A stretch of 64,000 nucleotides of DNA from Escherichia phage 121Q. The stretch is from sequence record NC_025447.1, one strand, 5' to 3'. Both the position numbers and the translations under genes were made by a program. Shown here one piece after another: positions 1 to 64,000 of the stretch. Within the stretch, counting starts at the first letter, position 1; each line of letters starts with the position of its first letter. Under the pieces are notes generated by a model. That model was not told the origin of the DNA, did no database searches, and was given only the letters and a program-made list of their open reading frames with translations.

Positions 1-8849: not shown

Positions 8850-9535
8850 TTAAAGATTTAGATAGAATTTTATATGTACTAAGGGGTGTAATTACATTAC
8901 ATCCACAAATCAATCGAATTGAAAGTACATTTCAGTTGGAGTCAAGAGAAACTCCATATTCACATATATCAAATGTAGTTGGTTCACTCAGTACTGAAGA
9001 CTCGTCTTACGATATTTGTGTATGTGAAGTACAACCAAGTTCGGATCTTGGATTTGCTATTTTTGATAAAGAACAAAATCTCATTAGTATGTTTCAGTGC
9101 AATAATCCTTTTTGGAAAACATGCCTGTATCCAGAGTGGGCTATGCTTGATCCAACCAAGAGTACCATTAAAGTTTATGACTCTAAAAATGATGAAGTCG
9201 TTATTGATTTGGATGAGTCAATGTCAGAGGAAGAACACTTTCAGCTAATGATGATGCGTGCTATGCCTGAGTACAATGCAATGATTAACACTGTGCAATA
9301 CATTAAGGATACTATGCCATCATTGCGTACACATGAGTTTTGTCATCCTGTATTGTATGAACATTTGGATTTAGATTTCAGTACTATTAAATTCAAAGAT
9401 AGTATTATAAAATATATTCAAGAAAATGTTAAATTTAATTTCATTAGTACTATGAACAATAATCCAAAAACGAATTTTAGGCATCAGTACAATGAATCTT
9501 TTTCTAATGGTCGTGATACCAGTTGGTGGAAATAA
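8846..9535 (+). CDS. hypothetical protein (TTG start)
   Basis: ORF in track. Confidence 0.4.
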   Translation: MIKDLDRILYVLRGVITLHPQINRIESTFQLESRETPYSHISNVVGSLSTEDSSYDICVCEVQPSSDLGFAIFDKEQNLISMFQCNNPFWKTCLYPEWAMLDPTKSTIKVYDSKNDEVVIDLDESMSEEEHFQLMMMRAMPEYNAMINTVQYIKDTMPSLRTHEFCHPVLYEHLDLDFSTIKFKDSIIKYIQENVKFNFISTMNNNPKTNFRHQYNESFSNGRDTSWWK

Positions 9536-9536
9536 T

Positions 9537-9800
9537 ATGAATATCCAAGATAGATTACAATTACTGTACACTATTGAACAGGCTGCTTTTGAACTTGTTC
9601 GAAAAATATCAGATGAACTACCTAAAGGAACTAAAGTTCGTGTACGTGAGATGAATTATTTTTCTGGAGTAATTGAAGAACAAGTACTAACAGTGAATAA
9701 AGTAACATACTATGAATCTGAGTTGTCTATTCAGTGTGAATCGGATGATGGATTAATATCATATTATGGAACTGATGTAGATATAGAGGTAATAAAATGA
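9537..9800 (+). CDS. hypothetical small protein
   Basis: ATG 9537 with RBS GGTGGA, directly after previous stop. Confidence 0.45.
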   Translation: MNIQDRLQLLYTIEQAAFELVRKISDELPKGTKVRVREMNYFSGVIEEQVLTVNKVTYYESELSIQCESDDGLISYYGTDVDIEVIK

Positions 9801-10939
9801 CCCTTTTACAAATATATGAAGATTTAATGCACTTATGTAATACAAACGATGCGTTTTTTTATGTGGATCATAAAAGTCCTGCTGGTGGTACGTATCGTGT
9901 ATTCAGTTATCGTCTAGCATCATACACTGATTTCATGCAACCAAATGCGTTGGAAACCCGTGGCTCTATGTGGGAAATTGATGAAGAAGGTGACATGATA
10001 CGTTGTGCAGCACGTACAATGAAAAAGTTCTTCAATGCTTACGAGAATCCTGCTACAATGTTCCCTGCTAACACCACATGCGATGACATTGCGGTAGTTA
10101 TGCCTAAGTTGGATGGTTCGATCATCAGTACTTATCGTGATAATGATGGTGAGATTCGTTGTAAATCACATACTGCATTGTATTCTGACCATGCGATTAA
10201 CAGTACTCGACTTATTAACGAGAACCAGAATTTGTATCAGTACATCGACGAAGCGGAACGTTTAGGTTACACAGTTAATATGGAGTATACAAGCCCAGAG
10301 TACCGAATTGTATTACCATATCAGGTAGAACAACTGTTTGTACTGAACGTTCGACATCGTGTGAGTGGTGAGTTGCTATGTGGTAAAGCACTACGTGATA
10401 AGTTTCCATGCCTTGCACAGTACAGTACTAATATGACCGGAAAAGATATTCATCACACTTTTCCGGTACGAAATACCTTCCGTGAAAGCGTGGAGGAAGT
10501 TCATAAAATGCTTGATATTGAGGGTTTTGTGTGCATCCTAAATAATGGGACAATGTGTAAAATAAAGACTGACTGGTACAGTTCATTACATCTTACAAAA
10601 GATAGTATTATTATTGATTCTCATTTATATGAAGCCGTATTAAATGGTTCAAGTGATGATTTAAAACAATTGTTCAGTACTGATGAATATGCTATGCAAA
10701 AGATATTAAGAATGGAACAATTGGTATTTTCGTGCTATAATGCATTACAAGATGAAGTAGAAAGCTTCGTCAAGGAACACAAGCACTTGGAGCGAAAGGA
10801 ATTCGCAATGAAGGTTCAGGAGTGTTTAACTAATGAACTGAATCGTCAGGGCTTGGCCTTTGCAATGTATAACAATAAGAAAGTTGATTACAAAGAGACT
10901 CTTATAAAATACATGAAAATTGTACTAAAGGATTTTTAG
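9797..10939 (+). CDS. rnlA: RNA ligase 1 (T4 Rnl1-like)
   Basis: 380 aa; recalled T4 Rnl1 similarity along the length (TYRVFSY, KLDGS nucleotidyl-lysine motif, IKTDWY, GSSDDLK). Confidence 0.85.
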   Translation: MTLLQIYEDLMHLCNTNDAFFYVDHKSPAGGTYRVFSYRLASYTDFMQPNALETRGSMWEIDEEGDMIRCAARTMKKFFNAYENPATMFPANTTCDDIAVVMPKLDGSIISTYRDNDGEIRCKSHTALYSDHAINSTRLINENQNLYQYIDEAERLGYTVNMEYTSPEYRIVLPYQVEQLFVLNVRHRVSGELLCGKALRDKFPCLAQYSTNMTGKDIHHTFPVRNTFRESVEEVHKMLDIEGFVCILNNGTMCKIKTDWYSSLHLTKDSIIIDSHLYEAVLNGSSDDLKQLFSTDEYAMQKILRMEQLVFSCYNALQDEVESFVKEHKHLERKEFAMKVQECLTNELNRQGLAFAMYNNKKVDYKETLIKYMKIVLKDF

Positions 10940-10969
10940 TACTATCTAGCCTAAGCACAAGGAGAAGTG

Positions 10970-11224
10970 ATGGCTAAACCTAAGTATAAAAATGACGGTT
11001 CCCTTTCTCCGACTGAGTTCAGGAAAATACAAGAAGAAATCGATGAATTACAGCACAAACGCTCAATGAAAGGTGTGAAGATAAGTAAGAAACGAATCGA
11101 GAATACCTTCGGATGTAGTAGTACTGAATACAAGAAGAAAAGGAAACCAAAAGGTGTTAAGCCGAGAATACATGATGTAACTCGCTATACATCGAAACGT
11201 GAAAATAAATTTGATCCACTATAA
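10970..11224 (+). CDS. small basic protein
   Basis: RBS AAGGAG; Lys/Arg-rich. Confidence 0.45.
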   Translation: MAKPKYKNDGSLSPTEFRKIQEEIDELQHKRSMKGVKISKKRIENTFGCSSTEYKKKRKPKGVKPRIHDVTRYTSKRENKFDPL

Positions 11225-11233
11225 GGAGTTCAT

Positions 11234-11464
11234 ATGAAAGTTGAAGTTCAGCATAGTATTGTTCAGGATATGTCAGTAGTTAAATTTCTTTCTCTGAAAG
11301 ATTACTTCAGATGTATCAAGTTCCTAGAAGAATCTCAATTACAGTGGACCCCATTAAAGTACAGTTCATCCAATGATACAGCTAGTATTCGTTGTGATGA
11401 ATCTGTACTTGTGAAAATCTCCAAACGATTTGGAGTAGGAAAAGTTAATGAGCACAGTAAGTGA
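11234..11464 (+). CDS. hypothetical small protein
   Basis: ORF in track with RBS. Confidence 0.45.
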   Translation: MKVEVQHSIVQDMSVVKFLSLKDYFRCIKFLEESQLQWTPLKYSSSNDTASIRCDESVLVKISKRFGVGKVNEHSK

Positions 11465-11702
11465 CCTAAAATACTACAACAAAACTGCGGATACGTTTAT
11501 TACTCATTTATATGAAGAATTTAGTCGTATCCGTAAGGAATATACAGGTAAATGTATTTTATATAGTTCTTATCATAGTGGTGGAATTGAAAGTGCTTAC
11601 ATTACTAAAGTGAAGTTTTCTGATGACTATCAATTACTCTTTGAATTAGATGATTGTTTCGTTATTGAAGCTTGTTTGATAGTGGATGTTCTAGATAATT
11701 GA
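11448..11702 (+). CDS. hypothetical small protein
   Basis: ORF in track. Confidence 0.45.
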   Translation: MSTVSDLKYYNKTADTFITHLYEEFSRIRKEYTGKCILYSSYHSGGIESAYITKVKFSDDYQLLFELDDCFVIEACLIVDVLDN

Positions 11703-11708
11703 GGACAT

Positions 11709-12023
11709 ATGAATAAAGAACTTGCATTTGAGAGGATCGAAAAGTTAAAGTACATTGAAAAGGAACTAATAGAATCTGTCGAATCAATGGTCGAAGATTA
11801 CGTTTTCGATTTTAAGAAAACATTGATTGGATGTAAAGTTAAATGCTGGGATCATACAATCAGAGAATGGTTCAGTACTATAATTCTTGATGTTAAAGTA
11901 TCGCGTACTGCTATTGGTAATTTAGTAAATGGTGAATGCTTTGTATACACTGAATACAATAACGGAACAAGAAACCTTTCAAGAGGATGGCACAAACTCG
12001 AAGATGTAGAATTCATTGAGTAA
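11709..12023 (+). CDS. hypothetical small protein
   Basis: ORF in track with RBS. Confidence 0.45.
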   Translation: MNKELAFERIEKLKYIEKELIESVESMVEDYVFDFKKTLIGCKVKCWDHTIREWFSTIILDVKVSRTAIGNLVNGECFVYTEYNNGTRNLSRGWHKLEDVEFIE

Positions 12024-12035
12024 CAAGGAGTAATA

Positions 12036-12968
12036 ATGCCAACTATTACACTGACAGTTGGATTACCTGGGTGTGGCAAAACCACATGGGCAGTTCAAGA
12101 AATTAAAAATGCCAAATCGAAGACTATCAACATTAACCGTGATGACATTCGAGAATCAATGGCAGGGTCACATGATGCATACAAATTCAACGACGCTAAT
12201 GAGCAGTACGTAACTAAAATGCAGTTCAGTGCAGCAAATTCAGCAGCAGAGAATGGTTGGAACATCATTGTGTCCGATACGAACCTTAAACAACATTTCC
12301 GTGATGAATGGAAACGTTGGGCTAAAGATAATGAATACGACTACAAAGAAAAGAACTTCTACGAAGATTTCGTACCTAATGAAGATCGTGGTGCAGATGT
12401 TCATGTTTTCTTTAAGATTAAAGAGTTCGTAAAACTTTGTAAGAAACGTAACCTCATGCGTGAGCGTTCAGTACAAGATAATATCATCGACACTATGGCA
12501 GATACGTACTATTATAGTAAGGCCATGCACATTGGTTACTATGGTAATTCACGAGAAGCTGCTGTTATCGTTGATATTGACGGTACTCTTGCTCATAAAT
12601 GGGGTCGCAATCCTTACGATGAAAGTACTGTTCTTCAGGATACACCAGATGAAGAAGTTATTTTGTCTATTATCGCTGAAGCAGTTTTTCATAAACGCAA
12701 GATTATCGTCATGAGTGGGCGTACTGAAGGGTGTCGTGCTGATACCGAACAGTGGCTTAAGAATTGGGGTATTCCTTACGATGCATTGTTTATGCGAGAC
12801 ATAGATGATAAACGTCCCGATGATGTTGTAAAATTCGACCTGTACATGAAAAATGTGGTTGATCATTACGATGTTAAAAAGGTTTATGATGACCGCGATC
12901 AAGTTGTATTCATGTGGCGTAAGCTACTTGGCTTGAAAGTAATGCAAGTTGCAGAAGGAAATTTCTAA
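12036..12968 (+). CDS. pseT: polynucleotide 5-prime kinase / 3-prime phosphatase (T4 PseT-like)
   Basis: P-loop GLPGCGKTT at N-terminus, HAD phosphatase motif DIDGTL, C-terminus QVAEGNF like T4 Pnk; 310 aa. Confidence 0.9.
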   Translation: MPTITLTVGLPGCGKTTWAVQEIKNAKSKTININRDDIRESMAGSHDAYKFNDANEQYVTKMQFSAANSAAENGWNIIVSDTNLKQHFRDEWKRWAKDNEYDYKEKNFYEDFVPNEDRGADVHVFFKIKEFVKLCKKRNLMRERSVQDNIIDTMADTYYYSKAMHIGYYGNSREAAVIVDIDGTLAHKWGRNPYDESTVLQDTPDEEVILSIIAEAVFHKRKIIVMSGRTEGCRADTEQWLKNWGIPYDALFMRDIDDKRPDDVVKFDLYMKNVVDHYDVKKVYDDRDQVVFMWRKLLGLKVMQVAEGNF

Positions 12969-12973
12969 TACAA

Positions 12974-13000
12974 AAGGGATCATATGTTGGTCCCTTTTTC
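12974..13000 (+). terminator. rho-independent terminator
   Basis: AGGGATC...GGTCCCT stem plus T-run. Confidence 0.5.
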
Positions 13001-13017
13001 TTTTAAGGTATATTATA

Positions 13018-13194
13018 ATGAATGTAAAAACACAGATGTTGTTACAAAAAGAATACTTAGAAAATATAGAAATGTTCTATAGATTGTCTTTATACGAAAA
13101 TAAAGATAAAAAATATAACTTTTCTAAACAACTAAACACAAGTACTAATGATTATCTATTTTCATCAATGTTTTATGTGAGAGGTTTATTATAA
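13018..13194 (+). CDS. hypothetical small protein
   Basis: ATG after terminator with RBS AAGG. Confidence 0.35.
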   Translation: MNVKTQMLLQKEYLENIEMFYRLSLYENKDKKYNFSKQLNTSTNDYLFSSMFYVRGLL

Positions 13195-13454
13195 TGGATA
13201 AATTTCACACAGATATAACACAGATAGGTAATCTTATCAATAGTCTAATTACTGATTTAGAAGAAAAGTATTTAGGTCGAAATGTATACGTAGAAATGTA
13301 TGAAACATATGGTGTTATTGATATGATTTATTACAGTGCATTGAAGTGTGAAATACGTTTAACAGTATGTTTGTTTGAAAAAAATACATTCAACAGAAGT
13401 ACTGCAATTCGCCAAGTTGGAGTTGATGATATAGAATTATACGAGGAACAATGA
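13194..13454 (+). CDS. hypothetical small protein
   Basis: ORF in track. Confidence 0.45.
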   Translation: MDKFHTDITQIGNLINSLITDLEEKYLGRNVYVEMYETYGVIDMIYYSALKCEIRLTVCLFEKNTFNRSTAIRQVGVDDIELYEEQ

Positions 13455-13705
13455 TGTTTGAGCAAGACTTAGAGATATTCAAAAGTCATATTGATTACTT
13501 GACTATATTAGAAAATGATTTAACTACAAAGTACAAAGGTATTCGTGTTCTGTGCTGGTATGATGATTGGGATTATAAACGTGAACTCACTATTGATCGA
13601 ATTTATTTCAGTGACGGTGTACTAAATGTACATGGTGTAAATGATTTTGGTCATTCATATACATATTCTAATAATGCTAAATTTAAAAGGATCTACAATG
13701 AATGA
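13451..13705 (+). CDS. hypothetical small protein
   Basis: ORF in track. Confidence 0.45.
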   Translation: MMFEQDLEIFKSHIDYLTILENDLTTKYKGIRVLCWYDDWDYKRELTIDRIYFSDGVLNVHGVNDFGHSYTYSNNAKFKRIYNE

Positions 13706-14000
13706 ATATTATCATAATTTATTCGATTACATAAAACTAATAGATGATCTTTCTTTCGAATTTCTTAGTACTGAAAAAGTTCTTGAACCTCTCTATTATG
13801 ATTGTATTAGTTCACTATCTTTAGATGAAAAAGAGATATTATCAAATAATTTACCGTCAACCGTCTGTGTAATCAATGGTTCCAAGGCTGTGGTGTCTGA
13901 GGTTAATTTTCATAAATCACTTAATACAATTGTTTACAAGTTCGATAACACTTGGATCAATCATGTAACCAGTAATATTAAATCTGTGAGATTTTTATGA
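13698..14000 (+). CDS. hypothetical small protein
   Basis: start refined to ATG overlapping previous stop. Confidence 0.4.
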   Translation: MNEYYHNLFDYIKLIDDLSFEFLSTEKVLEPLYYDCISSLSLDEKEILSNNLPSTVCVINGSKAVVSEVNFHKSLNTIVYKFDNTWINHVTSNIKSVRFL

Positions 14001-14293
14001 ATATAAAAAAATTATTTGAACAAGTAAATTTATTGTACTGGTGTTCAGACGGTTCAGATAAGGAATATAGTGAAGTTTATTTAGAACTGTTTAGAACTGA
14101 AATTCATTATATTCGAAGATACTTAATTGATAACAAAACTAAAGTACAAGTAAGATACCATAATGGTACTTTAAAGGATGGTATAATTATTGGATTGATA
14201 GTTGCACGATGGTCTAGTAATATTAAAGTTGCAGTAAGATTAATGACTGATGATGGTGTCTACACAATAGAAGCTAGTGAGATTATATATTAA
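13997..14293 (+). CDS. hypothetical small protein
   Basis: ORF in track. Confidence 0.45.
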   Translation: MNIKKLFEQVNLLYWCSDGSDKEYSEVYLELFRTEIHYIRRYLIDNKTKVQVRYHNGTLKDGIIIGLIVARWSSNIKVAVRLMTDDGVYTIEASEIIY

Positions 14294-14599
14294 ATGGATA
14301 TACAAACATTCAATAAGCTAAAGTACTATGATAATGGTTTTGCATTAATAATTAACGAACTTGATGGGATACCATACGAATATCATAATCAATTAATGAA
14401 GATAGTAAAATGTATATGTGAAGAATTAAAAAGTATGTTTAAAAATGAATATGTTTATGATTTAGGTAATAGTAGCAAAAAACTATACATAAAAAAATTC
14501 TGGGGAACGCATTGTGGTTTAATGGTCGATTTAGGTTTAAGTTTAGACGATAATTCTGAATCATGTTCATTATATATAGATGAAATGCGAATATCATGA
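14294..14599 (+). CDS. hypothetical small protein
   Basis: ORF in track. Confidence 0.45.
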   Translation: MDIQTFNKLKYYDNGFALIINELDGIPYEYHNQLMKIVKCICEELKSMFKNEYVYDLGNSSKKLYIKKFWGTHCGLMVDLGLSLDDNSESCSLYIDEMRIS

Positions 14600-14656
14600 G
14601 ACGTATCAGAATTCGGTGATATAATTTGATTACATCACCAATGTGGAGAAGTTGAA

Positions 14657-14983
14657 GTGAATGGTTCGTTTTTAACAATTTTAGAAAAGACATCCGAGAT
14701 GCTTTCTAGTTCGTTAATGCACATTTTCAGTACTAATAATTTATACAATACCCAGGTGTTAGATTCAATTAGTAATAACTATGTGGTAAGTATATCTGAT
14801 GAAATATGTCCATTTAATGCGTATACGAATTATAGTGTAGAAGAGTTTCATATATCCGAGATTCGATGTGGTTTTGGTGCTTGGTTAGTTCTAAATGAAC
14901 GTTCAGGGACGTCTTTATACATCGAAGAAATTGATAAATTTATATACAAAGGAGTAGAATATGTTAACCCCAATCATTCTTAG
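14657..14983 (+). CDS. hypothetical small protein (GTG start)
   Basis: ORF in track. Confidence 0.4.
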   Translation: MNGSFLTILEKTSEMLSSSLMHIFSTNNLYNTQVLDSISNNYVVSISDEICPFNAYTNYSVEEFHISEIRCGFGAWLVLNERSGTSLYIEEIDKFIYKGVEYVNPNHS

Positions 14984-15590
14984 CAGTGCATATGTAATCG
15001 GTATTATTATTTCTGGTATGCTTGCATATAACTATAACAGAAGTGTTATAGGTTATGTAGTACTTGGTACAGTACTAAGTCCAGTGATTGCTATTGGTCT
15101 TCTTGTTATGCTAGGTGAGAAAAATACAAACTTCTTTATTACTAAAGAACTTGATAAAATCACCCCAGCACCAGAAACAGTTATTCCAGAAGTTAAAGAA
15201 GAAGTTAAAGAAGTTGAAGTGCAAATGCAAGTTAAAGTGTATAATACACTTGAAGAAACTGACCCTAAAGTTGTAGTGAATGTAGTTCCAGTCGTTGAAG
15301 ATGTGAAACCAAAAGCTCCTAAAGCACAGAAAAATACTAAAACTGCAAAGAAAGCTCGTTACACTAAAGGTAAGAACAAAGGTAAATCTAAGGATGAACC
15401 ACAACTAGGTGTTCATGACCATACTGCACAAATTGCAACGGCAGCGACCGCAGCAGCAATCGTAACATCACCAATCTACAACAATGATGATTACAGTGAT
15501 TATAGCCGTCACAGCAGTTCTTCCTCTGATTCTTGTTCCTATGATAGCTCTAGTTCTGATTCAAGTTCATCTTCTGGAAGTTGTGATTAA
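14961..15590 (+). CDS. membrane-anchored protein with Lys/Glu-rich middle and Ser-rich tail
   Basis: two N-terminal hydrophobic segments; low-complexity C-terminus. Confidence 0.45.
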   Translation: MLTPIILSSAYVIGIIISGMLAYNYNRSVIGYVVLGTVLSPVIAIGLLVMLGEKNTNFFITKELDKITPAPETVIPEVKEEVKEVEVQMQVKVYNTLEETDPKVVVNVVPVVEDVKPKAPKAQKNTKTAKKARYTKGKNKGKSKDEPQLGVHDHTAQIATAATAAAIVTSPIYNNDDYSDYSRHSSSSSDSCSYDSSSSDSSSSSGSCD

Positions 15591-15919
15591 TGTCAATGAA
15601 ACCACTAATTCAACATAATATTTTTTATAGGTCATTATTCAAAATTCAAGATGATTTTTATCAGACGTTGAGTAATGATCTTATAGGTAAAACTGTACGA
15701 TATTCGGAACAATACATCAAACGTATGACAAGTCAGTATATTGACCCTGAATACGAATACGACATTGAACACATTAATCCCAATACTAGAATGAAAATCA
15801 TTGAGATATTTAAGAATGGGAGAACTATAGGTGCTGAAATTGAGTACTTGAATTGTGATTGTTACATAGATACAGAGTTGAGTTTGGATTATCTTGTTTT
15901 AGTGGATGATGAGGAATAA
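15590..15919 (+). CDS. hypothetical small protein
   Basis: ORF in track. Confidence 0.4.
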   Translation: MSMKPLIQHNIFYRSLFKIQDDFYQTLSNDLIGKTVRYSEQYIKRMTSQYIDPEYEYDIEHINPNTRMKIIEIFKNGRTIGAEIEYLNCDCYIDTELSLDYLVLVDDEE

Positions 15920-15921
15920 TT

Positions 15922-16137
15922 ATGATAACATTTTTCGCAATATATGGATTTGTAGCATTTGTTACATTTATAACCAACTTTCTAGTACTTAATTGGGGTT
16001 GTTTTAAAGATGAAATCATGATTATCATGAATCTCCAAACAGCAGCACTGATGGCTATTATTTGGCCTGTAACGTTAGTATATATTTTTATTTCACTTAC
16101 CCAAGATATTATTAACAAATATAAGAGAAAGAAATAA
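15922..16137 (+). CDS. small membrane protein
   Basis: two hydrophobic segments in 71 aa. Confidence 0.45.
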   Translation: MITFFAIYGFVAFVTFITNFLVLNWGCFKDEIMIIMNLQTAALMAIIWPVTLVYIFISLTQDIINKYKRKK

Positions 16138-16388
16138 TGTTCAACAACGACTTATCACATTTGCGATATCTTATGTCTTTGGCTGATGATTTTATAAATG
16201 ATCTGAAGCCAAAATATATTGGTCAAGAAGTACGATTAATAAACTCCAGAGGGTATGGAAAATATATTATTACTGATATGTATATTAGTGGTGGTGAATG
16301 GCGTTTTAAAATTAATACTTATCTTAAAGATGGTTCTTTTGCTGGAACACAAGTTACTAAACACACTAATATTATATGGTTGGAGTAA
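16137..16388 (+). CDS. hypothetical small protein
   Basis: ORF in track. Confidence 0.45.
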   Translation: MFNNDLSHLRYLMSLADDFINDLKPKYIGQEVRLINSRGYGKYIITDMYISGGEWRFKINTYLKDGSFAGTQVTKHTNIIWLE

Positions 16389-16390
16389 TA

Positions 16391-17134
16391 ATGAAACATT
16401 TCTTAGAAGTAACCGTACCTGATGATAAAGATTTATACATTGTAGGTGATTTGCATGGTAATGGTAAACTATGGGATGCTACAGTGAAAGAATTTGGTAT
16501 TACACACAATGATTATGTTTTCAGTGTAGGTGATATTATCGACCGTGGAGAACAAAATTCAAAGCTCCTTTTTGAATTTTTGTTCGGAGAAAATCGTTAC
16601 ATGATTGCAGGTAATCATGAGATGATGTGCGTTGATTCGGAAACACTTCGAGATTGGTATCATTGTTGGATAAGTAATGGTGGTGATAAATTCCTTGATG
16701 AAGTTGGAGGAACAGGCATTCAATTCTTTCGTCAGTACTTAAAAGATCTCCCTATGATTATCCAAATCAATCACCGAGGCTTGAAGATTGGGTTAGTTCA
16801 TGCTGGAGTTCCGTTGGAATATACAACATGGGAACGATTTGTTAATGGGACAAAATCACTTAGTGCTGATATAATTGATAAGTGCTTGTGGGATAGGAAA
16901 ACATTCGATTATTGTAGAACGAATAATACCTATTATGCACCTAAGTTAGATGGAGTGCATTGTGTCTTTAGTGGACATACAGCAGTTACTGATCCACTCA
17001 TTTATGGTAATCGCATTTGGATTGATAGTCAGTTCTTGACGGGTGACTTAACTCTCGCTACTCCACAAAGTGGTGGGATGAGATACTTACGTAAAGAAAA
17101 AGATGAATACTCATTCAATCGTTTCAAAAGGTAA
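16391..17134 (+). CDS. Ser/Thr protein phosphatase-type metallophosphoesterase
   Basis: GDLHGN, GDIIDRG and GNHE motifs in canonical order. Confidence 0.75.
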   Translation: MKHFLEVTVPDDKDLYIVGDLHGNGKLWDATVKEFGITHNDYVFSVGDIIDRGEQNSKLLFEFLFGENRYMIAGNHEMMCVDSETLRDWYHCWISNGGDKFLDEVGGTGIQFFRQYLKDLPMIIQINHRGLKIGLVHAGVPLEYTTWERFVNGTKSLSADIIDKCLWDRKTFDYCRTNNTYYAPKLDGVHCVFSGHTAVTDPLIYGNRIWIDSQFLTGDLTLATPQSGGMRYLRKEKDEYSFNRFKR

Positions 17135-17139
17135 TAATT

Positions 17140-17409
17140 ATGCATGATGTAGTTAAAAAATATTTGAATGATAGATATATTATGAAAAAATCTATTAATT
17201 CTATCCTAAAAGATCATGCTAATCAAATACGTGAGATTCTATCAAATAAACTTATTGGTTGTTCAGTTGAGTTCAATTACAAAAAGAATGTAGTGAAGAT
17301 TGGAGTTATTAAACGTGTAGTTGCTGTTTATGACCAAAATGTATATGTTGAAATTGAATATGATGGTAAATTATCACAATTAAGTACTGAAGATTTAACA
17401 TTTTTATAA
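17140..17409 (+). CDS. hypothetical small protein
   Basis: ORF in track. Confidence 0.45.
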   Translation: MHDVVKKYLNDRYIMKKSINSILKDHANQIREILSNKLIGCSVEFNYKKNVVKIGVIKRVVAVYDQNVYVEIEYDGKLSQLSTEDLTFL

Positions 17410-17419
17410 GGAAATAGAA

Positions 17420-17647
17420 ATGAAAGTAATTCAAGTTATGGTAGAAAAATACCAAACTGAAGATGGTCGTATTTTTGATTCAGCTAAACAAGCTGAACAC
17501 CATGAACGTATTATTTCGGGTGCACGTAAAGTGTGTCCTACATGTAGTGGAACACAACAAGTACCGTCAGAAGATTACCGCAGCTTTTATGCTTGTCCAC
17601 ACTGTGATGGGAAAGGCTATGTAGAAAAACAAGAGGTATGGAAATGA
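17420..17647 (+). CDS. small zinc-finger protein
   Basis: CPTCSGT and CPHCDGKG motifs. Confidence 0.5.
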   Translation: MKVIQVMVEKYQTEDGRIFDSAKQAEHHERIISGARKVCPTCSGTQQVPSEDYRSFYACPHCDGKGYVEKQEVWK

Positions 17648-18057
17648 AATTGTATTGCTTAACTAATATGTACTGTCAAGGTGTCCAAGCTGGTATTCAA
17701 GCATTCCATGCTGGTGTTAAACTAATTAAAGAATATGAAGGTACTGCTTTCAGTACTATTATTGATGAATGGTACTATGAACACGAAACTATTGTAGTTC
17801 TAAATGCTGGTGGACATGATAAATTAAATTCTTATTATAACAACCTTAGCAAACAGGGGAAAGTTCCGTTTGCCAAGTTCAATGAAGCTGGATTGAATGA
17901 TGCTATTACCTGTGTAGCAGTACTGTGTACGTCTGAAATGATTGAAGACATGGCTGTTATGCGTATGAATCTTCCTGCTGGTGATCAACTAATGCAAGTA
18001 AAATATGGTGCATTGTTTGACACACTAAAAGCAATCAGTACAATGAGGACTATTTGA
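17638..18057 (+). CDS. hypothetical protein
   Basis: ORF in track. Confidence 0.45.
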   Translation: MEMKLYCLTNMYCQGVQAGIQAFHAGVKLIKEYEGTAFSTIIDEWYYEHETIVVLNAGGHDKLNSYYNNLSKQGKVPFAKFNEAGLNDAITCVAVLCTSEMIEDMAVMRMNLPAGDQLMQVKYGALFDTLKAISTMRTI

Positions 18058-19256
18058 TGGATTTTCCAGAGAAGTTATTTGTTGCACGTTCCTATGTAAA
18101 CCACAACCAAGTTGATGGTTTTATTATCGATGCAACAAAATCACATACAAAAGCGTTTGAAACAAAGAAAGAGAGAGCAGAGTACTGGGCAAAGAAGAAC
18201 AATCTTCCATCGTTATATATTGACAACGTTCCAACTACTGGATTTTGTGTAGTTGATAAATTAACAATTCATGCACGAGAAACATATTTCACAATCCGTC
18301 ACCCAGAAGGATTTGAATTTATGATTAGTGCCAAAAACATGAATGATTTAATTATCAATAACGATATAATCAAAGGTGTTTTTGTAGACCCAATGTTTTT
18401 CAACAATAACTTAGAATTAATTAATGGTAAAACAAAAACATTTGCTAAGTTAGTTGAAAAAGAAAATAAAAAAGAACAACAAAAAGAAACTGTAGCAGGT
18501 CTTAAAGTTGGTGATGGTTTCACGTATCTCAAAGAAGATTACTATTACTGCGGTAAAGTACATGCAATTTGTATAAAGAAAACTAAAGAATTTGCATACC
18601 CCGACAAAAGTTCTGTTTATCATTTACTTTTTAACAGTACTCGTGGAACTTATGCATTGAATCAACGTTTGGATAATTACAATCTGGAACCTCGTGCACT
18701 CTTGAATAAGAAAACTACGGCAGATGAAGAAATTAAACTTGCTAATGAATTTTGGCAAAGCTATAGAACAAACAGACATAATCCATTAGGTGAATCTAAC
18801 ATTCCAGTACTGGTACACAATAAATCATTTAAAGCAAAAGACCTAAAAATTAAATATGAAGAAATAAATGTTGATGATCTTATGAATAATGGACGTTTCA
18901 ACGAGAACGTACCATTTATGACTAAAGATAATGAACAATCTTATCGCGTATTTTTTGGTGTAAGTAATAATACAACACGTAGTTATTATGGACGTAGCGG
19001 GGATTATAATATTCATTATAATGATAAATTTGAACGCTTTAGTGCATACCCAGTTCAAATTGATGATAATGGAATTATGTCAATGGATGTTGATATTAAT
19101 GAGCACACATCATTTAGTACATGGAACGGTTATCGTTCACCATTCTTCCCACCAAATGAACGCAAAACATCAAGTTCTCGTTACTACCAAGATAAGCCGT
19201 GTCACGTTCAACTATCAATTAGTAATCCACTTTATATTGGAAAGTATTATCTATAA
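18057..19256 (+). CDS. hypothetical protein (400 aa)
   Basis: ORF in track; ATG overlaps previous stop. Confidence 0.5.
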   Translation: MDFPEKLFVARSYVNHNQVDGFIIDATKSHTKAFETKKERAEYWAKKNNLPSLYIDNVPTTGFCVVDKLTIHARETYFTIRHPEGFEFMISAKNMNDLIINNDIIKGVFVDPMFFNNNLELINGKTKTFAKLVEKENKKEQQKETVAGLKVGDGFTYLKEDYYYCGKVHAICIKKTKEFAYPDKSSVYHLLFNSTRGTYALNQRLDNYNLEPRALLNKKTTADEEIKLANEFWQSYRTNRHNPLGESNIPVLVHNKSFKAKDLKIKYEEINVDDLMNNGRFNENVPFMTKDNEQSYRVFFGVSNNTTRSYYGRSGDYNIHYNDKFERFSAYPVQIDDNGIMSMDVDINEHTSFSTWNGYRSPFFPPNERKTSSSRYYQDKPCHVQLSISNPLYIGKYYL

Positions 19257-19267
19257 AGGAATATACA

Positions 19268-20686
19268 ATGAGCATTTTAGCAATTCTTGAAAGCATTAAA
19301 AATACTAGCAGTACTCTGGGCAAAAAGGCTATTCTTGAACAAAATAAAGATAATGTAACTTTGCAAAAAGTTCTGAAATATACACTCGATCCTAGTATTG
19401 TAAGTGGGTATAAAAAGCTACCAGACGCTGATAACGTGTATCAACATATGACATTGGATGAAGCTATTGATAAACTAGAATGCATCTATAAGCGTGCATT
19501 GACGGGACATACAGGGCGTGATTTCATTGCTTCAGTACTAGGTAGTGTGAGTCCAGATGATGCTGAAGTTCTTCGTAAGATGCTTACAAAGAACTTAGAT
19601 TGTGGTATTCAAGAAAAGAACTGCAATGATGTATTTGGTAAAGGATTTATTAAAGATGAACCATATATGCGTTGTTCTTTGCTTGATAAAAAGACTGTTA
19701 AGAACATCAACTTCAAAGGTCATGGTTATGCTGTCTCCGAGGTCAAGATGGATGGTCAGTACTTAAACCATGTAGTCATTAATGGTGCTCTTACCTCTTC
19801 CTCCCGTAATGGTAAACTATATGACTTCTTAGGTTGTCGTGATGGTGAGATGGCAGGTCTTGCACATCAAATTCAAATGAATGATGAACGTTTTAGTAGT
19901 GGTGTCGTCTTTATGGGTGAAGGTCTAGTACTTGATAATGACGGTGAAACTATTCTTCCACGAACAACTGGTAATGGTATCATTCAGAAGGCTGGTAAAG
20001 ATAGTATTAGTCAGAATGAAGCAATGCGTACTGTATTTGTACTATGGGATGTTGTTCCGTATGATGCATTCTGTGAAGGTACATGGAATGTAAAACGTAA
20101 AGAACGTCGCGAACTTCTTGAATCTGCCATCAATGTATTGGGTAGTGATTTTGTACGTATGGTGAAATACCGTAAGGTTCAAAACATTAAAGAAGCATTT
20201 GAGTACAATAACGAACTCATGGATCAGGGTGAAGAAGGATCAGTACTGAAATGTGAAGATGGTATCTGGAAATCACATACATCTCCTAAGCAGTTGAAAG
20301 TAAAACTAAAAATGCAATTGGATTTGCGTATTGTTGGTTTCAACGAAGGTGAAGGTAAGCGTAAAGGTTCACTTGGTTCTTTACAACTTGAAAGTGCATG
20401 TGGCACACTGAAGGTAAATGTAGGAACAGGTATCCGTGAAAAAGATGCAGAGTGGACATTCAAAACCATTTGGGAACGAATGCAAGAACTAATTGGTAAA
20501 GTCGTTACCGTTGAGTGCAATGAGATTGTAATCGACAAGCGTACAGGTGAACCATCACTATTTTTACCAGTGTTTATTGAATTTAGATTTGACAAAAACA
20601 CTTGTGACGATTATACTCGTATCTTAGAAATTCGTGATAGTGCTGTTGAGGTGTTCTCTAACAGTATTATTGAAGCACTTAGCTAA
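19268..20686 (+). CDS. ATP-dependent DNA ligase (T4 gp30-like)
   Basis: N-terminus ILEQNKDN like T4 ligase; KMDG adenylation motif; 472 aa. Confidence 0.85.
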   Translation: MSILAILESIKNTSSTLGKKAILEQNKDNVTLQKVLKYTLDPSIVSGYKKLPDADNVYQHMTLDEAIDKLECIYKRALTGHTGRDFIASVLGSVSPDDAEVLRKMLTKNLDCGIQEKNCNDVFGKGFIKDEPYMRCSLLDKKTVKNINFKGHGYAVSEVKMDGQYLNHVVINGALTSSSRNGKLYDFLGCRDGEMAGLAHQIQMNDERFSSGVVFMGEGLVLDNDGETILPRTTGNGIIQKAGKDSISQNEAMRTVFVLWDVVPYDAFCEGTWNVKRKERRELLESAINVLGSDFVRMVKYRKVQNIKEAFEYNNELMDQGEEGSVLKCEDGIWKSHTSPKQLKVKLKMQLDLRIVGFNEGEGKRKGSLGSLQLESACGTLKVNVGTGIREKDAEWTFKTIWERMQELIGKVVTVECNEIVIDKRTGEPSLFLPVFIEFRFDKNTCDDYTRILEIRDSAVEVFSNSIIEALS

Positions 20687-20705
20687 TCATTTATTGGAGG
20701 TAATT

Positions 20706-21497
20706 ATGAAATTTGTTGTAACATCTGACGTACACGGTGGAACTGATTACCTCCATAGCGGTGATTACAGTGATGTAGTACTGATCATTGCTGGGGACTT
20801 CGATGAAGTTAAACGCAGTCGTTACCGTACTGGTATCGAATCACTGTGTAAGCAGTTCAAAAATGTAGTACTGGTTCCAGGTAATCACGAATATTATGGT
20901 TCCAATATCATCAAAACGCATAAAGTACTATCCAATATGCAGGATGAGATTCCTAATTTTATCTTTTTGCAAAACAAATTTGTATGGCTGGATGGAGTAC
21001 TGCTTGTTGGTAGTACTCTGTGGACAGACTTCGATAAAGGTAATTCTTTGACGAAGTTTGATGCTCGTCAGAAGATGAACGATTACAAACATATCCGTCA
21101 TGGAACAACATCAGAGCCTTGGCGTAAAAAACTGACACCTGATGATACTGAGTTTATGCATCACAAAGATAAACAATTTATCAAAAATTCTATTGACACA
21201 GTTCGCTTTATGCATGATAATGATTTCAAGGTCATCGTGATTACTCATCACGCACCAAGTTATCAAAGTGTTTCACCAAAATATAAAAATGATTCACTGA
21301 ATGGTTGTTACTGTTCCGATATGGATCAGTACATTGAAGATTTGGGTGCTGATGTTTGGATTCATGGTCATGTTCATAGTAGCTTTGACTACCACATTGG
21401 TAAGACACGTATCATTTGTAATCCACGAGGCTATGAATCGTATAGTGGATCTTGTGAGAATTTTGATTACAATCCTAAATTTGTATTTGAAATTTAA
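20706..21497 (+). CDS. calcineurin-like metallophosphoesterase
   Basis: SDVHGG, GDFD, GNHEYY and GHVH motifs; RBS GGAGG upstream of ATG 20706. Confidence 0.7.
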   Translation: MKFVVTSDVHGGTDYLHSGDYSDVVLIIAGDFDEVKRSRYRTGIESLCKQFKNVVLVPGNHEYYGSNIIKTHKVLSNMQDEIPNFIFLQNKFVWLDGVLLVGSTLWTDFDKGNSLTKFDARQKMNDYKHIRHGTTSEPWRKKLTPDDTEFMHHKDKQFIKNSIDTVRFMHDNDFKVIVITHHAPSYQSVSPKYKNDSLNGCYCSDMDQYIEDLGADVWIHGHVHSSFDYHIGKTRIICNPRGYESYSGSCENFDYNPKFVFEI

Positions 21498-21509
21498 TGT
21501 GAGGATACA

Positions 21510-21893
21510 GTGTCATTGATTTATTTTGAACTACCAGAATATACCAATTATCCAAGCCGAGTTATTTGCTCAGTTTATAGTAATGCATATCATCACTTGT
21601 TAGTGAATAGTAATAAAGCTGTGCATTATTATCGAAATAAAGAACCACGTACATTAAAGAATCGTTATGGTTTTGACCCAACTAACACTGAAGTTGAACT
21701 CTGTGATCTGTTTGGGGAAGTAATGGTGGTGTTGAAACGAGATATTCATCTTTTCCATACATACAAACTTAATCAGTACTTTATGGAAACACTGTCTATA
21801 CGTTCCCATGCTCCGATGATTAAAGTTGATTTGAATTATGTTGATGATAAATTGAAATATGATTTCATAAATTCACTTGTTTATTTGGAGTAA
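21510..21893 (+). CDS. hypothetical protein (GTG start)
   Basis: ORF in track; RBS GAGGA. Confidence 0.4.
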   Translation: MSLIYFELPEYTNYPSRVICSVYSNAYHHLLVNSNKAVHYYRNKEPRTLKNRYGFDPTNTEVELCDLFGEVMVVLKRDIHLFHTYKLNQYFMETLSIRSHAPMIKVDLNYVDDKLKYDFINSLVYLE

Positions 21894-21894
21894 T

Positions 21895-22299
21895 ATGAAT
21901 ATACGTTCAGTACGAATATTTTCATTTGTTGATATGAATGAAAAACACTCTTATGTGTTTGAAACTGTCAATAAGTTAAATCCTCATACGGCAAAAATGA
22001 TTGAAACCATGAAGATCTTGAGTTTTCATATAGAAGTTTACTATCTTCATGACGATTCTGTTTTTGTATATGATGATGGATGGTATGACGGTGTGTTTTA
22101 TGATGACATTAGCACTACTGCTGATTACTACTTTCTAGTGAGTAACCCACTATTCAGTACTAAAACTTTGTTTGACATTACCGATACAAGCGTGTATGAT
22201 ACAAGTCATGTTGAGTTACTTAAGTTTGATCCAGTATTATTCAACAAAGAAACGGCGTATTGGATGACTGATTTCTTTTCAAATATTCCAGTAAAATAG
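21895..22299 (+). CDS. hypothetical protein
   Basis: ATG with RBS GGAG. Confidence 0.45.
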   Translation: MNIRSVRIFSFVDMNEKHSYVFETVNKLNPHTAKMIETMKILSFHIEVYYLHDDSVFVYDDGWYDGVFYDDISTTADYYFLVSNPLFSTKTLFDITDTSVYDTSHVELLKFDPVLFNKETAYWMTDFFSNIPVK

Positions 22300-22302
22300 T
22301 TT

Positions 22303-22331
22303 GGACATTTTAAATCTTAGTGATATAATAC
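22303..22331 (+). promoter_or_regulatory. sigma70-like promoter (TTGGAC, 17 nt, TATAAT)
   Basis: hexamers and spacing read from sequence. Confidence 0.5.
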
Positions 22332-22363
22332 TCACTACAACGAAATAATAGAGGAAATTAACA

Positions 22364-23059
22364 ATGGTTGAACAATTCATGTTTGGTGGTTATGCTAATG
22401 GCGAAGTACGTAACATTTCTATTCCTTACGTAGTTGAGAAAGTTAATGGTTCAGAACGTACATATGATCTAGCATCTCGTATGATGCAAGACCGTATCAT
22501 TTTCCTTGATACTGATTTCAATGATCAAATGGCACATATCATCAAACAACAATTGGTGTGGTTAGACTCACAAGGTGATTCCCCTATTACATTCTACATT
22601 AGTTCACCAGGTGGTTCAGTACACGCAGGTTTGGGTATTGCAGACGTTGCTAAGTCTTGTATTTCCCCAATCCGCACTGTAGTTATGGGTTATGCGGCAT
22701 CAATGGGTTGCTATACACAATCTGTTATTGGAACTAAAGGTTTCCGTTTAGGTGGTAAACGTTCATACTTCATGTGTCACCAAGTAAGTTCTGGTACACA
22801 AGGTCTAATTACAGACCAGAAGATTTCCCTACAACATTCTGATGCACTGAATACATTGTTGACCAAAGAAATTGCAGAAGCAGTAGGCGTATCACATGAA
22901 CAATTACTAAAAGATGCTGACCGCGATTTGTGGTTAAATGCAGAAGAAGCACTTGAATATGGTGAACATGGTTTCATTGATGGTATTATTCTTGGACCAC
23001 GTAACGAAGAAGGCAAGTACTTAGTTAAGCGTCGCGGCGGTGTGGAAGAGTGGGTGTAA
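22364..23059 (+). CDS. ClpP-family serine peptidase homologue
   Basis: SPGGSVHAGLGI...GYAASMG matches ClpP core. Confidence 0.65.
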   Translation: MVEQFMFGGYANGEVRNISIPYVVEKVNGSERTYDLASRMMQDRIIFLDTDFNDQMAHIIKQQLVWLDSQGDSPITFYISSPGGSVHAGLGIADVAKSCISPIRTVVMGYAASMGCYTQSVIGTKGFRLGGKRSYFMCHQVSSGTQGLITDQKISLQHSDALNTLLTKEIAEAVGVSHEQLLKDADRDLWLNAEEALEYGEHGFIDGIILGPRNEEGKYLVKRRGGVEEWV

Positions 23060-23107
23060 GATAGATTTTGATGCCTCAATATGGGGCATCATCTTTGTGG
23101 AGATTAT

Positions 23108-23398
23108 ATGAAAGTACTAGTACGTAATAATACGGAAGTAGCAAATGTATTAGAAGATTCCGATTTTATTAATGTTGCGTTCGATCAAATTAGTGCAGTA
23201 GCACTTGAGTTAAAAAATGTGGATGAATCTGAGCGTGTACTAAATGGTTTTGCAATTGTACTTGAATTAATGAAAGAAGTACTAATTAAAAAGAACATTA
23301 ATCCAGTTGATGCGGTTCAACATGCAGAAGCTGTGCGTAAAGAACACGGTACATTCTCTGACAAAAAATACATTCAAACTGATGAGGTAAAAGAATAA
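23108..23398 (+). CDS. hypothetical small protein
   Basis: ATG with RBS GGAG. Confidence 0.45.
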   Translation: MKVLVRNNTEVANVLEDSDFINVAFDQISAVALELKNVDESERVLNGFAIVLELMKEVLIKKNINPVDAVQHAEAVRKEHGTFSDKKYIQTDEVKE

Positions 23399-23399
23399 T

Positions 23400-23846
23400 A
23401 TGTCCAATGCACAATATAAAGATGGTTATGACGCATACAAAGCAAAAGTAGTTCTAAGTGCTGAACAGCTAAAAATGCAGCATCCATTATATCGTCAGGG
23501 CTATCGTGCAGCACAAGCAGAAGCAATGAAGAAAAATAATGTAACTTTCCCTACTACGCTATATGATATTCCTAAACGTCCACACATTTTTAAAGCTGAA
23601 TGGACTGATATTATGGCAGCGACAAAGCGTCCACGTTTTGCTAAATTACACACCGATGAAGGTCGCTGGTTGCTAATGGGGATTATGAAAGCAGTTGAGA
23701 ATCAATCTCATAAGATTGTTCGTTATAAAGATGTTGTTGCTATGGTTGATAAAGCATTTGACCTTGTACTTCAATATGGTTATGATGAAGGTGTACTAAC
23801 TGTTTCTGATTGTGAAAAATATCAGTACACCCCATATCAAAAATAA
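23400..23846 (+). CDS. hypothetical protein
   Basis: ORF in track. Confidence 0.45.
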   Translation: MSNAQYKDGYDAYKAKVVLSAEQLKMQHPLYRQGYRAAQAEAMKKNNVTFPTTLYDIPKRPHIFKAEWTDIMAATKRPRFAKLHTDEGRWLLMGIMKAVENQSHKIVRYKDVVAMVDKAFDLVLQYGYDEGVLTVSDCEKYQYTPYQK

Positions 23847-23857
23847 TATTACAAATA

Positions 23858-23885
23858 GGAATCCAGTACTGGATTCCTCTTTTTA
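23858..23885 (+). terminator. rho-independent terminator
   Basis: AGGAATCCAGTACTGGATTCCT perfect palindrome plus T-run. Confidence 0.7.
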
Positions 23886-23970
23886 TTGCTGTATATCAAT
23901 TTTCATCGATCAAAAAATGATCTATATAAGCTAAATACCCAAGGAATCATTGTTACTAGGGTAGGTGAAT

Positions 23971-24519
23971 ATGCAGCAATATAATTTAACTGAAGAACAA
24001 AGTGATATTTTTTATCATCATATGTTTTTAATTGATGAGTTTGCTTTGAAAATTAATTCTGAAGCAATTGATATATTGAAGAAATGGTATTCATGTTATA
24101 ATAAAAACAAAAAGTGGTATTGGTTTAATAGAAATTTAAAGTCATTTTTAAAAACAATAACACAAGTTGATAGTGTAGAAATGATACATAGTTCAATTGG
24201 ATATAGTTATTTGACTAAACACAATAATACTATGATGTTATCCGGTTTTAAAGTTGAAAGAATTTCAAAGCTTACAGGTTTATCATTAAAAACAATTTTA
24301 TATGATATAGAAAAGATTTGGAAAACTATAGAATTCATGCACAAAAATATGTCATTCATATATAGAAATTATGATATATTCACTGAGGTACGTCAATATC
24401 ATAATAAACCTTATGTATTGAATGAAAAGTACTATAATCATATGGAAGTTTGTTCTAAACTCGTTGATGATTGGAATCTAGAGGGACATAATGAAATACA
24501 CACACCTAAGTATAGATGA
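23971..24519 (+). CDS. hypothetical protein in a very AT-rich islet; possible HTH
   Basis: ORF in track; composition visibly more AT-rich than neighbours. Confidence 0.4.
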   Translation: MQQYNLTEEQSDIFYHHMFLIDEFALKINSEAIDILKKWYSCYNKNKKWYWFNRNLKSFLKTITQVDSVEMIHSSIGYSYLTKHNNTMMLSGFKVERISKLTGLSLKTILYDIEKIWKTIEFMHKNMSFIYRNYDIFTEVRQYHNKPYVLNEKYYNHMEVCSKLVDDWNLEGHNEIHTPKYR

Positions 24520-25015
24520 TACTAATATCTGGTTAGATAACATAATCAAGACATTAGAATTAATTAAACTTACATTACAAAAAACTACTGATATTGAAAT
24601 TAATATTAAACAAGAAATATTAAACTATTATCATAGAAACAAATATAGCACGTTTATCTCTAAATTAATTTATGGATTATATGATATTGAAGATATTTGC
24701 ATCGGTTACAGTACTGGTATTTGCTTCACTGTTAATGGTTTAAAAAATGATTTAAATTTCAGACTTTCCGATGAAGAGCAAGATTTTCGTAGATTTTGTG
24801 ATAATATTATGGATACAGACAAAATTACATTTGTGATTGAATTAAATCAAACATGGTCTACATATGCAGATAAACCATTTGAAATTAATGAAACAGATGT
24901 GTTAAACTATATTCGAGTTATGAAAATTCATGATTTGTGTAAAAACGCATTGTTAAGTATTGGAGCTTATAATGAAACATACGACTTGGTTGAAGATAGC
25001 AGAAGTAGTTGCTGA
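24491..25015 (+). CDS. hypothetical protein (AT-rich islet)
   Basis: ORF in track. Confidence 0.4.
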   Translation: MKYTHLSIDDTNIWLDNIIKTLELIKLTLQKTTDIEINIKQEILNYYHRNKYSTFISKLIYGLYDIEDICIGYSTGICFTVNGLKNDLNFRLSDEEQDFRRFCDNIMDTDKITFVIELNQTWSTYADKPFEINETDVLNYIRVMKIHDLCKNALLSIGAYNETYDLVEDSRSSC

Positions 25016-25451
25016 GGAAAGTAAATGTATTTCACAAAAAGTTGGTTGTGTTATTGTTAAAAATAATAGAGTATTGAGTACTGGATACAATGGAACGCCA
25101 TCTAAGCAGCCAAACTGTTGTGATGTAAATCAACATTTAGTGAACGATGGTCGTTTTCAAGACTGGGTTGATGATGCAGCAAAACATGAACATCATGAGT
25201 GGAGTAATATTCATGAGATCCATGCAGAGATGAACGCTTTACTGTATAGTTCTCCTACTGAACGCCAAGGAGCAACTCTTTACACAACTCTACAACCATG
25301 CTATACTTGTTCTAAGTTAATCGCAGGTAGTGGGATTACCCGTGTAATTTATCACAAAAGTTATCCACGAACACCACCTGAAGCGATTAAAGTACTGGAA
25401 GATGCTGGGATTATTGTTAACTGCATTTATGACAAGGGTATGAATCAATGA
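24972..25451 (+). CDS. cd: dCMP deaminase (T4 Cd-like)
   Basis: ESKC...STGYNG N-terminus, zinc motifs HAEMNA and PCYTCSKLI. Confidence 0.8.
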   Translation: MKHTTWLKIAEVVAEESKCISQKVGCVIVKNNRVLSTGYNGTPSKQPNCCDVNQHLVNDGRFQDWVDDAAKHEHHEWSNIHEIHAEMNALLYSSPTERQGATLYTTLQPCYTCSKLIAGSGITRVIYHKSYPRTPPEAIKVLEDAGIIVNCIYDKGMNQ

Positions 25452-25702
25452 CATTTATGATTGTTGGATTTCTATCAATATTAGTATTATTTTTTATAAC
25501 AGTAATGTTTGTTATTGATGATAATGACATTTCTCAACGAAACTATGAAGTGCGTTTTTCTGCACAAAACAACAAGTACTACATTGTAAACTGTATACAC
25601 CGTAGTGAGAAAAGGGTAACAAGTAGATTTGGATTTACCATTTATTATAAAGACCGAGTAGAAGCTGACATGATTTGTCAGAAGCTTAATACTGTAGAAT
25701 AA
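25448..25702 (+). CDS. small membrane protein
   Basis: N-terminal hydrophobic segment. Confidence 0.45.
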   Translation: MTFMIVGFLSILVLFFITVMFVIDDNDISQRNYEVRFSAQNNKYYIVNCIHRSEKRVTSRFGFTIYYKDRVEADMICQKLNTVE

Positions 25703-25733
25703 AAAAAAAGGAGCCACAAGGCTCCTTTTTTGT
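25702..25733. terminator. bidirectional rho-independent terminator
   Basis: A-run, GGAGCC...GGCTCC stem, T-run; sits between convergent genes. Confidence 0.7.
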
Positions 25734-26110
25734 TAACCAGGGATGTTACAATAATACAAATCCCAAGGGTGATATTTCATTTCTCCAGTACTCAATTTAA
25801 TTTTATGAAACTGGAATGATTCGGCAAATGCACTATCATCAATCTTAATACAAAAAGTATTTTTTGCTAAAGTTGGTGCAATCTCTAGTGCAGTTTTAGT
25901 TGCATCTAATCTGATTTTATCTTTATCAAAACTTGTTATAGTTACAAAACGATAAACATTAAAATCAGTGTCGATAAGATCGTAAACACAACTAGAACGT
26001 TGATTAAAGATGTTCAAGTTATATTTCAATTCACCGTTTATATTAGCGGCGGTTACACAAAAGCCGCCGATATTGAATGGTAATTTACCTTGTGCTGCTA
26101 TAGCTTTCAT
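25733..26110 (-). CDS. hypothetical protein on the minus strand (125 aa)
   Basis: ORF in track; RBS GAGGAAA upstream on minus strand. Confidence 0.5.
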   Translation of the reverse strand: MKAIAAQGKLPFNIGGFCVTAANINGELKYNLNIFNQRSSCVYDLIDTDFNVYRFVTITSFDKDKIRLDATKTALEIAPTLAKNTFCIKIDDSAFAESFQFHKIKLSTGEMKYHPWDLYYCNIPG

Positions 26111-26238
26111 ATTTTATTTCCTCTTATTAATAAACAACTACTTTTACAGATTGTTGTACCTTTTATATTTACACCGTCAACTAAATATCCACCTAAAGTG
26201 AATGGAAATTGGTCTTGTCCTGCGATTGGTTCCCCCAT
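26107..26238 (-). CDS. small minus-strand ORF (43 aa) resembling the N-terminus of the downstream 125 aa protein
   Basis: hand-translated; RBS AAGGAG 9 nt upstream; stop overlaps next start (ATGA). Confidence 0.35.
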   Translation of the reverse strand: MGEPIAGQDQFPFTLGGYLVDGVNIKGTTICKSSCLLIRGNKI

Positions 26239-26357
26239 TAAGGGCACTCCTTATAAAAAAGCTTTACATTTGGTATGGGTTTGTGATAGAATCTTCACAG
26301 TGATTGTACTAAGGGGATTATCAGATGAGGGAAATTTGAGTTAAGTACAGAAAAAGT

Positions 26358-26386
26358 TTGACTTAAGTGTTTAAGTACTATATTAT
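26358..26386 (+). promoter_or_regulatory. sigma70-like promoter (TTGACT, 17 nt, TATTAT)
   Basis: read from sequence; precedes the 26420-29475 gene block. Confidence 0.45.
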
Positions 26387-26419
26387 TTATATCTTCCTAA
26401 CCAAAATTAAGGATTTGTT

Positions 26420-27028
26420 ATGAAAAGACTATGGCTTGAGGTAGTACAAGCAGTAATGCTTCTGATGTTGATAAATTTTCCAGCCAGTGCTGGTGTTGAA
26501 AGTAAAAATGTGATAAAGTACAATCCTGAAACACGTAATGTATATTTCATCTCAGATATTACGGATGGGTCACTAAAGCGTATGATGGAGTTGTATGATA
26601 AAGAACACTATGATACCATTACCATCACATCGCCAGGTGGTGATTTTGATGCTGGGATTAAAATGGCAAACTTCGTTAGAGACAATGGTATAAATTTAAT
26701 TGTTTCTAGGTATTGCAACTCAGCATGTACTGTGGTATTCTTCAGTGTAGCTTTTGAAAAGCGATACATGATAAATCGCTCAGTACTGGGACTTCATAAC
26801 ATTTCTATTAAAAGTAATGTTAAAGACGGTGATAATTCTTTTGTATCAGTTAGGCAGCTATCAACTTTTACTGAAGAAATGGCAACTAAAGTAGGTTTTC
26901 TATTTACACTATATTCTGCAAATGGAATTCCACCAGACGTTCTATATAAAGTTAGCCGTTCGCGTGGTGAAGATGTTGTAATATTAACAAAACCAGAACT
27001 GGTTTTTTACGGTTCAGTCAAACAATAA
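26420..27028 (+). CDS. secreted ClpP/SppA-fold (peptidase-like) protein
   Basis: N-terminal signal-peptide-like segment; ITITSPGGDFDAG...SRYCNSACT resembles ClpP/S49 core. Confidence 0.45.
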   Translation: MKRLWLEVVQAVMLLMLINFPASAGVESKNVIKYNPETRNVYFISDITDGSLKRMMELYDKEHYDTITITSPGGDFDAGIKMANFVRDNGINLIVSRYCNSACTVVFFSVAFEKRYMINRSVLGLHNISIKSNVKDGDNSFVSVRQLSTFTEEMATKVGFLFTLYSANGIPPDVLYKVSRSRGEDVVILTKPELVFYGSVKQ

Positions 27029-27098
27029 AAATAATTAAAATAACAGGATGATTATGATGTACTTCCTTTGTTATTAATTATATTGAGATTATATAACT

Positions 27099-27359
27099 AT
27101 GACAAACATCCAAAATTTGACATCTATTATTTTTTATGCTACAGTAGTGATGTATATTACTGTACTTTTCCTAACAGTTTTCATTTACAAAGATTACAAA
27201 AATGGCTTTATTGATAACACAACAATGAAGTTCAATTCAAAGTTTGAAGCAATAATTTATTATGTTCTGGCAACATCATATTTGGTGTGTCTAATGTTAT
27301 TAGGTACATTGATTTATATTTTATATACAACTTTATTTGCAATTGGAGCTATTTTATGA
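27099..27359 (+). CDS. small membrane protein
   Basis: two hydrophobic segments. Confidence 0.45.
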   Translation: MTNIQNLTSIIFYATVVMYITVLFLTVFIYKDYKNGFIDNTTMKFNSKFEAIIYYVLATSYLVCLMLLGTLIYILYTTLFAIGAIL

Positions 27360-27952
27360 CATGTATCATTGCACACACTGATGGTGTAACTTCTTTTATT
27401 GCAGGGGACAAACTGGGAAGTAACGGGTTCACAAAGTCCGTTCAAACTGAGCCTAAAGTATTTGAGAAAGAATTCATTAAAATCAATGATGATGCTGGTT
27501 TGACCCGTACAAAAGAAATTATGGCGATTGGTTACACCACATCATTCCGTATGGGTCAACTTCTTACTTACAGTTTGAATCTACCACAGCAAGATGCAAA
27601 TGAGACGTTTCCACAGTACTTAGTACTGAAAGTTATTCCTATTATTCGTCAAATGTTCAAAGAGGAATGGGGTTCTCGTGATCCTTCACAAGAAGTAGGT
27701 GGTGGACAGTTCATCATTCTTCACAATCATACAATTTATGAAGTTCAAGAAGATTTTTCAGTTCTTCAACCGAAAACACGAATCACCGCCGTAGGTAGCG
27801 GAACATATCATGCTATTGCAGCAATGCAAGCATATATTGAAGTTGAAAATGAATCAAAAGTGCCACTACATGAACGCATCAAATCAATTTTTAAAATTGT
27901 CAGTGATAATGTAACTAGTGTAAGTGCCGAGTTTGATGTTTTAAAGTATTAA
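27356..27952 (+). CDS. HslV/proteasome beta-subunit-like Ntn-hydrolase peptidase
   Basis: Thr directly after initiator Met; IAGD and AVGSGTYHAIAAMQA resemble HslV IAGD and GSGG...A signatures. Confidence 0.55.
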   Translation: MTCIIAHTDGVTSFIAGDKLGSNGFTKSVQTEPKVFEKEFIKINDDAGLTRTKEIMAIGYTTSFRMGQLLTYSLNLPQQDANETFPQYLVLKVIPIIRQMFKEEWGSRDPSQEVGGGQFIILHNHTIYEVQEDFSVLQPKTRITAVGSGTYHAIAAMQAYIEVENESKVPLHERIKSIFKIVSDNVTSVSAEFDVLKY

Positions 27953-27970
27953 AATTATAAGAGAGAATAG

Positions 27971-28165
27971 ATGATGGCATACACAATTTATGAATGGGTT
28001 TTGAGTTTTTTTATAGTTTTTTCTATTGTTGTAATTTATAACAATGCTAAATGCTTATACAGGGACTTGAAATCCAATGGTTATCACAAAGATAATAATT
28101 TTATGTATGCCTATCATATTGGAATAATTCTGTTATTATCAATATATTTAATTGGTTTTTCATAA
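27971..28165 (+). CDS. small membrane protein
   Basis: hydrophobic 64 aa ORF. Confidence 0.45.
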   Translation: MMAYTIYEWVLSFFIVFSIVVIYNNAKCLYRDLKSNGYHKDNNFMYAYHIGIILLLSIYLIGFS

Positions 28166-28174
28166 GGATCGAAT

Positions 28175-28927
28175 ATGATATCAGAAAAATTTATAAGTAA
28201 TGAAGGTAAAAAAAGATTACTGATTATATCTGGTGCAGGACTTTCAGTCGAAAGTGGGATGGAACCTTTTCGATTTGATGATGGTTTGTGGGATACATTT
28301 AAAATTAATGATGTATGTAACATTGCTAGTTTAACTACAAAATATCATGTTGTTCATTCTTTCTATAATACATTGCGTGTAAAATTGGGACAATGCGAAC
28401 CAAATGCAATGCATTATTTTATAAAATCGTTAGAAGAACAATATGGTGATTGCTTCCTTCATATGACTTCTAACATGGACGATCTTTATACTCGTATTGG
28501 TGGTCATGAGCTTAAACTTCATGGAAACTTGTGCGAAGTTATTGAAAATTATAGTATCAATTCTGATGATTATAATGTTATTAACTGCGGATACGAACCA
28601 TACATACCAAAACATGATGTTTTTGCTAAACCAAATGTGGTAATGATTGGAGAATATCATCGTTATGTTGATGGTATACGCTTACCAATTTACGAAGAAC
28701 GAAATAATGTGTTGAAATCTCTTAATGAAAATGATACAGTTATTGTAATTGGTAGTAGCGATACAGTACTAGTATGGTCGAGATTAGCAGCAGCATTACC
28801 ATGTTATAGTGTTAATGTTAACATTCGTAAAAATGATAATGATTTTTTGTTTAATGAAAAAGTTATCAAGCCAGCAACCAAAGCAATACCACATCTAGAG
28901 ACTATAATTAAGGAACGTATGAAATGA
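28175..28927 (+). CDS. Sir2 (sirtuin)-family NAD-binding protein
   Basis: GAGLS..SGM..FR, TSNMDDL, LHG and VIGSSDTV match Sir2 motifs. Confidence 0.6.
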   Translation: MISEKFISNEGKKRLLIISGAGLSVESGMEPFRFDDGLWDTFKINDVCNIASLTTKYHVVHSFYNTLRVKLGQCEPNAMHYFIKSLEEQYGDCFLHMTSNMDDLYTRIGGHELKLHGNLCEVIENYSINSDDYNVINCGYEPYIPKHDVFAKPNVVMIGEYHRYVDGIRLPIYEERNNVLKSLNENDTVIVIGSSDTVLVWSRLAAALPCYSVNVNIRKNDNDFLFNEKVIKPATKAIPHLETIIKERMK

Positions 28928-29475
28928 GTGTTAAAGAAGTTCCCTTTGGTGAATATGGCTCACGTGCAAATTTTGTATTTTGTTATTTCTTTGCAAGAAA
29001 ATGTAACCCTTACAAAAACTATGAGTTGAATGATATACCAGAAGTAAATTTAGTTTTACTACAATTACGATGGGATGGTCTTCTTGGTGGATGTGGTGGA
29101 ACCGTAGAAAGTACTGATATCTCACTAGAAGATGCGTTGCGTCGTGAAGTTCAAGAAGAAATGGATTACAATATTTTTGTTTCCCATCTTCGACCACTCA
29201 AAACTTTTGAAATTTACCCAGGTGCAAACAGTCATAGTTTTAGCTATGAAGTAAGCTATGACGAGTTGAAACACATTAGAGATGGATACACTAATGCTAA
29301 ACATGCGAGTGCTGAAGTTGCTGGTGTAAATTTATGTCATATTTCTCGTTATTCTAAGGGACAAAATCGAGAAGCGGGATATAATAATCTTATGACACAG
29401 AACTTCATCGGTACAGCAAAACAAGAATTGGAGTATCTGGTTCAAAAAGAAAACTTACTAATTAGTTATCTATAG
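28924..29475 (+). CDS. Nudix-like hydrolase (atypical Nudix box)
   Basis: GGCGGTVE...RREVQEEM resembles the Nudix signature but spacing is imperfect. Confidence 0.4.
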   Translation: MSVKEVPFGEYGSRANFVFCYFFARKCNPYKNYELNDIPEVNLVLLQLRWDGLLGGCGGTVESTDISLEDALRREVQEEMDYNIFVSHLRPLKTFEIYPGANSHSFSYEVSYDELKHIRDGYTNAKHASAEVAGVNLCHISRYSKGQNREAGYNNLMTQNFIGTAKQELEYLVQKENLLISYL

Positions 29476-29484
29476 GAGTTTAAC

Positions 29485-29805
29485 ATGTCTTACGCAATGT
29501 TTTTGGATGATATTCGTGATGCAAATCTATATTATCCAAACCAAGATATGGTGGTATGTCGTGACTTTAAAAGTGCATGTGAATATGTTATTGAAAATGG
29601 AATTCCAGCATTTGTATCATTCGACCATGACTTGGGTGATGTGAGCGAAGACGAAAAGACTGGATATTCTTTTGCTAAGTTTCTTATTGATTATATGTTT
29701 GATAATAATATTAAAGAACCGTTTGAGTACTTTGTTCACAGTAGTAATCCTGTTGGTAAAATTAATATTGAAACATACTTAAACAATGGATTTAACGCAT
29801 TATGA
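29485..29805 (+). CDS. hypothetical protein
   Basis: ORF in track with RBS. Confidence 0.45.
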   Translation: MSYAMFLDDIRDANLYYPNQDMVVCRDFKSACEYVIENGIPAFVSFDHDLGDVSEDEKTGYSFAKFLIDYMFDNNIKEPFEYFVHSSNPVGKINIETYLNNGFNAL

Positions 29806-30104
29806 TTCAAACACACATCAAAAGTCTTATTTGTACTGTTCTGTTAGGTGCAGGAGTTCTTTGGTTCGGACAGTATCACGAGAACACTAAGCGTACCAAC
29901 ATTCACTACAATACCGCAGAAGTTGTTAGTTTAGGACAATGTAGCGAGTCCAAATGTTCATTCATGTATAAAACCCAAAGTGGTGAAGTACGTAATGGAC
30001 TATCAAGAGAACCAGTTTCAATTGGTCAACTTGTTTACCAGGAGTGCTGGGAAGAAAAGGTTCGAGGTTCACGTTGCTATGTTGAATACGAACCAAATAT
30101 GTAA
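29802..30104 (+). CDS. membrane-anchored small protein
   Basis: N-terminal hydrophobic segment. Confidence 0.45.
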   Translation: MIQTHIKSLICTVLLGAGVLWFGQYHENTKRTNIHYNTAEVVSLGQCSESKCSFMYKTQSGEVRNGLSREPVSIGQLVYQECWEEKVRGSRCYVEYEPNM

Positions 30105-30164
30105 TAATCCGAGTCAATAACATTAGTCGAGTACAAGGATGTACTCATAACTCAAGGATGTTTT

Positions 30165-31604
30165 ATGAAAAAATATACAATTGACACAAACGTACTACTA
30201 TCTGACCCTAATGCATCTATTGCTTTTGATGGTGCTGCAATCATTCTACCATTTACAGTACTGGAAGAATTAGATTCGATTAAGAGTCGTAATGTAGATG
30301 TTTCACGCGATGCTCGTGTTGCTATTCGTAACATTGAAGCAATTATTGCAGATGCATCACATGACGAGATTAGTAGTACTGGTGTTAATATTGCTGATGT
30401 TCATACCAATATGAATCCTGATAGCAAATTGTTTGTTATTACAAACGAAGAAGCTGAGGCACTAATTCGTACTAAAGGTACAGAAGAGAAAGTTCAAACC
30501 CTTCTCAAAAGTACTGTACCTGATGATAAAATCATTCTGGTAGCTTTAGCAACAGAATCAGTACTGGTAACTCGTGATATCAACATGCGTATCAAAGCAC
30601 TAAGTTATGGTGTCGAGGTACAAGATTATCGCCATGATATTGTTATTGGTGATAGTGATTTGATTCACATTGGTCAACACCATCTGGAAATCAATTTTTG
30701 GGAAGTATACAGCAACTTAACCAATACTAATATTCAATCCGAACAAGTTGGTCGTCGTTTGTATCATTACATTTCTAAAAGCTTGATTGAACATCTGCTT
30801 CCACAAAATCTATGCATCGGTGATTATCTATATGATGATGCTGACGTATTATTTGTGTACGAAGGACAATCAGCAATTGAGGAAGATGATGGAACACTAA
30901 CACCAGAAGATATTTTGGTATTCCAAGACATTGGACAATCAGTGTCTTTACGTGCTAAAGTATGGGATATTAAAGCAAAGAATATCCAACAAGCACTCGC
31001 CATCAACAGTATTCTCGATCCTGATGTACATCTAACAGTACTGCTAGGTTCTGCTGGTACTGGTAAAACACTAATTACAATTGCTACTGCATTAGAATTA
31101 GTACTGGAAAAACGTAAATACGACCGAATCATCTTCTCTAAAACTCAAGACTCACAGTTTGAAGATATTGGTTTCTTGCCAGGTTCAGAAGCAGAAAAAG
31201 TGATTCCATTCTGTGGAGCCGCGATTGATGCGTTAGAGTTTCTTCATAAAGATGATGCCAATCCACAAGGTAGTATTGAAGAGATTATGAAACGTAATGT
31301 TATTCAATTTAAAGCACTAAACTTTGTACGTGGACGTTCATTCACCAACACTATTCTAGTAGTTGATGAATTCCAAAACATTACACCTGCACAAGCAAAA
31401 ACCATCTTGACACGAGCAGGGTTAAACTGTAAAGTAGTAATTATGGGTAACTTGAGTCAGATTGACAGTAAGTTTATTAGTCCTGTTAACAGTGGTTTGA
31501 CATATGTAACTGAGAAGTTTAAAGACTGGGCAGGTTGTCGTGTCATCGAACTAGAAGGTGTTGTTCGTTCACCACTGGCTGAATTTGCTGAAGAAAATAT
31601 GTAA
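30165..31604 (+). CDS. phoH: PhoH-like ATPase with N-terminal PIN-like domain
   Basis: Walker A LLGSAGTGKT and Walker B VVDEFQN; 479 aa. Confidence 0.8.
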   Translation: MKKYTIDTNVLLSDPNASIAFDGAAIILPFTVLEELDSIKSRNVDVSRDARVAIRNIEAIIADASHDEISSTGVNIADVHTNMNPDSKLFVITNEEAEALIRTKGTEEKVQTLLKSTVPDDKIILVALATESVLVTRDINMRIKALSYGVEVQDYRHDIVIGDSDLIHIGQHHLEINFWEVYSNLTNTNIQSEQVGRRLYHYISKSLIEHLLPQNLCIGDYLYDDADVLFVYEGQSAIEEDDGTLTPEDILVFQDIGQSVSLRAKVWDIKAKNIQQALAINSILDPDVHLTVLLGSAGTGKTLITIATALELVLEKRKYDRIIFSKTQDSQFEDIGFLPGSEAEKVIPFCGAAIDALEFLHKDDANPQGSIEEIMKRNVIQFKALNFVRGRSFTNTILVVDEFQNITPAQAKTILTRAGLNCKVVIMGNLSQIDSKFISPVNSGLTYVTEKFKDWAGCRVIELEGVVRSPLAEFAEENM

Positions 31605-31672
31605 TATTGTATGGGACATAATGTCCCATACATGATATAATGTTGTTATCATAATACAGAAGGAGATATAAA

Positions 31673-31861
31673 ATGGCTAAACAACCTAAGAAACAAGAAC
31701 CAGTAGCAAAAGTTAAGAAAGAGAAAGTTATTCAATCCAAAGAACAACGTATGTACGAACAACGTAAGAGTGAAACCCTATCCGGTCTACAAGCTCTACG
31801 CAAGCAAGGTGTACTAACTCGTGCACAGTACCGTGAACTAGTAGCTCAGAAAGGTTTTTGA
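31673..31861 (+). CDS. small basic protein
   Basis: RBS AAGGAG; Lys-rich. Confidence 0.45.
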   Translation: MAKQPKKQEPVAKVKKEKVIQSKEQRMYEQRKSETLSGLQALRKQGVLTRAQYRELVAQKGF

Positions 31862-31966
31862 TTCATTTGAAGCAATATTGTGGAGTTCTTAATAAATACT
31901 TTTATAAGAATAATAATACTTTTTATTAAATTAAAAAGAACTCCATGTGTTATTTCAGTTTTTCGT

Positions 31967-31991
31967 CCCTGTCTTTTGGCAGGGATTTTTT
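31967..31991 (+). terminator. rho-independent terminator
   Basis: CCCTG...CAGGG stem plus TTTTTT. Confidence 0.6.
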
Positions 31992-32087
31992 ATATCTATA
32001 TCTTGACAAAAGGAACAAATCATGAGAACATGTATTAAAGGAAGAATGACTTTCCATTAGGTTATTTTAACTTAAAGGAGATTTCAT

Positions 32088-32645
32088 ATGTTTTTTGACC
32101 AAACATTTACGTTGTATCACGATTCTGGTAAAGTTGAGATTGTAGACGATCTACTTCAATACATTGCTGACCATCAAGGGATAGATCGTTTCCACAGTAA
32201 GATGAAATTTGATTTAGCAGAATTCAACAAAAAGAATCGTGAAACTTTTTGGAAGAACCGTTTCTATTACGAAATGTTCCCAGAAGAGTTTGTGGGTTAT
32301 TATCTTTGTACTGAAAAAGGATTACTTGTATCTCCTGATTTACTTATGGGTGAATACATGATACTCTATAATGAGTACTGGGAACATAAACGTAAAGCTC
32401 GTGATACGGAATGGCGACATAAGCGTTCGTATATGTACAAACATAACCACTCCCGATACAAGCGTCCTAAGACTCAACAAGAGCGTCGTATGGCTTGTGC
32501 AGTACTGAAGGATGAGGGGGAACCTGATATACGTGGAAGACGTAAGATGCGTTCATTACCATCGTATTGGGACGATATCAGAACAAGACATAGTACTGGC
32601 TGGAAATACAGTACTAAACGTAAACATCAATACAAAGGGAGCTAA
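32088..32645 (+). CDS. hypothetical protein with basic C-terminus
   Basis: RBS AAGGAG. Confidence 0.5.
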   Translation: MFFDQTFTLYHDSGKVEIVDDLLQYIADHQGIDRFHSKMKFDLAEFNKKNRETFWKNRFYYEMFPEEFVGYYLCTEKGLLVSPDLLMGEYMILYNEYWEHKRKARDTEWRHKRSYMYKHNHSRYKRPKTQQERRMACAVLKDEGEPDIRGRRKMRSLPSYWDDIRTRHSTGWKYSTKRKHQYKGS

Positions 32646-32663
32646 TGCTCCCTAATTTTATAG

Positions 32664-33002
32664 GTGAACTTTATGAACAAAATTGACGTTACTGTAGTGA
32701 TTGGTTATATTGAAATTGAACCGTGTGGCATTGATACCTTTATTGACACTCTTAATAAGTATCGTGCTGAATATAACGGTCACATTAGTCTTTCACCAGA
32801 CAGTGGTTACGGCGGTTTTCATGGATACAATGTAATTTGGACCAGAGAAGAAACTGACGAAGAATATAATACACGAATTGAAGCTGAATCTAAAAGATGT
32901 GAAGAAATTGAACGTCAAGAAATGAAACACTTAATGAACAAGAAATCATTAAGTACCGAAGAGAAATCTAAACTGCTAAAATACATCAAGGATTACATGT
33001 AA
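32664..33002 (+). CDS. hypothetical protein
   Basis: ORF in track. Confidence 0.45.
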   Translation: MNFMNKIDVTVVIGYIEIEPCGIDTFIDTLNKYRAEYNGHISLSPDSGYGGFHGYNVIWTREETDEEYNTRIEAESKRCEEIERQEMKHLMNKKSLSTEEKSKLLKYIKDYM

Positions 33003-33649
33003 TGAAAAATGTAACTCAAGAAAAGATTCTGTACCTTGCAAAGTACAATGGTGGTTTCAATATCATTAGCCGTGAGTACAGTGGTAATTTGGCTAAGTTG
33101 ATTGACAGTTTGTTAGAATTTGATTTCATTAAATGGGAAACTAATGAACTTTGGTACGAATATGCTGGTCAGAAATGGGAAAGTGATTATGATAATGCAA
33201 TACATTCATACACTATCACCAAAGCAGGTGAAGTTCGATTAGCCATTATGCGTTGTGCATATACTTACAAAAATCATAAAGGTGAAGAAAAACATATTCG
33301 CAGAAATGAAGAGCTATTACTTCTTATGGAAGCAGCAAAAGTTACAATGCATGATTTGTTCCACCACCCACGTTGGTATGAAAATCTAACAAAAGCAGAG
33401 TACAAAGCTTTACGTTACATTGATGAACAAAACAACACGGTTCAACAAGAACATGCTGAGGATGGTGAACTATCCATCAGAAATGTATTTGAGACTACCA
33501 ATACTGAAAGTATTACTGAAATTTCAGTGCAAATGGCTATCAAAGCTATGGAACTATTCAAAACACAATACGATGGTGTTAATTCAGATGAAGTAGAGCG
33601 TGAGTTCATTACGCGAGTACAAATTGCATTACATAAATCAAAAAAGTAG
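33002..33649 (+). CDS. hypothetical protein
   Basis: ORF in track. Confidence 0.45.
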   Translation: MKNVTQEKILYLAKYNGGFNIISREYSGNLAKLIDSLLEFDFIKWETNELWYEYAGQKWESDYDNAIHSYTITKAGEVRLAIMRCAYTYKNHKGEEKHIRRNEELLLLMEAAKVTMHDLFHHPRWYENLTKAEYKALRYIDEQNNTVQQEHAEDGELSIRNVFETTNTESITEISVQMAIKAMELFKTQYDGVNSDEVEREFITRVQIALHKSKK

Positions 33650-33655
33650 GTTCAT

Positions 33656-33835
33656 ATGAAATTTTTACTTGTACTAATCGCAGTTCTTATGGTATTATCT
33701 TGTTCAGTTAGTAATGGTTCATACATTTACGTATCAGTATTTGAAGAAGCTCCCGACAACTGTGTATTAACTCACACTGGAATTGTGTTAGTTAATGGTA
33801 AACCATCAATCGAGTACTTATGTATAGGTGATTAA
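33656..33835 (+). CDS. small putative lipoprotein (59 aa), not in ORF track
   Basis: hand-translated; signal peptide with lipobox-like LSC. Confidence 0.35.
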   Translation: MKFLLVLIAVLMVLSCSVSNGSYIYVSVFEEAPDNCVLTHTGIVLVNGKPSIEYLCIGD

Positions 33836-33838
33836 ATT

Positions 33839-34069
33839 ATGAAATTATTATATATTTTTATTATTTCTTCTATTGTATTTCTGAGTGGATGTGCTCCTAA
33901 AGTTGATGAGATGGATGCTGAAATCATCCGTCAAGGTTTAACAAAACTAAATCATCAAGGAACACTATACGCATGTCATACTATGCGTCATGGGCAAGAT
34001 CTTAACCTCATGTGCAGGAAGATTGTGAATCGCAAACGTCTTAATACTGTTCCGAAGGATGCACAATGA
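33839..34069 (+). CDS. small putative lipoprotein
   Basis: signal peptide ending in lipobox LSGC. Confidence 0.5.
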   Translation: MKLLYIFIISSIVFLSGCAPKVDEMDAEIIRQGLTKLNHQGTLYACHTMRHGQDLNLMCRKIVNRKRLNTVPKDAQ

Positions 34070-34236
34070 AAGAAGTAATTGACTACAAATGTAAAAATTG
34101 TGGCAAAGATAAGGGTAAGCATTCAGTACAAGGAATGGCTTGCCCGAATCCAGGTCGTGGTAATTTCAGAGGGTTCAGTACTGAAAAGTCTTACGAACCG
34201 GATCATACCAAACCTGTAATGGGTTATAAATTATGA
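34066..34236 (+). CDS. small zinc-ribbon protein (56 aa), not in ORF track
   Basis: hand-translated; CKNC...CPNP; overlapping stop/start on both sides. Confidence 0.35.
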   Translation: MKEVIDYKCKNCGKDKGKHSVQGMACPNPGRGNFRGFSTEKSYEPDHTKPVMGYKL

Positions 34237-34592
34237 GTGATTATGTAGCATTTCTTCATCGCTTTGGAGAAGCTAAAGAAAAACATATTATCCGTATGCC
34301 ATTATATGGTGAAAAAGACTGGTACAAAAGTACTATCAGTGTAGGTGCATTTCGTGACCGTGAAGCTGGATTCTTTCTGGGTAAGCAACATGAACGAGAG
34401 GTACTTTGCTCACTTTGGCGTTTAGATGAATGGGATAGTGAGAACGTAAGAACTGCTGAATCAATGATGGCTATTGTTGGTATTGCGAACTATCAGCACC
34501 CATATGATCTATTACCTACATTTGAACATGCTTCTTTGTTTGACTTTTACAAAGCAGTAGGGTATGATTATAAAAAGAAACGTTACGTTTAA
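34233..34592 (+). CDS. hypothetical protein
   Basis: ORF in track. Confidence 0.45.
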   Translation: MSDYVAFLHRFGEAKEKHIIRMPLYGEKDWYKSTISVGAFRDREAGFFLGKQHEREVLCSLWRLDEWDSENVRTAESMMAIVGIANYQHPYDLLPTFEHASLFDFYKAVGYDYKKKRYV

Positions 34593-34638
34593 CATCAGTA
34601 CTGCCATCGTGTGCAGTACTTTTTAATTGGAGATTACT

Positions 34639-35253
34639 ATGACTACATCGGAAAAGTACTGGTGGATTTTGGGTCATCCTAAATTCATAAACAAAGATAT
34701 GGTTCCAGCTAGGATTGATATTGAACCTCATGATGTGTGTCCAATGACAAATCGAATTGAAGATTTCAAAGCATTGAATACAAAGACTCAATTTTGGGTA
34801 GAATTTCTTTCACCAATGTATATTGAGCAAGACGACGAATGGGTACAAGCACATGATTATCAATTGGATTGTGGTGGTGATACGTATGAAGAGGCCATTG
34901 ATGAATTATACAAAAATGTGCTAAGAACATATGGTGATTATACCCAACAGGAAGCAGATGATAAATTTCATAAAATACATTCATTCAATGCATCACAATC
35001 AATATATAATCCCGCTAAAACAGTTTGGGAGGAACGACACAGTTGGAGTTCATGTGTAATCGATGAAGAAACCAAAGAAAAAATTATCGATGACATAAAA
35101 AATTTAAAAAATACAATCCAAGCCTTGCGTGCATTCATAAAGTCTTGTACAATAGAAGAACAGCAAGAGGCAAAGATACATTTGGAGAGTGAAGAATGTA
35201 AACTTTGGGTTCTAGAAAAATCACTTGAAAAGGGTATAGACTTAGACTTATGA
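34639..35253 (+). CDS. hypothetical protein
   Basis: ATG with RBS GGAG. Confidence 0.45.
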   Translation: MTTSEKYWWILGHPKFINKDMVPARIDIEPHDVCPMTNRIEDFKALNTKTQFWVEFLSPMYIEQDDEWVQAHDYQLDCGGDTYEEAIDELYKNVLRTYGDYTQQEADDKFHKIHSFNASQSIYNPAKTVWEERHSWSSCVIDEETKEKIIDDIKNLKNTIQALRAFIKSCTIEEQQEAKIHLESEECKLWVLEKSLEKGIDLDL

Positions 35254-35618
35254 ATAGTAAATTGGAGAAACTTGTTGAAGAATTACGCCGGATGCCACCT
35301 ATTGAGCAAGTAGGGAACTACAAGCGGTATCGTGTGATTGCTCGTGCACTGGATAAAAAAGGTCGAGTACTGGCAACCCGCACAAATTCTTATACACAGA
35401 CACATCCAGTACAGAAAGGTTTTGCAATTCGTGCTGGACGTCCACAAGGTGAATTTCTCCATGCTGAAATTTCTTGCTTATTAGCTGCACGTGCTGATGT
35501 TCATACTTTACTGATTGCACGGATAAGTAAAGATGGTATTCCTGTACCTGCTAAACCATGTGAAATTTGCACATTAGCAATTATGGAATACGGGGTTAAG
35601 GAAATTATCCACACATGA
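35250..35618 (+). CDS. small cytidine/deoxycytidylate-deaminase-fold zinc protein
   Basis: HAE and PCEIC zinc-ligand motifs in 122 aa. Confidence 0.55.
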   Translation: MNSKLEKLVEELRRMPPIEQVGNYKRYRVIARALDKKGRVLATRTNSYTQTHPVQKGFAIRAGRPQGEFLHAEISCLLAARADVHTLLIARISKDGIPVPAKPCEICTLAIMEYGVKEIIHT

Positions 35619-35839
35619 AGAAAATCGAGCGTTATACAAACCATACTGTTGTAGTTGAAAATGATATATTTTATTATTATATTTTCAGACCTATACATTG
35701 TTGCCAAATAACAACATTCAATAGTGGAAGGTTTTATGACAAGAACTTTCACATTACTGAGTTAGCAAAATATTCCAGTACTGAACACTTTAGTAATCTA
35801 GTATATGTGTACTGTATACCAAACCCAAATAATAAGTAG
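35615..35839 (+). CDS. hypothetical small protein
   Basis: ORF in track. Confidence 0.4.
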   Translation: MKKIERYTNHTVVVENDIFYYYIFRPIHCCQITTFNSGRFYDKNFHITELAKYSSTEHFSNLVYVYCIPNPNNK

Positions 35840-35848
35840 GAGATTAAA

Positions 35849-36208
35849 ATGGCTAAAACTATTTCTTTAAAAAATGAAAATGTAGGACAACGCAAAGATG
35901 GTTTCTTTGGATTCTCATGGACAACATTATTCTTTGGACCGTTCCCTGCATTGTTTCGTGGTGACTTTATTACGTTCATCGGTGCATTTGTAATTTACTT
36001 CATCCTCAACGCAGTGTCATTTTGGATTGTGGGTACAATTGCAATGGTCGTGTGGGCATTTCTTTACAATAAGTACTACACAGTGAATCTCATTAAGAAT
36101 GGGTATAAATTCAATGGCACACATGAAGAAAATGCTGAAGCTGCAATGGCTTTACAAATTGATTTGAATAAAAACAACACAGTTGATAAAAACAAAGATC
36201 CAGAATAA
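35849..36208 (+). CDS. membrane protein
   Basis: RBS AGGAG; hydrophobic segments. Confidence 0.5.
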   Translation: MAKTISLKNENVGQRKDGFFGFSWTTLFFGPFPALFRGDFITFIGAFVIYFILNAVSFWIVGTIAMVVWAFLYNKYYTVNLIKNGYKFNGTHEENAEAAMALQIDLNKNNTVDKNKDPE

Positions 36209-36427
36209 ATGGAAAAATATGACATAATTTACGATTATTATGGTAAGGCTTATATGAAGTGTGGGCGTTATGTTGAACTCTCTAATAGAGAATCAATAGA
36301 TCCCCACACTCTTATAACAATTCATAATTCGTACTATAAAAAAGTTACAATAGCTAATTTCGCTACATACGTGAATAATCCATTATTTCCTTACATTATT
36401 CAGTACTACTGTCGAGTTATAAAATAA
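36209..36427 (+). CDS. hypothetical small protein
   Basis: ORF in track. Confidence 0.4.
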   Translation: MEKYDIIYDYYGKAYMKCGRYVELSNRESIDPHTLITIHNSYYKKVTIANFATYVNNPLFPYIIQYYCRVIK

Positions 36428-36436
36428 GGTAAAAAA

Positions 36437-36847
36437 ATGTTAGCCGATGATTTTATGTCTCTAAGTACCAAGATATTTGATATATTAGGAGATGAAATAG
36501 ATTTCCACCTAAATGATACAACTATACCGTTCGAAGATGGTGGTTATTTTTTTGCATTTGGTTATAAGTACAATGTTGATTTCTCAATTCCGATTCCTGA
36601 TGGAAGTGATTATACATCATCAACATATTTTGAATTTCAGTTCAACGGACACAAAGAGCGTTTACTAACATATAGACGTAAAGGTAATTTCAGTAGACCA
36701 GAGATTATATTAATGGATATTGAAAAACGAATAGAAATTGCAAAGAATAATCCATTCTTCAGTTCTTATGCGTTAAACCAACTTATTGAACTATTTGATG
36801 GCTATCCAGACAGAATACGAGGGTCGTTACGTATCAATGCAGAATGA
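36437..36847 (+). CDS. hypothetical protein
   Basis: ORF in track. Confidence 0.45.
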   Translation: MLADDFMSLSTKIFDILGDEIDFHLNDTTIPFEDGGYFFAFGYKYNVDFSIPIPDGSDYTSSTYFEFQFNGHKERLLTYRRKGNFSRPEIILMDIEKRIEIAKNNPFFSSYALNQLIELFDGYPDRIRGSLRINAE

Positions 36848-37022
36848 AATCTTTAAAAAAGAATACGATGGTGAAAGTCTCTATGATATTCAGAGAGATG
36901 TGCATGAAGCCTTCGATTCAAGATTTAACCCATTAGCTGAACAAATCCCACAAGATGAGTTTGGTTTTCAAGAAGGGACGTTCACAGTAACTATTACATG
37001 GAGTCCAGATGAGACTAGCTAA
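36837..37022 (+). CDS. hypothetical small protein
   Basis: ATG inside track ORF 36786. Confidence 0.35.
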   Translation: MQNEIFKKEYDGESLYDIQRDVHEAFDSRFNPLAEQIPQDEFGFQEGTFTVTITWSPDETS

Positions 37023-37125
37023 ACTTGTCATAGGTTGCAGTGCACTTGCTGCATATATGCTTTTTTCCGCACCAACCAATGTATTACTGCTAATTTGGGC
37101 AGTTGTTATATTAGCAGTACTTTAA
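37009..37125 (+). CDS. tiny hydrophobic peptide (38 aa), not in ORF track
   Basis: hand-translated MRLAKLVIGCSALAAYMLFSAPTNVLLLIWAVVILAVL; followed by terminator. Confidence 0.3.
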   Translation: MRLAKLVIGCSALAAYMLFSAPTNVLLLIWAVVILAVL

Positions 37126-37148
37126 AAGCACCCTTGTGGTGCTTTTTC
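37126..37148 (+). terminator. rho-independent terminator
   Basis: GCACC...GGTGC stem plus T-run. Confidence 0.5.
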
Positions 37149-37285
37149 TATTTGTGCAAATAAAAAGCAATGTGACTTTTCCTTGATATAGGTCAAGAGA
37201 AATAACCTGTTCTGACGCTATAATGTTGTCTGGTGATATTAAATATCTTCACCCCCAGATGATTTCAAAATACAAGGAATGTACA

Positions 37286-39091
37286 ATGCAATTAGATAAA
37301 TTATATACCGATGTAACAAATTTCCTAAATCAGAGTAATACTGATCTTACTAATGAAAACGCTAATAAAGATGCAAAATGCGTCAATACACATAGAGATT
37401 TACTAGCAGGTATTCTATCTAAGCATTATTCACAAGATGTTATTCCCACCGAGTTAATGCAATGGCATAATGATGGATATGGTCATATTCATGATTTAGA
37501 TTACTATATTAGCCCATTGACCAATTGTTGCTTGGTTAACTATCCTGATATGCTTAAAAACGGCTTCACTATTGGTTGTGCTAAAATTGAAGAACCAAAA
37601 AGTTTCAGTGTAGCTTGCACAGTACTGACACAAATTGTCCAAGCTGTTGCCAGTTCCCAGTATGGTGGTCAATCTTTGGCTCACATTGATGTCGGATTAG
37701 AACCTTACGTTCAAAAGTCATGGGATAAGCTGTTAGAAAAACAAAAGAAATATAATCTAAGTGATGAATTCATTGAAGAAGAACTACGTAAAGAAGTGTA
37801 TGATGGCTGCCAAACATTACTTTACCAAACTAATTCAATGATTAGTACTAATGGTCAAGCTGCATTTATTTCTCTTAGTTTAGGTCTTAACACTTCTAAA
37901 TTTGGCAAATTAATCACTGAACAGTACTTAAAAGTCCATGAGAATGGTTTAGGTAAAGATAAGATTACTCCAGTGTTTCCTAAAGTAATTTTCTTTTTAC
38001 AAGATGGTATAAACATGAATACCAACGATAGTAATTATGACCTTAAACAGTTAGCTATGCGTTGTGCATCAAAACGAATCTACCCTGACTTTGTTTCAGT
38101 ACCATTAAATCACAAAGTGACTGGAAGTAGTAGTACTGCTGTAACACCGATGGGCTGTCGTTCATTCTTAGGAAAATGGGAAGATTCAAATGGAAATGAA
38201 CAATACAACGGTCGTTTCAATTTAGGTGTGGTTTCTATCAATTTACCTCTAATTGCTCTTGAGAGTACTTCTGACGGAGAGTTTTTTGATAAGATAGACG
38301 AGCATATGAATATTGCATATCGTGCTCAGATGAACCGCGTAGAGCGTTTAAAAGGCACTAAAGCAAAGCAAAATCCAATTTTGTTCATGGAAGGTGCATT
38401 AGCACGTTTAGGTGCAGAAGAAACCATTGACAAGCTATTTTACAATGGTTATGCTAGTATTAGTATTGGTTATGTTGGACTTGTTGAATGTTCAGAAATC
38501 CTCACTGGTTCTATCAGTAAGGAGTTTTGTATGTCAGTACTGAATTATATGAAAGTAAAATGCGATGAGTTCAAAAAAGAGAGTAATATAGCTTTTAGTC
38601 TATATGGAACTCCAGCAGAGTCACTTTGTTATAAATTTGCACGTTGTATTGAAGCAAAATATCCTTCAGTACTAAAACGTGATTACATCACAAATTCCTT
38701 CCATCAACCAGTATGGGTAGAAAGTTCTCCATTTGATAAATGGAGTTATGAAGAAGGCTTTGCTTACCTAAGTAACGGTGGAAACATCAGTTATGTTGAA
38801 TCTCCAAACTTAGCAAACAACATTCAAGCACTTGAAACATTAGTTAACTATGCTTACACGAAGATACCATATTTTGGTATTAACCAACCAGTTGACCATT
38901 GTTATGAATGTGGCTTCCAGGGTGAGTTCAGTGTAGATAAACATGGTTTCCACTGTCCGGTATGTGATAATCGTAATGAGAAGACAATCTCAGTGATTCG
39001 TCGTGTTTCTGGTTACTTGGGTAATCCTTCTTCGCGTGGATTCAATAAAGGCAAACAACAAGAGTGTTGTGAGCGTATTCAGCACAAATAA
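37286..39091 (+). CDS. nrdD: anaerobic ribonucleoside-triphosphate reductase NrdD (class III)
   Basis: N-terminus NENANKD like T4 NrdD; C-terminal glycyl-radical region RVSGYLGNP; no intron; start set at ATG with RBS AAGGA. Confidence 0.9.
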   Translation: MQLDKLYTDVTNFLNQSNTDLTNENANKDAKCVNTHRDLLAGILSKHYSQDVIPTELMQWHNDGYGHIHDLDYYISPLTNCCLVNYPDMLKNGFTIGCAKIEEPKSFSVACTVLTQIVQAVASSQYGGQSLAHIDVGLEPYVQKSWDKLLEKQKKYNLSDEFIEEELRKEVYDGCQTLLYQTNSMISTNGQAAFISLSLGLNTSKFGKLITEQYLKVHENGLGKDKITPVFPKVIFFLQDGINMNTNDSNYDLKQLAMRCASKRIYPDFVSVPLNHKVTGSSSTAVTPMGCRSFLGKWEDSNGNEQYNGRFNLGVVSINLPLIALESTSDGEFFDKIDEHMNIAYRAQMNRVERLKGTKAKQNPILFMEGALARLGAEETIDKLFYNGYASISIGYVGLVECSEILTGSISKEFCMSVLNYMKVKCDEFKKESNIAFSLYGTPAESLCYKFARCIEAKYPSVLKRDYITNSFHQPVWVESSPFDKWSYEEGFAYLSNGGNISYVESPNLANNIQALETLVNYAYTKIPYFGINQPVDHCYECGFQGEFSVDKHGFHCPVCDNRNEKTISVIRRVSGYLGNPSSRGFNKGKQQECCERIQHK

Positions 39092-39099
39092 GGTAAATT

Positions 39100-39432
39100 A
39101 TGGATTTAAAGCCAATTGTGGTTAACAAATACAAAGAACCGTATGATGTGTATATTGGACGTGGGTCTAAATGGGGAAACCCATTTACCCATATTAAAGA
39201 TAAACAAACTAAAGCCGAATTCATTGTTAGTACAAGAGAAGAATCAATTGAAAAATTCAGAGAATACATTATTGAACGTATTTCTTGTGGAGAAGTTAAG
39301 ATTGATGAATTACTTGAACTCGCAGGGAAACGCCTTGGTTGTTTCTGTAAACCCAAATCATGTCACGGCGATGTTCTTGTCGAAATAGTGAGTGCAATAT
39401 TAGATGAATTACCAGACGATAATCAAGGATGA
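39100..39432 (+). CDS. conserved phage protein of unknown function (DUF4326-like, recalled from memory)
   Basis: IGRGSKWGNPF and CxCxxxxCHGDVL motifs. Confidence 0.5.
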   Translation: MDLKPIVVNKYKEPYDVYIGRGSKWGNPFTHIKDKQTKAEFIVSTREESIEKFREYIIERISCGEVKIDELLELAGKRLGCFCKPKSCHGDVLVEIVSAILDELPDDNQG

Positions 39433-39874
39433 TTTAGTAAATGGAGAGGGCGTTCGCTGCTCTTTATTTGTTAGTGGGTGTTCGCACGGATGTGATGGTT
39501 GCTTCAATGAAGAAGCATGGGACTACCGAAGTGGACAAGAGTTCAGTACTGAAACAGTTGAGATTATACTACAGGAACTAAAAAAACCATATGTTAGTGG
39601 TTTGTCACTTCTAGGCGGCGATCCATTAATGAAAAAGAATATAGATGAAGTTTTAAATCTATGCAAAGTAGTTAAAGAAACTTATCCTAGTAAAACTATT
39701 TGGTGCTGGAGTGGGTATACTTTAGATGAGATTATGAAAAATCATGCTAAAGATATACTTCAGTACTTAGATGTATTAGTTGATGGTAAGTTTATCGAGT
39801 CCGAAAAGAATTTAAAATTACCTTTCCGTGGTTCAAATAATCAAAGAATACTATATAAAAATAAAGATTTTTAA
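39404..39874 (+). CDS. nrdG: anaerobic ribonucleotide reductase activating protein NrdG (radical SAM)
   Basis: MNY start, FVSGCSHGCDGC cysteine cluster, 156 aa like T4 NrdG. Confidence 0.9.
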   Translation: MNYQTIIKDDLVNGEGVRCSLFVSGCSHGCDGCFNEEAWDYRSGQEFSTETVEIILQELKKPYVSGLSLLGGDPLMKKNIDEVLNLCKVVKETYPSKTIWCWSGYTLDEIMKNHAKDILQYLDVLVDGKFIESEKNLKLPFRGSNNQRILYKNKDF

Positions 39875-39877
39875 CAT

Positions 39878-39901
39878 AAGCACCCGTTGGGTGCTTTTTT
39901 G
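39878..39901 (+). terminator. rho-independent terminator
   Basis: AGCACCC...GGGTGCT stem plus TTTTTT. Confidence 0.65.
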
Positions 39902-39908
39902 TTATGTA

Positions 39909-39916
39909 TATAAATA
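39909..39916 (+). promoter_or_regulatory. T4-type late promoter box TATAAATA
   Basis: exact TATAAATA ~35 nt upstream of the tail-fiber gene start. Confidence 0.45.
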
Positions 39917-39950
39917 CATTAACTAATATCTAATTTATAAGGGATATATA

Positions 39951-42647
39951 ATGTCAAAGAAAATATATGGTGGCTTGGATGTCACACATAATGTGACAGT
40001 TAATGGTAAAAGAACAATACAAGGTATCAATGATCAAGTATTTGATGCTAATGGCAATATGGAGCTAGATACTTATTCAAGAGATGAAGTACTAGATATC
40101 GTCAGTATGATGCCAATTTCCCATTATGGGTCACAAAACTATCTTCCTGCTGGTGTATCTGGTGATTTCAATGGTGCATCTGAAAACCAGTCCCAACGTA
40201 GAAATAAAATTTTATTAGAAAACGATGGTACACTCGTATTATTACGTAGTGGTACAAACGGTAGTGTTGAGGGATTATATTATTCATATTTGGCTAACGC
40301 ATTATCAGTTGATGACATGAGCCGTACAATTAACACCAGTCGTCAATACAAGCCTGGTTTTTTCGGTTCAAATCGCGTCGCAATTGGCTTATACAATACT
40401 GATCCAAATATTTTACTCGGTAGATATGTAGACACTTCTAACAGTACTAATGGATTGTTTATTTCTATTACTAATGGTACATTAGATGATAAATTACATA
40501 CTGGTTTTTTTGTAAATCAAGCAGATATTTGCCCTGAAGGTGGTATAGAATTTGCAATGATGGCTGAAGATGGTTCAATCTATGTCTTTAGTGTTCTTAA
40601 TGAAAATAACCAACTACAGTTAGTTGTTGTCCGAGTTGTATATAATATTAGCAATGGAACATATACGGCAACTCGTATTACAGGATGGACTACAAAAACA
40701 TTCTATAATACAACTTATTCTGCACAGAATAACATGGTTATTACTAATCAAGTAACTTCAACTAATATAGCAGATAAGCCTTATGTGTATGTACCACAAA
40801 ACCTACGTGGTATTGGGATTTATATGACATCCATTGATTTGTATGTTGCACAGCAACCAGGAACACAGAACTTTCGTTTTAGAATGAATGGTGATGCATG
40901 GTTTACAATGGCGACATATAATGCCCGACCACAACATAGCTACAGCTTTGCATTTAATATGAGTACTAAACAATGCACCCTAGACGCTGGGAATGACATA
41001 GGTTCATATCAAGCACCATTGGTTATAACCAATACTGGTTCTGCATTAGTGCCTACAGGTAACGTTTTAAATAATGATCCATTATATAATCATGCTAATG
41101 CAAGAAACATTTATAGTTCTTATTTTTACTTAAGTTCAGGTGAAGCTTTTTGTACTGTGTGTCCAAACTTAGCAGAACCATTACTTATGCAAAAAGCAAA
41201 GTTTCCTATACAAATTGTTTATAGTATGATTAACGTTCGTGCAGTACAATCAACTGATTTTAAAGGTGGAGTTGTTAGACCATCCTTTGGTTCAGCAGTT
41301 GGTTCATTTATTAATGGTGTGGAGTTGTTACCAGATAATAGTACTAAACAATATTCACGTGCGTCTGGTAGTGGTGGGTTTAGACCATCATATGCAGTTC
41401 ATAAAAGTACTCCTAATTTTACATTTAAATCATTATCTTTAGGAACCATACAAGGTTATGAACCTACAACTGAACGTGGTTATGTAGATGATAATGCCAA
41501 TAATAGAATTTTCATTAGTAGTATTTCAGGTTCAACTGTAACAACTAATGGCGGTATTTTTATGGTTGGTCAACGTTATTCACAATCATTTTCATATGAT
41601 AAAAACTTAAATGGTACTGGTGTTATTAGTGTTACACAATCAGTTCTAGATAACTTTAGAAATACAGAATATGCTAAAGTTCTAAGTGACTGGAACTTAT
41701 CTTCACAAGCTTATCGTGATATGACATTATTTGTTCCACAACAAACTGACATTCCGGCTTTTGTTATGTTGAGTACTATAACAAATGACTATAAAAACTA
41801 TATTAGAATTGCTGAAGTTAACGTTAATACTAGAGTTGGAAATATAACATCTATTACCTTTAAGCGTTTAGTACTAGAAAATACATATGGTGAAAACTTT
41901 ACACCTAATGGTAATGGTTCGATTGCATCTTCTTCTGTTGGGTTAACAATTTATGATGGTGGTTCATTCTACTTCATTGGTGGTTCTGACCCATTAACAC
42001 ATCCAACAATAGGAAATACAGCAACTCATCAATTTAGAGCATATGTAACTAAATCAACTGCACAATTTACAAGTTTTGTTATTACTGGTTCTCATGCCAG
42101 TTATGAACAAGGAAGACAACCCACTGCGTTGCCTGGTATTGGATTTGGTATTTTTGATCCACTGGATTATACAAATAAAATGTCATTTCAAAAATATGGA
42201 ACAACGATAGCCGACTATAATAACTGGACTCCACAAGGTAGCCCAATTAACGTAGTATCACAAGACGTTGCTCAAGGGTTTATTGTTTATTTTACAGAGG
42301 AAACACCAGTTATACTATCAGGTAAGTCTTTTACACTACCAGTTTCAAATATTGATTTGAGAACTATAAAATCTAATCCAGCAAATACAACATTTTATGT
42401 ATATGTTAAATTAGAACAAGGGTTGGCAAACTACTACATAACTACTGATGTTATTTCCGAAACAGGAACAACTGCATATAATATTTTTTGGATAGGTACT
42501 ATTCAAACTAACGCAATTCAAATCGAAACTATTAATATACAAAAACGTTCACGTTTAGATATATTTGGTGCTTCACTTGAATCAGCAGGTTCATCGTTCC
42601 CAGTTAGCTACGGTCTACCATCACAAACAGGAACCATAAACTGGTAA
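39951..42647 (+). CDS. tail fiber / receptor-binding protein, paralog 1 (898 aa)
   Basis: Asn/Ser/Thr/Gly-rich; N- and C-terminal modules shared with the next two ORFs; late promoter upstream. Confidence 0.5.
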   Translation: MSKKIYGGLDVTHNVTVNGKRTIQGINDQVFDANGNMELDTYSRDEVLDIVSMMPISHYGSQNYLPAGVSGDFNGASENQSQRRNKILLENDGTLVLLRSGTNGSVEGLYYSYLANALSVDDMSRTINTSRQYKPGFFGSNRVAIGLYNTDPNILLGRYVDTSNSTNGLFISITNGTLDDKLHTGFFVNQADICPEGGIEFAMMAEDGSIYVFSVLNENNQLQLVVVRVVYNISNGTYTATRITGWTTKTFYNTTYSAQNNMVITNQVTSTNIADKPYVYVPQNLRGIGIYMTSIDLYVAQQPGTQNFRFRMNGDAWFTMATYNARPQHSYSFAFNMSTKQCTLDAGNDIGSYQAPLVITNTGSALVPTGNVLNNDPLYNHANARNIYSSYFYLSSGEAFCTVCPNLAEPLLMQKAKFPIQIVYSMINVRAVQSTDFKGGVVRPSFGSAVGSFINGVELLPDNSTKQYSRASGSGGFRPSYAVHKSTPNFTFKSLSLGTIQGYEPTTERGYVDDNANNRIFISSISGSTVTTNGGIFMVGQRYSQSFSYDKNLNGTGVISVTQSVLDNFRNTEYAKVLSDWNLSSQAYRDMTLFVPQQTDIPAFVMLSTITNDYKNYIRIAEVNVNTRVGNITSITFKRLVLENTYGENFTPNGNGSIASSSVGLTIYDGGSFYFIGGSDPLTHPTIGNTATHQFRAYVTKSTAQFTSFVITGSHASYEQGRQPTALPGIGFGIFDPLDYTNKMSFQKYGTTIADYNNWTPQGSPINVVSQDVAQGFIVYFTEETPVILSGKSFTLPVSNIDLRTIKSNPANTTFYVYVKLEQGLANYYITTDVISETGTTAYNIFWIGTIQTNAIQIETINIQKRSRLDIFGASLESAGSSFPVSYGLPSQTGTINW

Positions 42648-42658
42648 AGGATTACATA

Positions 42659-43246
42659 ATGGCATTTAAAATAAGAGCAGACCTTAAGGCAATGCAACAA
42701 GTTACAGTACAGGGTAAAAGTACTGGACTTGGTGTATTAGGTAATAATATGACTTATTACCCAACAAATTCAAATGGGGAATGTACATTCCCCTCTATTA
42801 CCAAAGATGAAGTTAACTTTATTGTCAATGGATTACCACTTACACAATACGGAGAATTGTATGATGACGCTAGTCTAAATATTACTTCATCAGGCTATAG
42901 TCTTACATTTAATAGACAGATACCATCATTTATTGGTGGTTATCTTTATAAATTTCCAGCAGTTTCTATTTTTGCTTCAACTGTTTCATCTGGAACACAA
43001 ACACAATATGTATATGCAACGTTAGTTCTCGGTGAACCAATTTATAAAATATCACCAACACAAATACAAGAATCTGAAATTATAATGTTTATTGGAACAC
43101 TGACCGTTGGTACAAGTGGTATTACAAATATAAACATTAATAAAGTATCCAGATTTAGTACATATAGACCTAGTGTTACACAAAAAGGTTCTTCATTCCC
43201 AGTCAGTACTGGAAAACCATCAGAAACTGGTACAATTGGTTGGTAA
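42659..43246 (+). CDS. short tail-fiber-like protein, paralog 2 (195 aa)
   Basis: shares N-terminal and C-terminal (SSFPVSTGKPSETGT) modules with flanking long fibers. Confidence 0.45.
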   Translation: MAFKIRADLKAMQQVTVQGKSTGLGVLGNNMTYYPTNSNGECTFPSITKDEVNFIVNGLPLTQYGELYDDASLNITSSGYSLTFNRQIPSFIGGYLYKFPAVSIFASTVSSGTQTQYVYATLVLGEPIYKISPTQIQESEIIMFIGTLTVGTSGITNININKVSRFSTYRPSVTQKGSSFPVSTGKPSETGTIGW

Positions 43247-43262
43247 ATTAAGGAAAAGAAAG

Positions 43263-45992
43263 ATGTCATCAAAACGAATTATAGGAAGTGCCGAGATCCT
43301 TGGGAACTTGGCAATTGGACAAAGGTACGCTATGCGTACTTTTAATGGAACCTCACCGAATGCCAATACTGGAATTGTTCAATATCCAATATATAAGCGT
43401 TCAGAAGTTCAAAGTATTTTAGATATGTTGCCTATATCACGTGTAGGAGAAATGGATTACTTGCCATTAAACGTAAGTGGGTCGTATGAAGGTGCTACAC
43501 CTATGTCAAGTGACCAAGTAGTTCAGCCAACAATTATTGAAGATGATGGAACCGCCGTTGTTCTGCGTAGCGGAACCAATGGTAGTACTAAAGGTTTTTA
43601 TTATTCATTTATACGAGAAATCAGAAATATAACCATGATTTCACAAGAAAGTGTTATTTCAACCAATTCAATGTATAAACCTTCAATTATGAGTAGTACA
43701 GAGAATATTAAGTATTTTATTGGCTCTAATGGTTATGAAATGCTTGGATGTTTAAGTACAGAAGATAATTATATTTTTACTATAACTAATGGTACATTCA
43801 ACGAAGTATCACATATTCATGCTAAAGTACCAAGTACTTCTTTTGGTAATGATATGCCTATATATACTCATATTGTTGGAACAAAAGTATATATTTGGTG
43901 TAAAGATAAAAGTGTTTCTAATTTAGGATTAGCACTTTCAATTTATACAGTAGAGCTAAGTGATGTGAAAGCAAGCTCAATGGCATCATTAACAAAAGTT
44001 ACTGGATTATCAGGGCAAACTGTTCGAAATACAAGTTATTCTGCATCTAATAACATAAGAGTGTTTGATAGATTATATAGTGTTGGTACTAGCTCGGATT
44101 CATTATTCGAAGTTACATCACCAGTCTCACGTGTAGAATTTTCGGATTATACAGACTTTAATATACAAGCAAACGTTAGTACTGATTTATCCAAAATACG
44201 TGTAACTTTATACCCAACCCATAGAATGGTTACACCTTTATATATTTCAACAGTGTATGGTACTGGTATCAGTTTTGTTTATAATATAAACTCAAAATCT
44301 ATGTCACTAGATGGTTCTGCTCGTGCTCCTGCTACAGTTTCATATGATAATGGATTTCAAGTTTCTAACCCATTTGAAATCAATATGGTCAACTTTACTG
44401 GGACAACTGCTGCTGGTGTATTAGGAAACGCAGGTGGTTTATGTCAAACCAAAGATGGTTTAGTATTTGCATCTAAATTTAGATGGAGTTCAACTGAATT
44501 TTATGGTCTACAACGATATAAGGTTAGTGGTACACCGTTTGATTCATGGGTTGCTAGTACTAGATCCGCAAGTAACGTTATAAATGCAAACGTTTTACCA
44601 GTTTTTGGTAGTGCTGTTGGTGCAAACCTATTAGGTGTACGTTTCATCGATAATAGAAAAATATTATTAGCATGTTCTGGTACGTATGATGATGTAACAT
44701 ATAATTATAATAATACTGTTTTTTCTGAAATAGGCTCACAACCAACATATCAATATAACTCAGTTCAAAATAATACTACATTAAATGGTTTTGCACCACA
44801 ATCTAATCGTAAACAAATAGGTGATGATTTTACATACACTGCTATGATTTCTCTTGTTGATACCGATGGTAGTGTTAGATGTTATGGAACATCATTCATT
44901 GAAGGTGTATATAAAACAAGTGGTGGATTATTAAACCCAGATACTTTAGAATTTGATGAAACATATACAATAGAACCAACGGTATTAGAATCATTAAAAC
45001 AAGATATTTTTGCTAATCTAGGAAACTCTGGCATTGTTGGTACACTATCTGGACAAATTGTATTATATTATGTACCTGATAATACTTTTTCTAAATCCAT
45101 TGCAGTAGTTTCAGCATATAATCTTAACAATAACCAAGGTTATGCAATCTATGCCGAAGTTGATGTTGTATTATCTGGAACTAACATAACTTCAGCTACA
45201 TTGGTAAGTACTAGATATGAGACACTTAGTTCTGTTACCGGAATTATTACTGAAGCATATATGAAACGTTGTACTGGTCTAACAGTTGCTAAATATTCAG
45301 GATTTGGTTACATTGGTGTTGATGCAGTTCATCAATTTTCACAACCAGGTAATGCACAATTTAAGATGATGATAGCTAAAACAGTAGATGGTGTCATAAC
45401 ATCAAATCGTTTTTTATCATCTAGTTACATCCAACTCGGTGCAGCATATCAACATGGTGTTATTCCTGGTGTTGGTTTTGGATATTACAATTTTCAAGAT
45501 TCTGACTATCAAACCAAATCTGTATTCAGCGTTTTTGGTACAACATCTGCTGAAATGGATGGTTTAATTAGCGGAAATGGTAGCGTTAAAGAAAAGATTG
45601 TGGTAGTATCACAAGACGTTGCACAAGGATTCTCAGTGTACTTTACACGTGAAGTCCCGGTGTTTTTAGGTGGAATTTTCGACAGACTACCTATACAAAG
45701 TGTAGATTTAAGTACTGTAAAAAGTAATCCAGCTAATACTACGTTCTATTTGTATATACAAATGAACAGGAATACTAAGAAAGCTTCATATGTTATTAGT
45801 ACTGAAACAATTGATGAATCTTTAACTAGCACTTACATTGGTAAGATAGTTACTGGAACTTCAGGAATAACTTCAATTGATACAGAAAAAGTAACTCGTT
45901 TTTTGACATATCGTCCAAGTACAACGAAACGTGGTTCAGCGATACCTGCCAGTACTGGTGTACCATCAGGTCCAGGTACACGTTGGAAATAA
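43263..45992 (+). CDS. tail fiber / receptor-binding protein, paralog 3
   Basis: start refined to ATG after previous stop with RBS AAGGAAAAG; N-terminus aligns with 39951 ORF. Confidence 0.5.
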   Translation: MSSKRIIGSAEILGNLAIGQRYAMRTFNGTSPNANTGIVQYPIYKRSEVQSILDMLPISRVGEMDYLPLNVSGSYEGATPMSSDQVVQPTIIEDDGTAVVLRSGTNGSTKGFYYSFIREIRNITMISQESVISTNSMYKPSIMSSTENIKYFIGSNGYEMLGCLSTEDNYIFTITNGTFNEVSHIHAKVPSTSFGNDMPIYTHIVGTKVYIWCKDKSVSNLGLALSIYTVELSDVKASSMASLTKVTGLSGQTVRNTSYSASNNIRVFDRLYSVGTSSDSLFEVTSPVSRVEFSDYTDFNIQANVSTDLSKIRVTLYPTHRMVTPLYISTVYGTGISFVYNINSKSMSLDGSARAPATVSYDNGFQVSNPFEINMVNFTGTTAAGVLGNAGGLCQTKDGLVFASKFRWSSTEFYGLQRYKVSGTPFDSWVASTRSASNVINANVLPVFGSAVGANLLGVRFIDNRKILLACSGTYDDVTYNYNNTVFSEIGSQPTYQYNSVQNNTTLNGFAPQSNRKQIGDDFTYTAMISLVDTDGSVRCYGTSFIEGVYKTSGGLLNPDTLEFDETYTIEPTVLESLKQDIFANLGNSGIVGTLSGQIVLYYVPDNTFSKSIAVVSAYNLNNNQGYAIYAEVDVVLSGTNITSATLVSTRYETLSSVTGIITEAYMKRCTGLTVAKYSGFGYIGVDAVHQFSQPGNAQFKMMIAKTVDGVITSNRFLSSSYIQLGAAYQHGVIPGVGFGYYNFQDSDYQTKSVFSVFGTTSAEMDGLISGNGSVKEKIVVVSQDVAQGFSVYFTREVPVFLGGIFDRLPIQSVDLSTVKSNPANTTFYLYIQMNRNTKKASYVISTETIDESLTSTYIGKIVTGTSGITSIDTEKVTRFLTYRPSTTKRGSAIPASTGVPSGPGTRWK

Positions 45993-45998
45993 ATTTAA

Positions 45999-46025
45999 AG
46001 CTCGTCTATTGACGGGCTTTTCTTT
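45999..46025 (+). terminator. rho-independent terminator
   Basis: GCTCGTC...GACGGGC stem plus T-run. Confidence 0.5.
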
Positions 46026-46059
46026 TATGTGTATAATTGAATAAAAATAGGAGGAAATT

Positions 46060-46626
46060 ATGGTCAAATCTTTATTACCGCCACCAAAACGTCACAAAAT
46101 CAAAGAAATGAAAGAACAACGTACATTAAAGATGTACATCAATTTAGTTAAGTTACTGTGTAAAAGTCCATCGCTCAAAGCAGAGTTTAAAACTGATGAT
46201 GACCGCAAAGCACTAATTGAGATGAAGTATATGCTCAGTAAAATGTCCTTTTACAAATTTGTAAAAGAATACGCATCTGACCCATTTAGTCCTCGTTGGA
46301 GAGCCAAACCAAGAGAGTATTTTTACGGTGGTTCATATACGGATCTCATTCAAGACACAGTGATGGGAGTTGAATTTGAAATCGATTATGAGCCGAATGG
46401 TGTGGAAAGCTGGCCGATTGAGAAACGTTTACCAAGTGAAGAAGAAATTTATGTTTATGCAAGAAAACTTTCAAATTTCAGTTCAAGAATTACTCTAGGC
46501 AATTTAGATTCATTTATTATTTTCTATACACGTGTTGGTGTAGATAAAATGGTAACTAAACTCAATGAACTTTCATTACAACAAAAACAGATTAATGCAT
46601 ACAAAGACATTACTGATTTATACTAA
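46060..46626 (+). CDS. hypothetical protein, triplicated family member 1
   Basis: RBS GGAGG; shares central motif with next two ORFs. Confidence 0.5.
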   Translation: MVKSLLPPPKRHKIKEMKEQRTLKMYINLVKLLCKSPSLKAEFKTDDDRKALIEMKYMLSKMSFYKFVKEYASDPFSPRWRAKPREYFYGGSYTDLIQDTVMGVEFEIDYEPNGVESWPIEKRLPSEEEIYVYARKLSNFSSRITLGNLDSFIIFYTRVGVDKMVTKLNELSLQQKQINAYKDITDLY

Positions 46627-46638
46627 TGAGGAATGGAT

Positions 46639-47154
46639 ATGTTTTTTGGATCAGTTGGAAAACAAAACAGTACTTTAATTTGGCATGAAATTATCTTTAA
46701 AATTATATCTAAAAGCTACTCACTAAAGGATATTATTACCACAGATAATGATAGACGTATCCTGTTAGATGCAAAATATAAATTGAGCAAACACCCTTTA
46801 CTTTCTTTAATCATTGATTACGTTAATGATTATGAATCTAGTCGTTGGAAGTGGGAAGACGGCGGTTTATTTCGTGGAAAAACATTCTACGGTGCGGAAC
46901 GATATGTTTTCAGTGATACATCAAATGGCGTTAAGTTTGTTATTAGAAACTTTAACTCCAAAGAAAATGATTATCTTGAAAGTGGAGTGAAAGTATATAT
47001 CGATAATAATAGCAATGTACTAACATATGACGAATCACTAATTATGTTACAAATAATGCGTGGAGTTGAAGGTGTAAGAAACAACCTTACTAAATTGAAA
47101 ATCCAGCAAAATGATATACATAATAGACAGAAAATTAAGGGTTTATATAAATGA
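46639..47154 (+). CDS. hypothetical protein, triplicated family member 2
   Basis: ORF in track. Confidence 0.45.
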   Translation: MFFGSVGKQNSTLIWHEIIFKIISKSYSLKDIITTDNDRRILLDAKYKLSKHPLLSLIIDYVNDYESSRWKWEDGGLFRGKTFYGAERYVFSDTSNGVKFVIRNFNSKENDYLESGVKVYIDNNSNVLTYDESLIMLQIMRGVEGVRNNLTKLKIQQNDIHNRQKIKGLYK

Positions 47155-47660
47155 TTTCATTTTTCAAAAAGAAACAAAAAGTTGATGAAACCGGATTAGA
47201 ATCGTTTCTGTGGACTCTTATCATCAAAAAAAGCCCATTGATGAAAGAATATGCTATCAATGATGCTAATAGAAAAACTATCATTGAATACAAATATGAA
47301 TTATCTAAATGTGATCCAATTGTTTATCACTTTGCGAAGTACTGTTCAAAAAATTTATCGGATATCACAATCGACCACGAGTCAGTCCCGATGAGTTTTC
47401 CTTATGGTGATTGGGTAGATACTTTTGATATTTTTGATGGGTCAAATGGTTTCAGTTTCTTTTACTCGTCAAATAAAGCAAATGTTCGTATTAAAACAGA
47501 CATAGGTTGGACACAGCATAGCTCAAATAAAGAAGATTATAATTTATTAGCTGACGTATACCGAAGTGTGAAGAATTCAAAGGATATTGATGAAAGAATT
47601 AAAAAGCAAAATCGTATATCTTTATCACTTGAAACATACAAGTCAAAGTATGGTGGTTAA
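47151..47660 (+). CDS. hypothetical protein, triplicated family member 3
   Basis: ORF in track. Confidence 0.45.
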   Translation: MISFFKKKQKVDETGLESFLWTLIIKKSPLMKEYAINDANRKTIIEYKYELSKCDPIVYHFAKYCSKNLSDITIDHESVPMSFPYGDWVDTFDIFDGSNGFSFFYSSNKANVRIKTDIGWTQHSSNKEDYNLLADVYRSVKNSKDIDERIKKQNRISLSLETYKSKYGG

Positions 47661-47662
47661 CT

Positions 47663-48064
47663 ATGACTACAGTTGATGATATCTATAGCACTATACGCAA
47701 TATGAGTACAGATAGAAAAGTATTTGGCGATAAAGAAAAATCTAAGTGTTATGGTATTGATTCTTTTGATATAATTTCTTATGAGTACAATACAAGTGGA
47801 AATAGTTCACTGAATATCGTCTGTCCTCGTGACCCAGAAAATAATTTTATGTATGTTGAAATTAATAATGATGGAATGTTTTTTACAAAAGTTTTCAAAG
47901 GTGGAATTAATTACGAACCTATTGAATGTATGAATGAAGAAACTTTCTTTCAAGAAGATACAATTATCAATTTAGGTTTTAGTTTTGATGATTATAAAAC
48001 ATTAGAACATGACTTTAATCGTTATTATAATGGTTTCTTAAAGGAGTTAACAATTTATCTATGA
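47663..48064 (+). CDS. hypothetical protein
   Basis: ORF in track. Confidence 0.45.
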   Translation: MTTVDDIYSTIRNMSTDRKVFGDKEKSKCYGIDSFDIISYEYNTSGNSSLNIVCPRDPENNFMYVEINNDGMFFTKVFKGGINYEPIECMNEETFFQEDTIINLGFSFDDYKTLEHDFNRYYNGFLKELTIYL

Positions 48065-49293
48065 ATAACCAATATATTGAACAAACAATAGTGAAACACT
48101 TGGCTGGGTCACAAGCCTACGGAACCAGTACACCTGAAAGTGATACTGATTATCGTGGTATTTTTCTTGCTAATAAAGAATTTATTCTTACACCCTTCTA
48201 TAAGGTCAAAGAGGTAGCTGATAAAAGCGAAGAAGATACTAAATTCTATGAGTTGAATCAGTATTTAAAATTATACACTGAAGCTAACCCTAATATTCTT
48301 GAATCACTTTGGGTTGAACCTGAACACATTGTTGAAAGTACTGAAATTTATGACTATCTTCGTTCATTTAACCAAAAACTTCTTAGTTCCAAGATTGCAT
48401 TTTCATATACTGGTTATGCATATAATCAGATTAAGCGTATGACAAATCATCACGGTTGGATGGATAAAGAGCGTATTGCTGAAAAACGATTAAATGAGAT
48501 TTTAGAAGAACACCCTGTCGATGAGGTTCTTGCGTGGATGTATGATTCATTCCCACAGTATCTTGTTGAACGTTTAGATACATCCAACTTACATCCATTT
48601 AATGCTAAAAAGATTGATTTTGAAAAATATATGCGTGATACATCATTGCAGTTAGTTTCGAAAAATCCATTAAAGCAATATCATTTCGTAAGATTAGTGC
48701 ATAACTACACTACTGAAAAAATTCTTGATCGTGATTTCAATTTATTGAATTTTAATAATGGTTATGAACTAATTCATTACGGAGAAAACATTTTTGCGAT
48801 TGTTAAGAATCCTAATGAAAGCACTATTAACCATGATGGTTCATTGCGTTATTTTTCAAAAGAACGTAGTACTGAAGAGTTGAAAAACAAACCAGAACTA
48901 ATTGTCAAATTTAACGAAAAAGAATATCAGGAAAATAGTGAGAATAGGAAAAGTTATCATAAATGGAAAGAAAATCGTAATGCCAAACGTGCTATTTTAG
49001 AATCACAACACGGATACGATTGTAAACATGCTATGCACACAATCCGACTTTTGAATAGTGCAGAAGAAGCATTACAAAGTGGAATTATTCAAGTTAAACG
49101 ACCAGATGCACAAATGTTGATGGATATTCGTAATGGTAAATGGAAGTATGAAGAAGTATTAGAATATTTCGATGATAAAGTACAATACATTCGTGATGTT
49201 CTATATAAGAAATCAGTACTTCCTAAAAAACCAAACATCAAGTTAGCATCAAAAATTATCATTGATATTAGAGAAATGCAATGGTATAAGTAA
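48061..49293 (+). CDS. Pol-beta-superfamily nucleotidyltransferase
   Basis: N-terminal GSQAYGTSTPESDTDYRGIF matches the hG[GS]...D.D signature. Confidence 0.5.
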   Translation: MNNQYIEQTIVKHLAGSQAYGTSTPESDTDYRGIFLANKEFILTPFYKVKEVADKSEEDTKFYELNQYLKLYTEANPNILESLWVEPEHIVESTEIYDYLRSFNQKLLSSKIAFSYTGYAYNQIKRMTNHHGWMDKERIAEKRLNEILEEHPVDEVLAWMYDSFPQYLVERLDTSNLHPFNAKKIDFEKYMRDTSLQLVSKNPLKQYHFVRLVHNYTTEKILDRDFNLLNFNNGYELIHYGENIFAIVKNPNESTINHDGSLRYFSKERSTEELKNKPELIVKFNEKEYQENSENRKSYHKWKENRNAKRAILESQHGYDCKHAMHTIRLLNSAEEALQSGIIQVKRPDAQMLMDIRNGKWKYEEVLEYFDDKVQYIRDVLYKKSVLPKKPNIKLASKIIIDIREMQWYK

Positions 49294-49307
49294 CATATAC
49301 AAGTGTA

Positions 49308-49499
49308 ATGGTACTAAAAATGCCATTACACTCAATAAATACTCAATATAAATTAACACAAGGATTAAGTATGGCACAACAAATTTTCACAGATATCCAC
49401 ACTACCGGAGTTATTAAATTTCAAAATAATTTTTCTGGTGCTACTGGTGTAGACATTAAAAATGATGGTTTTAACATTGTCAGTACTCGGATCTATTGA
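49308..49499 (+). CDS. small ORF overlapping the next gene; possibly 5-prime part of a frameshifted gene
   Basis: ORF in track; overlaps 49462 ORF by ~38 nt. Confidence 0.3.
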   Translation: MVLKMPLHSINTQYKLTQGLSMAQQIFTDIHTTGVIKFQNNFSGATGVDIKNDGFNIVSTRIY

Positions 49500-49998
49500 T
49501 GGTGAAGATAGTTCTCTTAGTGATTCTGTGATTGCATCATTCGGAACTAATAAAAACAGTTCTTTTATTATATCTGGATGGACTGGAATGACTGATTCTG
49601 AAAATAATGTTAAGATAAAAGCTAAAGCTACTAACGAGAATCATGAAACAGAATGGGTAACATTATATGATAGTGCAAGTAATAAGTTATATAATGTATT
49701 AAGTTCTAATAATATTTTAATTAATCCACTGTCGGGCAATTCTGTTTTTAATATTAATTTATCTGATAGAAATACTACTATTTCGATTGGTGCGGCTCCT
49801 ACTGAAGTTTATTCAATTACCATCCTATTAACACAACAAACAGGTTCAAACCTAGTTAATTGGGGTTCTAATGTTAAATGGTCATATAACAGACCAGTTG
49901 TTCTTTCTTATGAAATTGGTGAAAAAGATATTATTTCATTAGAAACATATGATAAAGGAGTTACATGGTACGGTGCATTAATTAGAGCAGGAGTATGA
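49462..49998 (+). CDS. hypothetical protein, possibly structural
   Basis: ORF in track; Asn/Ser-rich. Confidence 0.4.
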   Translation: MMVLTLSVLGSIDGEDSSLSDSVIASFGTNKNSSFIISGWTGMTDSENNVKIKAKATNENHETEWVTLYDSASNKLYNVLSSNNILINPLSGNSVFNINLSDRNTTISIGAAPTEVYSITILLTQQTGSNLVNWGSNVKWSYNRPVVLSYEIGEKDIISLETYDKGVTWYGALIRAGV

Positions 49999-49999
49999 T

Positions 50000-52789
50000 A
50001 TGTTAAACAATAATATTGATAATATTGTACAACTTCTTTATGGGCATCACAAATTTATTGAAAGAAATACTGGTGATACAATAGACCCAACAGTACAACA
50101 TTATGTGGTGAACAATCAGGGTGTTTTGGCGAACAACCGTCATTTTATTAACTATTCTGCAATGGAAGGTCAACCAAACGGTGACGGAACAACAGAAGGT
50201 CAAAGTCTATTAATTTTAGGATACATTTATGCGTATCTGGCAACAAATGATCCAATGTTTTTAGATAAGGCAAAGTGGTATTGGGACGCATATCATCAGT
50301 ACTTTTATGCTGGACGTGAATTACCAGATCCACCTACACCACTACAATGTAACTGGATAGTTAATGCCAAAGAACCTATATTGGCTAACTGGCCTTTAGC
50401 TGATGATGGCTGGCCCACACATGGTGGTTTCAAGGGAGTAGAATTTACATTTACTAATGGTCAATGTAAAATACCACATGGTGCACCATATTATGGTCAG
50501 TTCTTGGATAAAGTGACATTTGCATTCAAAGGTGCGTTAGCATGGAACCAAATAAATGCTTCAGTAAAAGCATTATTACCAGATGGTAGTGTTGATTGGG
50601 ATACACCAGGTGAACAATATGATGTTGACTGGATTATCGATTTCATGGGTAGAAAAATCGACTGGGATGGTAATATTTTAGCAGAAGGTTTTGACGAATC
50701 TGAAAAAGGAACTGTTCAATTAAAGAATACAACAATTAATGGTGTATATAAATTAAATTTTGCAAATCGTCAACCAGTAGAATATGGTGGTGTGATAATT
50801 CAACGAAATGAAATGCAACACAACCGCCCTCTTCATGTTCCAATTGATTTGGAATTTGCTGATAACGCATCAGATGCAGAATTATGGTTTAGTGATGCTT
50901 CTTATTTGTTATATAAAATAACAAAAGAAAGAAAACATTATTTGGGTTGGAAATGTTCACTACTAACGTGTTATGCTTATGGTGATATTGACTCCAGAGA
51001 TAAATTTTTCAGACAAAGTACAATTGTAACCACACCATTCACTGATGGTATTTCCTATGAATATTTTTATCCTAGTGATGCTATTGCTAAGTTTGGTAGA
51101 AATTCTCTAGGATATATTACTATCAGGCAAGACCAAAGTGCACAAAGTACTATGGAACAACAAGCTATTTGGTTCAGGGTCAATGCTGATTCTAAATTAC
51201 TTGTAGACTATGGTGGTGTATGTGATGATGGTAAGCCGTTATCATTTAAACCAGTACTGGAATTGTCAAAAACAAAAAATGACCATGATGTTGTTCGTTA
51301 TCGTTGTGGCTTACCGGAAAGTAAAGACCAAAATATCACACATTCATTAACACCTTTAAGTGCATTTGTTAGAGAAAAGAAAGCAGATGGTTTCCCTTAT
51401 ATAATTGCTGATAGTAGAATTGTTGTTCCTTATGGTGCAGCTACGTCCGAAATGATATATAGTACTGATATATTAGTTACACGCCGCGATACCATTAATC
51501 AGTTAGTTTGTGGTGAAGATGATGGTGCTGTTATTGGATTTTGGCTATTAGCAACAAATAAGTCTGAAGTTAAATCTTTTACCTATCGTTCATATGAAGA
51601 TGATTACAATATAAGAATTGTAGATGATAATGGTTGGAGATGGTGGTGGATGATTCCTGCAACACACGGGGAATGGACTACAATCACACTAAGTTCCGAT
51701 ACATTACGTTTATCTGGGTATCAGCCAAATCATCCAAGTTCTGACCCAAGACCAGATGCACCAGTTTATAGTGAACTAGAAGATATTACTATTTTACCTG
51801 ATACAACCCCAGTAGATGGTGTTGCTGCAATAATTGATTGGTATTGTATTAATGACATTCCAGAATTATACACGGATGCTGACGGTGATGACTATACTAT
51901 GACATTTTCAATAACAATTGCAGGTGAATCACCATATACTGCACAGTTAGGGGATTGTGTAATCAAGGATTATTTGTTAAACTCATTGCATTACACACCA
52001 GGAACAATACCATTTTCTAACATCACTGACCCGTATGCGAACCAGTATTCAGGATGGCGTGGTTTACCGTATCCAGGTTATCAATATCCTGTGATATATT
52101 GTTTTAAAGACCAGCCAGTAGATAACACACGCTTAGGAAACATGTTAAGCTTTATGAAAGATTCCCAAACATGGTTTACTCAACAATTCGGTACTGTTGG
52201 TCCGTGTGCACAAGCATATGTTTGGAACCGCTGGGATAACTTAAAATATGGTGAACCAGATACATTTACTATGCTACATTGGGGTGATCAAGCATGGAGT
52301 GGGTATGAACCACGTGCGTTCTTTGGGGCTGCCAGAGCATGGCAAGAACTCGCAGAGAGAGGAATTGAACCACCAGCAGATCTTGTTGAATTTTGTGAGA
52401 ATTGGATTCACTTTTTAATTCAATTTCAAAAAGATAATGATGGTCGTTCACCAACAATCTTCAATAAAGATGGCACAGTTGAAGGTCCAGATTGGGACTT
52501 TACAGGTCATATGTGTGGGTTGTGGTTAGCTGGGGCTTGTGCTGCTGGATTGGCTGGATGTAAAATAGAAGGTCTAACAACACTCGCTGATAACTTAGTT
52601 CTCGAACTTCAAAAGAATTATGTTATTGTAAATCCAGGTTCACCAATGAATGGTTCATGGAGTCCAGCAGTTAGAGAAGGTACTGATAATGGTATGTTTT
52701 TTGGTTTCTGGGCAGGTGAGATTATGCGTGGATTGGGATTATACTCAATGTACCGCTTAAACACACCAAATCGTTTCCGTGATTTATAA
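50000..52789 (+). CDS. large protein (929 aa), possibly virion-associated or carbohydrate-active; function unknown
   Basis: long Trp/Tyr/Gly-rich ORF directly after fiber-like genes. Confidence 0.4.
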   Translation: MLNNNIDNIVQLLYGHHKFIERNTGDTIDPTVQHYVVNNQGVLANNRHFINYSAMEGQPNGDGTTEGQSLLILGYIYAYLATNDPMFLDKAKWYWDAYHQYFYAGRELPDPPTPLQCNWIVNAKEPILANWPLADDGWPTHGGFKGVEFTFTNGQCKIPHGAPYYGQFLDKVTFAFKGALAWNQINASVKALLPDGSVDWDTPGEQYDVDWIIDFMGRKIDWDGNILAEGFDESEKGTVQLKNTTINGVYKLNFANRQPVEYGGVIIQRNEMQHNRPLHVPIDLEFADNASDAELWFSDASYLLYKITKERKHYLGWKCSLLTCYAYGDIDSRDKFFRQSTIVTTPFTDGISYEYFYPSDAIAKFGRNSLGYITIRQDQSAQSTMEQQAIWFRVNADSKLLVDYGGVCDDGKPLSFKPVLELSKTKNDHDVVRYRCGLPESKDQNITHSLTPLSAFVREKKADGFPYIIADSRIVVPYGAATSEMIYSTDILVTRRDTINQLVCGEDDGAVIGFWLLATNKSEVKSFTYRSYEDDYNIRIVDDNGWRWWWMIPATHGEWTTITLSSDTLRLSGYQPNHPSSDPRPDAPVYSELEDITILPDTTPVDGVAAIIDWYCINDIPELYTDADGDDYTMTFSITIAGESPYTAQLGDCVIKDYLLNSLHYTPGTIPFSNITDPYANQYSGWRGLPYPGYQYPVIYCFKDQPVDNTRLGNMLSFMKDSQTWFTQQFGTVGPCAQAYVWNRWDNLKYGEPDTFTMLHWGDQAWSGYEPRAFFGAARAWQELAERGIEPPADLVEFCENWIHFLIQFQKDNDGRSPTIFNKDGTVEGPDWDFTGHMCGLWLAGACAAGLAGCKIEGLTTLADNLVLELQKNYVIVNPGSPMNGSWSPAVREGTDNGMFFGFWAGEIMRGLGLYSMYRLNTPNRFRDL

Positions 52790-52790
52790 C

Positions 52791-52819
52791 TTGACATAGA
52801 AAAAGTAATTATGTATAAT
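52791..52819 (+). promoter_or_regulatory. sigma70 promoter (TTGACA, 17 nt, TATAAT)
   Basis: consensus hexamers with 17 nt spacer. Confidence 0.6.
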
Positions 52820-52820
52820 C

Positions 52821-52852
52821 AGAGAACTTCATATGGAGTTCTCTTTTTTTTA
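52821..52852 (+). terminator. rho-independent terminator
   Basis: AGAGAACT...AGTTCTCT stem plus eight T. Confidence 0.6.
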
Positions 52853-52864
52853 TAAGGTGATAAA

Positions 52865-53284
52865 ATGTTAAATGAACGTATTAAAAATGCACTACATGTA
52901 TTGAACCAAGAAGTCAATTCTATTCATAAAAGTACTGACCGTTATAAAGTAATGCATGAAATCAAACAAGAATTGGAATCTATTAATAAGGGAGAGTGGT
53001 GGTATCTTCAGCCCGAATATCAAACTCGTGAATTAAACGATGTTGAAAAAGAAATTGTCAAATTCATCACTACTCGTTATTGTGATACATCAGAGAATGA
53101 TGTATCAGCGAACTTCAATCTTACTAAATTGGAAGTCGAAGAAAAATTCCATTTTGATTGGCTTGATTGGATTGAAATGGTAATGGAACTAGAAGAAAAA
53201 TTCAATGTTGAAGTTGATGAAAAGTTCGAGAATAATGAAACTAAGCTGTATGAACTAGTAGAACATATTCAAAAAATGTTGTAA
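52865..53284 (+). CDS. hypothetical protein
   Basis: ORF in track with RBS. Confidence 0.45.
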   Translation: MLNERIKNALHVLNQEVNSIHKSTDRYKVMHEIKQELESINKGEWWYLQPEYQTRELNDVEKEIVKFITTRYCDTSENDVSANFNLTKLEVEEKFHFDWLDWIEMVMELEEKFNVEVDEKFENNETKLYELVEHIQKML

Positions 53285-53337
53285 AACTATACAATTGTAT
53301 ACTCTAAATAATATCATCAACTATAGGAGATATTATT

Positions 53338-53712
53338 ATGAGTATGTTAGAAATAATTGTTTCAAAAATTCTTATTCCATTTTGGAAACCAATTTCTTTT
53401 GTATTATTAATTGGCGGTTCAGCTTATGCTGGTTGGGAAGCTAATACTTATTACAGTGGATATCAACAAAGCATAGAGCAACAAATAGCTAAAAAAGTTG
53501 ATACCGCCTTGGATAAAATGCAACAAGAAAATGCAAAAAATTACCTTGAAACTAAAAAAATCATGGAAGATAATGCTAAAGTTATTGAAACAAAGGTTCC
53601 TTTTATTGTAGAACGTGAAGTTTATAAGAATGTATGTTTAGATGAAGATGGTGTAAAAGTACTGAATGAACTAAAACAAAATTCTCAAGCAGCGAGGAAT
53701 AAATTCAAATGA
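53338..53712 (+). CDS. putative i-spanin (Rz-like)
   Basis: N-terminal transmembrane segment then charged helical region; next gene is a lipoprotein with overlapping start. Confidence 0.45.
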   Translation: MSMLEIIVSKILIPFWKPISFVLLIGGSAYAGWEANTYYSGYQQSIEQQIAKKVDTALDKMQQENAKNYLETKKIMEDNAKVIETKVPFIVEREVYKNVCLDEDGVKVLNELKQNSQAARNKFK

Positions 53713-54017
53713 AAAAATTATTAGTTCCAATGATTTCTTTTTTAATTATAAGTGGGTGTGCCGAGCAAGTAAAACTACAATCCCCCGCACCAATTAAACA
53801 AGAAATTCTGTTAGAAAGATGTGATGATGATACACCTCTACCACAAAAAATTATGATTGACAAAAATGGTTTTAAAGGTTATGATGGTGCAGAAATTCTT
53901 AAAGTACTTACTCGTTGGGATGCAGTCTACAATGAATGTGCTTTAAAACACGACGCATTGATTAAAACTATTCGTGATTTACAAGGTAAAGATATTAAAA
54001 TCAATATCAAGGAATAA
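53709..54017 (+). CDS. putative o-spanin lipoprotein (Rz1-like)
   Basis: signal peptide with lipobox LIISGC. Confidence 0.45.
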   Translation: MKKLLVPMISFLIISGCAEQVKLQSPAPIKQEILLERCDDDTPLPQKIMIDKNGFKGYDGAEILKVLTRWDAVYNECALKHDALIKTIRDLQGKDIKINIKE

Positions 54018-54018
54018 A

Positions 54019-54630
54019 ATGAACAAATATCATGTTTACTATACGACAAAATTATCACTTCTTGAAGAATTAAATCAACGAAGTACTAAGATGAAACGCT
54101 ACACTTTAAATGGTATTACTTTTCGATATTTCCCACAAAAAGTTCTTACTTTTGTTAAGAATCCAAAATGCGTGGCATGTGGGATTGAAGCTACTGAAGT
54201 ACGCATTGAACGTTCATTATGTTCTGATCCAGTATATGGTAAACCACATTTAAATGTATATGCTGTATGTGGTCTTTATGAAGTTTTAATGACAGTTGAC
54301 CATAATCATCTGGCATCTAAGGGTGGACCTGATTTAGAGTCAAACTTTAATACTATGTGCTCCAGATGTAATCAACTACGTTCGAATAAAACTGAAACAG
54401 TTGATGAGTTTCTTGAGAAAGTTAAAGGTCGTAATCTTCTCCAAGAACATATGAATAATTTCTTTAATGTACAAAAAAAGAAAAATAACATTGACAAGTC
54501 GAAACTACTAGAAGAACGTAGGTTACGTCAAGAATTATGGGAAACTGATCATCTATGGCATGTTCGAGAGTTTGGTCGTCATATGAAAGCTTTGAAAAAA
54601 GAACAGAAGAAATTGAATAAACATGATTGA
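54019..54630 (+). mobile_element. HNH homing endonuclease gene
   Basis: Cys pair CVAC, HNH core VDHNHLASKGG...N...CSRCN. Confidence 0.6.
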
Positions 54631-54643
54631 TATGATATTATAG

Positions 54644-54671
54644 GGACTTGAGTATTCAAGTCCTTTTTTTT
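54644..54671 (+). terminator. rho-independent terminator
   Basis: GGACTTGA...TCAAGTCC stem plus eight T. Confidence 0.65.
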
Positions 54672-54682
54672 GGAGAAAATAA

Positions 54683-55039
54683 ATGAAATCTAAAATCTTT
54701 TTACCGCAGTTAATGTGGCATCTGGCAGAGTTAGATGAAGATGATGAATATACTGACTATGGTACATGGGATGACAGTACTGAATCATTCAATCCAGATG
54801 TTAAGTACAAAATCATTAGTAATGAAAGTAAAGGGCATAGACGATGGACAGAAGAATTTGATCTAGTTTTTCTTGACATGAACACGAACAAATATTATCA
54901 TTGTACGTATGAACGAGGTTTAACAGAAGATAGACCAGCAGAACCATTCAGAAATGAAACTGATGGTGTTAAGTGCTATGAAGTTTCTGTTACCAGAGAA
55001 GAAATTATCACTTATCGAACTTTGTGGAAATACTTGTAA
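54683..55039 (+). CDS. hypothetical protein
   Basis: RBS GGAG. Confidence 0.45.
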   Translation: MKSKIFLPQLMWHLAELDEDDEYTDYGTWDDSTESFNPDVKYKIISNESKGHRRWTEEFDLVFLDMNTNKYYHCTYERGLTEDRPAEPFRNETDGVKCYEVSVTREEIITYRTLWKYL

Positions 55040-55437
55040 TGCTAAAAGAATTAGATTTTTCAAACTTAGAAATCATCAGTGCTGTTAAAAATATCTCTGA
55101 CTTTGGAGATGAGAAGTCAGTACTGGTAACTGTTACATTCGTCAAAGAACAGGATAGCTATAGCCATTTAGATGGTATTGAAGAACTAATTCACAAGACT
55201 AATCTACAAAACGATGGTAAACTCATTAAGCTTCAGGCTTCCTATACGCAAAAATCGTCATTTTTTGTAGACCTAAATAATGTAGTCAAGGTGGTATACA
55301 ATCACCCTGAACACAAATACAGGAACACGACAAGAAACGAGAATGATGCTATAGACTCCAATATCAAAGAGGATGTCGAATTCATCAACACAATTTTTGA
55401 TCGTTGTTCCAAGGATTTGAAAAAGGTATACATGTAA
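55039..55437 (+). CDS. hypothetical protein
   Basis: ATG overlapping previous stop. Confidence 0.4.
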   Translation: MLKELDFSNLEIISAVKNISDFGDEKSVLVTVTFVKEQDSYSHLDGIEELIHKTNLQNDGKLIKLQASYTQKSSFFVDLNNVVKVVYNHPEHKYRNTTRNENDAIDSNIKEDVEFINTIFDRCSKDLKKVYM

Positions 55438-55438
55438 C

Positions 55439-55466
55439 GGGACATAACACATCCTAGTGATATAAT
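55439..55466 (+). promoter_or_regulatory. sigma70-like promoter (GGGACA, 16 nt, TATAAT) upstream of repeat copy B
   Basis: read from sequence. Confidence 0.35.
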
Positions 55467-55523
55467 GTATATTGTAAAATGACAACGGACATTGAAAAAT
55501 GGATAATGAGAACCTACTTCTCT

Positions 55524-56041
55524 TGAAAATGTAAAGGATAGATGAGCTTTACCGTTGTAGCGAACAGCAAAAGAAACCTGTTAGAGTACTGGCATTCAAA
55601 CAAACACGATGTAAGACCACGAATCACGGCGACACGGCTGTATAAAGAACTCCGATAAGCATACAGAGAGTTCCTAGATAGATGTATAAGGTTCGCACCT
55701 TACCAGATTTGCTAAGGGAGTTTAAGAATAGCGGACGCAATTTTACAAGAAAGTTGCGTCCAAAATTTGAGAACAGGTACTACTTTGATCGAATAGAGTT
55801 AGTACTGAGTGCTGTTGATGAAAAGACCAGCGACCGTTGCATATGACTGCGATAGAGAGAAACCGAGCAACCCGCTTTCGCTCTCTAAATTTTGGTACAA
55901 GAAAGATCCGTCCAAAATTTGAGAAATTCGCAATTCGATAATATCCGATGCCATCATCGTCAAGAGAGACTTAATTGTCTCTTTTTTATTACCTTCATTC
56001 CCCTGCGGGGGGATGTAATAGTCCTCAACAAATCCCGTCAA
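55524..56041 (+). ncRNA. candidate large structured noncoding RNA, copy B of the two-copy element
   Basis: same conserved blocks as 856-1310 in the same order; extra insertions; intergenic. Confidence 0.5.
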
Positions 56042-56127
56042 GTTTTTAAAGTACATTATCATTTTCAGAAGGAACTAGTTTACGAAGTAAACGCAGTGAC
56101 TTCTTGAGTTACGAGAGAACGAAGTGA

Positions 56128-56556
56128 ATGAGTAACACAACGAAAATATCCGATAAATCCGAATTAACACAAATGTTATTCAAAGAATATTTTGAGTTTC
56201 AGATAAAAGACGAACAACAATTACCACAGCAATATTTGAAAAGAATTAAAGATCCGTCAGTAATTACTAAAGAAACTAATTTTTATAATAGTATTTTGGA
56301 TTTCGTTAAATCAGTTCATACAACAAGACCTATTGTAGTTTTGTTTTTTGATAAATCTATTCCTTTAGTAGTTCCTGAAAATGTATTTTTTATTTCAGAA
56401 ACTGATTTAAATAATCAAAGTACTGTAAGTAGATTAAGAAATTGCTTACTTGTAGTATGTGATTCTTCTTTGTATAATAACAGAATACTATGGGATAGAA
56501 GTAAACGCAATGCAGTTTCGGAAATGAATCCTGAAATTACCTTTATTATTAACTAA
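56128..56556 (+). CDS. hypothetical protein
   Basis: ORF in track. Confidence 0.45.
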   Translation: MSNTTKISDKSELTQMLFKEYFEFQIKDEQQLPQQYLKRIKDPSVITKETNFYNSILDFVKSVHTTRPIVVLFFDKSIPLVVPENVFFISETDLNNQSTVSRLRNCLLVVCDSSLYNNRILWDRSKRNAVSEMNPEITFIIN

Positions 56557-56588
56557 ATAATAAGAGAATAACTCTAAGGAGAGATATT

Positions 56589-57029
56589 ATGGAAGATATT
56601 AATGATTTACGACACGTAATGGACTTTATCGGAAGTACTGAAGAAGATAATTCATATGATGAAGTACTATTAACTTTTATTGAAAATAGTTTGTTTTTAA
56701 GTTCTGCTGCACATAACTGGCACTTACAATGTCATTTTTATACAAAGCATTTACAATTAGATGAACTATATAAAGAATTACCAGAATATGTAGACGCATT
56801 TGTTGAAGGTATCATGAATAATCGTGGTGCTTTGCAAGTTGGGACTGGTAATAGTTATCGTTTTACACCAATTGAAGATTGTGTACCAATTCTTGAAGAA
56901 TATGTTGAGCAATGCAGAGCAATTCATGATATGCTTGAAGAATCGGGTGATTACGGCAGTGTAAACACATTAGAAGATATTATGAGTTTTGTTGAAGGAA
57001 CACTTTACAAACTTAAAGTTTTACAATAA
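56589..57029 (+). CDS. hypothetical protein, possibly ferritin/Dps-like four-helix bundle
   Basis: AAHNWHLQCHF..H..LDELY loosely resembles the Dps AHWN...F...H..LD motif; weak. Confidence 0.3.
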   Translation: MEDINDLRHVMDFIGSTEEDNSYDEVLLTFIENSLFLSSAAHNWHLQCHFYTKHLQLDELYKELPEYVDAFVEGIMNNRGALQVGTGNSYRFTPIEDCVPILEEYVEQCRAIHDMLEESGDYGSVNTLEDIMSFVEGTLYKLKVLQ

Positions 57030-57036
57030 ACTATAT

Positions 57037-57066
57037 GGAGAGTCGCTATGACTCTCCTTTTCTTTT
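57037..57066 (+). terminator. rho-independent terminator
   Basis: GGAGAGT...ACTCTCC stem plus T-run. Confidence 0.6.
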
Positions 57067-57077
57067 GGAGAAATAAT

Positions 57078-57710
57078 ATGAAATCGCATGAGTTAGCAAA
57101 ATTACTACTATCTCAACCAAATCTAGAAATTTATCATTATGATGCAGAGAGTGACTTGCATTATCAGAATTTTGATAATAAATTAATGGTTACACCATCT
57201 GGTATTTTCACAACGGTAAAACCTACATCAGTTTCTGAAAATGTACTTACACCATACGAAACCCCCCTCTTGGGTCATGTGCAAATTTTCTTTAAGGATG
57301 GTACTATTACTCCAAAATTGGAGGGTTCACATATTCAAACTGTTCTTAGCTTAGAATATGGGTTGGTATTTAACATTCCTTATGAAAAGCCAATTGTTTT
57401 ATTAGGTAAAAATCAATCAACACAATTCTCTAATCAACATACTGTTTGTTATACATCTGATGATATTGATTTCATTTCAGTACTGACAGAATATGATCCT
57501 AATACTTGGCACGAAACATGGAAAACTATGTCATATGATGAAGCAATTGAATGTGGTAAAAATTTAGCCAAAATGTTATTTTCACCGAAAAAAGAACTTT
57601 CACAAGAACAAAATGAATCATTTTCTAAAGATTTTCCTGATTCTGAATTCAATGTTAAAGTATCAACTACCAAAATTGGTGAATTTCTAAATGAAAATCA
57701 AAAAGATTAA
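57078..57710 (+). CDS. hypothetical protein, paralog of the 58080 ORF
   Basis: RBS GGAG; N-terminus MKSHELAKLLLSQPNLEIYH resembles MKAKDLAALLMQNPEMEVYH. Confidence 0.5.
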   Translation: MKSHELAKLLLSQPNLEIYHYDAESDLHYQNFDNKLMVTPSGIFTTVKPTSVSENVLTPYETPLLGHVQIFFKDGTITPKLEGSHIQTVLSLEYGLVFNIPYEKPIVLLGKNQSTQFSNQHTVCYTSDDIDFISVLTEYDPNTWHETWKTMSYDEAIECGKNLAKMLFSPKKELSQEQNESFSKDFPDSEFNVKVSTTKIGEFLNENQKD

Positions 57711-58083
57711 ATTCCACCAGCATTGTTCTATACATGTCTGTGATGATTGTGGTATACAAATGAGTGATATTTATACAGTTTCCTGTAAAGGTTTCAAATT
57801 CACTCATGGTGAACCTGCTTACTGTTATGGTACAGAAGAAGGTGATATCGAGATAGTACTGAAAGAATTGTTCCAGTACTTGCAAAGTGTCGGTCATGAT
57901 GTTACAATACCCACATATTATGAAGATGATTATGATGCACATGTAGAAGAAAATACATATTATAATCAATTCGTTTATGGTAATGGTTTTATCACATACC
58001 TACATGAGAATGGTATTGAGGTAAAAACTAAGTACACCAGTGATGATTATGATGATGATAATTCTATGGAGATTGAAGATTGA
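57691..58083 (+). CDS. hypothetical protein with Cys-rich N-terminus
   Basis: ORF in track. Confidence 0.45.
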   Translation: MKIKKIKFHQHCSIHVCDDCGIQMSDIYTVSCKGFKFTHGEPAYCYGTEEGDIEIVLKELFQYLQSVGHDVTIPTYYEDDYDAHVEENTYYNQFVYGNGFITYLHENGIEVKTKYTSDDYDDDNSMEIED

Positions 58084-58664
58084 AAGCAAAAGACTTGGCA
58101 GCACTGTTGATGCAGAATCCTGAAATGGAAGTGTATCATGAGCACATGCACATTGATGACATGTGTGACGCTTACTATTCACCAGAAAATGTGTCTGGTA
58201 TTGAAATCACCCCTAGTGGAGTATTCATCAGTACTGAACGTATTGATTTGAATTCCCAGCAAGAAATCAAAACTCCACATAATAAACCTCGCATTGGTGC
58301 TATTGACCTAGTATTTCATCAGGACCGTTTGGTGGAATATGATGAAGACGATGGTACTACCCAAACTGATGTTGAGAATGTTGTTTTTCGTTTTTATAAT
58401 GCATACGAAGACCCAACTACTGGAGAAGATTTCTTCCGTGAGCTATTAGAGGATGGGGAAGTTTATGGTCAGGATGGTACGGTTTTTGTACTAGACCCTA
58501 ACTATGAGCCAGATCACAATACATGGCAATTCTATACACCAGAAGATGTAATGGAAGTTAAAGTACTTATGGATATTGACGATAAATGGAATCCTATGTA
58601 TACTTCAATGACATATGAAGAAGCCAAAGAATACTTCGTTTCTAAACTAAACATTACAAAATAA
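58080..58664 (+). CDS. hypothetical protein, paralog of the 57078 ORF (TTG start)
   Basis: ORF in track. Confidence 0.45.
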   Translation: MKAKDLAALLMQNPEMEVYHEHMHIDDMCDAYYSPENVSGIEITPSGVFISTERIDLNSQQEIKTPHNKPRIGAIDLVFHQDRLVEYDEDDGTTQTDVENVVFRFYNAYEDPTTGEDFFRELLEDGEVYGQDGTVFVLDPNYEPDHNTWQFYTPEDVMEVKVLMDIDDKWNPMYTSMTYEEAKEYFVSKLNITK

Positions 58665-58681
58665 TAAGGATTCACAAATTT

Positions 58682-58963
58682 ATGAAAATTGTTGCAAGTG
58701 CATGGATGAAACTACCAGATGGTACAACTGCTTTTGAAGAATATGGCTTTGTTGAAAGTGTAGATGAATTAAAGCGTTTCAAAAGTGAAAATGATGATGA
58801 TGTGTTTGATATTGTATTTGTATATCATCATATTCCTAATGATACTGATTATGAACATTATTATTATCATCCTGATTTGTTGGAAACACTTGTATGCGAC
58901 AACTATCATGAAATTGATGAAAATACAGCTTTACTAATGTTGAGTACCGTATCTCCGGTATAA
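58682..58963 (+). CDS. hypothetical small protein
   Basis: ORF in track. Confidence 0.45.
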   Translation: MKIVASAWMKLPDGTTAFEEYGFVESVDELKRFKSENDDDVFDIVFVYHHIPNDTDYEHYYYHPDLLETLVCDNYHEIDENTALLMLSTVSPV

Positions 58964-58971
58964 GGAGTAAT

Positions 58972-59451
58972 ATGTATAATCTTATAATTATCCGCGAACC
59001 ATATGAATCTGACAACAGTTCAACTGATGGTGAGGTTTTAGTATATCAAAGTTATGAACAAAGTGGCATTGAACATGAATTAAAAGATTATTTACGTCAA
59101 CATATATATCTATATCGTTCAAAACCACATGAACAGTATGGCGATATAATGTTTATCGTAACTCATAATGGTGCAGTAATTGAACATGTAAATATGACAA
59201 ATAACATGTATTTTCATAATTACACTGACACGTCTAAAGAATTAGGAAACGATTTCAATGCTGTTTACAATGCATTGCGTATCAATTTTTTTAAAAATGA
59301 CAAATTCTGTACTGATATTAGATTAGAAGAAGCAAATACAAAAAAGAAACTTTCTCGAAAATACGAGAGTGATAGAAAAAAAGAACAAGAGATTCAGCGT
59401 TTACACGAATTGATGAAAAAATACCCTAATGAGGTACAACATGGCTCTTAG
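58972..59451 (+). CDS. hypothetical protein
   Basis: RBS AAGGAG. Confidence 0.5.
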   Translation: MYNLIIIREPYESDNSSTDGEVLVYQSYEQSGIEHELKDYLRQHIYLYRSKPHEQYGDIMFIVTHNGAVIEHVNMTNNMYFHNYTDTSKELGNDFNAVYNALRINFFKNDKFCTDIRLEEANTKKKLSRKYESDRKKEQEIQRLHELMKKYPNEVQHGS

Positions 59452-59779
59452 AGGTTCAAATCAATATAAATGTATTGCAGAGATCAGGAAGAAAGATGGA
59501 ACACTTGTAGACCGAACATTAAAGGAAGAATATAAAGAACTACGTGATGTGGTGCATAATGATAGTTATGGCGGGATGCGTCGTCAAAAAATTTATGAAT
59601 ATCTAAAGAAAGGTTTAGAAATTCAGGTTAATGGTCTTCATTGTATTCAAACAAAAAATGATCCTGATATTCTACGTTTGTTGAAAGAAGATAAGATTGA
59701 AATGTTTAATGTTCCTATTTCATTCTATGGTAATAAACTAAAATGTAAGCATACTTTCTTGAGGATTAAAAATGGTTGA
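59441..59779 (+). CDS. hypothetical basic protein
   Basis: ATG with RBS GAGG. Confidence 0.45.
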   Translation: MALRGSNQYKCIAEIRKKDGTLVDRTLKEEYKELRDVVHNDSYGGMRRQKIYEYLKKGLEIQVNGLHCIQTKNDPDILRLLKEDKIEMFNVPISFYGNKLKCKHTFLRIKNG

Positions 59780-59996
59780 TTCATTTATGAAAAAAATCTT
59801 TAAAAATTTACTATCTGGATTTGAAAAAGCAGTCCGTCTTATTTTCAGTTCAGTTGTAATGGTTATTACAGTACTGGCATTTTCTCTAGTACTGCATTTT
59901 GTACCATTCTGGTTAGTCTTTATTGTACTTATTGCTCTGCTAGGTGCACATGTTTATTATGTTTACCGTGACGCATTGGATGATGATAACGATTAA
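59772..59996 (+). CDS. small membrane protein
   Basis: two hydrophobic segments. Confidence 0.45.
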   Translation: MVDSFMKKIFKNLLSGFEKAVRLIFSSVVMVITVLAFSLVLHFVPFWLVFIVLIALLGAHVYYVYRDALDDDND

Positions 59997-60002
59997 ATGT
60001 AT

Positions 60003-60029
60003 TTGACCTCACTATGTGGGGTCTTTTTT
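60003..60029 (+). terminator. rho-independent terminator
   Basis: GACC(T)C...G(G)GGTC stem plus TTTTTT. Confidence 0.5.
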
Positions 60030-60041
60030 AAGGAAAATTAT

Positions 60042-60494
60042 ATGCTTATAGAAACAGAAACATTTAAGCGTTTTATAGACGTATGTCGTGATACGTGTTT
60101 TTGTTTTCTTTCATCACAAGAACAGTTCGATGCAATGAGTGATGTGTTAGGATATCGCCGTTCGGTATTGATGTATTTTGATGGTCCTTTGATTGAAGTT
60201 CATGATGATGTGTATTCCCTCCAATATGTATCAATTAACAATGCGTTCATCTTTATTGCTGACACGTACTCAATTGTAGTTGAGGAACGTGGTAAAGGTA
60301 TACCAACAACACACTATATTGATTGTCAAAGAACTGATTGTGTTTATAGTTCTGGACTAATACAAACACCAATTCCCTATCCTAGCATTTATATAAACAC
60401 ACTCCATCAAGAAATTATTGAGTACTGTAATAGTATTTCTGATAGAGATACACAGTATTTTCCTATTGTATTATTGAAAGGAGTTAGAACATGA
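60042..60494 (+). CDS. hypothetical protein
   Basis: ATG after terminator with RBS AAGGAAA. Confidence 0.45.
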   Translation: MLIETETFKRFIDVCRDTCFCFLSSQEQFDAMSDVLGYRRSVLMYFDGPLIEVHDDVYSLQYVSINNAFIFIADTYSIVVEERGKGIPTTHYIDCQRTDCVYSSGLIQTPIPYPSIYINTLHQEIIEYCNSISDRDTQYFPIVLLKGVRT

Positions 60495-60880
60495 GATGGA
60501 AGAAACGTCACATTAAGCGTTTTGAGAAAATAATTAAAAAATATTACTCACATAAGTTAGATCCGATGATTCTTCAGCTAAGGACCAGTATTTTTGATAG
60601 ACGTTATCCGCAGTGTTTAGAATCGTACAGTCGTAAGCGTTCCAAGAATGAATACCAGGTGTATCGTTATGATTTATCTGAATTGTTTTTGAATACTCGT
60701 GTATCAGTACCAATCAAGCTGTACTCAAGGGTAAAACGAAGTAGGGTTCAAGATATTACATATGGATATCTTATGATTGAAATCGACGACCTCAATGAAA
60801 AAACTGGCAGAAATTACAGTACTTTATGTCTGGAAAATCATGATTCAATAAAAAGAATCATAGAAGAGTTGGGAAAGTGA
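60491..60880 (+). CDS. hypothetical basic protein
   Basis: ORF in track. Confidence 0.45.
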   Translation: MRWKKRHIKRFEKIIKKYYSHKLDPMILQLRTSIFDRRYPQCLESYSRKRSKNEYQVYRYDLSELFLNTRVSVPIKLYSRVKRSRVQDITYGYLMIEIDDLNEKTGRNYSTLCLENHDSIKRIIEELGK

Positions 60881-60909
60881 GATTTTTAGTGCTATAATTG
60901 GAGATGAGT

Positions 60910-61254
60910 ATGAAATACATCGATAAAGGTACAGTGGAGACACAGTACTGGAATATCCATATTGCTGGTGATATTCAAACAGCAAGAGAGTACACAAGAA
61001 AGTTTGCGTTTAAGCATGGCTTTTGTGTACAATTAATTCCCTGTGAATATATCTACACTGGCGGTCTTGAAAGTGGGATGTGTGCTCGTATTATTCAGTA
61101 CCCACGCTTTCCAAAAGAAGAAGTATATCTCAACCGAGATGTATTAAACTATGCAAAGGGTTTAGCTGAAGAGTTGTGTCAAAAGAGCTTTACTATAGAG
61201 CGAAATAATGATACAATTTATTATGAAAGTGATGAACCTTTACACAAGAAATAA
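60910..61254 (+). CDS. hypothetical protein
   Basis: ATG with RBS GGAG; TATAAT box just upstream. Confidence 0.45.
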   Translation: MKYIDKGTVETQYWNIHIAGDIQTAREYTRKFAFKHGFCVQLIPCEYIYTGGLESGMCARIIQYPRFPKEEVYLNRDVLNYAKGLAEELCQKSFTIERNNDTIYYESDEPLHKK

Positions 61255-61265
61255 AAGGAAAATAT

Positions 61266-61397
61266 ATGAATGGACTAAAGAAATTTGGTAAAGATTTTCT
61301 AAAATGTATACGCTATACATATGATGCAAACCCAGAAATGACTGCTATTGTGGGTGTGTTTATTACACTCGTTGTATTAAGCTTTATTGTGGTGTAA
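61266..61397 (+). CDS. tiny membrane peptide (43 aa), not in ORF track
   Basis: hand-translated; C-terminal hydrophobic segment. Confidence 0.3.
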   Translation: MNGLKKFGKDFLKCIRYTYDANPEMTAIVGVFITLVVLSFIVV

Positions 61398-61400
61398 CAT

Positions 61401-61604
61401 ATGATTGAAATTAATGCTGATATCTATTGTAGTGCAGCACCAAATTACTTCATTTATGCACTAAGTACATTTGGTGAAACTGAAGGTGAAACTTTTGTTT
61501 TAGTAGAGAATACTACATGGTTCAAAACAAGTAATAAAATTCCGAAAGATGTTTTGGAAACATATGTTCGTATTGAAAATAAAAACATATATGTAATTTT
61601 ATAG
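61401..61604 (+). CDS. hypothetical small protein
   Basis: ORF in track. Confidence 0.4.
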   Translation: MIEINADIYCSAAPNYFIYALSTFGETEGETFVLVENTTWFKTSNKIPKDVLETYVRIENKNIYVIL

Positions 61605-61611
61605 GTAAAAT

Positions 61612-62022
61612 ATGATTGAAATGGAAGGAACTCTGGTGTATGATCCAGACCGTGGCACTATGAAAAAGAAGAAGGACTTCTGGTTAGTACTGCAACTTCC
61701 ATTACAGTTGGTTAGATACTACCAGTACTTCATCAGAACTGATTTACATATTGACGTTAAAGATCCTCAATGGGGAGCACATGTTAGTATAGTGCGTGGT
61801 GAAGTACCACCACATGAAGAGTTCTGGAAAAAATACGATGGAATGAAAGTAAAGATAAAGTTCAATCCTTGTATTGAGATAGTAAAAGATAAAAAGAATC
61901 CAGGTTCATTCTTTATCATTGAATTTGAAGATGATTTCATCACACACATTAGAAACGAACTAGGACTACCAACCAAGTACTTTAAATATCACATAACTGT
62001 AGGTAGAACCTACTACGATTAA
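61612..62022 (+). CDS. hypothetical protein
   Basis: ORF in track. Confidence 0.45.
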   Translation: MIEMEGTLVYDPDRGTMKKKKDFWLVLQLPLQLVRYYQYFIRTDLHIDVKDPQWGAHVSIVRGEVPPHEEFWKKYDGMKVKIKFNPCIEIVKDKKNPGSFFIIEFEDDFITHIRNELGLPTKYFKYHITVGRTYYD

Positions 62023-62190
62023 TGTGGTTTTTACAGTAAATATGTCTTGTAATAAAATAAAAATATGCTATACTACTTAAACATTTGAAAAGAACGTTTT
62101 TGTACTGTAGAAAGTCCGATGAGGCTTTTGCAAATGGCCTCTTTGCCATCTTTGTGATTGCCCATCTTAACAATCAACAAAGGAGGCGTT

Positions 62191-63117
62191 TTGAAACAAG
62201 CGAAAAAAGCACTGAAAACTAAGACTACTTATGGTGTTCTAGTTTGCACAGTACTTGTCGCTGCGATTGGATTTTATGGTTTTTCTCAAAATGATCGTGT
62301 ATCATCATCGGACGAAAGTCAGGTACACAATTTAAAACCACAAGTTACGCAAATTCAAAAGCAGGAATTACCAAAGGTAGAAATATCAAAGGATGTTCCA
62401 CGCGGCGAGAAGCATTATACGGTTCAACCTGGTGATAGTTATTATTCTATTGCTAAAAAGTTTAAACCTAAAAATGTACAACTTGAAGAGTATGTTATTT
62501 TGTTGAAAAATATCAATTTAAATGCTACTCTTCATACTTCTCAGGGTATCTTTATCCCAACAAAAGAGGATTTGAAGAACGTATTGTTACCAGATGTGAC
62601 TGTACTGTTTGATTATAATGATCCAGAAATTGTCAATCACATCAAAGAAGCTGAAGGTTCAATTGAATTTCAGTCCAAGAACAAACGCCGTTTACTTGGT
62701 GGGAAAGTCGGAGTTCCTTTCCACAATTCTAAATTTCATCCCTACAAGGACATGAAAGGTAATTATACAATAGGTTATGGGCATTATTTGGGTAGAAAAG
62801 AATCTGATGCGATTAAGTACAGAAACGGTATTACCAAAGCTCAAGCCAACAAACTTTTAATGCAAGATATGAAAAGAACATATGATGACTTTTTATTATT
62901 GATGCAGAAAAAAGAAGCAGTAAATCTGACCAAAGAACAACAACGTATTCTTTATGAAATGTCCTATACAATGGGTGTTGATAAATTAGCAACGTTTAAT
63001 AAACTTTGGAAAAGTGTGAAAAATGATAACCCTAAGAAATTTAAAAAAGAAATTATGAATTCCTTATGGTATCGTCAAGTTACAAACCGAGCAGATTTGT
63101 TGTTAAGTTCACTCTAA
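62191..63117 (+). CDS. endolysin: N-terminal membrane anchor, LysM-like segment, T4-lysozyme-family (GH24) catalytic domain; TTG start
   Basis: RBS AAAGGAGG 5 nt upstream of TTG; hydrophobic segment; LysM-like YTVQPGDSYYSIAKKF; YTIGYGHYLG resembles the T4 lysozyme core. Confidence 0.6.
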   Translation: MKQAKKALKTKTTYGVLVCTVLVAAIGFYGFSQNDRVSSSDESQVHNLKPQVTQIQKQELPKVEISKDVPRGEKHYTVQPGDSYYSIAKKFKPKNVQLEEYVILLKNINLNATLHTSQGIFIPTKEDLKNVLLPDVTVLFDYNDPEIVNHIKEAEGSIEFQSKNKRRLLGGKVGVPFHNSKFHPYKDMKGNYTIGYGHYLGRKESDAIKYRNGITKAQANKLLMQDMKRTYDDFLLLMQKKEAVNLTKEQQRILYEMSYTMGVDKLATFNKLWKSVKNDNPKKFKKEIMNSLWYRQVTNRADLLLSSL

Positions 63118-63133
63118 AAAAGGTAGGTAAATT

Positions 63134-63466
63134 ATGCTAAAATTAAATATTCAAGGTAATGTTGATTTTACTACAGCAATTCAAGATGCAATTTACGATG
63201 GTGCTAAATGTCTTGAAAAGTTCCGTACTTCAACTGTAATGGATATTGAAGTTCATGTGAAGAAAGAGCATAAGTCTCAATACTCTGTGACTCTAACATC
63301 AGGTAGTAAATCAGTTACTGCCGATGCAGCAGATTTATACAAAGCAATTGGTGATTCATTTGAAAAAATGGAAACTGTATTCAGTAAAGACAAAAGCATT
63401 AAATTACACCGCCGAAACCATCCAGAACACCCAGTTCTTGATGATTTGACAGAAAACGAAGAGTAA
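63134..63466 (+). CDS. ribosome hibernation factor homologue (HPF/RaiA family)
   Basis: colinear resemblance to E. coli HPF recalled from memory (LNI.GN.V..T.A, KLE, DLY.AI). Confidence 0.55.
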   Translation: MLKLNIQGNVDFTTAIQDAIYDGAKCLEKFRTSTVMDIEVHVKKEHKSQYSVTLTSGSKSVTADAADLYKAIGDSFEKMETVFSKDKSIKLHRRNHPEHPVLDDLTENEE

Positions 63467-63477
63467 TATATACTAAA

Positions 63478-63506
63478 GGGACAGATTAATTCTGTCCCTT
63501 TTCTTA
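63478..63506 (+). terminator. rho-independent terminator
   Basis: GGGACAG...CTGTCCC stem plus T-run. Confidence 0.65.
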
Positions 63507-63519
63507 TGGAGTTTTAATT

Positions 63520-63915
63520 ATGAATTATTCCTGGATGGAAATTGTAAAATCTATAATATCAACACATGATATGGACTTACCTGAACACCTAGTTATTAAT
63601 AGATGGTACTATCCATATCCAGATAACCGTTGTGTTGGGATTGGATTTTTTATTAATGAAAAATCTCAATATATTGGATTAATTGAAGATTATACAAAAA
63701 CCAACATTGCGTTCTCTATTGAGTTGAATGTAGATCACATAAAATACTACACTAATAAAATGGACGAAGACGATGGTGATGTTATAATTCCAGCAGAAAT
63801 AGACGAAGCTTCATTTTTTCAGTTATCATTAATTCATGATGTATCTGATATTACTTATGATAATGTGAAAGACCTTTTTATATTGTACAATAAACTGTAT
63901 AATTACTTTTTATAA
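63520..63915 (+). CDS. hypothetical protein
   Basis: RBS GGAG. Confidence 0.45.
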   Translation: MNYSWMEIVKSIISTHDMDLPEHLVINRWYYPYPDNRCVGIGFFINEKSQYIGLIEDYTKTNIAFSIELNVDHIKYYTNKMDEDDGDVIIPAEIDEASFFQLSLIHDVSDITYDNVKDLFILYNKLYNYFL

Positions 63916-63928
63916 TGGAGATAAATTT

Positions 63929-64000
63929 ATGGAATATACAATATGTATAGTTATATGTATCATATCCTTACTAGTCGGGGTTGGTGTGATGATTTATTGT
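63929..64000 (+). CDS. membrane protein, 3-prime truncated by window end
   Basis: ATG with RBS GGAG; hydrophobic N-terminus. Confidence 0.35.
   Translation, partial: MEYTICIVICIISLLVGVGVMIYC

Follow-up and report, generated by a model that had tools for sequence, protein, structure and literature searches.

The stretch of Escherichia phage 121Q DNA analyzed here (64,000 nucleotides of NC_025447.1, referred to as the window) comes from a jumbo coliphage of the Asteriusvirus type and probably encodes a functional pair of T4-type RNA break-repair enzymes, with enzymatic activity and an anti-defense role predicted from sequence. The assignment is derived from homology, shared domain architecture, conserved catalytic residues, and a gene order kept across genera. 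The sealing enzyme, RnlA, is a homolog of T4 RNA ligase 1 (Rnl1) of 380 amino acids (positions 9797–10939, plus strand), and the healing enzyme, PseT, is a homolog of T4 polynucleotide 5′-kinase/3′-phosphatase (Pnkp) of 310 amino acids (12036–12968, plus strand). Both enzymes of T4-type restriction-repair are encoded by one phage. The original prediction, a complete healing and sealing pair of the T4 type, is upheld, as both proteins are full length, possess the T4 domain architectures, and keep their catalytic residues. The core finding is already known, since the pair is annotated in close relatives and a tRNA-repair or anti-Prr interpretation is in print for RaK2 (2013), phAPEC6 (2020), and jumbo phages generally (2021).

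The family scores of RnlA and PseT are far beyond chance. Both Pfam RNA_lig_T4_1 (E 9e-16) and PHROG 562 (E 3e-109) recognize RnlA, which also scores above the cut-off of the NCBIfam equivalog TIGR02308, “T4 RnlA family RNA ligase” (292.6 bits, cut-off 242.25), and aligns with the T4 Rnl1 structure 2c5u in a structure–sequence match (E 1.5e-56). Residues 268–379 correspond to Pfam PF20819, T4_Rnl1_C (E 6.6e-17, 62.4 bits, cut-off 27). This all-helical C-terminal domain is specific to Rnl1 and is implicated in tRNA specificity. Motif I (KxDG) is present as K104-L-D106-G107, aligned to T4 K99-E-D101-G102, which places the nucleophile lysine at the position of T4 K99. The other residues essential in T4 Rnl1 according to the mutational literature are R54, K75, F77, K119, E159, E227, G228, K240, K242, and Y246, and alignment to T4 shows that RnlA also keeps R55, K77, F79, E163, E242-G243, K255, K257, and Y261. 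The one exception among the tested ligase residues is T4 K119, where the enterobacterial RaK2-like phages have H125 and XaC1 has lysine; a literature check on T4 Rnl1 K119 found no open-access source. RnlA carries a clade-specific insertion of about 19 amino acids (about residues 198–216) and is 100% identical to the RnlA of PBECO4.

PseT contains a kinase followed by a phosphatase in one polypeptide, and its residues 2–310 align end to end with residues 2–301 of T4 Pnkp. Both Pfam AAA_33 and HAD_PNKP match (HAD_PNKP at E 1.9e-43), as do PHROG 505 (E 1e-96) and, over the full length, the T4 Pnkp structure 1ltq (E 3.7e-38). The second-best structure–sequence match is the Pnkp1 chain 4xrp (E 5e-32). 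For the kinase, where the T4 set is K15, S/T16, D35, R38, and R126, PseT has the P-loop G9-L-P-G-C-G-K15-T16 together with D36 and R39. Its R142 corresponds to T4 R126 in both the HMMER and the six-sequence alignments, with the pairwise MAFFT alignment off by one residue there. For the phosphatase, the reference residues of the T4 enzyme (DxDxT, HAD) were D165, D167, R176, R213, D254, and D277/D278, and PseT has D180-I-D182-G-T184, R191, S227-G-R229, D262, and D285-D286. The kinase domain bears a clade-specific insertion of about 25 amino acids at about residues 108–133.

By analogy with T4, where RnlA (gp63) and PseT carry out tRNA-Lys restriction-repair against PrrC with the same enzyme families, domain architectures, and catalytic residues, the pair would act in two steps. 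After cleavage by a metal-independent tRNA nuclease, Pnkp would convert the resulting 2′,3′-cyclic-phosphate and 5′-OH ends to 3′-OH and 5′-phosphate. Rnl1, which has the C-terminal domain specific to the T4 type, would next use ATP to seal the anticodon loop again, and resealing would restore translation once a host PrrC-type anticodon nuclease fires. Selection of this phage by tRNA-targeting defense is a reasonable reading of T4 biology. The literature search found no report of rnlA or pseT loss restricting an Asteriusvirus on anticodon-nuclease hosts. Phages answer tRNA-cleaving defenses with either their own tRNAs or repair enzymes. Points against the repair reading are the lack of tRNA genes in the 64-kb window and the clade-specific insertions in both enzymes. 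A tRNA, Rfam, and repeat scan of the region gave nothing relevant.

A third RNA-repair component is predicted 35 kb downstream of pseT. The gene at 48061–49293 (plus strand, 410 amino acids) belongs to the RlaP family of RNA ligase-associated Pol-beta nucleotidyltransferases, with a match to Pfam PF10127 RlaP above the cut-off (E 6e-16) and to PHROG 388. Biochemistry of the RlaP family has been reported (PMC12776372). The T-even gene nrdC.11 is a distant homolog, and the nucleotidyltransferase gene is distant from the pair in the T-even phages as it is here. The original prediction was silent on RlaP. A PTH2-like hydrolase and a lambda-phosphatase-like metallophosphoesterase are also encoded in the window. 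With RlaP, these are predicted to be further RNA or translation rescue genes, in favor of the repair reading.

The pair may instead serve chiefly in phage RNA metabolism, such as transcript processing or repair, or in virion assembly through the non-catalytic tail-fiber attachment known for T4 gp63, and not in counter-defense. Labels in PHROG and GenBank point this way, with “tail fiber protein attachment catalyst” carried over from T4. The enzymes are also conserved in phages of far-apart hosts, from E. coli to Xanthomonas, which suits a housekeeping role equally with defense evasion. Such a role is unlikely. Against it, conservation extends to every catalytic residue of the ligase and to its C-terminal domain, the linkage to Pnkp together with the RlaP and PTH2-like genes points to RNA-end repair, and T4 can do without rnlA and pseT on hosts that do not restrict it.

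The rnlA and pseT genes are both on the plus strand and separated by 1,096 bp, and the ORF list places exactly four small plus-strand ORFs between them, in agreement with the layout originally described (about 1 kb, four small ORFs). Named here by their length in amino acids, these are o85 (10967/10970–11224, 85 or 84 amino acids by start choice), o76 (11234–11464), o84 (11448–11702), and o104 (11709–12023), all on the plus strand. The stop codon of the upstream ORF overlaps the rnlA start (ATGA), the ORF list gives a stop/start codon overlap at two junctions, and a Shine-Dalgarno-like sequence precedes each of the six genes from rnlA through pseT. Minus-strand ORFs of the region are short and nested within supported plus-strand genes.

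The genes from rnlA to pseT are co-directional and tightly packed, with terminator-like hairpins only at 7923–7942 and 12972–12998, both on the plus strand. Both hairpins come from a consensus terminator scan. The downstream one is of the intrinsic type, with a hairpin and T-run 4 nt past the pseT stop codon. A terminator is annotated at the matching site after pseT in G17, and likewise after the kinase gene of Salmonella phage Munch. The two genes therefore appear to lie within one transcription unit ending just past pseT, and 7961–12968, bracketed by the two hairpins, is a possible single unit; consensus terminator scans are the sole basis for this predicted co-transcription and for the boundaries. 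A sigma-70 promoter scan did not rise above shuffled sequence, with 64 sites where 71.6 were expected.

The order of genes is that of T4, which also has rnlA, four small ORFs, and pseT on the coding strand, with a gap of 1,432 bp instead of 1,096 bp. Small ORFs likewise follow rnlA and precede pseT in RaK2, Serratia BF, Salmonella Munch, Xanthomonas XaC1, and two metagenomic contigs. Several features differ from T4: the enzymes share only 36–39% identity with those of T4, both enzymes bear the insertions described above, T4 K119 is histidine, and the upstream neighbor is not denA. The annotated ligase and kinase genes of the RaK2-like jumbo phages are the same genes (PBECO4 gp129/gp125, G17_00487/00482, RaK2 gp464/gp470, and Serratia BF gp072/gp076). 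The window matches slurp01 at 98.7%, and the DNA of the locus is 96–99% identical to slurp01, G17, and PBECO4. The variable ORFs between the two genes differ in identity as well as number, and the count of intervening ORFs is three in PBECO4, BF, Munch, and XaC1, four here and in G17 and the 121Q type, and five in RaK2. Bacterial Pnkp1-Rnl-Hen1 and Pnkp/Hen1 RNA repair has the same logic of healing plus sealing, whereas no Hen1 methyltransferase is seen near the pair here and the ligase is of the T4 Rnl1 type.

The four intervening ORFs are not one functional set; two are conserved and two are variable. The conserved ones, o85 and o76, are backbone genes of the RaK2-like clade, found between both enzymes in each of the five RaK2-like lineages that were compared closely, and conserved to the same degree as the enzymes. 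Their clade-wide conservation is a second point on which the original prediction was silent. The o85 product is basic (pI 10.1, with 24 lysines and arginines in 84 amino acids) and belongs to PHROG 15306, a function-unknown family. Its homologs comprise 60 phage records, all named ones being RaK2-like jumbo phages, and 63 protein clusters, and o85 lies directly after rnlA in every relative examined (RaK2, Serratia BF, Munch, XaC1, and the two metagenomic contigs). AF2 models o85 as a long helix followed by a short one (pLDDT 80), and the model matches no known fold. A resolvase or IS3-like helix-turn-helix, considered on the motif KRIxNTFGVSSTxYKK, is doubtful given this helix arrangement and the lack of a fold or Pfam match. 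The o76 product is a ββαββα protein. A profile search of 1.84 billion representatives for its remote relatives returned three true members, with the rest being spurious matches to long repetitive proteins.

The variable ones, o84 and o104, are small ORFs with fast turnover, a kind that recurs all along this genome arm. The acidic o84 has no PHROG or Pfam match, is absent from PBECO4-type relatives, and has no homolog in RaK2, BF, Munch, or XaC1. PHROG 31355, a function-unknown family, contains o104, which has no homolog in other genera and is strongly diverged in PBECO4 (E 6e-18 only) despite flanking genes that are more than 96% identical. The PBECO4-type version carries the deposited record label “transcriptional regulator” in phage fEgEco12. 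A single paralogous family comprising o84, o104, and the small ORFs at 9492, 13194, 13451, and 13997, all sharing a helical N-terminus and a β-rich C-terminal part, was also considered but not borne out: there were only weak pairwise similarities (E 0.0015–0.14) and jackhmmer recruited nothing. A genuine tandem paralog family is located at 4254–5663.

The original prediction regarded the intervening ORFs as candidate nuclease inhibitors, a proposal that the comparisons did not bear out. That one or more of them directly inhibits host tRNA nucleases is very improbable. The sole support is their position beside repair genes and the general habit of small phage early ORFs, which are often anti-defense proteins. 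Against this, none of the four matches any Pfam, NCBIfam, or PADLOC family, or resembles a described defense or anti-defense family in sequence or fold; the PHROG matches are to function-unknown families for three and absent for o84. Both o84 and o104 vary even within the genus, and an inhibitor would leave the repair pair partly redundant. The T4 locus serves as a control. Three of its four intervening ORFs, Alc and two spanins, do unrelated jobs and the fourth is PseT.1, so position alone predicts little and the rnlA–pseT interval is a poor guide to function. The ORFs here are without sequence similarity to the T4 ones: phmmer found nothing at E <0.1 against Alc, PseT.3, PseT.2, or PseT.1, and the o76 profile matched PseT.1 with an hhalign probability of 0.1%.

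Another reading sees a repair module of four genes, rnlA-o85-o76-pseT, in which o85 and o76 would be dedicated accessory subunits. Basic o85 could, for example, bind tRNA or RNA or tether the enzymes, perhaps via the clade-specific insertions of Rnl1 and Pnkp. Further roles for the two proteins could be recruitment of substrate tRNA, bridging of Rnl1 and Pnkp through the insertions, and shielding of repaired tRNA from re-cleavage. Besides the conservation described above and the basicity of o85, this reading draws on the position of o85 directly after rnlA even in the most divergent contigs and on the presence of both insertions in every o85-bearing lineage. Moreover, among 35 window ORFs (4254–17647), only rnlA, o85, o76, pseT, and a single 245-aa ORF, along with one weak match, have homologs in other genera that lie no more than about 4 kb from the module. 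However, the backbone is wholly syntenic, with a 245-aa ORF, a metallophosphoesterase, a 400-aa ORF, and DNA ligase in the same order in contig L012, so the linkage of o85 and o76 may reflect ancestry only. Contig L012 also lacks o76, the T4 ORFs at the matching position are unrelated to repair, and neither o85 nor o76 yields a fold or family clue. Dedicated subunits are unlikely. If true, the module would be a previously unrecognized multi-subunit phage tRNA repair complex. Of the four small ORFs, o85 and o76 alone merit testing, since no others are kept with the enzymes throughout the clade.

The tRNA-cleaving defenses, which include PrrC, RloC, PARIS, some retrons, Septu, and others, are now regarded as widespread. 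A jumbo coliphage with an intact Rnl1, Pnkp, and RlaP set is a sensible test case for them. As a separate observation on the sequence composition of this phage clade, the palindrome AGTACT is about 8–10-fold over-represented across its members.

The window is AT-rich (~33% GC) and its + strand genes are densely packed. Six co-directional + strand genes make up the locus: rnlA (9797-10939, 380 aa), four small ORFs, and pseT (12036-12968, 310 aa). The small ORFs, named here in gene order, are o85 (10970-11224; 84 aa from the ATG annotated in relatives, 85 aa with a GTG start at 10967), o76 (11234-11464, 76 aa), o84 (11448-11702, 84 aa), and o104 (11709-12023, 104 aa). rnlA ends 1,096 bp before pseT begins, and Shine-Dalgarno-like sequences precede all six genes. 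The ORF list of the window thus returns the same coordinates, ORF count, and gap of about 1 kb as the original prediction, whose description of the layout is accurate.

Both enzymes are, by each feature testable here, members of the T4 Rnl1 and T4 Pnkp families. RnlA matches Pfam RNA_lig_T4_1 together with the T4-specific C-terminal domain T4_Rnl1_C, scores 292.6 bits against a cut-off of 242.25 for the NCBIfam equivalog "T4 RnlA family RNA ligase", and is matched by the sequence of the T4 Rnl1 crystal structure with an E-value of 1.5e-56. PseT matches AAA_33 and HAD_PNKP, and T4 Pnkp (1ltq) aligns with it end to end (E 3.7e-38). Residues were checked by aligning the two proteins with the fetched T4 genes, using the essential positions of the T4 mutational literature. 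In RnlA, ligase motif I (K104-x-D-G) is intact, as are the residues that align with T4 R54, K75, F77, E159, E227, G228, K240, K242, and Y246. In PseT, the kinase P-loop, D36, and R39 are kept, R142 is the counterpart of T4 R126 in HMMER and multi-sequence alignments, and the phosphatase retains DxDGT (D180, D182), R191, R229, D262, and D285/D286. Among the checked residues, T4 K119 is the sole departure: enterobacterial members have His at this position, and Xanthomonas phage XaC1 has Lys. Relative to T4, ~19 aa are inserted in Rnl1 (about residues 198-216) and ~25 aa in the kinase domain of Pnkp (about residues 108-133); both insertions are common to all RaK2-like relatives examined, and the latter is longer in XaC1. 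The proposal of a T4-type healing and sealing pair is supported by domain architecture and catalytic residues.

The core of this finding is already known, since records of relatives annotate the pair and three papers interpret it. DNA identity across the locus is 98.7% with Escherichia phage slurp01, ~97% with G17 and others, and 96% with PBECO4 apart from an indel, and the RnlA protein is 100% identical to that of PBECO4. These phages are Asteriusvirus jumbo coliphages of ~350 kb, and Asteriusvirus records already carry "RNA ligase" and "polynucleotide kinase" at the locus. A tRNA-repair interpretation has been given for relatives in the RaK2 genome paper (2013), which described gp464 and gp470 as "two RNA repair proteins" and proposed a tRNA repair pathway, in the phAPEC6 paper (2020), and in a comparative review of jumbo phages (2021), which surveyed Rnl1, kinase-HAD phosphatase, and RlaP as counter-defence RNA repair. 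A role of the pair in defence evasion, already published for these close relatives, is plausible by analogy.

A nucleotidyltransferase of the RNA-ligase-associated RlaP family (PF10127; 410 aa; 48061-49293, +), with T-even nrdC.11 as a distant homologue, is a predicted third RNA-repair component encoded 35 kb away from the pair. A recent preprint reports that RlaP-family members extend damaged RNA 3′ ends by one or two nucleotides and that restoring tRNAs with lost nucleotides requires them (PMC12776372). On the 3′ side of pseT, a + strand cluster of end-processing and rescue genes (16376-21497) comprises a lambda-phosphatase/NinI-like metallophosphoesterase (16376-17134), a PTH2-like (peptidyl-tRNA) hydrolase (17638-18057), a conserved 400-aa ORF with no function assigned (18054-19256), an ATP-dependent DNA ligase (19268-20686), and a second metallophosphoesterase (20634-21497). 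A scan of the window returned no tRNA genes and no Rfam families.

The terminator scan placed + strand terminator-like hairpins at 7923-7942 and at 12972-12998, the latter immediately 3′ of pseT, where G17 and Salmonella phage Munch also have an annotated terminator. Several genes overlap between 7961 and 12968, where no intergenic room is left for a promoter; a promoter scan gave 64 sites, with 71.6 expected in shuffled sequence. Hairpins bracketing tightly packed genes without promoter space suggest that 7961-12968 is a single transcription unit ending at pseT.

The likeness to T4 is closer than originally stated. On its coding strand, T4 has the order rnlA, alc, pseT.3, pseT.2, pseT.1, pseT, with four small ORFs as in the window and a gap of 1,432 bp compared with 1,096 bp. 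As annotated, Alc is a host-transcription inhibitor, PseT.3 and PseT.2 are Rz-like spanins, and PseT.1 is a conserved hypothetical protein; sequence and profile comparison found no resemblance between any of these and the four ORFs of the window. Because three of the four T4 counterparts have other annotated jobs, a position between rnlA and pseT is no evidence for tRNA repair or nuclease inhibition. With the positional argument weakened in this way, and with none of the four small ORFs matching Pfam, NCBIfam, or PADLOC, the idea that they are nuclease inhibitors is unsupported. Three of the four match PHROG families, all of unknown function, and o84 matches none.

Comparison with RaK2 (Alcyoneusvirus), Serratia phage BF (Eneladusvirus), Munch, XaC1, and two metagenomic contigs (L010 and L012) separates the small ORFs into two classes, with o85 and o76 conserved and o84 and o104 variable. 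A basic protein (pI 10.1), o85 lies directly 3′ of rnlA in every locus compared. All five named lineages, and L010 with a 64-aa version, have o76 between the enzymes; L012 is without it. At 55-67% identity across genera, o76 matches the conservation of Rnl1 (49-64%) and Pnkp (45-64%). No homologues of o84 and o104 outside the genus were found among the compared loci, and within it PBECO4-type phages are without o84 and have a strongly diverged o104. A different ORF of ~75 aa sits between o85 and o76 in BF, Munch, XaC1, and L010, and between o85 and pseT in L012.

The conservation of o85 and o76 is real, and its meaning is ambiguous. As a control, 35 window ORFs (4254-17647) were searched against the 4 kb on either side of the module in four other genera; homologues were returned for only rnlA, o85, o76, pseT, and a 245-aa ORF (6887-7624, +), plus one weak match. 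However, both small genes may be no more than part of the backbone, because L012 keeps a wider conserved order: the 245-aa ORF adjoining rnlA on its upstream side, then rnlA, o85, pseT, metallophosphoesterase, the 400-aa ORF homologue, and DNA ligase. That their clade-wide retention reflects a real functional link with the enzymes is unlikely. The residual novelty is that both are kept between the enzymes across the clade. The orphan family of o76 counts 30 clusters in a set of 5.8 billion proteins and 3 true representatives in one of 1.84 billion; the o76 model has a confident ββαββα fold with generic fold matches only. The o85 model consists of a long helix and a short one, and fold and family searches with o85 returned no match. 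Only one further gene near the module is conserved; it encodes the 245-aa protein (PHROG 16105, function unknown), whose counterparts in RaK2, BF, and Munch are 64-70% identical and lie just upstream of rnlA.

Elsewhere in the window, five tandem paralogous small ORFs of 88-103 aa (4254-5663, +; pairwise phmmer E 1e-4 to 6e-8) begin right after a terminator at 4213-4237. Two large paralogues of 898 and 939 aa (39951-42647 and 43173-45992, +; E 3e-62) are followed by three smaller ones of 188, 173, and 169 aa (46060-47660), all hypothetical in the G17 record, and a 929-aa ORF close by (50000-52789) is labelled similar to a 121Q tail fibre. A deaminase (24960-25451) with a Pfam dCMP_cyt_deam_1 match is labelled dCMP or tRNA-adenosine deaminase in G17. 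By G17 annotation, ~22300-35300 and ~62100-63500 (+) encode ClpP, Sir2-like, NUDIX, PhoH-like, and WGR-domain proteins, anaerobic ribonucleotide reductase, tail lysozyme, and a ribosome hibernation-factor-like protein.

An observation unrelated to the pair may be of greater interest than the repair pair itself. AGTACT was counted in the window (1-64000) and in comparison loci L001, L002, L005-L009, and L012. The window has 177 copies, where dinucleotide shuffles predict 17.4 ± 4.2, and the flanks lengthen the palindrome to ~ttCAGTACTGaa; for CAGTACTG the count is 36 and the expectation 0.76. Sites fall 77/35/53 by reading frame, with 12 in non-coding DNA. Synonymous codon use is clearly bent towards the motif: Ser-Thr is written AGT-ACT in 77 of 121 cases (16.5 expected), and Tyr is TAC in 83% of xAG-TAY-Txx contexts against a background of 29%. 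The enrichment, about 8-11-fold, is common to G17, PBECO4, RaK2, BF, Munch, XaC1, and L012 and absent in T4 and L010; no mention of it was found in the searchable literature. Its recurrence across phages, frames, and non-coding DNA points to a phage-intrinsic DNA signal, putatively a protein-binding or modification site. Many other 6-bp palindromes are at zero where base composition predicts ~5 (ACCGGT, ACGCGT, AGCGCT, AGGCCT, CAGCTG, CCATGG, CGATCG, CGTACG), and GGCC, CCGG, CGCG, and GATC are depleted 2-4-fold in the window, a pattern consistent with restriction-site avoidance.

Follow-up and report, generated by a model that had tools for sequence, protein, structure and literature searches.

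The closest described counterpart of the locus considered here is the type 1 sirtuin RNA-repair neighborhood, which was delineated in silico by Iyer, Burroughs, Anantharaman and Aravind (2022, Viruses 14:1977; PMC9503650), and whose prototype from Serratia phage BF combines genes for Sir2, 2H, Nudix, cREC and PIN proteins. Section 3.7.3 of that work proposes, likewise in silico, that the neighborhood performs a KptA-like NAD+-dependent RNA repair. The definition of the cREC (cyclic-phosphate-processing receiver-like) domain comes from Iyer et al. 2021 (PMC7824862), and the two papers together describe Sir2 domains as common NADase effectors of defense systems and argue that the Nudix, cREC and Macro domains of phages act mostly against soluble derivatives of ADP-ribose. 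Human NUDT16 strips the ADP-ribose signal from RNA that has been ADP-ribosylated by TRPT1, a KptA/Tpt1 homolog (Munnur et al. 2019, PMC6582358). Our literature search for experimental work on phage members of the cluster found none.

The window, the whole 64 kb stretch of DNA that was analyzed, derives from an Asteriusvirus-like jumbo Escherichia coli phage and shows 93-94% DNA identity to PBECO4 and SHEFM2K, in which the cluster genes are already annotated. Between 26358 and about 31990 we observed what is very likely one early stretch transcribed by the host RNA polymerase, in which a lineage-specific peptidase pair and an unrelated conserved five-gene block lie side by side. The first-pass annotation had rightly placed the locus in a virulent phage and had grouped the first six genes below, all of which exist as open reading frames, into an operon behind the promoter at 26358; it overlooked the informative partners that follow them, namely the genes for cREC, TM-Cys and PIN-PhoH2. 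The features are as follows:

26358..26386, plus strand: sigma-70-type promoter, TTGACT-17 nt-TATTAT, from a consensus scan
26420..27028, plus strand: divergent ClpP-fold serine peptidase, from AF2, Foldseek and invariant residues
27099..27359, plus strand: small membrane protein of 86 aa, an open reading frame whose stop overlaps the HslV-like start
27356..27952, plus strand: HslV-like Ntn (proteasome beta-fold) peptidase (phrog_1040, E 1e-23; AF2 pLDDT 92.3)
27971..28165, plus strand: small membrane protein of 64 aa, an open reading frame
28175..28927, plus strand: Sir2-family protein, the core enzyme of the cluster (PF02146, E 4.6e-20; phrog_2162, E 1e-77)
28924..29475, plus strand: predicted NUDT16/X29-like Nudix pyrophosphatase (PF22327 Nudt16-like, E 1.3e-18; PF00293, E 7e-7)
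29485..29805, plus strand: cREC domain protein (PF20274, E 1.8e-22)
29802..30104, plus strand: conserved TM-Cys protein, an N-terminal membrane segment plus four invariant cysteines (phrog_14661, E 4e-44)
30165..31604, plus strand: PIN + PhoH protein of PhoH2 architecture (PF13638 PIN_4, E 8e-20; PF02562 PhoH, E 7e-44)
31965..31996, plus strand: intrinsic-terminator-like hairpin, the first strong one 3' of the promoter, with a 9-bp stem including 5 G-C pairs, then TTTTTATATC

Taken as a class, promoter-like consensus sites show no enrichment in the region (39 against an expected 31.5 +/- 4.5). At 26358, TTTGACTTAAGT and ATATTATTTAT are unchanged in SHEFM2K and in fEgEco12, a 77% identical relative, while the flanking intergenic DNA has diverged, and 6 nt before ATG 26420 there is an AAGGA ribosome-binding site. 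The six genes are separated by 70, -4, 18, 9 and -4 nt, and the unit does not end at 29475 as had been supposed: three more genes follow, the cREC gene beginning 9 nt further on and the subsequent two at spacings of -4 and 60 nt, and no comparable plus-strand terminator is predicted between 26386 and 31965. We propose that an early transcription unit probably starts at promoter 26358 and runs to about 31990, with the hairpin as its probable end. Since nearly all genes in the window lie on the plus strand (among open reading frames of at least 90 aa matching annotated genes the sole exception is 25733-26110), co-directional tight packing carries little information here. The six adjacent genes behind the conserved promoter, and the folds first assigned to them, hold up, but the six do not make up a module.

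The fold calls for the two peptidases are upheld by AF2 and Foldseek. The ClpP-like protein, predicted to be secreted or membrane-anchored, has at its N terminus (residues 2-18) a signal peptide or hydrophobic helix, followed by NFPASA; its model (pLDDT 80.6) retrieves ClpP as the best PDB matches (E 3e-8, TM 0.65), SPGGD, S101 and H126 are invariant, and it matches phrog_26024 'protease', with a Pfam CLP_protease score of 16.7 (E 0.007) that falls below the gathering cut-off of 20.2. The best Foldseek matches of the HslV-like protein are HslV (E 1e-10) and BPH (TM 0.72). M1, T2, D18, K34 and G147 are invariant in 42 homologs (Thr1/Asp17/Lys33 in Ntn numbering), and the invariance of M1-T2 identifies ATG 27356 as the true start of the gene. 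It shares with HslV and BPH the Ntn fold, the Thr1/Asp17/Lys33 residues and a GSG motif, but shows 15-21% identity to their solved representatives and scores 19 against the NCBIfam HslV model, for which the cut-off is 137; phrog_1040, to which it belongs, is a distinct phage-wide family. In PBECO4, the region corresponding to the window has no annotated phage HslU. The 86-aa membrane protein found no match in Pfam and PHROG searches and is 15-23% identical to the small proteins that Munch, phage 3-29 and 2L372D encode ahead of their HslV-like genes; it is lineage-specific. The 64-aa protein shows 49% identity to its fEgEco12 counterpart and 16-22% to the same-position proteins of RaK2, CBB and BF, those of CBB and BF being of a different, Cys-rich type, and by this comparison it is not conserved beyond close relatives.

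The first-pass annotation had envisaged the two peptidases, the two membrane proteins, Sir2 and Nudix as a single system, with the exclusion of superinfecting phages or the manipulation of NAD among its candidate roles. The single conserved promoter and tight spacing speak for this reading, as does an HslV-like gene a few genes upstream of Sir2 in Munch-like phages too, but genes throughout the window run in one direction with little space between them, the unit runs on past its sixth gene, and the small membrane proteins are not conserved. Furthermore, in a neighborhood census of 79 viral Sir2 loci an HslV-like gene occurs no more than 7 kb from Sir2 in three and a ClpP-like gene in one; near Sir2 the former is confined to Asteriusvirus and Munch-like phages. 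Even in Munch, a 2H gene and another gene separate the HslV-like gene from Sir2, and in T5-like phages the two lie about 10 kb apart; the ClpP-like homolog of RaK2 lies 4.3 kb upstream of Sir2, with NadV between. We accordingly disfavor the six-gene system as highly improbable: the ClpP-like and HslV-like genes, each followed by a small membrane protein, are mere neighbors of the conserved Sir2 block.

The Sir2 protein, for which the initial family assignment stands, keeps the NAD+-binding motifs GAGLSxESG..FR, N100 and D103 and the catalytic H116. It thereby shares GAGxSxESGxxxFR, TxNxD and the catalytic HG with CobB and other class III sirtuin deacylases, which are its closest solved structures (CobB, E 1e-21); in both the PDB and NCBIfam it is matched best by CobB-type and Sirt5 deacylases, and GenBank records label it an NAD-dependent deacylase. 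In contrast to these enzymes, it has no Cys4 zinc site in the alignment. The CxxC motif is likewise missing in 13 of the 14 nearest full-length 50%-cluster representatives, which points to a phage-specific clade without zinc-binding cysteines, a clade that also differs in a V-C-N-I motif and a G-Y insert. The protein is not a CobB equivalog, scoring 92.7 against a cut-off of 318, and it occurs in another genomic context. Nudix ADP-ribose hydrolases such as yeast Ysa1 have been reported to clear O-acyl-ADP-ribose; a CobB-like protein lysine deacylase could accordingly serve host takeover, acting on host or phage proteins to release O-acyl-ADP-ribose, with Nudix and cREC clearing the by-product. 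We consider this unlikely, as the canonical zinc module is missing from the whole clade and the recurrent linkage of Sir2 to RNA ligase, Pnk, HAD_SAK, 2H, cREC and PIN-PhoH in three phage lineages would go unexplained. The first-pass annotation had pointed to Sir2 domains as NAD-consuming effectors of anti-phage systems, in which they are common; on this reading the phage would carry a regulated NADase, as in Thoeris ThsA, DSR or Sir2-HerA, to exclude competing phages or trigger host shut-off. The reading fared poorly: no PADLOC defense model matched the protein at E <= 0.01, it is a single 250-aa domain without a sensor or partner ATPase, its sequence resembles the deacylase-type Rossmann core, and it belongs to a virulent phage of a lineage without NadV to guard its own NAD+ supply. 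A NADase role is in our view very improbable.

The pairing of Sir2 with Nudix as a meaningful NAD+/ADP-ribose-related unit was well founded, with the Nudix start overlapping the Sir2 stop by 4 nt and the two genes adjoining in every Rak2-like phage examined. In the PDB the Nudix protein is matched best by X29 and NUDT16 (E 3e-12), in an alignment that includes the Nudix box GGxVE...SLEDALRREVQEE. In the cREC protein D8, D9, D47, D49, H85, N88 and P89 are invariant, and its fusion to the Nudt16-like Nudix domain in CBB, BF and 9 IMG/VR loci provides a Rosetta-stone link. The TM-Cys protein, invariably encoded between cREC and PIN-PhoH, is 41-45% identical across RaK2, CBB and BF, with C47, C52, C82 and C92 invariant. 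The PIN-PhoH2 protein, whose best NCBIfam name is 'RNA 5'-3' helicase PhoH2' (E 2e-44, under the equivalog cut-off), is predicted to be an RNA helicase/endoribonuclease.

The gene order Sir2-Nudix-cREC-TMCys-PIN-PhoH is common to RaK2, CBB, BF, Munch and fEgEco12. Among 15 Rak2-like loci from IMG/VR, which are not independent observations as their synteny is partly inherited, Nudix with cREC, PIN-PhoH, TM-Cys and 2H are each present in 14, an adjacent NadV in all 15, an HslV-like gene in three and a ClpP-like gene in one. In these jumbo phages the 2H phosphoesterase and NadV genes usually lie just upstream of the conserved block; tblastn found neither in the window, and Asteriusvirus records are missing from the hit lists for both. 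The Asteriusvirus block is very likely a Rak2-like sirtuin-centered NAD+/ADP-ribose cluster minus 2H and NadV, apparently genus-wide; the protease genes probably came to adjoin Sir2 when these two were lost. Outside this group, rV5-like phages have the order RNA ligase-cREC-Sir2, with cREC directly upstream of Sir2 and Pnk and a phosphoesterase alongside, and in 27 T5-like loci the gene after Sir2 encodes HAD_SAK_2, a domain named 'Swiss Army Knife RNA repair'; separate lineages thus tie the same Sir2 clade to RNA-end enzymes.

The relatives' genes bear on a further alternative, counter-defense directed at immune signals that derive from NAD+ or are cyclic nucleotides, and at toxic metabolites of ADP-ribose, in which Nudix, cREC and the relatives' Acb1-like 2H would degrade signals, their NadV would rebuild NAD+, and Sir2 would make or toggle an ADP-ribose-derived signal. 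The 2H protein that CBB, BF and Munch encode beside Sir2 matches Pfam Acb1 (E 1e-15), scoring better against this anti-CBASS model than against the RNA-ligase-type 2H model, and thus fits signal degradation as well as RNA repair; the constant NadV linkage and the argument of Iyer and colleagues on soluble ADP-ribose derivatives point the same way. However, the lineage of the window has kept Sir2-Nudix-cREC-PhoH without NadV and 2H, an NAD+-consuming Sir2 is superfluous for a signal scavenger, and the rV5-like and T5-like contexts comprise RNA-end enzymes rather than signal sponges. Counter-defense is on balance quite unlikely.

Based on the conservation of catalytic residues in the Sir2, Nudix and cREC alignments and on these contexts, the zinc-less Sir2, NUDT16-like Nudix, cREC, TM-Cys and PIN-PhoH2 proteins are predicted to form an NAD+-dependent RNA-end clean-up system. 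We tentatively posit, at somewhat less than an even chance, a KptA/Tpt1-like mechanism. Host anticodon nucleases or toxin RNases cutting tRNA or mRNA would create damaged ends, and Sir2 might transfer ADP-ribose from NAD+ onto the phosphate of such an end with release of nicotinamide, in analogy to the action of KptA/Tpt1 on a 2'-phosphate. cREC could stand in here for the missing 2H enzyme, the Nudix enzyme would split free or RNA-linked ADP-ribose at its pyrophosphate into AMP and phosphoribose, and PIN-PhoH2 might unwind and trim the RNA. The window additionally encodes an RNA-repair kit of Rnl1, Pnkp, RlaP and PTH2, and the block may work together with the T4-type Rnl1 and Pnkp, whose genes lie 14-18 kb upstream. 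Against this mechanism, the phage's Pnkp/Rnl1 heals 2',3'-cyclic ends and leaves no 2'-phosphate, so a KptA-like step is not obviously needed, least of all in the Asteriusvirus lineage, where the 2H enzyme expected to generate 2'-phosphates is gone. Two features of relatives also weigh against it: the Acb1-leaning score of their 2H and their tight NadV linkage, which a general NAD+/nicotinamide cycle would explain equally well. The nearest solved structures of Sir2, CobB and Sirt5, are protein deacylases, no Sir2 fusion to an RNA-repair domain occurs among the longer representatives, and we know of no sirtuin that acts on RNA. Taking anatomy and proposed mechanism together, we regard the best explanation as evenly poised: an Asteriusvirus version of the sirtuin cluster that would clean up RNA ends, with the proteases as bystanders.

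The likeness to the KptA/Tpt1 pathway, with its 2H CPDase and ADP-ribose-processing enzymes, would lie in NAD+-dependent ADP-ribosyl transfer to an RNA phosphate yielding nicotinamide and Appr>p, after which the cyclic phosphate is opened and the pyrophosphate cleaved. A Sir2 Rossmann fold takes the place of the ART fold, and the likeness is a proposed functional analogy, not membership. The Nudix protein resembles the NUDT16/X29 family in passing the Pfam Nudt16-like gathering score, in being a single domain of about 180 aa and in conserving the extended Nudix box GGxV[ED]...SLEDxLxRExxEE, and differs in being phage-encoded and, in relatives, fused to cREC, an architecture not known to us for eukaryotic NUDT16. 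While the first-pass annotation recognized no known module here, clusters of this kind have already been described computationally in jumbo phages, and the member in the window is distinct by the absence of 2H. It shares with the BF-type neighborhood the Sir2 clade (44% identity to the BF protein), the gene order, the NUDT16-like Nudix and the cREC residues; in contrast to that prototype it is without NadV as well, it has individual Nudix and cREC genes in place of a fused one, and HslV-like and ClpP-like genes lie immediately upstream.

Each of the six ORFs that the first-pass annotation had joined into a single operon (26420-29475) is present, and the Sir2, Nudix, HslV-like and ClpP-like fold calls are all upheld by Pfam, PDB, alignment or AF2/Foldseek evidence. 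The observation was accurate, but its boundaries were wrong: the unit continues past 29475, where the gene for a cREC domain begins 9 nt on, followed by those for TM-Cys, a membrane protein, and for a PIN-PhoH protein, and no plus-strand terminator is predicted before a hairpin at 31965-31986.

Genes of the region, with the evidence for each assignment
26420-27028, plus strand: ClpP-like protein; AF2 pLDDT 80.6, Foldseek match to ClpP with E 3e-8, Pfam score under the gathering cut-off
27099-27359, plus strand: small membrane protein
27356-27952, plus strand: HslV-like protein; 42-sequence alignment, AF2 pLDDT 92.3, best Foldseek matches HslV and BPH
27971-28165, plus strand: second small membrane protein
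28175-28927, plus strand: Sir2 protein; PF02146, E 4.6e-20; best PDB match CobB, E 1e-21
28924-29475, plus strand: Nudix protein; Nudt16-like PF22327, E 1.3e-18, 67.9 bits against a cut-off of 27
29485-29805, plus strand: cREC protein; PF20274, E 1.8e-22, with the DD...DxD...HxxNP residues kept
29802-30104, plus strand: TM-Cys, 100-aa membrane protein; gene overlaps that of cREC by 4 nt
30165-31604, plus strand: PIN-PhoH protein (PhoH2 type), PIN_4 and PhoH domains; 60 nt after the TM-Cys gene

The 3.6 kb of DNA around these genes is 93-94% identical to that of over 20 jumbo myoviruses of the Asteriusvirus type that infect E. coli and Salmonella, among them PBECO4, SHEFM2K, phAPEC6 and slurp01, and about 77% identical to that of a second subclade (fEgEco12, Ecwhy_1 and CMSTMSU among its members); the genes are already annotated in the relatives' records, as protease, HslV family peptidase, Sir2 NAD-dependent deacetylase and nudix hydrolase. 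The promoter assigned at 26358 (TTGACT-17-TATTAT) is also there, its hexamers and immediate context being invariant in SHEFM2K and the distant fEgEco12, unlike the surrounding intergenic DNA, which diverges between these two phages and the window. At 26335-26368, TTTGAGTTAAGT and TTTGACTTAAGT form a near-direct repeat with a spacing of 22 nt and an extra TTAAGT in the spacer; it overlaps the -35 element of this promoter and is possibly a regulator binding site. The idea that TTTGACTTAAGT is a motif common to early promoters was rejected, as the window has no excess of it (14 matches against 15.3 expected). Neither a tRNA scan nor an Rfam scan of the window found anything. All annotated-gene ORFs of at least 90 aa in the 64 kb window lie on the plus strand save the one at 25733-26110; tight co-directional packing is the norm of this genome and hence no evidence of coupling. 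The exception on the minus strand encodes a 125-aa virion structural protein (phrog_33171), and no corresponding gene is annotated at that position in fEgEco12. Just beyond its 3' end is a hairpin with a 12-bp stem (25704-25731), which the terminator scan called on the minus strand only; its palindromic stem between A and T runs suggests that it might terminate transcription on both strands.

The gene order Sir2-Nudix-cREC-TM-Cys-PIN-PhoH, hereafter the Sir2 block, is kept in RaK2, CBB, BF, Munch and fEgEco12. We further took a census of 79 IMG/VR loci with a relative of the Sir2 protein, searching the 7 kb to either side of that gene with HMMs built from the proteins identified here.

Neighbours of the Sir2 gene in three phage lineages
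Rak2-like jumbo phages, 15 loci: Nudix and cREC at 14 (fused at 9), PIN-PhoH at 14, TM-Cys at 14, 2H phosphoesterase (2H) at 14 and NadV at 15; HslV-like at 3 and ClpP-like at 1, within 7 kb of the Sir2 gene
T5-like phages, 27 loci: HAD_SAK_2 ("Swiss Army Knife RNA repair" domain) directly after the Sir2 gene
rV5-like phages and relatives, 11 loci: mostly phosphoesterase-RNA ligase-cREC-Pnk-Sir2-MazG-like

In the rV5-like phage JohannBauhin and at locus L051, Pnk and the phosphoesterase are divergent and lie upstream of RNA ligase-cREC-Sir2. The recurrent partners of this Sir2 clade across the three lineages are thus enzymes that process RNA ends and phosphates, not peptidases. The proposal that the six genes form one functional system drew on real ORFs, folds and a real promoter, but it is contradicted by the census, by comparison with the gene orders of RaK2, CBB, BF, Munch and the T5-like phages, and by the absence of a terminator at 29475; we reject the six-gene operon and consider a system of this composition highly improbable. 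At seven loci from relatives of the rV5-like phages (L058, L060, L065, L067, L072, L091 and L092; phages of about 146-149 kb), the opposite strand carries NadV some 7 kb upstream of Sir2, so that Sir2-NadV proximity recurs beyond the Rak2-like group.

Exactly this neighbourhood, along with rV5-type and SP15/T5-type variants, is described by Iyer et al. 2022 (PMC9503650, section 3.7.3). The Sir2-Nudix pairing is therefore part of a computationally described cluster, of which the window carries a copy without 2H and NadV. The same work proposed that the sirtuin is KptA-like and strips 2'-phosphates from RNA at the expense of NAD+, while cyclic phosphates and ADPr>P would be handled by the enzymes encoded beside it (Iyer et al. 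2022, PMC9503650). Our literature searches found no experimental work on phage sirtuins.

The Sir2 protein shows 43-63% identity to those of BF, CBB and RaK2 and 37% to the rV5-like and T5-like ones. Its NAD+-binding Rossmann motifs and catalytic His are kept (GAGLSVESGMEPFR, T98/N100/D103, H116-G117), conforming to GAGLSxESG..FR, T-x-N-x-x-D and the catalytic HG, and it shares invariant V-C-N-I and G-Y motifs particular to the phage clade. The four zinc-binding cysteines are missing throughout the phage clade: in eight phage homologues the stretch from the HG to the KPNVV motif, where the Cys4 zinc module would lie, contains no conserved Cys. CxxC is absent from 13 of the 14 nearest full-length representatives (50%-identity clusters), with the canonical two CxxC pairs increasingly present among more distant matches. 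Zinc-less and sharing VCNI, the protein belongs to a distinct phage clade and not to the deacylase, Macro-linked or HerA-linked types. Compared with a CobB-type deacylase, it has the Rossmann motifs and catalytic His in common but lacks the Cys4 zinc module and falls below the CobB NCBIfam equivalog cut-off (best 92.7 bits against 318). Given that its nearest solved structures are protein deacylases, the Sir2 protein might itself deacylate proteins, the O-acyl-ADPR product then being cleared; the differences from CobB lead us to regard this as unlikely. A defence-type Sir2 NADase (Thoeris ThsA, DSR1/2, Sir2-HerA, SPARSA) was rejected, as this single-domain protein has zero matches to the PADLOC defence Sir2 models (E <= 0.01) and no partner or sensor domain; we judge action as a phage NADase very improbable. 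An exhaustive search of representatives for Rosetta-stone fusions, with a Pfam scan of the ten longest, returned canonical Sir2 domains and one WG repeat. The Sir2 protein of RaK2 (L003:4264-5001) has a degenerate NAD+-binding motif, SGNGLSMDSG, and a replaced FR motif, though its catalytic HG is kept, as are the other genes of the Sir2 block; from these substitutions it may be inactive or altered.

Downstream, the start of the Nudix gene overlaps the Sir2 stop by 4 nt, and its product aligns with X29 and NUDT16, including the extended Nudix box with its RE-x2-EE. A word-indexed homologue search with this protein retrieved only 13 close relatives and no new architectures; the "nudix hydrolase" of about 300 aa in CBB and BF is a fusion of Nudt16-like and cREC domains. 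As human NUDT16 takes the ADP-ribose signal off TRPT1-ADP-ribosylated RNA (Munnur et al. 2019, PMC6582358), a direct role of the Nudt16-like partner on such RNA is plausible by analogy. The definition of cREC comes from Iyer et al. 2021 (PMC7824862, section 3.4.8), who predicted that this receiver-like domain opens cyclic phosphates. The membrane-anchored TM-Cys has no known domain, but its four cysteines are invariant and its gene stands between those for cREC and PIN-PhoH in every Rak2-like phage examined.

A 148-aa "2H / RNA ligase" gene adjoins Sir2 in CBB (L004:3475-3921), BF (L005:3507-3953) and Munch (L011:6037-6483). The 2H proteins of these three phages gave no tblastn match in the 64 kb window, and Asteriusvirus records are absent from the 173-record phage-wide list of 2H matches. 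Neither NadV nor NMNAT is found in the window, and more than 30 Asteriusvirus records are missing from the phage-wide NadV list, as from that for 2H. The ORF at 23400-23846 equals the relatives' 2H in length but was rejected as a candidate, being blank in Pfam and without similarity to that protein. The upstream order is ClpP-like, two genes, NadV, a small TM protein and Sir2 in RaK2; NMNAT, one gene, NadV, two genes, HslV-like, one gene, 2H and Sir2 in Munch; and, by match coordinates only, ClpP-like, NadV, 2H and then Nudix in Erwinia phage Hallingskeid. The simplest reading of these orders is that the lineage of the window lost NadV and 2H, a loss that would have brought Sir2 into place right behind the ClpP-like and HslV-like genes.

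We tentatively adopt an RNA-end processing model for the Sir2 block, although we would place it somewhat short of probable. In the same early region, the window encodes a T4 Rnl1-type RNA ligase (9797-10939), a T4-type Pnkp with kinase and HAD phosphatase (12036-12968), an RlaP nucleotidyltransferase (48061-49293, "RNA repair pathway") and a PTH2 peptidyl-tRNA hydrolase (17638-18057), by which the phage clearly invests in RNA/tRNA repair. Against the model, healing by T4-type Pnkp and Rnl1 leaves no 2'-phosphate, and the loss of 2H counts likewise because that enzyme would make it; the nearest solved Sir2 structures, moreover, are deacylases. The relatives' 2H also resembles anti-CBASS Acb1: in CBB, the only one scanned, Acb1 is the best Pfam match (E 1e-15, against 3e-5 for 2_5_RNA_ligase2), which raises a signal-degrading alternative. 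A general NAD+ cycle would account for the linkage to NadV just as well as RNA repair does. Set beside the RNA-end enzymes of the census, a block that scavenges NAD-derived signals seems to us decidedly unlikely. In the RNA-end model, phosphate ends of RNA would be ADP-ribosylated by the Sir2 protein, in analogy to KptA/Tpt1; cREC would act as a new metal-independent cyclic phosphodiesterase, and removal or trimming of the ADP-ribose adduct would fall to the NUDT16-like Nudix. The Asteriusvirus version would do this with neither a 2H enzyme nor NAD+ salvage by the phage. That the zinc-less phage Sir2 is the first sirtuin family with a nucleic acid as physiological substrate, cREC a cyclic phosphodiesterase and Nudix the enzyme clearing the adduct is conceivable but rather doubtful. 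Overall, the present evidence modestly strengthens the published RNA-end prediction.

The link of the proteases to Sir2-Nudix is positional only. For both the HslV-like and ClpP-like proteins the fold assignment needed AF2 and Foldseek: the former is blank in Pfam, and neither has a significant single-sequence PDB match. Across 42 sequences the HslV-like protein has invariant M1-T2, D18, K34 and G147, where T2/D18/K34 become Thr1/Asp17/Lys33 after removal of the initiator Met; it shows the fold, N-terminal Thr, Asp17, Lys33 and GSG of HslV/proteasome beta Ntn peptidases. An HslU (AAA+) partner is missing from the annotation of the corresponding PBECO4 region, and host HslU could take that role. 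HslV-like genes also occur in T5-like Epseptimaviruses, about 10 kb from the Sir2 gene. Aeromonas phage 2L372D has two adjoining genes annotated as HslV family peptidase, of 183 and 294 aa (L013:3001-3552, 3570-4454), hinting at hetero-oligomeric phage proteasome-like particles. In the ClpP-like protein SPGGD, S101 and H126 are invariant, the latter two being the putative catalytic Ser and His, and an N-terminal hydrophobic helix followed by NFPASA fits its description as secreted. A canonical ClpP-family protease (22364-23059; PF00574, E 4.2e-41; "head maturation protease" in relatives) sits 3.4 kb upstream of this divergent gene, giving two very different ClpP-fold proteins. The small membrane proteins (27099-27359, 27971-28165) show no conservation beyond close relatives; no homology was detected among those that precede HslV-like genes in four lineages, nor among those preceding Sir2 across lineages, and both were rejected as conserved partners. 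The HslV-like and secreted ClpP-like proteins are separate phage families outside the Sir2 block, which may merit their own study.

The interest of the region comes solely from the biochemical function of the cluster, whose corrected boundaries exclude the proteases and include cREC, TM-Cys and PIN-PhoH2. If the predicted chemistry is right, it would constitute a phage sirtuin-based, NAD+-consuming route of RNA-end repair parallel to KptA/Tpt1, widen the known sirtuin substrates, give a function to cREC, to our knowledge a domain of no known activity, and add another counter-measure against host anticodon nucleases and RNase toxins. The practical value of this window is smaller than that of such chemistry; as a natural minimal version in an easily grown E. 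coli phage, it offers a convenient test bed. Compared with NARP2-type NAD+ salvage, the window is without the NadV and NMNAT genes, and NadV adjoins Sir2 in RaK2, CBB, BF and Munch. Compared with the jumbo-phage type of Iyer et al. 2022, it lacks the 2H phosphoesterase but has the phage-clade Sir2, the adjoining Nudix, the adjoining cREC and the PIN-domain endoRNase.

Follow-up and report, generated by a model that had tools for sequence, protein, structure and literature searches.

A predicted proteasome-like N-terminal threonine hydrolase of Escherichia phage 121Q, a member of a large family without adjoining unfoldase genes

The window analyzed in this study, a stretch of 64,000 nucleotides of Escherichia phage 121Q (sequence record NC_025447.1), contains on its plus strand, at positions 27356..27952, an ORF encoding a protein of 198 aa, whose N-terminus was read directly as MTCIIAHTDGVTSFIAGDK and whose translation begins MTCIIAHTDGVTSFIAGDKLGSNGFTKSVQTEPKVF... 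A preliminary description of the window had interpreted the product as an HslV/proteasome-like peptidase without an unfoldase partner. The features of the locus are given below; the conservation counts, here and in the text, were obtained from 259 aligned members of the protein family.

27099..27359, + strand: upstream ORF of 86 aa with two predicted transmembrane helices; clade-specific, not a family-wide partner
27345..27348, + strand: Shine-Dalgarno sequence GGAG, 7 nt 5′ of the ATG (direct reading)
27356..27952, + strand: peptidase gene; the predicted product is a soluble N-terminal-threonine hydrolase of 198 aa, proteasome-like (HslV/BPH type) and probably of the "AAH" group
27359..27361, + strand: codon of Thr2 (Thr in 258/259), the predicted nucleophile Thr1 after Met removal; aligns with Thr1 of HslV
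27407..27409, + strand: codon of Asp18 (Asp17 of the proteasome and HslV; 259/259), within an IAGD motif aligned to IAGD of HslV
27455..27457, + strand: codon of Lys34 (catalytic Lys33; 259/259), HMMER-aligned to Lys33 of HslV
27467..27520, + strand: insertion of ~14 residues (residues ~38-55), a longer predicted beta-hairpin between Lys34 and Gly59
27530..27568, + strand: nearly invariant family signature G-Y-T-T-S-F-R-M-G-Q-L-L, starting at Gly59
27794..27802, + strand: G147-S148-G149, counterpart of the HslV GSGG / proteasome Ser129 motif, aligned to GSGG of HslV
27971..28165, + strand: downstream ORF of 64 aa with two predicted transmembrane helices; clade-specific, with a weak match to PHROG 18969 "membrane protein"

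The ATG of the peptidase gene at 27356 and the TGA that ends the upstream ORF of 86 aa share the tetranucleotide ATGA. Direct reading confirmed both this overlap and the Met-Thr start of the ORF, which had been pointed out in the preliminary description. The program-made list of ORFs also offers an alternative GTG start at 27287, which would produce a protein of 221 aa carrying a 23-aa propeptide. Because 249 of 258 family members in the alignment open directly with M-T-x, ATG 27356 is the likely true start and GTG 27287 is unlikely; the position of the Shine-Dalgarno sequence also argues against the latter. Nearly all of the best 150 matches from a library clustered at 50% identity align from their own first residue. 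The peptidase is, as judged from sequence, a protein without a propeptide. A threonine at position 2 permits removal of the initiator Met by methionine aminopeptidase, and from this known specificity we infer that Met1 is removed and Thr1 exposed.

The window belongs to an Asteriusvirus-like jumbo coliphage, and its region 26400-28200 shows 88-90% nucleotide identity to phages SHEFM2K, UB, G17, phAPEC6 and PBECO4. The ORFs preceding and following the peptidase gene are 93% and 97% identical, respectively, in SHEFM2K and are also found, unannotated, in PBECO4; since they are kept in both phages, these small ORFs are real conserved genes. Two hydrophobic helices are predicted for each of their products, in agreement with their earlier designation as small membrane proteins. 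The accompanying suggestion that the peptidase may be tethered to the membrane did not hold, as the peptidase contains no hydrophobic segment (top 19-aa hydropathy 0.86) and the membrane flanks are clade-specific: they were found only in the Asteriusvirus clade, T5-like phages carry an unrelated upstream membrane protein, and membrane-protein flanks are absent from the Vibrio and Aeromonas phage loci. Mass spectrometry of phAPEC6 virions identified 62 proteins, and gp345c, the orthologue in that phage, is not one of them. The peptidase is a soluble and, going by this orthologue, non-virion protein. A PhoH gene is a near neighbour of the peptidase gene in the window (2.2 kb away) and also in Aeromonas phage 2L372D and Vibrio phage 166E36-1; T5-like phages do not show this arrangement.

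A Pfam scan of the peptidase, including PF00227 (Proteasome), gave no match at E≤1. A single-sequence phmmer search of the PDB yielded just insignificant matches to HslV and recoverin (E about 0.6), and a family profile was therefore needed to obtain PDB matches. The missing PF00227 match is a matter of detection limit and not a structural criterion; the AAH, CPH and PPH groups of proteasome homologues were likewise reached solely by iterative searches (Fuchs et al. 2021, PMC8665760). In profile searches, residues 1-197 of the peptidase matched PHROG 1040 ("peptidase HslV family") with E=1e-23. A family profile (A1) built from 55 homologues retrieved, from the PDB, HslV chains over the full length (1.6e-9 to 4e-7), proteasome beta subunits (about 1e-4) and BPH (2.6e-4). 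Comparison of the peptidase family with Escherichia coli HslV using hhalign gave a probability of 97% and E=5.5e-11. According to both the profile and hhalign, HslV is the nearest sequence relative among solved structures.

Structure prediction and alignment had been named in the preliminary description as checks on this identity, and both were performed. The AlphaFold2 model (pLDDT 93.3, pTM 0.88) has an Ntn-hydrolase fold, i.e. the alpha-beta-beta-alpha sandwich of the proteasome beta/HslV type with the expected order of strands and helices. Helices H1-H4, through which the subunits of HslV, BPH and the proteasome contact each other in the ring, are all present in the model. The PHROG match, the A1 profile, hhalign and the model agree that the gene is predicted to encode a protein of proteasome/HslV-type fold, beyond a chance match, and they uphold its initial identification as an HslV/proteasome-like peptidase.

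In the alignment, the residues Thr1, Asp17 and Lys33 are all kept and, after removal of Met1, their numbering is that of HslV without any gaps. The register of Lys33 differs between methods: hhalign shifts it by 3 residues through local gaps, whereas HMMER and the ungapped numbering agree on Lys33. Cys3, which is conserved in 247/259 members, was considered as an alternative nucleophile and rejected, since Thr2 is the stricter of the two (258 vs 247 of 259) and some members carry Val, Leu or Ala in place of Cys3. The IAGD motif comprises residues 15-18 and the glycine motif, VGSGTYHA, residues 146-153. The two signatures had previously been noted to occur in HslV-like order; both are indeed there, but the spacing of the second is GSG-x-x-x-A, as in HslV, and not GSG-x-x-A as first given. 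G147 is invariant (259/259) and G149 nearly so (256/259), while position 148 is occupied by Ser in 130 and by Cys in 115 members. Within the family signature, the conserved positions are G59 (257/259), T61 (252), S63 (257), F64 (240), R65 (250) and Q68 (254). In the AlphaFold2 model, Gly59 terminates a strand and precedes helix H1 by 5 residues, as does Gly45 of HslV, yet HMMER pairs it with Gly49 of HslV. It is probable, from its place in the model, that Gly59 is the oxyanion-hole glycine (Gly45 in HslV, Gly47 in the proteasome).

A clade-specific feature of the protein, new in this study, is the 14-residue hairpin insertion. The spacer between Lys34 and Gly59 is 9 aa long in 192 family members vs 23-24 aa in the Asteriusvirus-like clade. 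The strands of the hairpin were modeled at residues 35-43 and 51-60. Because, judging from the fold, both of its ends are at the active site, the hairpin tip should face away from it; the tip would point towards the outer surface of the putative ring, and the hairpin could constitute a docking arm.

The 121Q peptidase is one of a large family of orphan proteins with compact subunits of ~180 aa. Its scores against the NCBIfam HslV equivalogs TIGR03692 and NF003964 (18-19 bits) are far below the respective cutoffs of 158 and 137, from which we conclude that its sequence is not that of an HslV orthologue. The group I proteasome homologues AAH, CPH and PPH radiate from BPH/HslV, and are compact, phage-borne, devoid of a propeptide and without a co-occurring AAA+ partner (Fuchs et al. 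2021, PMC8665760). Since size, secondary structure and taxonomic spread agree, the family most probably corresponds to the AAH group (published representative WP_035979212) as defined by Fuchs, Alva and Lupas (2021), an assignment made by matching features. The traits found in common are the compact size, helices H1-H4, the lack of a propeptide and of S12/H5, the lack of an AAA+ partner, and occurrence in phages as well as in alpha-proteobacteria, Actinobacteria and Firmicutes; the hairpin of the Asteriusvirus clade is an exception to the AAH trait of having no insertions. Assignment to PPH was rejected: PPH proteins have ~140 aa and lack H2, which in the model of the 198-aa phage peptidase occupies residues 85-105.

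The family is widely distributed. Searching of the 50%-identity library retrieved 8,705 cluster representatives at E≤1e-3, 6,228 at E≤1e-10 and at least 2,336 at E≤1e-30. The gene is present in 195 phage GenBank records, including those of T5-like Epseptimavirus and of Vibrio, Aeromonas, Klebsiella, Yersinia, Xanthomonas, Geobacillus and Moorella phages, and in at least 594 IMG/VR contigs, and 37 viral models with the same fold (E≤1e-3) were found in BFVD. Among bacteria, the signature was detected in 396 species, with carriers including Azospirillum and other alpha-proteobacteria, Polyangiaceae, Paenibacillus, Patescibacteria, Dehalococcoidia and Actinoplanes. Orthologues in close relatives of 121Q are already labelled "HslV family peptidase", and HslV genes without HslU were noted earlier in a paper on jumbo phages (PMC7823757). 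The view that such a protease would be unusual in a phage is contradicted by these records, contigs, models and annotations, and by the catalogue of Fuchs et al. (PMC8665760): an orphan proteasome-like peptidase is ordinary for phages and its class has already been described. In the literature searched, we found neither published functional work on a phage HslV-like protein nor a biochemically characterized member of the family.

We also searched for a gene encoding a possible unfoldase partner. A tblastn screen of the window, with HslU, ClpX and Lon of E. coli as queries, gave nothing at E<0.01 (for HslU, the best E was 0.78). Only three Walker-A motifs are present in the window, within (i) PhoH (PIN-PhoH), (ii) a polynucleotide-kinase-like ORF and (iii) one weak match. 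The reported lack of an unfoldase in the window is thus confirmed for HslU, ClpX and Lon. The same applies to the surroundings of related genes. Within 5 kb of 80 bacterial family loci, tblastn revealed no HslU-like gene, apart from one weak, distant hit; the phage loci were covered by the same HslU search and added no further match. All-against-all clustering of neighbours in seven taxonomic groups produced cross-group sharing only in the form of antisense or low-complexity artefacts, and at 84 phage loci the commonest neighbour family occurs in just 15. No co-occurring AAA+ proteins were reported for these homologues by Fuchs et al. 2021 (PMC8665760). The family is also found in lineages for which HslV is not listed, e.g. 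Actinobacteria (Actinoplanes; Table 1 of PMC8665760), and as a whole it therefore cannot depend on HslU.

HslU-like genes are known in other jumbo phages (Erwinia Ea35-70-like and Salmonella SPN3US-like). Only 4 of 164 phage HslU matches come from "Escherichia" records, which means that most of the 22 Escherichia Asteriusvirus-type records have no HslU. The preliminary description had proposed looking for HslU-like genes elsewhere in the full genome. In the whole genome of the relative PBECO4, searched with HslU, no HslU was found, but a ClpA-type unfoldase is present, its gene being the sole match. The encoded protein, gp539 (761 aa), contains the domains Clp_N, AAA, AAA_lid_9, AAA_2 and ClpB_D2-small, with two AAA+ modules, and a loop "SIGMSG" of the ClpP-docking IGL/IGF type. 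This IGL-type loop points to ClpP as the natural partner of gp539. The window itself encodes a true homologue of ClpP (22364..23059), 4.3 kb upstream of the peptidase; this protein is the counterpart of PBECO4 gp105, has 35.6% identity to E. coli ClpP (E=2e-33) and retains the Ser, His and Asp motifs. PBECO4 also encodes a ClpS-domain protein, gp457; its annotation as an "ATP-dependent protease" was rejected, as it is ClpS-like and not a peptidase. Two other PBECO4 products annotated as "AAA family ATPase", gp484 and gp528, were discarded as candidate unfoldases, being DnaB-like and Rad50-like, respectively, and the "ATPase" gp010 is barely at the Pfam AAA cutoff (21.3 vs 21.2 bits, E 4e-4). 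A second proteasome-like gene was not found in the window or in PBECO4. The absence of an unfoldase holds for the window and for the family, but not for the whole phage lineage.

Taking these data together, we consider it probable, with some reserve, that the gene encodes a cytoplasmic, non-virion, proteasome-like Ntn hydrolase (MEROPS T1 type) of a partner-less family, acting as an ATP-independent peptidase in the manner of BPH or free HslV. That the protein is a catalytically competent proteasome-like Thr hydrolase is very likely. Host methionine aminopeptidase would remove Met1 to expose Thr1, which, together with Asp17, Lys33, the backbone oxyanion glycine and the GSG loop, would make up the same active centre that HslV, BPH and the beta subunits of the proteasome possess. 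The subunits would assemble through H1-H4 into a homo-oligomer, probably a ring. Such a ring may use peptidase and not ligase chemistry, and would cleave without ATP, like BPH or free HslV; its physiological substrates would then be peptides, or unfolded proteins, present in the cytoplasm of the infected cell. The ATP-independent, ring-shaped mode of action is proposed by analogy and is put forward tentatively, as something that falls a little short of probable. In the absence of HslU, free HslV shows only weak activity (PMC6429459), and the phage peptidase may therefore need an activator. The peptidase would be one item of a proteolysis kit of the jumbo phage, which may also include the ClpP of the window and the ClpA-like and ClpS-like proteins of its relatives.

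Several other explanations were weighed against this partner-less peptidase. The phage HslV-like rings might dock to host HslU, displace host HslV and redirect ATP-dependent degradation. HslV is the closest relative among solved structures, and most phages carrying the gene infect hosts that encode HslU (E. coli, Salmonella, Vibrio, Aeromonas, Yersinia); moreover, full activity of HslV needs HslU or its C-terminal peptide, and heterologous HslU tails activate foreign HslVs (PMC6429459). We nevertheless regard such hijacking as unlikely, given the 19 bits reached against an HslV equivalog cutoff of 137-158, the presence of the family in lineages without listed HslV, and the fact that BPH, which is structurally as close, works without an unfoldase. 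The residues of the pocket for the HslU tail (Phe54, Phe57, Gln114, Lys80) are ambiguous, since the HMMER and structure-based registers lie 4 residues apart. A hybrid machine in which the phage's own ClpA-like unfoldase drives the peptidase could be envisaged from the 761-aa ClpA-type and ClpS-like proteins of PBECO4, but it is highly improbable: the "SIGMSG" loop docks ClpP, of which a true homologue is encoded in the window, the peptidase and ClpA-like genes are about 265 kb apart in PBECO4, and no such unfoldase is encoded in the examined regions of T5-like and most other peptidase phages. A broader version of these ideas, in which the ring docks a borrowed motor (host HslU or the phage ClpA-like protein) via the hairpin or HslV-like pockets, and the resulting hybrid ATP-dependent machine destroys specific host proteins, e.g. 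defence or stress-response factors, during takeover, also appears doubtful.

A role in morphogenesis, with the enzyme processing virion or scaffold proteins during head assembly, might be suspected from gene order, as the family gene is part of, or adjacent to, a terminase-portal-prohead protease-capsid module at ~20 of the 84 phage loci (examples of the arrangement are portal, family gene, ..., S78 protease, and TerL, family gene, protease/capsid). Furthermore, the phAPEC6 orthologues of two neighbours in the window, gp341c (PhoH-like) and gp347 (25733..26110, - strand), are virion proteins. Against this, a prohead protease is already encoded by the phages with the module (S78) and by PBECO4 (gp520, of the T4 gp21 type), gp345c was not detected in phAPEC6 virions, and the context is unrelated to morphogenesis in bacteria and at the other ~75% of the 84 phage loci, where the gene is situated amid nucleotide-metabolism or tRNA-related genes. 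We consider this role quite improbable. The enzyme might, finally, not be degradative at all, but act on one defined substrate as a sequence-specific processing enzyme, a transpeptidase/ligase or an amidohydrolase. A precedent exists in the archaeal connectase, a member of the same superfamily, in which a proteasome-like active site works as a specific ligase; for the phage protein, activity of this kind is rather unlikely.

As a discovery, the orphan peptidase adds little, as it is annotated in orthologues and its class was catalogued in 2021. What is new, besides the hairpin, is the finding of a phage lineage which has, in addition to the peptidase, ClpP (encoded in the window) and ClpA- and ClpS-like genes. 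Interest now centres on what a very large family with a strongly conserved active site does (it numbers at least 2,336 clusters at 50% identity, E≤1e-30), on the clade hairpin and on the co-occurrence with a phage Clp system. A jumbo phage of E. coli that encodes both the peptidase and its own ClpP would offer a tractable system in which to study the role of partner-less proteasome relatives, and to ask whether phages run their own programme of protein degradation.

The known systems nearest to the phage peptidase are HslV, BPH, PPH and AAH. From HslV (ClpQ), the peptidase component of the HslVU protease, the phage protein is set apart by a sequence identity of only 15-19%, by the H1 signature (GYTTSFRMGQLL in the phage family vs GFAGGTADAF in HslV) and by the fact that hslU does not adjoin the phage gene. 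BPH (PDB 5OVS/5OVU), which forms a heptameric double ring and has a long acidic pore loop, is weakly related in sequence to the phage family (profile E 2.6e-4). PPH is, like the phage peptidase, a phage-borne, partner-less group I proteasome homologue, but differs in its size (~140 vs 198 aa) and in the lack of H2. With AAH (Fuchs et al. 2021), the family shares (i) a length of ~180 aa, (ii) helices H1-H4 and the catalytic triad, (iii) the absence of a propeptide and of the C-terminal S12/H5, (iv) the absence of co-occurring AAA+ proteins and (v) a distribution across many phages, alpha-proteobacteria, Firmicutes, Actinobacteria and others, the proteins of the Asteriusvirus clade being distinguished by the extra hairpin of ~14 residues between Lys33 and the probable oxyanion Gly.

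Inspection of the region carrying the peptidase revealed two further genes with similarity to proteases, both in the same strand:
22364..23059 (+), true homologue of ClpP (35.6% identical to the E. coli protein over 191 aa, E=2e-33)
26420..27028 (+), 202-aa protein with weak ClpP/NfeD-like similarity

The ClpP homologue retains intact Ser, His and Asp catalytic motifs (GYAASMG, MCHQV and DRD, respectively). Its orthologues in the related phages PBECO4 and SHEFM2K are annotated as "head maturation protease"; a prohead protease of the T4 gp21 type is encoded separately in the phage. The 202-aa protein has a hydrophobic, signal-like segment at its N terminus, and its matches are weak (Pfam CLP_protease, E=0.007; NCBIfam ClpP, 2.8e-5; PHROG 26024 "protease"). 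Since its gene is located two genes upstream of the peptidase, three protease-like genes occur within a stretch of 6 kb.

Two Clp-type proteins are encoded by the close relative PBECO4 (accession no. NC_027364.1), outside the span of the window:
L093 (PBECO4 piece) 31788..34076, gp539, ClpA-type double-AAA+ unfoldase (Clp_N, AAA, AAA_lid_9, AAA_2, ClpB_D2-small)
L092 (PBECO4 piece) 684..1229, gp457, ClpS-domain protein, annotated "ATP-dependent protease"

The former contains an IGL-like loop (SIGMSG). Together with the ClpP homologue, gp539 and gp457 look like a phage-borne ClpAPS set.

The peptidase gene is followed by a run of genes in the same orientation:
28175..31604 (+), Sir2, Nudt16-like Nudix hydrolase, cREC-REC (cyclic-phosphate-processing receiver), 100-aa ORF and PIN-PhoH fusion
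29802..30104 (+), the 100-aa ORF (annotation of the orthologue in PBECO4/SHEFM2K, "membrane protein")

This run could constitute a module for NAD/ADP-ribose or RNA-end processing. The phAPEC6 orthologue of its PIN-PhoH protein (30165..31604, +), the PhoH-like gp341c, is virion-associated, as is gp347 (14.1 kDa, 75% coverage), the orthologue of the product of 25733..26110 (-) (virion proteome, PMC7247149 Table 1). The presence of a PIN-PhoH protein in the virion is unexpected.

A search of the phage collection identified HslU-like genes in other jumbo phages, i.e. the Erwinia Ea35-70/Special G/Simmy50 group and Salmonella SPAsTU/SPN3US-like phages, and BFVD includes models with the proteasome fold for Erwinia phages Special G and RisingSun. 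It is therefore possible that a complete HslVU-like pair is encoded by some phages.

In approximately one quarter of the sampled phage loci, the proteasome-like gene (FAM) lies within or directly adjoins the terminase-portal-prohead protease-capsid module (IMG/VR loci L095, L096, L130, L131, L135, L148, L153, L166, L167, L171 and others), with gene orders such as portal-FAM-...-S78 protease or TerL-FAM-protease/capsid fusion. Aeromonas phage 2L372D (L004) contains two such genes side by side (4001..4552 and 4570..5454), one coding for a family member and the other for a divergent paralogue of 294 aa that weakly matches HslV and archaeal proteasome beta models. Long forms (at least 250 aa) account for 8 of 258 family members; the 327-aa protein of Vibrio phage 166E36-1 (L005, 4001..4984) has a C-terminal extension of ~145 aa.

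Alignment of the family revealed two unusual positions. The residue directly following the nucleophile Thr (residue 3; nt 27362..27364) is a nearly invariant Cys (247 of 259 members), and the Ser129-equivalent of the GSG motif (residue 148; nt 27797..27799) is Ser in 130 members and Cys in 115, an almost even split. Both features are atypical of HslV and of proteasome beta subunits.

Follow-up and report, generated by a model that had tools for sequence, protein, structure and literature searches.

Linked phage genes for a sirtuin, a Nudix hydrolase and a cREC (cyclic-phosphate-processing receiver-like) domain protein have been described computationally by Iyer, Burroughs, Anantharaman and Aravind (Viruses 2022, PMC9503650), who proposed a role in NAD-dependent RNA repair. 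Their model is a prediction from comparative genomics, and its type 1 neighbourhood, set out in section 3.7.3 of that paper, takes Serratia phage BF as the prototype. Our literature search found no published assay or experimental paper on the phage sirtuin clade or on cREC. In the Tpt1/KptA RNA 2'-phosphotransferase pathway, ADP-ribose 1''-2'' cyclic phosphate is cleaned up by 2H CPDase and by Macro/Nudix enzymes. The NUDT16/X29 family of Nudix enzymes is known for U8 snoRNA decapping, IDP hydrolysis and the hydrolysis of ADP-ribose conjugates. CobB is a class III sirtuin that acts as a protein deacylase (PDB 1S5P, 6RXJ). NARP2, formed by NadM and NadV together, is a counter-defence pathway proven by experiment (bioRxiv 10.1101/2024.02.11.579819), in which a phage Nampt (NadV/NatV of KVP40) and an Nmnat reconstitute NAD.

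The locus analysed here lies in a 64,000-nt stretch of the Escherichia phage 121Q genome (NC_025447.1), hereafter the window, and corresponds to the type 1 neighbourhood, with orthologous sirtuin, Nudix, cREC and PIN-domain genes in identical order. Five contiguous, co-directional genes on the plus strand (28175–31604) encode a sirtuin, a Nudix hydrolase, a cREC protein, a small membrane protein and a PIN-PhoH protein. Compared with type 1 as described by Iyer et al., the version in the window is reduced: it lacks the 2H gene, encodes the Nudix and cREC domains as separate proteins and has no NadM/NadV pair upstream. The five genes form a conserved block of RaK2/PBECO4-type jumbo phages: the window and every one of its 17 related loci, which come from 16 distinct phages or contigs, keep the core order. 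BF is among the loci aligned, at 43–46% identity. An initial annotation, made from the sequence alone, had recognized Sir2-like and Nudix-like ORFs at this position; both were confirmed by family matches far beyond chance, and HMM, PDB and fold searches agree on the placement, none assigning either ORF to an unrelated family. The window belongs to a PBECO4-type (Asteriusvirus) jumbo coliphage, whose deposited relatives already annotate the sirtuin and Nudix genes; the sirtuin–Nudix finding is already known, and the window adds little beyond what has been deposited and published. From the comparisons below, we tentatively read the block as a system for NAD-dependent processing of RNA 2'-phosphates in the manner of Tpt1/KptA.

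The first gene (28175–28927, plus strand) encodes a single-domain protein of 250 residues that, by its profile and structural matches, appears to be a zinc-less, CobB-derived phage sirtuin. It matches Pfam SIR2 (PF02146) with E = 4.6e-20 and 72.8 bits (gathering score 24) over model positions 1–178 of 180, and phrog_2162 with E = 1e-77; its best solved relative by sequence is E. coli CobB (6rxj; E = 1e-21, ~28% identity). An AF2 model, computed from an alignment of the window protein with database proteins, reached a pLDDT of 91.8 and returned CobB, Af1 and SIRT5 as top Foldseek matches; the best 50 PDB fold matches are deacylase sirtuins throughout, with a TMt of up to 0.86 for CobB. The Rossmann signature and LHG motif noted in the initial annotation are indeed present (G20-A-G-L-S24; L115-H116-G117), together with F32-R33, C48 in a clade-specific VCNI motif, Y64...R68 and S99-N100-M101-D102. 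G20/G22, N100, D102, H116 and G159-E160 are invariant in 27–28 clade members, and R33 is kept in most. With CobB the protein shares the GAGxS, FR, N-x-D, HG, FGE-like and GxS motifs and the Tyr of the Y-x-x-R region. It differs from CobB in having no zinc-binding cysteines, in replacing the Gln of QNID by Ser (Ser99 in the window; Ser, Thr or Ala across the clade), in its VCNI motif, in an 8-residue insertion after the GE motif and in scoring below one third of the CobB equivalog cut-offs (NF001755 and NF040867, 92.7 and 85.7 bits versus 318 and 320). The CobB and human NUDT16 reference sequences used for residue mapping agree with PDB alignments; T. maritima Sir2 (Sir2Tm) served solely to locate the canonical motifs.

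Exactly two cysteines, C120 and C138, fall within the zinc-ribbon region, as had been pointed out before, in place of the four of a zinc ribbon. They are unconserved even in relatives at 60–70% identity, and no zinc-ribbon cysteine is conserved across the phage sirtuin clade, no member of which has all four. The zinc-ribbon cysteines belong to the small domain, which gives the peptide cleft of sirtuins its shape; in the AF2 model, the β-strands of this domain (121–124, 134–137 and 151–153) still form despite the cysteine loss. Y64 and R68 are invariant in the clade and fall in the region where class III sirtuins have the Tyr/Arg pair responsible for binding anionic acyl groups; judged from this position, they may serve to bind a phosphate. 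From the missing cysteines, the initial annotation had argued for an NADase rather than a deacetylase, a step that does not follow. The catalytic GAGxS, FR, N100, D102 and H116 are all kept, the PADLOC defence-SIR2 models return no family at E ≤ 0.01, and the defence-type SIR2 NADases (ThsA, DSR1/2, SIR2-HerA and SIR2-pAgo) are absent from the best 50 Foldseek PDB matches. On the PADLOC result and the deacylase-only fold neighbours, identity as a defence-type SIR2 NADase was rejected; in its predicted features the phage sirtuin resembles deacylase sirtuins, not defence NADases. It may still have NADase activity, but nothing points specifically to it.

These same features bear on whether the protein is simply a CobB-like lysine deacylase acting on host or phage proteins during takeover, with the Nudix enzyme hydrolysing the resulting O-acyl-ADP-ribose. 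Its best relatives are CobB, Af1, SIRT5 and Sir2Tm, by both sequence and a confident model, every residue needed for deacylation chemistry is present, and GenBank labels the phage sirtuin an 'NAD-dependent deacetylase'. Some Nudix enzymes do accept O-acetyl-ADP-ribose as a substrate, and NUDT16 is active on conjugates of ADP-ribose. We nevertheless regard plain deacylation as unlikely, given the clade-wide loss of the zinc-ribbon cysteines, the constant replacement of the QNID Gln and equivalog scores of 86–93 bits against cut-offs of 318–320; it also leaves unexplained the Nudix–cREC fusion, PIN-PhoH and the RNA ligase, kinase and HAD-SAK contexts described below. The zinc-less architecture and the invariant Nudix–cREC linkage instead suggest chemistry other than protein deacetylation.

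The second gene (28924–29475, plus strand) encodes a predicted Nudt16/X29-type Nudix hydrolase of 183 residues, which matches Pfam Nudt16-like (PF22327) with E = 1.3e-18 and 67.9 bits (gathering score 27) as well as the generic NUDIX family. Its solved relatives are Xenopus X29 and human NUDT16 (E = 3e-12 to 3e-11). The Nudix box REx2EE is intact: R74-E75-x2-E78-E79, together with E131, is invariant in 13–17 relatives and aligns with R75/E76/E79/E80/E136 of human NUDT16, and the extended box SLEDxLxRExxEE is nearly identical in the two proteins. The base-contacting residues differ, H24, F57 and Q170 of human NUDT16 being F, G and E in the window protein, and unlike NUDT16 and X29 the phage protein is linked to cREC, with which it is fused in relatives. 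Across the wider Nudt16-like family the fusion partners are heterogeneous and include cREC, Ham1, HD and a HIGH nucleotidyltransferase. Word-indexed protein searches retrieved close jumbo-phage relatives only, and a pattern scan of bacterial genomes, a method that reaches close relatives only, found no relatives.

The sirtuin stop codon (TGA, 28925–28927) overlaps the Nudix start (ATG, 28924–28926) as ATGA, and an AAGGA Shine–Dalgarno-like sequence lies 9 nt upstream of that start. The overlap had been taken as a sign of translational coupling. The overlap is real; its special meaning is not borne out, because this genome uses ATGA overlaps generically: automated counting gave 21 stop/start overlaps of this kind on the plus strand of the window (at least one, at 12711, being an internal-ATG artefact), and in the annotated part of phage E9.1 that is syntenic to the window they join 19 of the 103 adjacent gene pairs. 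The overlap alone is therefore no evidence of special functional coupling, and the evidence for a sirtuin–Nudix link comes from the conserved gene order and the tight junctions in relatives, with 1-nt overlaps or a 9-nt gap in those aligned. In 13 of the 17 relatives, the junction ranges from a 1-nt overlap to a 12-nt gap; in the remaining four, Munch-type loci, ~375 nt separate the two genes, a space that in Munch itself holds an inserted gene.

These junctions also speak to the view that the Nudix enzyme works independently of the sirtuin, either decapping RNA 5' ends (NAD or FAD caps, triphosphate) to feed PIN-PhoH decay or sanitizing IDP/ITP, in which case the adjacency would be merely inherited synteny. 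Such a role would suit a member of the X29/NUDT16 family of decapping enzymes with a PIN-PhoH RNA nuclease/helicase two genes downstream, and distant family members fused to Ham1/ITPase or HD suggest nucleotide house-cleaning in those lineages. We consider it very unlikely, since the junction is tight in 13 of 17 relatives and the recurrent fusion partner in the jumbo-phage clade is cREC, not Ham1 or HD. In phage V18, moreover, Sir2 is followed at the same position by a pyrophosphohydrolase that differs from the Nudix enzyme, a replacement which suggests that the pairing itself is under selection.

The third gene (29485–29805, plus strand) opens 9 nt past the end of the Nudix gene, behind an AGGAG ribosome-binding site of its own, and encodes a cREC domain protein of 106 residues (Pfam cREC_REC, PF20274, E = 1.8e-22; phrog_1479). 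Alignment with relatives shows conserved FLDDIR, SFDHDLG and HSSNPVG motifs. Nudix and cREC form one fused protein in 11 of the 17 related loci (10 of them distinct), including gp113 of Serratia phage BF, and the fusion implies that both act on one substrate. The start of the fourth gene (29802–30104, plus strand) overlaps the cREC stop, again as ATGA; its 100-residue product matches phrog_14661, 'membrane protein' (E = 4e-44), has one N-terminal hydrophobic segment and several cysteines, and gave no family in a Pfam search. It lies between cREC and PIN-PhoH in all 18 loci, that is, the window and its 17 relatives. The fifth gene (30165–31604, plus strand), likewise present in 18 of 18, encodes a 479-residue PIN-PhoH protein of the PhoH2 type, a predicted RNA nuclease/helicase (PIN_4, E = 8e-20; PhoH, E = 7e-44), which matches the NCBIfam model 'RNA 5'-3' helicase PhoH2' below its cut-off. 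Downstream of the block, the first terminator-like site on the plus strand is a hairpin with a 9-bp stem followed by a T-run (31965–31986), found by consensus scan only; that scan gave 5 sites versus 2.5 expected in shuffles, weak evidence for a possible end of the transcription unit. The promoter scan was uninformative in the AT-rich window (44 sites versus 35 expected), tRNA and Rfam scans of the window were empty, and no long ORF occupies the position syntenic to the WGR-domain gene annotated downstream in PBECO4.

In the related loci, the block has neighbours that the window does not share. It lies directly downstream of NadV in 17 of 17, NadM is detected wherever the flank reaches, and NARP2 is upstream in every sister genus examined. 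Directly before the sirtuin, 15 of the 17 carry a 148-residue gene, the '2H' neighbour, whose product is closer to the anti-CBASS family Acb1 of Pfam than to the RNA-ligase 2H family: it matches Acb1 with E = 4e-15 in BF and 6e-16 in GAP32, in both cases beyond the gathering score, and all 10 loci aligned keep the two HxT/S motifs. Neither NAMPT/NadV, NadM nor the 2H/Acb1-like gene was found in the 64-kb window by tblastn and custom HMMs; a search of PBECO4 covering 1–50, 57–76 and 95–145 kb found no NadV, NadM or Acb1-like gene; and no Asteriusvirus record is among the top NadV or NadM matches listed. On present evidence, the window lineage appears to lack both the salvage pair and the 2H gene. 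Since the window keeps the five-gene core without either, the core is independent of NARP2 and of the Acb1-like gene. The window thus holds a minimal, naturally pared-down block, and because E. coli K-12 supports growth of the phage, gene deletion and biochemistry are convenient there.

Read through these neighbours, the block may be an uncharacterized enzymatic counter-defence system acting on NAD-derived immune signals. Nudix and cREC, joined in sister genera by the Acb1-like 2H protein, would destroy immune signals based on nucleotides or ADP-ribose, or toxic ADP-ribose derivatives, and the sirtuin would modify a host defence component by ADP-ribosylation or deacylation, or else process a signal derived from NAD. 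The position behind NadV in every related locus and the Acb1-like gene before the sirtuin in 15 of 17 both favour such a role. The 2H gene, which was taken as evidence for RNA repair in 2022, is now seen to be Acb1-like and to adjoin NARP2, and so suggests counter-defence instead. A precedent exists in RyDEP, a signal-degrading enzyme embedded in a NARP1 operon (PMC13232231), and Iyer et al. (PMC9503650) argue that the ADP-ribose-processing domains of phages mostly target soluble ADP-ribose derivatives. Against this stand the persistence of the window core without NARP2 or the Acb1-like gene, the weakness of adjacency as evidence within a large syntenic arm, and the sirtuins of Mydo, V18 and T5-like phages, which sit among RNA-repair-type genes with no recognizable anti-defence neighbours. 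We also know of no role for an NAD-consuming sirtuin in signal degradation, and overall we judge a counter-defence function somewhat unlikely.

RNA 2'-phosphate processing draws support from those other contexts. In Mydo, the clade sirtuin follows the order RNA ligase, cREC, P-loop kinase, a further gene and Sir2; in the T5-like phage AKFV33, Sir2 occurs with a HAD 'Swiss-army-knife' RNA-repair phosphatase. That clade sirtuins lie beside RNA end-healing genes in unrelated phages counts for the RNA-repair reading, and the window itself also carries Rnl1, Pnkp, a PTH2-like hydrolase and an RlaP RNA-repair nucleotidyltransferase. The proposed likeness to Tpt1/KptA has several elements: NAD would be consumed, the chemistry would take two steps, attack at C1'' followed by attack of a ribose hydroxyl, and phosphoesterases and a pyrophosphatase are encoded by linked genes. 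The folds differ, Rossmann for the sirtuin and ART for KptA. Iyer et al. note a KptA–Nudix fusion in Bodo saltans virus (PMC9503650).

In this Tpt1-like scheme, we infer the acceptor, the products and the biological role as follows. A zinc-less descendant of the class III (CobB-type) sirtuins would bind NAD+, expel nicotinamide and pass the ADP-ribosyl group to an oxygen nucleophile, for which the best-supported candidate is a 2'-phosphate on cleaved or healed RNA. From the resulting ADP-ribosyl-2'-phosphate intermediate, with His116 activating the ribose hydroxyl that attacks the phosphate, the sirtuin would release RNA with a 2'-OH and ADP-ribose 1''-2'' cyclic phosphate. Next, opening or removal of the cyclic phosphate would fall to cREC, the Nudix enzyme would split the pyrophosphate to give AMP and ribose phosphates, and PIN-PhoH would act on the RNA. 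The more specific proposal that the sirtuin clade is a non-orthologous replacement of Tpt1/KptA, with Nudix and cREC as a new route for disposal of ADP-ribose 1''-2'' cyclic phosphate, is possible though doubtful. Sirtuin-bearing phage records number 986, with phages of Escherichia, Salmonella or Vibrio making up 709; KptA occurs in 98 phage records, and none of these three is among the ten genera named for them. The two distributions thus look complementary, a pattern that could simply reflect phage phylogeny. The KptA neighbourhoods in the jumbo phages FBKp24 and Ea35-70 have no genes recognizably in common with the block, and their flanks have no significant Pfam matches.

Several points count against a Tpt1-like function. 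We know of no sirtuin ever shown to act on an RNA phosphate, and the closest relatives in both sequence and structure are protein deacylases. To our knowledge, the T4-type Pnkp and Rnl1 pathway leaves no 2'-phosphate, and because the phage has that pathway, it has no obvious need for a Tpt1-like step. About 1,000 phage records carry sirtuin genes of this clade, those of rV5-like, RaK2-like and T5-like phages among them, the last being model phages. If the Tpt1-like or the counter-defence reading were true, these sirtuins would represent a new reaction type in their family and a new node in the NAD-centred arms race between phages and bacteria; were Tpt1 replacement correct, no sirtuin before would have been seen to strip a 2'-phosphate from RNA with NAD+.

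The initial annotation had combined the two genes with a third, at 2503–3036, into a cycle in which NAD is consumed and rebuilt: the sirtuin would be an NAD glycohydrolase, the Nudix protein an ADP-ribose pyrophosphatase and the third ORF an NMN adenylyltransferase. The broader NAD/ADP-ribose theme holds, given cREC and the NadM and NadV of the sister genera; the rebuilding of NAD in the window lineage, on present evidence, does not. Loss of the zinc ribbon is shared with defence-type SIR2 NADases, sister genera do pair the block with NadM and NadV, and the third ORF has HxGH and SSTQMR motifs and, as its top fold match, the NaMN adenylyltransferase 8aih. Even so, we consider the cycle highly improbable. 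The sirtuin has no PADLOC defence-SIR2 match and no NADase-type SIR2 among its best 50 fold matches, an NAD drain would harm a phage without salvage genes, and neither NadV nor NadM occurs in the sequence searched for this lineage. The third ORF lies 25 kb from the sirtuin, belongs to a family seen also in RaK2-type jumbo phages of the host genera carrying NadM, and matches PPAT as well as NadD.

For that ORF, the call of an HxGH nucleotidyltransferase stands, but a specific tie to NMN adenylyltransferases is not supported. H16-R-G-H19 and S136-S-T-Q-M-R141 are invariant or nearly so, and the AF2 model (pLDDT 90) has a Rossmann-like fold for which Foldseek returns NadD (8aih, E = 5e-6) and PPAT (4nah, E = 9e-6), with a TM of about 0.6 for both. 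Against the NMNAT model TIGR00482 it scores 19.8 bits (cut-off 112), Pfam CTP_transf_like matches below its gathering score, and PDB sequence searches with the ORF or its family profile returned no solved NMNAT and nothing relevant. Orthology to the clade's NMNAT was rejected, because similarity to the NadM of K64-1 is confined to the N-terminal motif (E = 0.01) and family members are likewise present in RaK2-type jumbo phages of the host genera with the true NadM-type NMNAT. By motif and fold, ORF 2503–3036, which overlaps a Dam methylase gene, is a putative HIGH-family nucleotidyltransferase distinct from the clade's NMN adenylyltransferase.

The Sir2-like and Nudix-like reading frames proposed by the initial annotation are present on the plus strand at 28175-28927 (250 aa) and 28924-29475 (183 aa), exactly where it placed them. 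The ATGA at 28924-28927 contains the stop codon of the first and the start codon of the second, and AAGGA, which resembles a ribosome-binding site, lies 9 nt upstream. Profile searches uphold both family calls: the first ORF hits Pfam SIR2 across the entire model at 72.8 bits (gathering score 24; E = 4.6e-20), and the second hits Pfam Nudt16-like at 67.9 bits (gathering score 27; E = 1.3e-18) as well as the generic NUDIX model. Among sequences of solved structures, the sirtuin is closest to E. coli CobB (E = 1e-21) and the Nudix protein to Xenopus X29 and human NUDT16 (E = 3e-12 to 3e-11). The pair is real, its families are correctly identified, and it is already known: both genes are annotated in close relatives, and the conserved predicted system has been described. 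The region shares 94-95.5% identity with some 20 jumbo coliphages of the PBECO4 type (Asteriusvirus), whose records name one gene 'Sir2 NAD-dependent deacetylase' (or 'cobB') and the other 'nudix hydrolase'. Over its first 24 kb, the window is 97.3% identical to phages G17 and Sharanji.

The proposed coupling of the two genes holds on grounds other than the overlap. A script found 21 ATGA candidates on the plus strand of the window, of which one or more are artefacts, and 19 of 103 adjacent gene pairs overlap through ATGA in the annotated counterpart, E9.1. Because such overlaps are common genome-wide, the evidence for coupling is conserved linkage together with fusion of the Nudix domain to the neighbouring cREC domain. 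The sirtuin/Nudix junction is likewise tight in relatives: K64-1 has TAGTG there and GAP32 TAATG, and in BF the two genes are 9 nt apart, although Munch carries an additional gene between them. HMMs built from the block proteins were run on 17 related loci (16 distinct phages or contigs) drawn from the annotated Serratia BF, Klebsiella K64-1, Cronobacter GAP32 and Salmonella Munch genomes and from IMG/VR contigs. All 17 keep the sequence of genes sirtuin, Nudt16-like Nudix, cREC, membrane protein, PIN-PhoH, and in 11 (10 distinct) Nudix and cREC form one polypeptide, as verified by Pfam for BF gp113 and one database representative. In the window, the three downstream genes, all on the plus strand, encode the cREC protein (29485-29805; Pfam cREC_REC, E = 1.8e-22), a 100-aa protein (29802-30104; phrog_14661 'membrane protein') with one hydrophobic N-terminal helical segment and several Cys residues, and the PIN-PhoH protein (30165-31604). 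The 100-aa protein matches no Pfam family and always lies between cREC and PIN-PhoH (18 of 18 loci, window included). One IMG/VR contig carries the sirtuin as two separate ORFs (L023:5863-6623; 5863-6111 and 6108-6623), for which a frameshift, pseudogenisation or an error in sequencing are possible causes.

The sirtuin does contain GAGLS (residues 20-24), FR (32-33) and LHG (115-117) motifs and only two Cys residues, C120 and C138, at the expected place of the zinc ribbon. A tblastn search placed homologues in 986 phage records, among them 372 for Escherichia, 287 for Salmonella, 131 for Klebsiella and 50 for Vibrio. Across alignments comprising 19-28 sequences of the clade (CobB and Sir2Tm were added to the first), the residues that are invariant or nearly so are G20, G22, S27, G28, C48-N49, Y64, R68, N100, D102/D103, H116-G117, G139-Y140, K152-P153, G159-E160 and G193. 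C48-N49 belongs to a VCNI motif specific to the phage clade, and the canonical Gln of QNID is replaced by Ser, Thr or Ala in all aligned clade sirtuins. No aligned member has a four-Cys zinc ribbon, and even the two Cys residues of the window protein are replaced, by Lys/Thr/Leu and Val/Ile, in relatives at 60-72% identity. A high-confidence AlphaFold model (pLDDT 91.8, pTM 0.90) retains beta-strands at the zinc-ribbon place. The phage sirtuins are a distinct, zinc-less clade derived from CobB, and their catalytic centre is intact. The best 50 Foldseek matches in the PDB are all classical deacylase sirtuins, led by CobB (TMt up to 0.86, E = 1e-16), Af1, SIRT5 and Sir2Tm. Ordinary protein deacylation, with O-acyl-ADP-ribose cleaned up by the Nudix, would suit these neighbours but is unlikely; CobB equivalog models score the protein at 86-93 bits against cut-offs of 318-320. 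In RaK2 and K64-1 the sirtuin (L011 and L004:3764-4501, respectively; P0013) has a degenerate cofactor loop, in which GNG replaces GAG and the FR dipeptide and subsequent GLW are gone, with N-x-D and HG retained; this Alcyoneusvirus sirtuin may be inactive or altered.

The second protein has an extended Nudix box, GGTVESTDISLEDALRREVQEE, that is closely similar to that of human NUDT16. Residues R74, E75, E78, E79 and E131 align with NUDT16 R75, E76, E79, E80 and E136 and are invariant among 13-17 relatives, so the enzyme is predicted to be active. The base-contacting H24, F57 and Q170 of human NUDT16, in contrast, correspond to F, G and E in the window protein. The Nudix protein is rare among phages, occurring in 73 records, nearly all RaK2/PBECO4-type jumbo phages, and an exhaustive profile search of 1.84 billion cluster representatives returned only 489 relatives at E <= 1e-3 and 166 at 1e-10. 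Most stand alone at about 180 aa; in longer ones the fusion partner is cREC (in the jumbo phages), Ham1/ITPase, an HD domain or a HIGH nucleotidyltransferase. Among distant members, the database proteins P0109, P0106, P0156 and P0190 carry Ham1/ITPase, HD_4 or HIGH nucleotidyltransferase domains, a hint that other lineages use the family to sanitise the nucleotide pool or in NAD-related roles. Since fusion partners vary, Nudt16-like membership alone leaves the substrate unfixed; we consider a Nudix function independent of the sirtuin improbable given the conserved linkage and cREC fusion. Iyer et al. (PMC9503650) placed most phage Nudix proteins in the T4 NudE or NadM clades and did not mention Nudt16; the Nudt16/X29 affinity is a small addition to their account.

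These authors proposed that the sirtuin acts like KptA/Tpt1, using NAD to remove RNA 2'-phosphates, and that linked phosphoesterases and Nudix proteins handle ADP-ribose 1''-2'' cyclic phosphate; they state that cREC is experimentally uncharacterised (PMC9503650). Our literature search found no experimental study of a phage sirtuin or cREC. Besides the arrangement seen in this block, they described a V5/Mydo neighbourhood type, which includes a T4-like RNA ligase, cREC, a kinase and MazG, and an SP15/T5-like type with a 'Swiss-army-knife' HAD phosphatase. On rechecking, the gene order in Mydo is RNA ligase, cREC (E = 2e-17), P-loop kinase, one further gene, Sir2 and DNA ligase; T5-like AKFV33 has HAD_SAK_2 (E = 2e-20) three genes after Sir2; and in V18 the gene after Sir2 is annotated as a nucleotide pyrophosphohydrolase. 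Phage records with a KptA homologue number 98, the matches listed all being 250-307-kb Erwinia, Dickeya, Klebsiella or Serratia jumbo phages, or Clostridioides, Listeria and Bacillus phages. Escherichia, Salmonella and Vibrio are not among the ten genera named in the record summary, so the two distributions are largely complementary, which is consistent with functional replacement and also with plain phylogeny. KptA neighbours in two of these phages had no significant Pfam domains, and a context shared with the block could not be demonstrated.

RNA-repair functions abound in this arm of the genome: the window encodes a full T4-type set of Rnl1 (9797-10939) and Pnkp (kinase plus HAD phosphatase; 12036-12968), a PTH2-like peptidyl-tRNA hydrolase (17644-18057) and an RlaP-family 'RNA repair pathway' nucleotidyltransferase (48061-49293). 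Two calcineurin-like phosphoesterases (16391-17134 and 20706-21497) and an ATP-dependent DNA ligase (19268-20686) are encoded as well. The Pnkp/Rnl1 route, however, is not known to leave a 2'-phosphate behind. Scans of the 64 kb found no tRNA genes or Rfam elements. We tentatively favour, as the likeliest single mechanism, a three-step route: the zinc-less sirtuin would take ADP-ribose from NAD and pass it to an acceptor with an anionic oxygen, an RNA 2'-phosphate being the most plausible, cREC would process the ADP-ribose-derived by-product, and the Nudt16-like Nudix would finish its breakdown. The predicted biology of the block is potentially novel.

The initial annotation instead suggested that the sirtuin may be an NADase, and that 2503-3036 could encode an NMN adenylyltransferase. 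Its step from few cysteines to an NADase finds no backing in any specific similarity, as no PADLOC defence-SIR2 model matches and the fold neighbours are deacylases, although sequence alone leaves room for such an activity. ORF 2503-3036 does contain the HxGH motif, as HRGH, and is a HIGH-superfamily nucleotidyltransferase (phrog_3041/395 'cytidyltransferase'), but it lies outside the sirtuin block, overlapping through ATGA a Dam-type N6-adenine methyltransferase gene (1985-2506; Pfam Dam, E = 7e-32). NMNAT and cytidylyltransferase models score it far under cut-off, and PDB sequences gave no match with single sequence or profile. Its high-confidence predicted structure (pLDDT 90) matches phosphopantetheine adenylyltransferases as well as it does NaMN/NMN adenylyltransferases (TM about 0.6, E about 5e-6 to 1e-5), which leaves the NMN assignment possible but unsupported. 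The combined NADase and NMN adenylyltransferase reading is very improbable. Of the 564 phage records with homologues of this ORF, most are cyanomyophages (Synechococcus phages account for 375), where the gene is annotated 'cytitidyltransferase'; homologues also occur in RaK2-type jumbo phages of NadM-bearing host genera (Klebsiella, Salmonella, Erwinia).

That the phage rebuilds NAD applies to sister genera and not, in the sequence scanned, to this lineage. Each of the 17 related loci carries NadV (nicotinamide phosphoribosyltransferase) within a few kb on the upstream side of the sirtuin, preceded by a NadM-type NMNAT-Nudix (Pfam CTP_transf_like plus NUDIX) wherever the flank is long enough; together they constitute NARP2, which experiments have shown to work against NAD-depleting defences (bioRxiv 10.1101/2024.02.11.579819). 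Neither gene was found in the 64-kb window (tblastn and HMM scans) or in PBECO4 at 1-50, 57-76 and 95-145 kb; a distant paralogue elsewhere in the genome is conceivable. Asteriusvirus records are missing from the 60 best NadV and 45 best NadM matches, among which every other RaK2-type genus appears, and only 10 'Escherichia' records have any NadM match, whereas Asteriusvirus-type records number about 30. In the window, the sirtuin is instead preceded by genes for a ClpP-like protease (26420-27028; weak Pfam/NCBIfam matches, phrog_26024) and an HslV-family peptidase-like protein (27287-27952; phrog_1040), which occupy the site of NadM, NadV and an Acb1-like gene in sister genera. The window contributes only a reduced variant of the known block.

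The Acb1-like gene, encoding a 148-aa '2H' protein, immediately precedes the sirtuin gene in 15 of 17 related loci (L003:3007-3453, L005:3000-3446, and equivalents in L006 and L012-L023); it is absent from the window and from RaK2/K64-1, the Alcyoneusvirus phages that also have the degenerate sirtuin. Earlier taken as an RNA-repair gene in the literature, it matches Pfam Acb1, a family of anti-CBASS phosphodiesterases, in BF and GAP32 (E = 4e-15 and 6e-16, 56-59 bits; gathering score 27), is sub-threshold for the generic 2'-5' RNA ligase family and conserves both HxT/S catalytic motifs in 10 of 10 aligned loci. With NARP2 and the Acb1-like gene upstream in relatives, the ancestral order is NARP2, Acb1-like, sirtuin, Nudix/cREC, membrane protein, PIN-PhoH, which resembles an anti-defence island; a 2026 preprint describes a signal-degrading enzyme inside a NARP1 operon (PMC13232231). 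The Acb1-like match, the NARP2 linkage and this precedent give a counter-defence role more weight relative to the 2022 RNA-repair model, and we regard it as possible, if somewhat less probable than the three-step route.

In PBECO4, a second small Nudix protein with no Nudt16-like HMM match is encoded alongside a macro-domain protein, a glutaredoxin and a CCA-adding tRNA nucleotidyltransferase (L024:25669-28598, in PBECO4 record coordinates). This cluster, estimated to lie about 3-5 kb past the 3' end of the window, places more ADP-ribose- and RNA-related genes close to the block.
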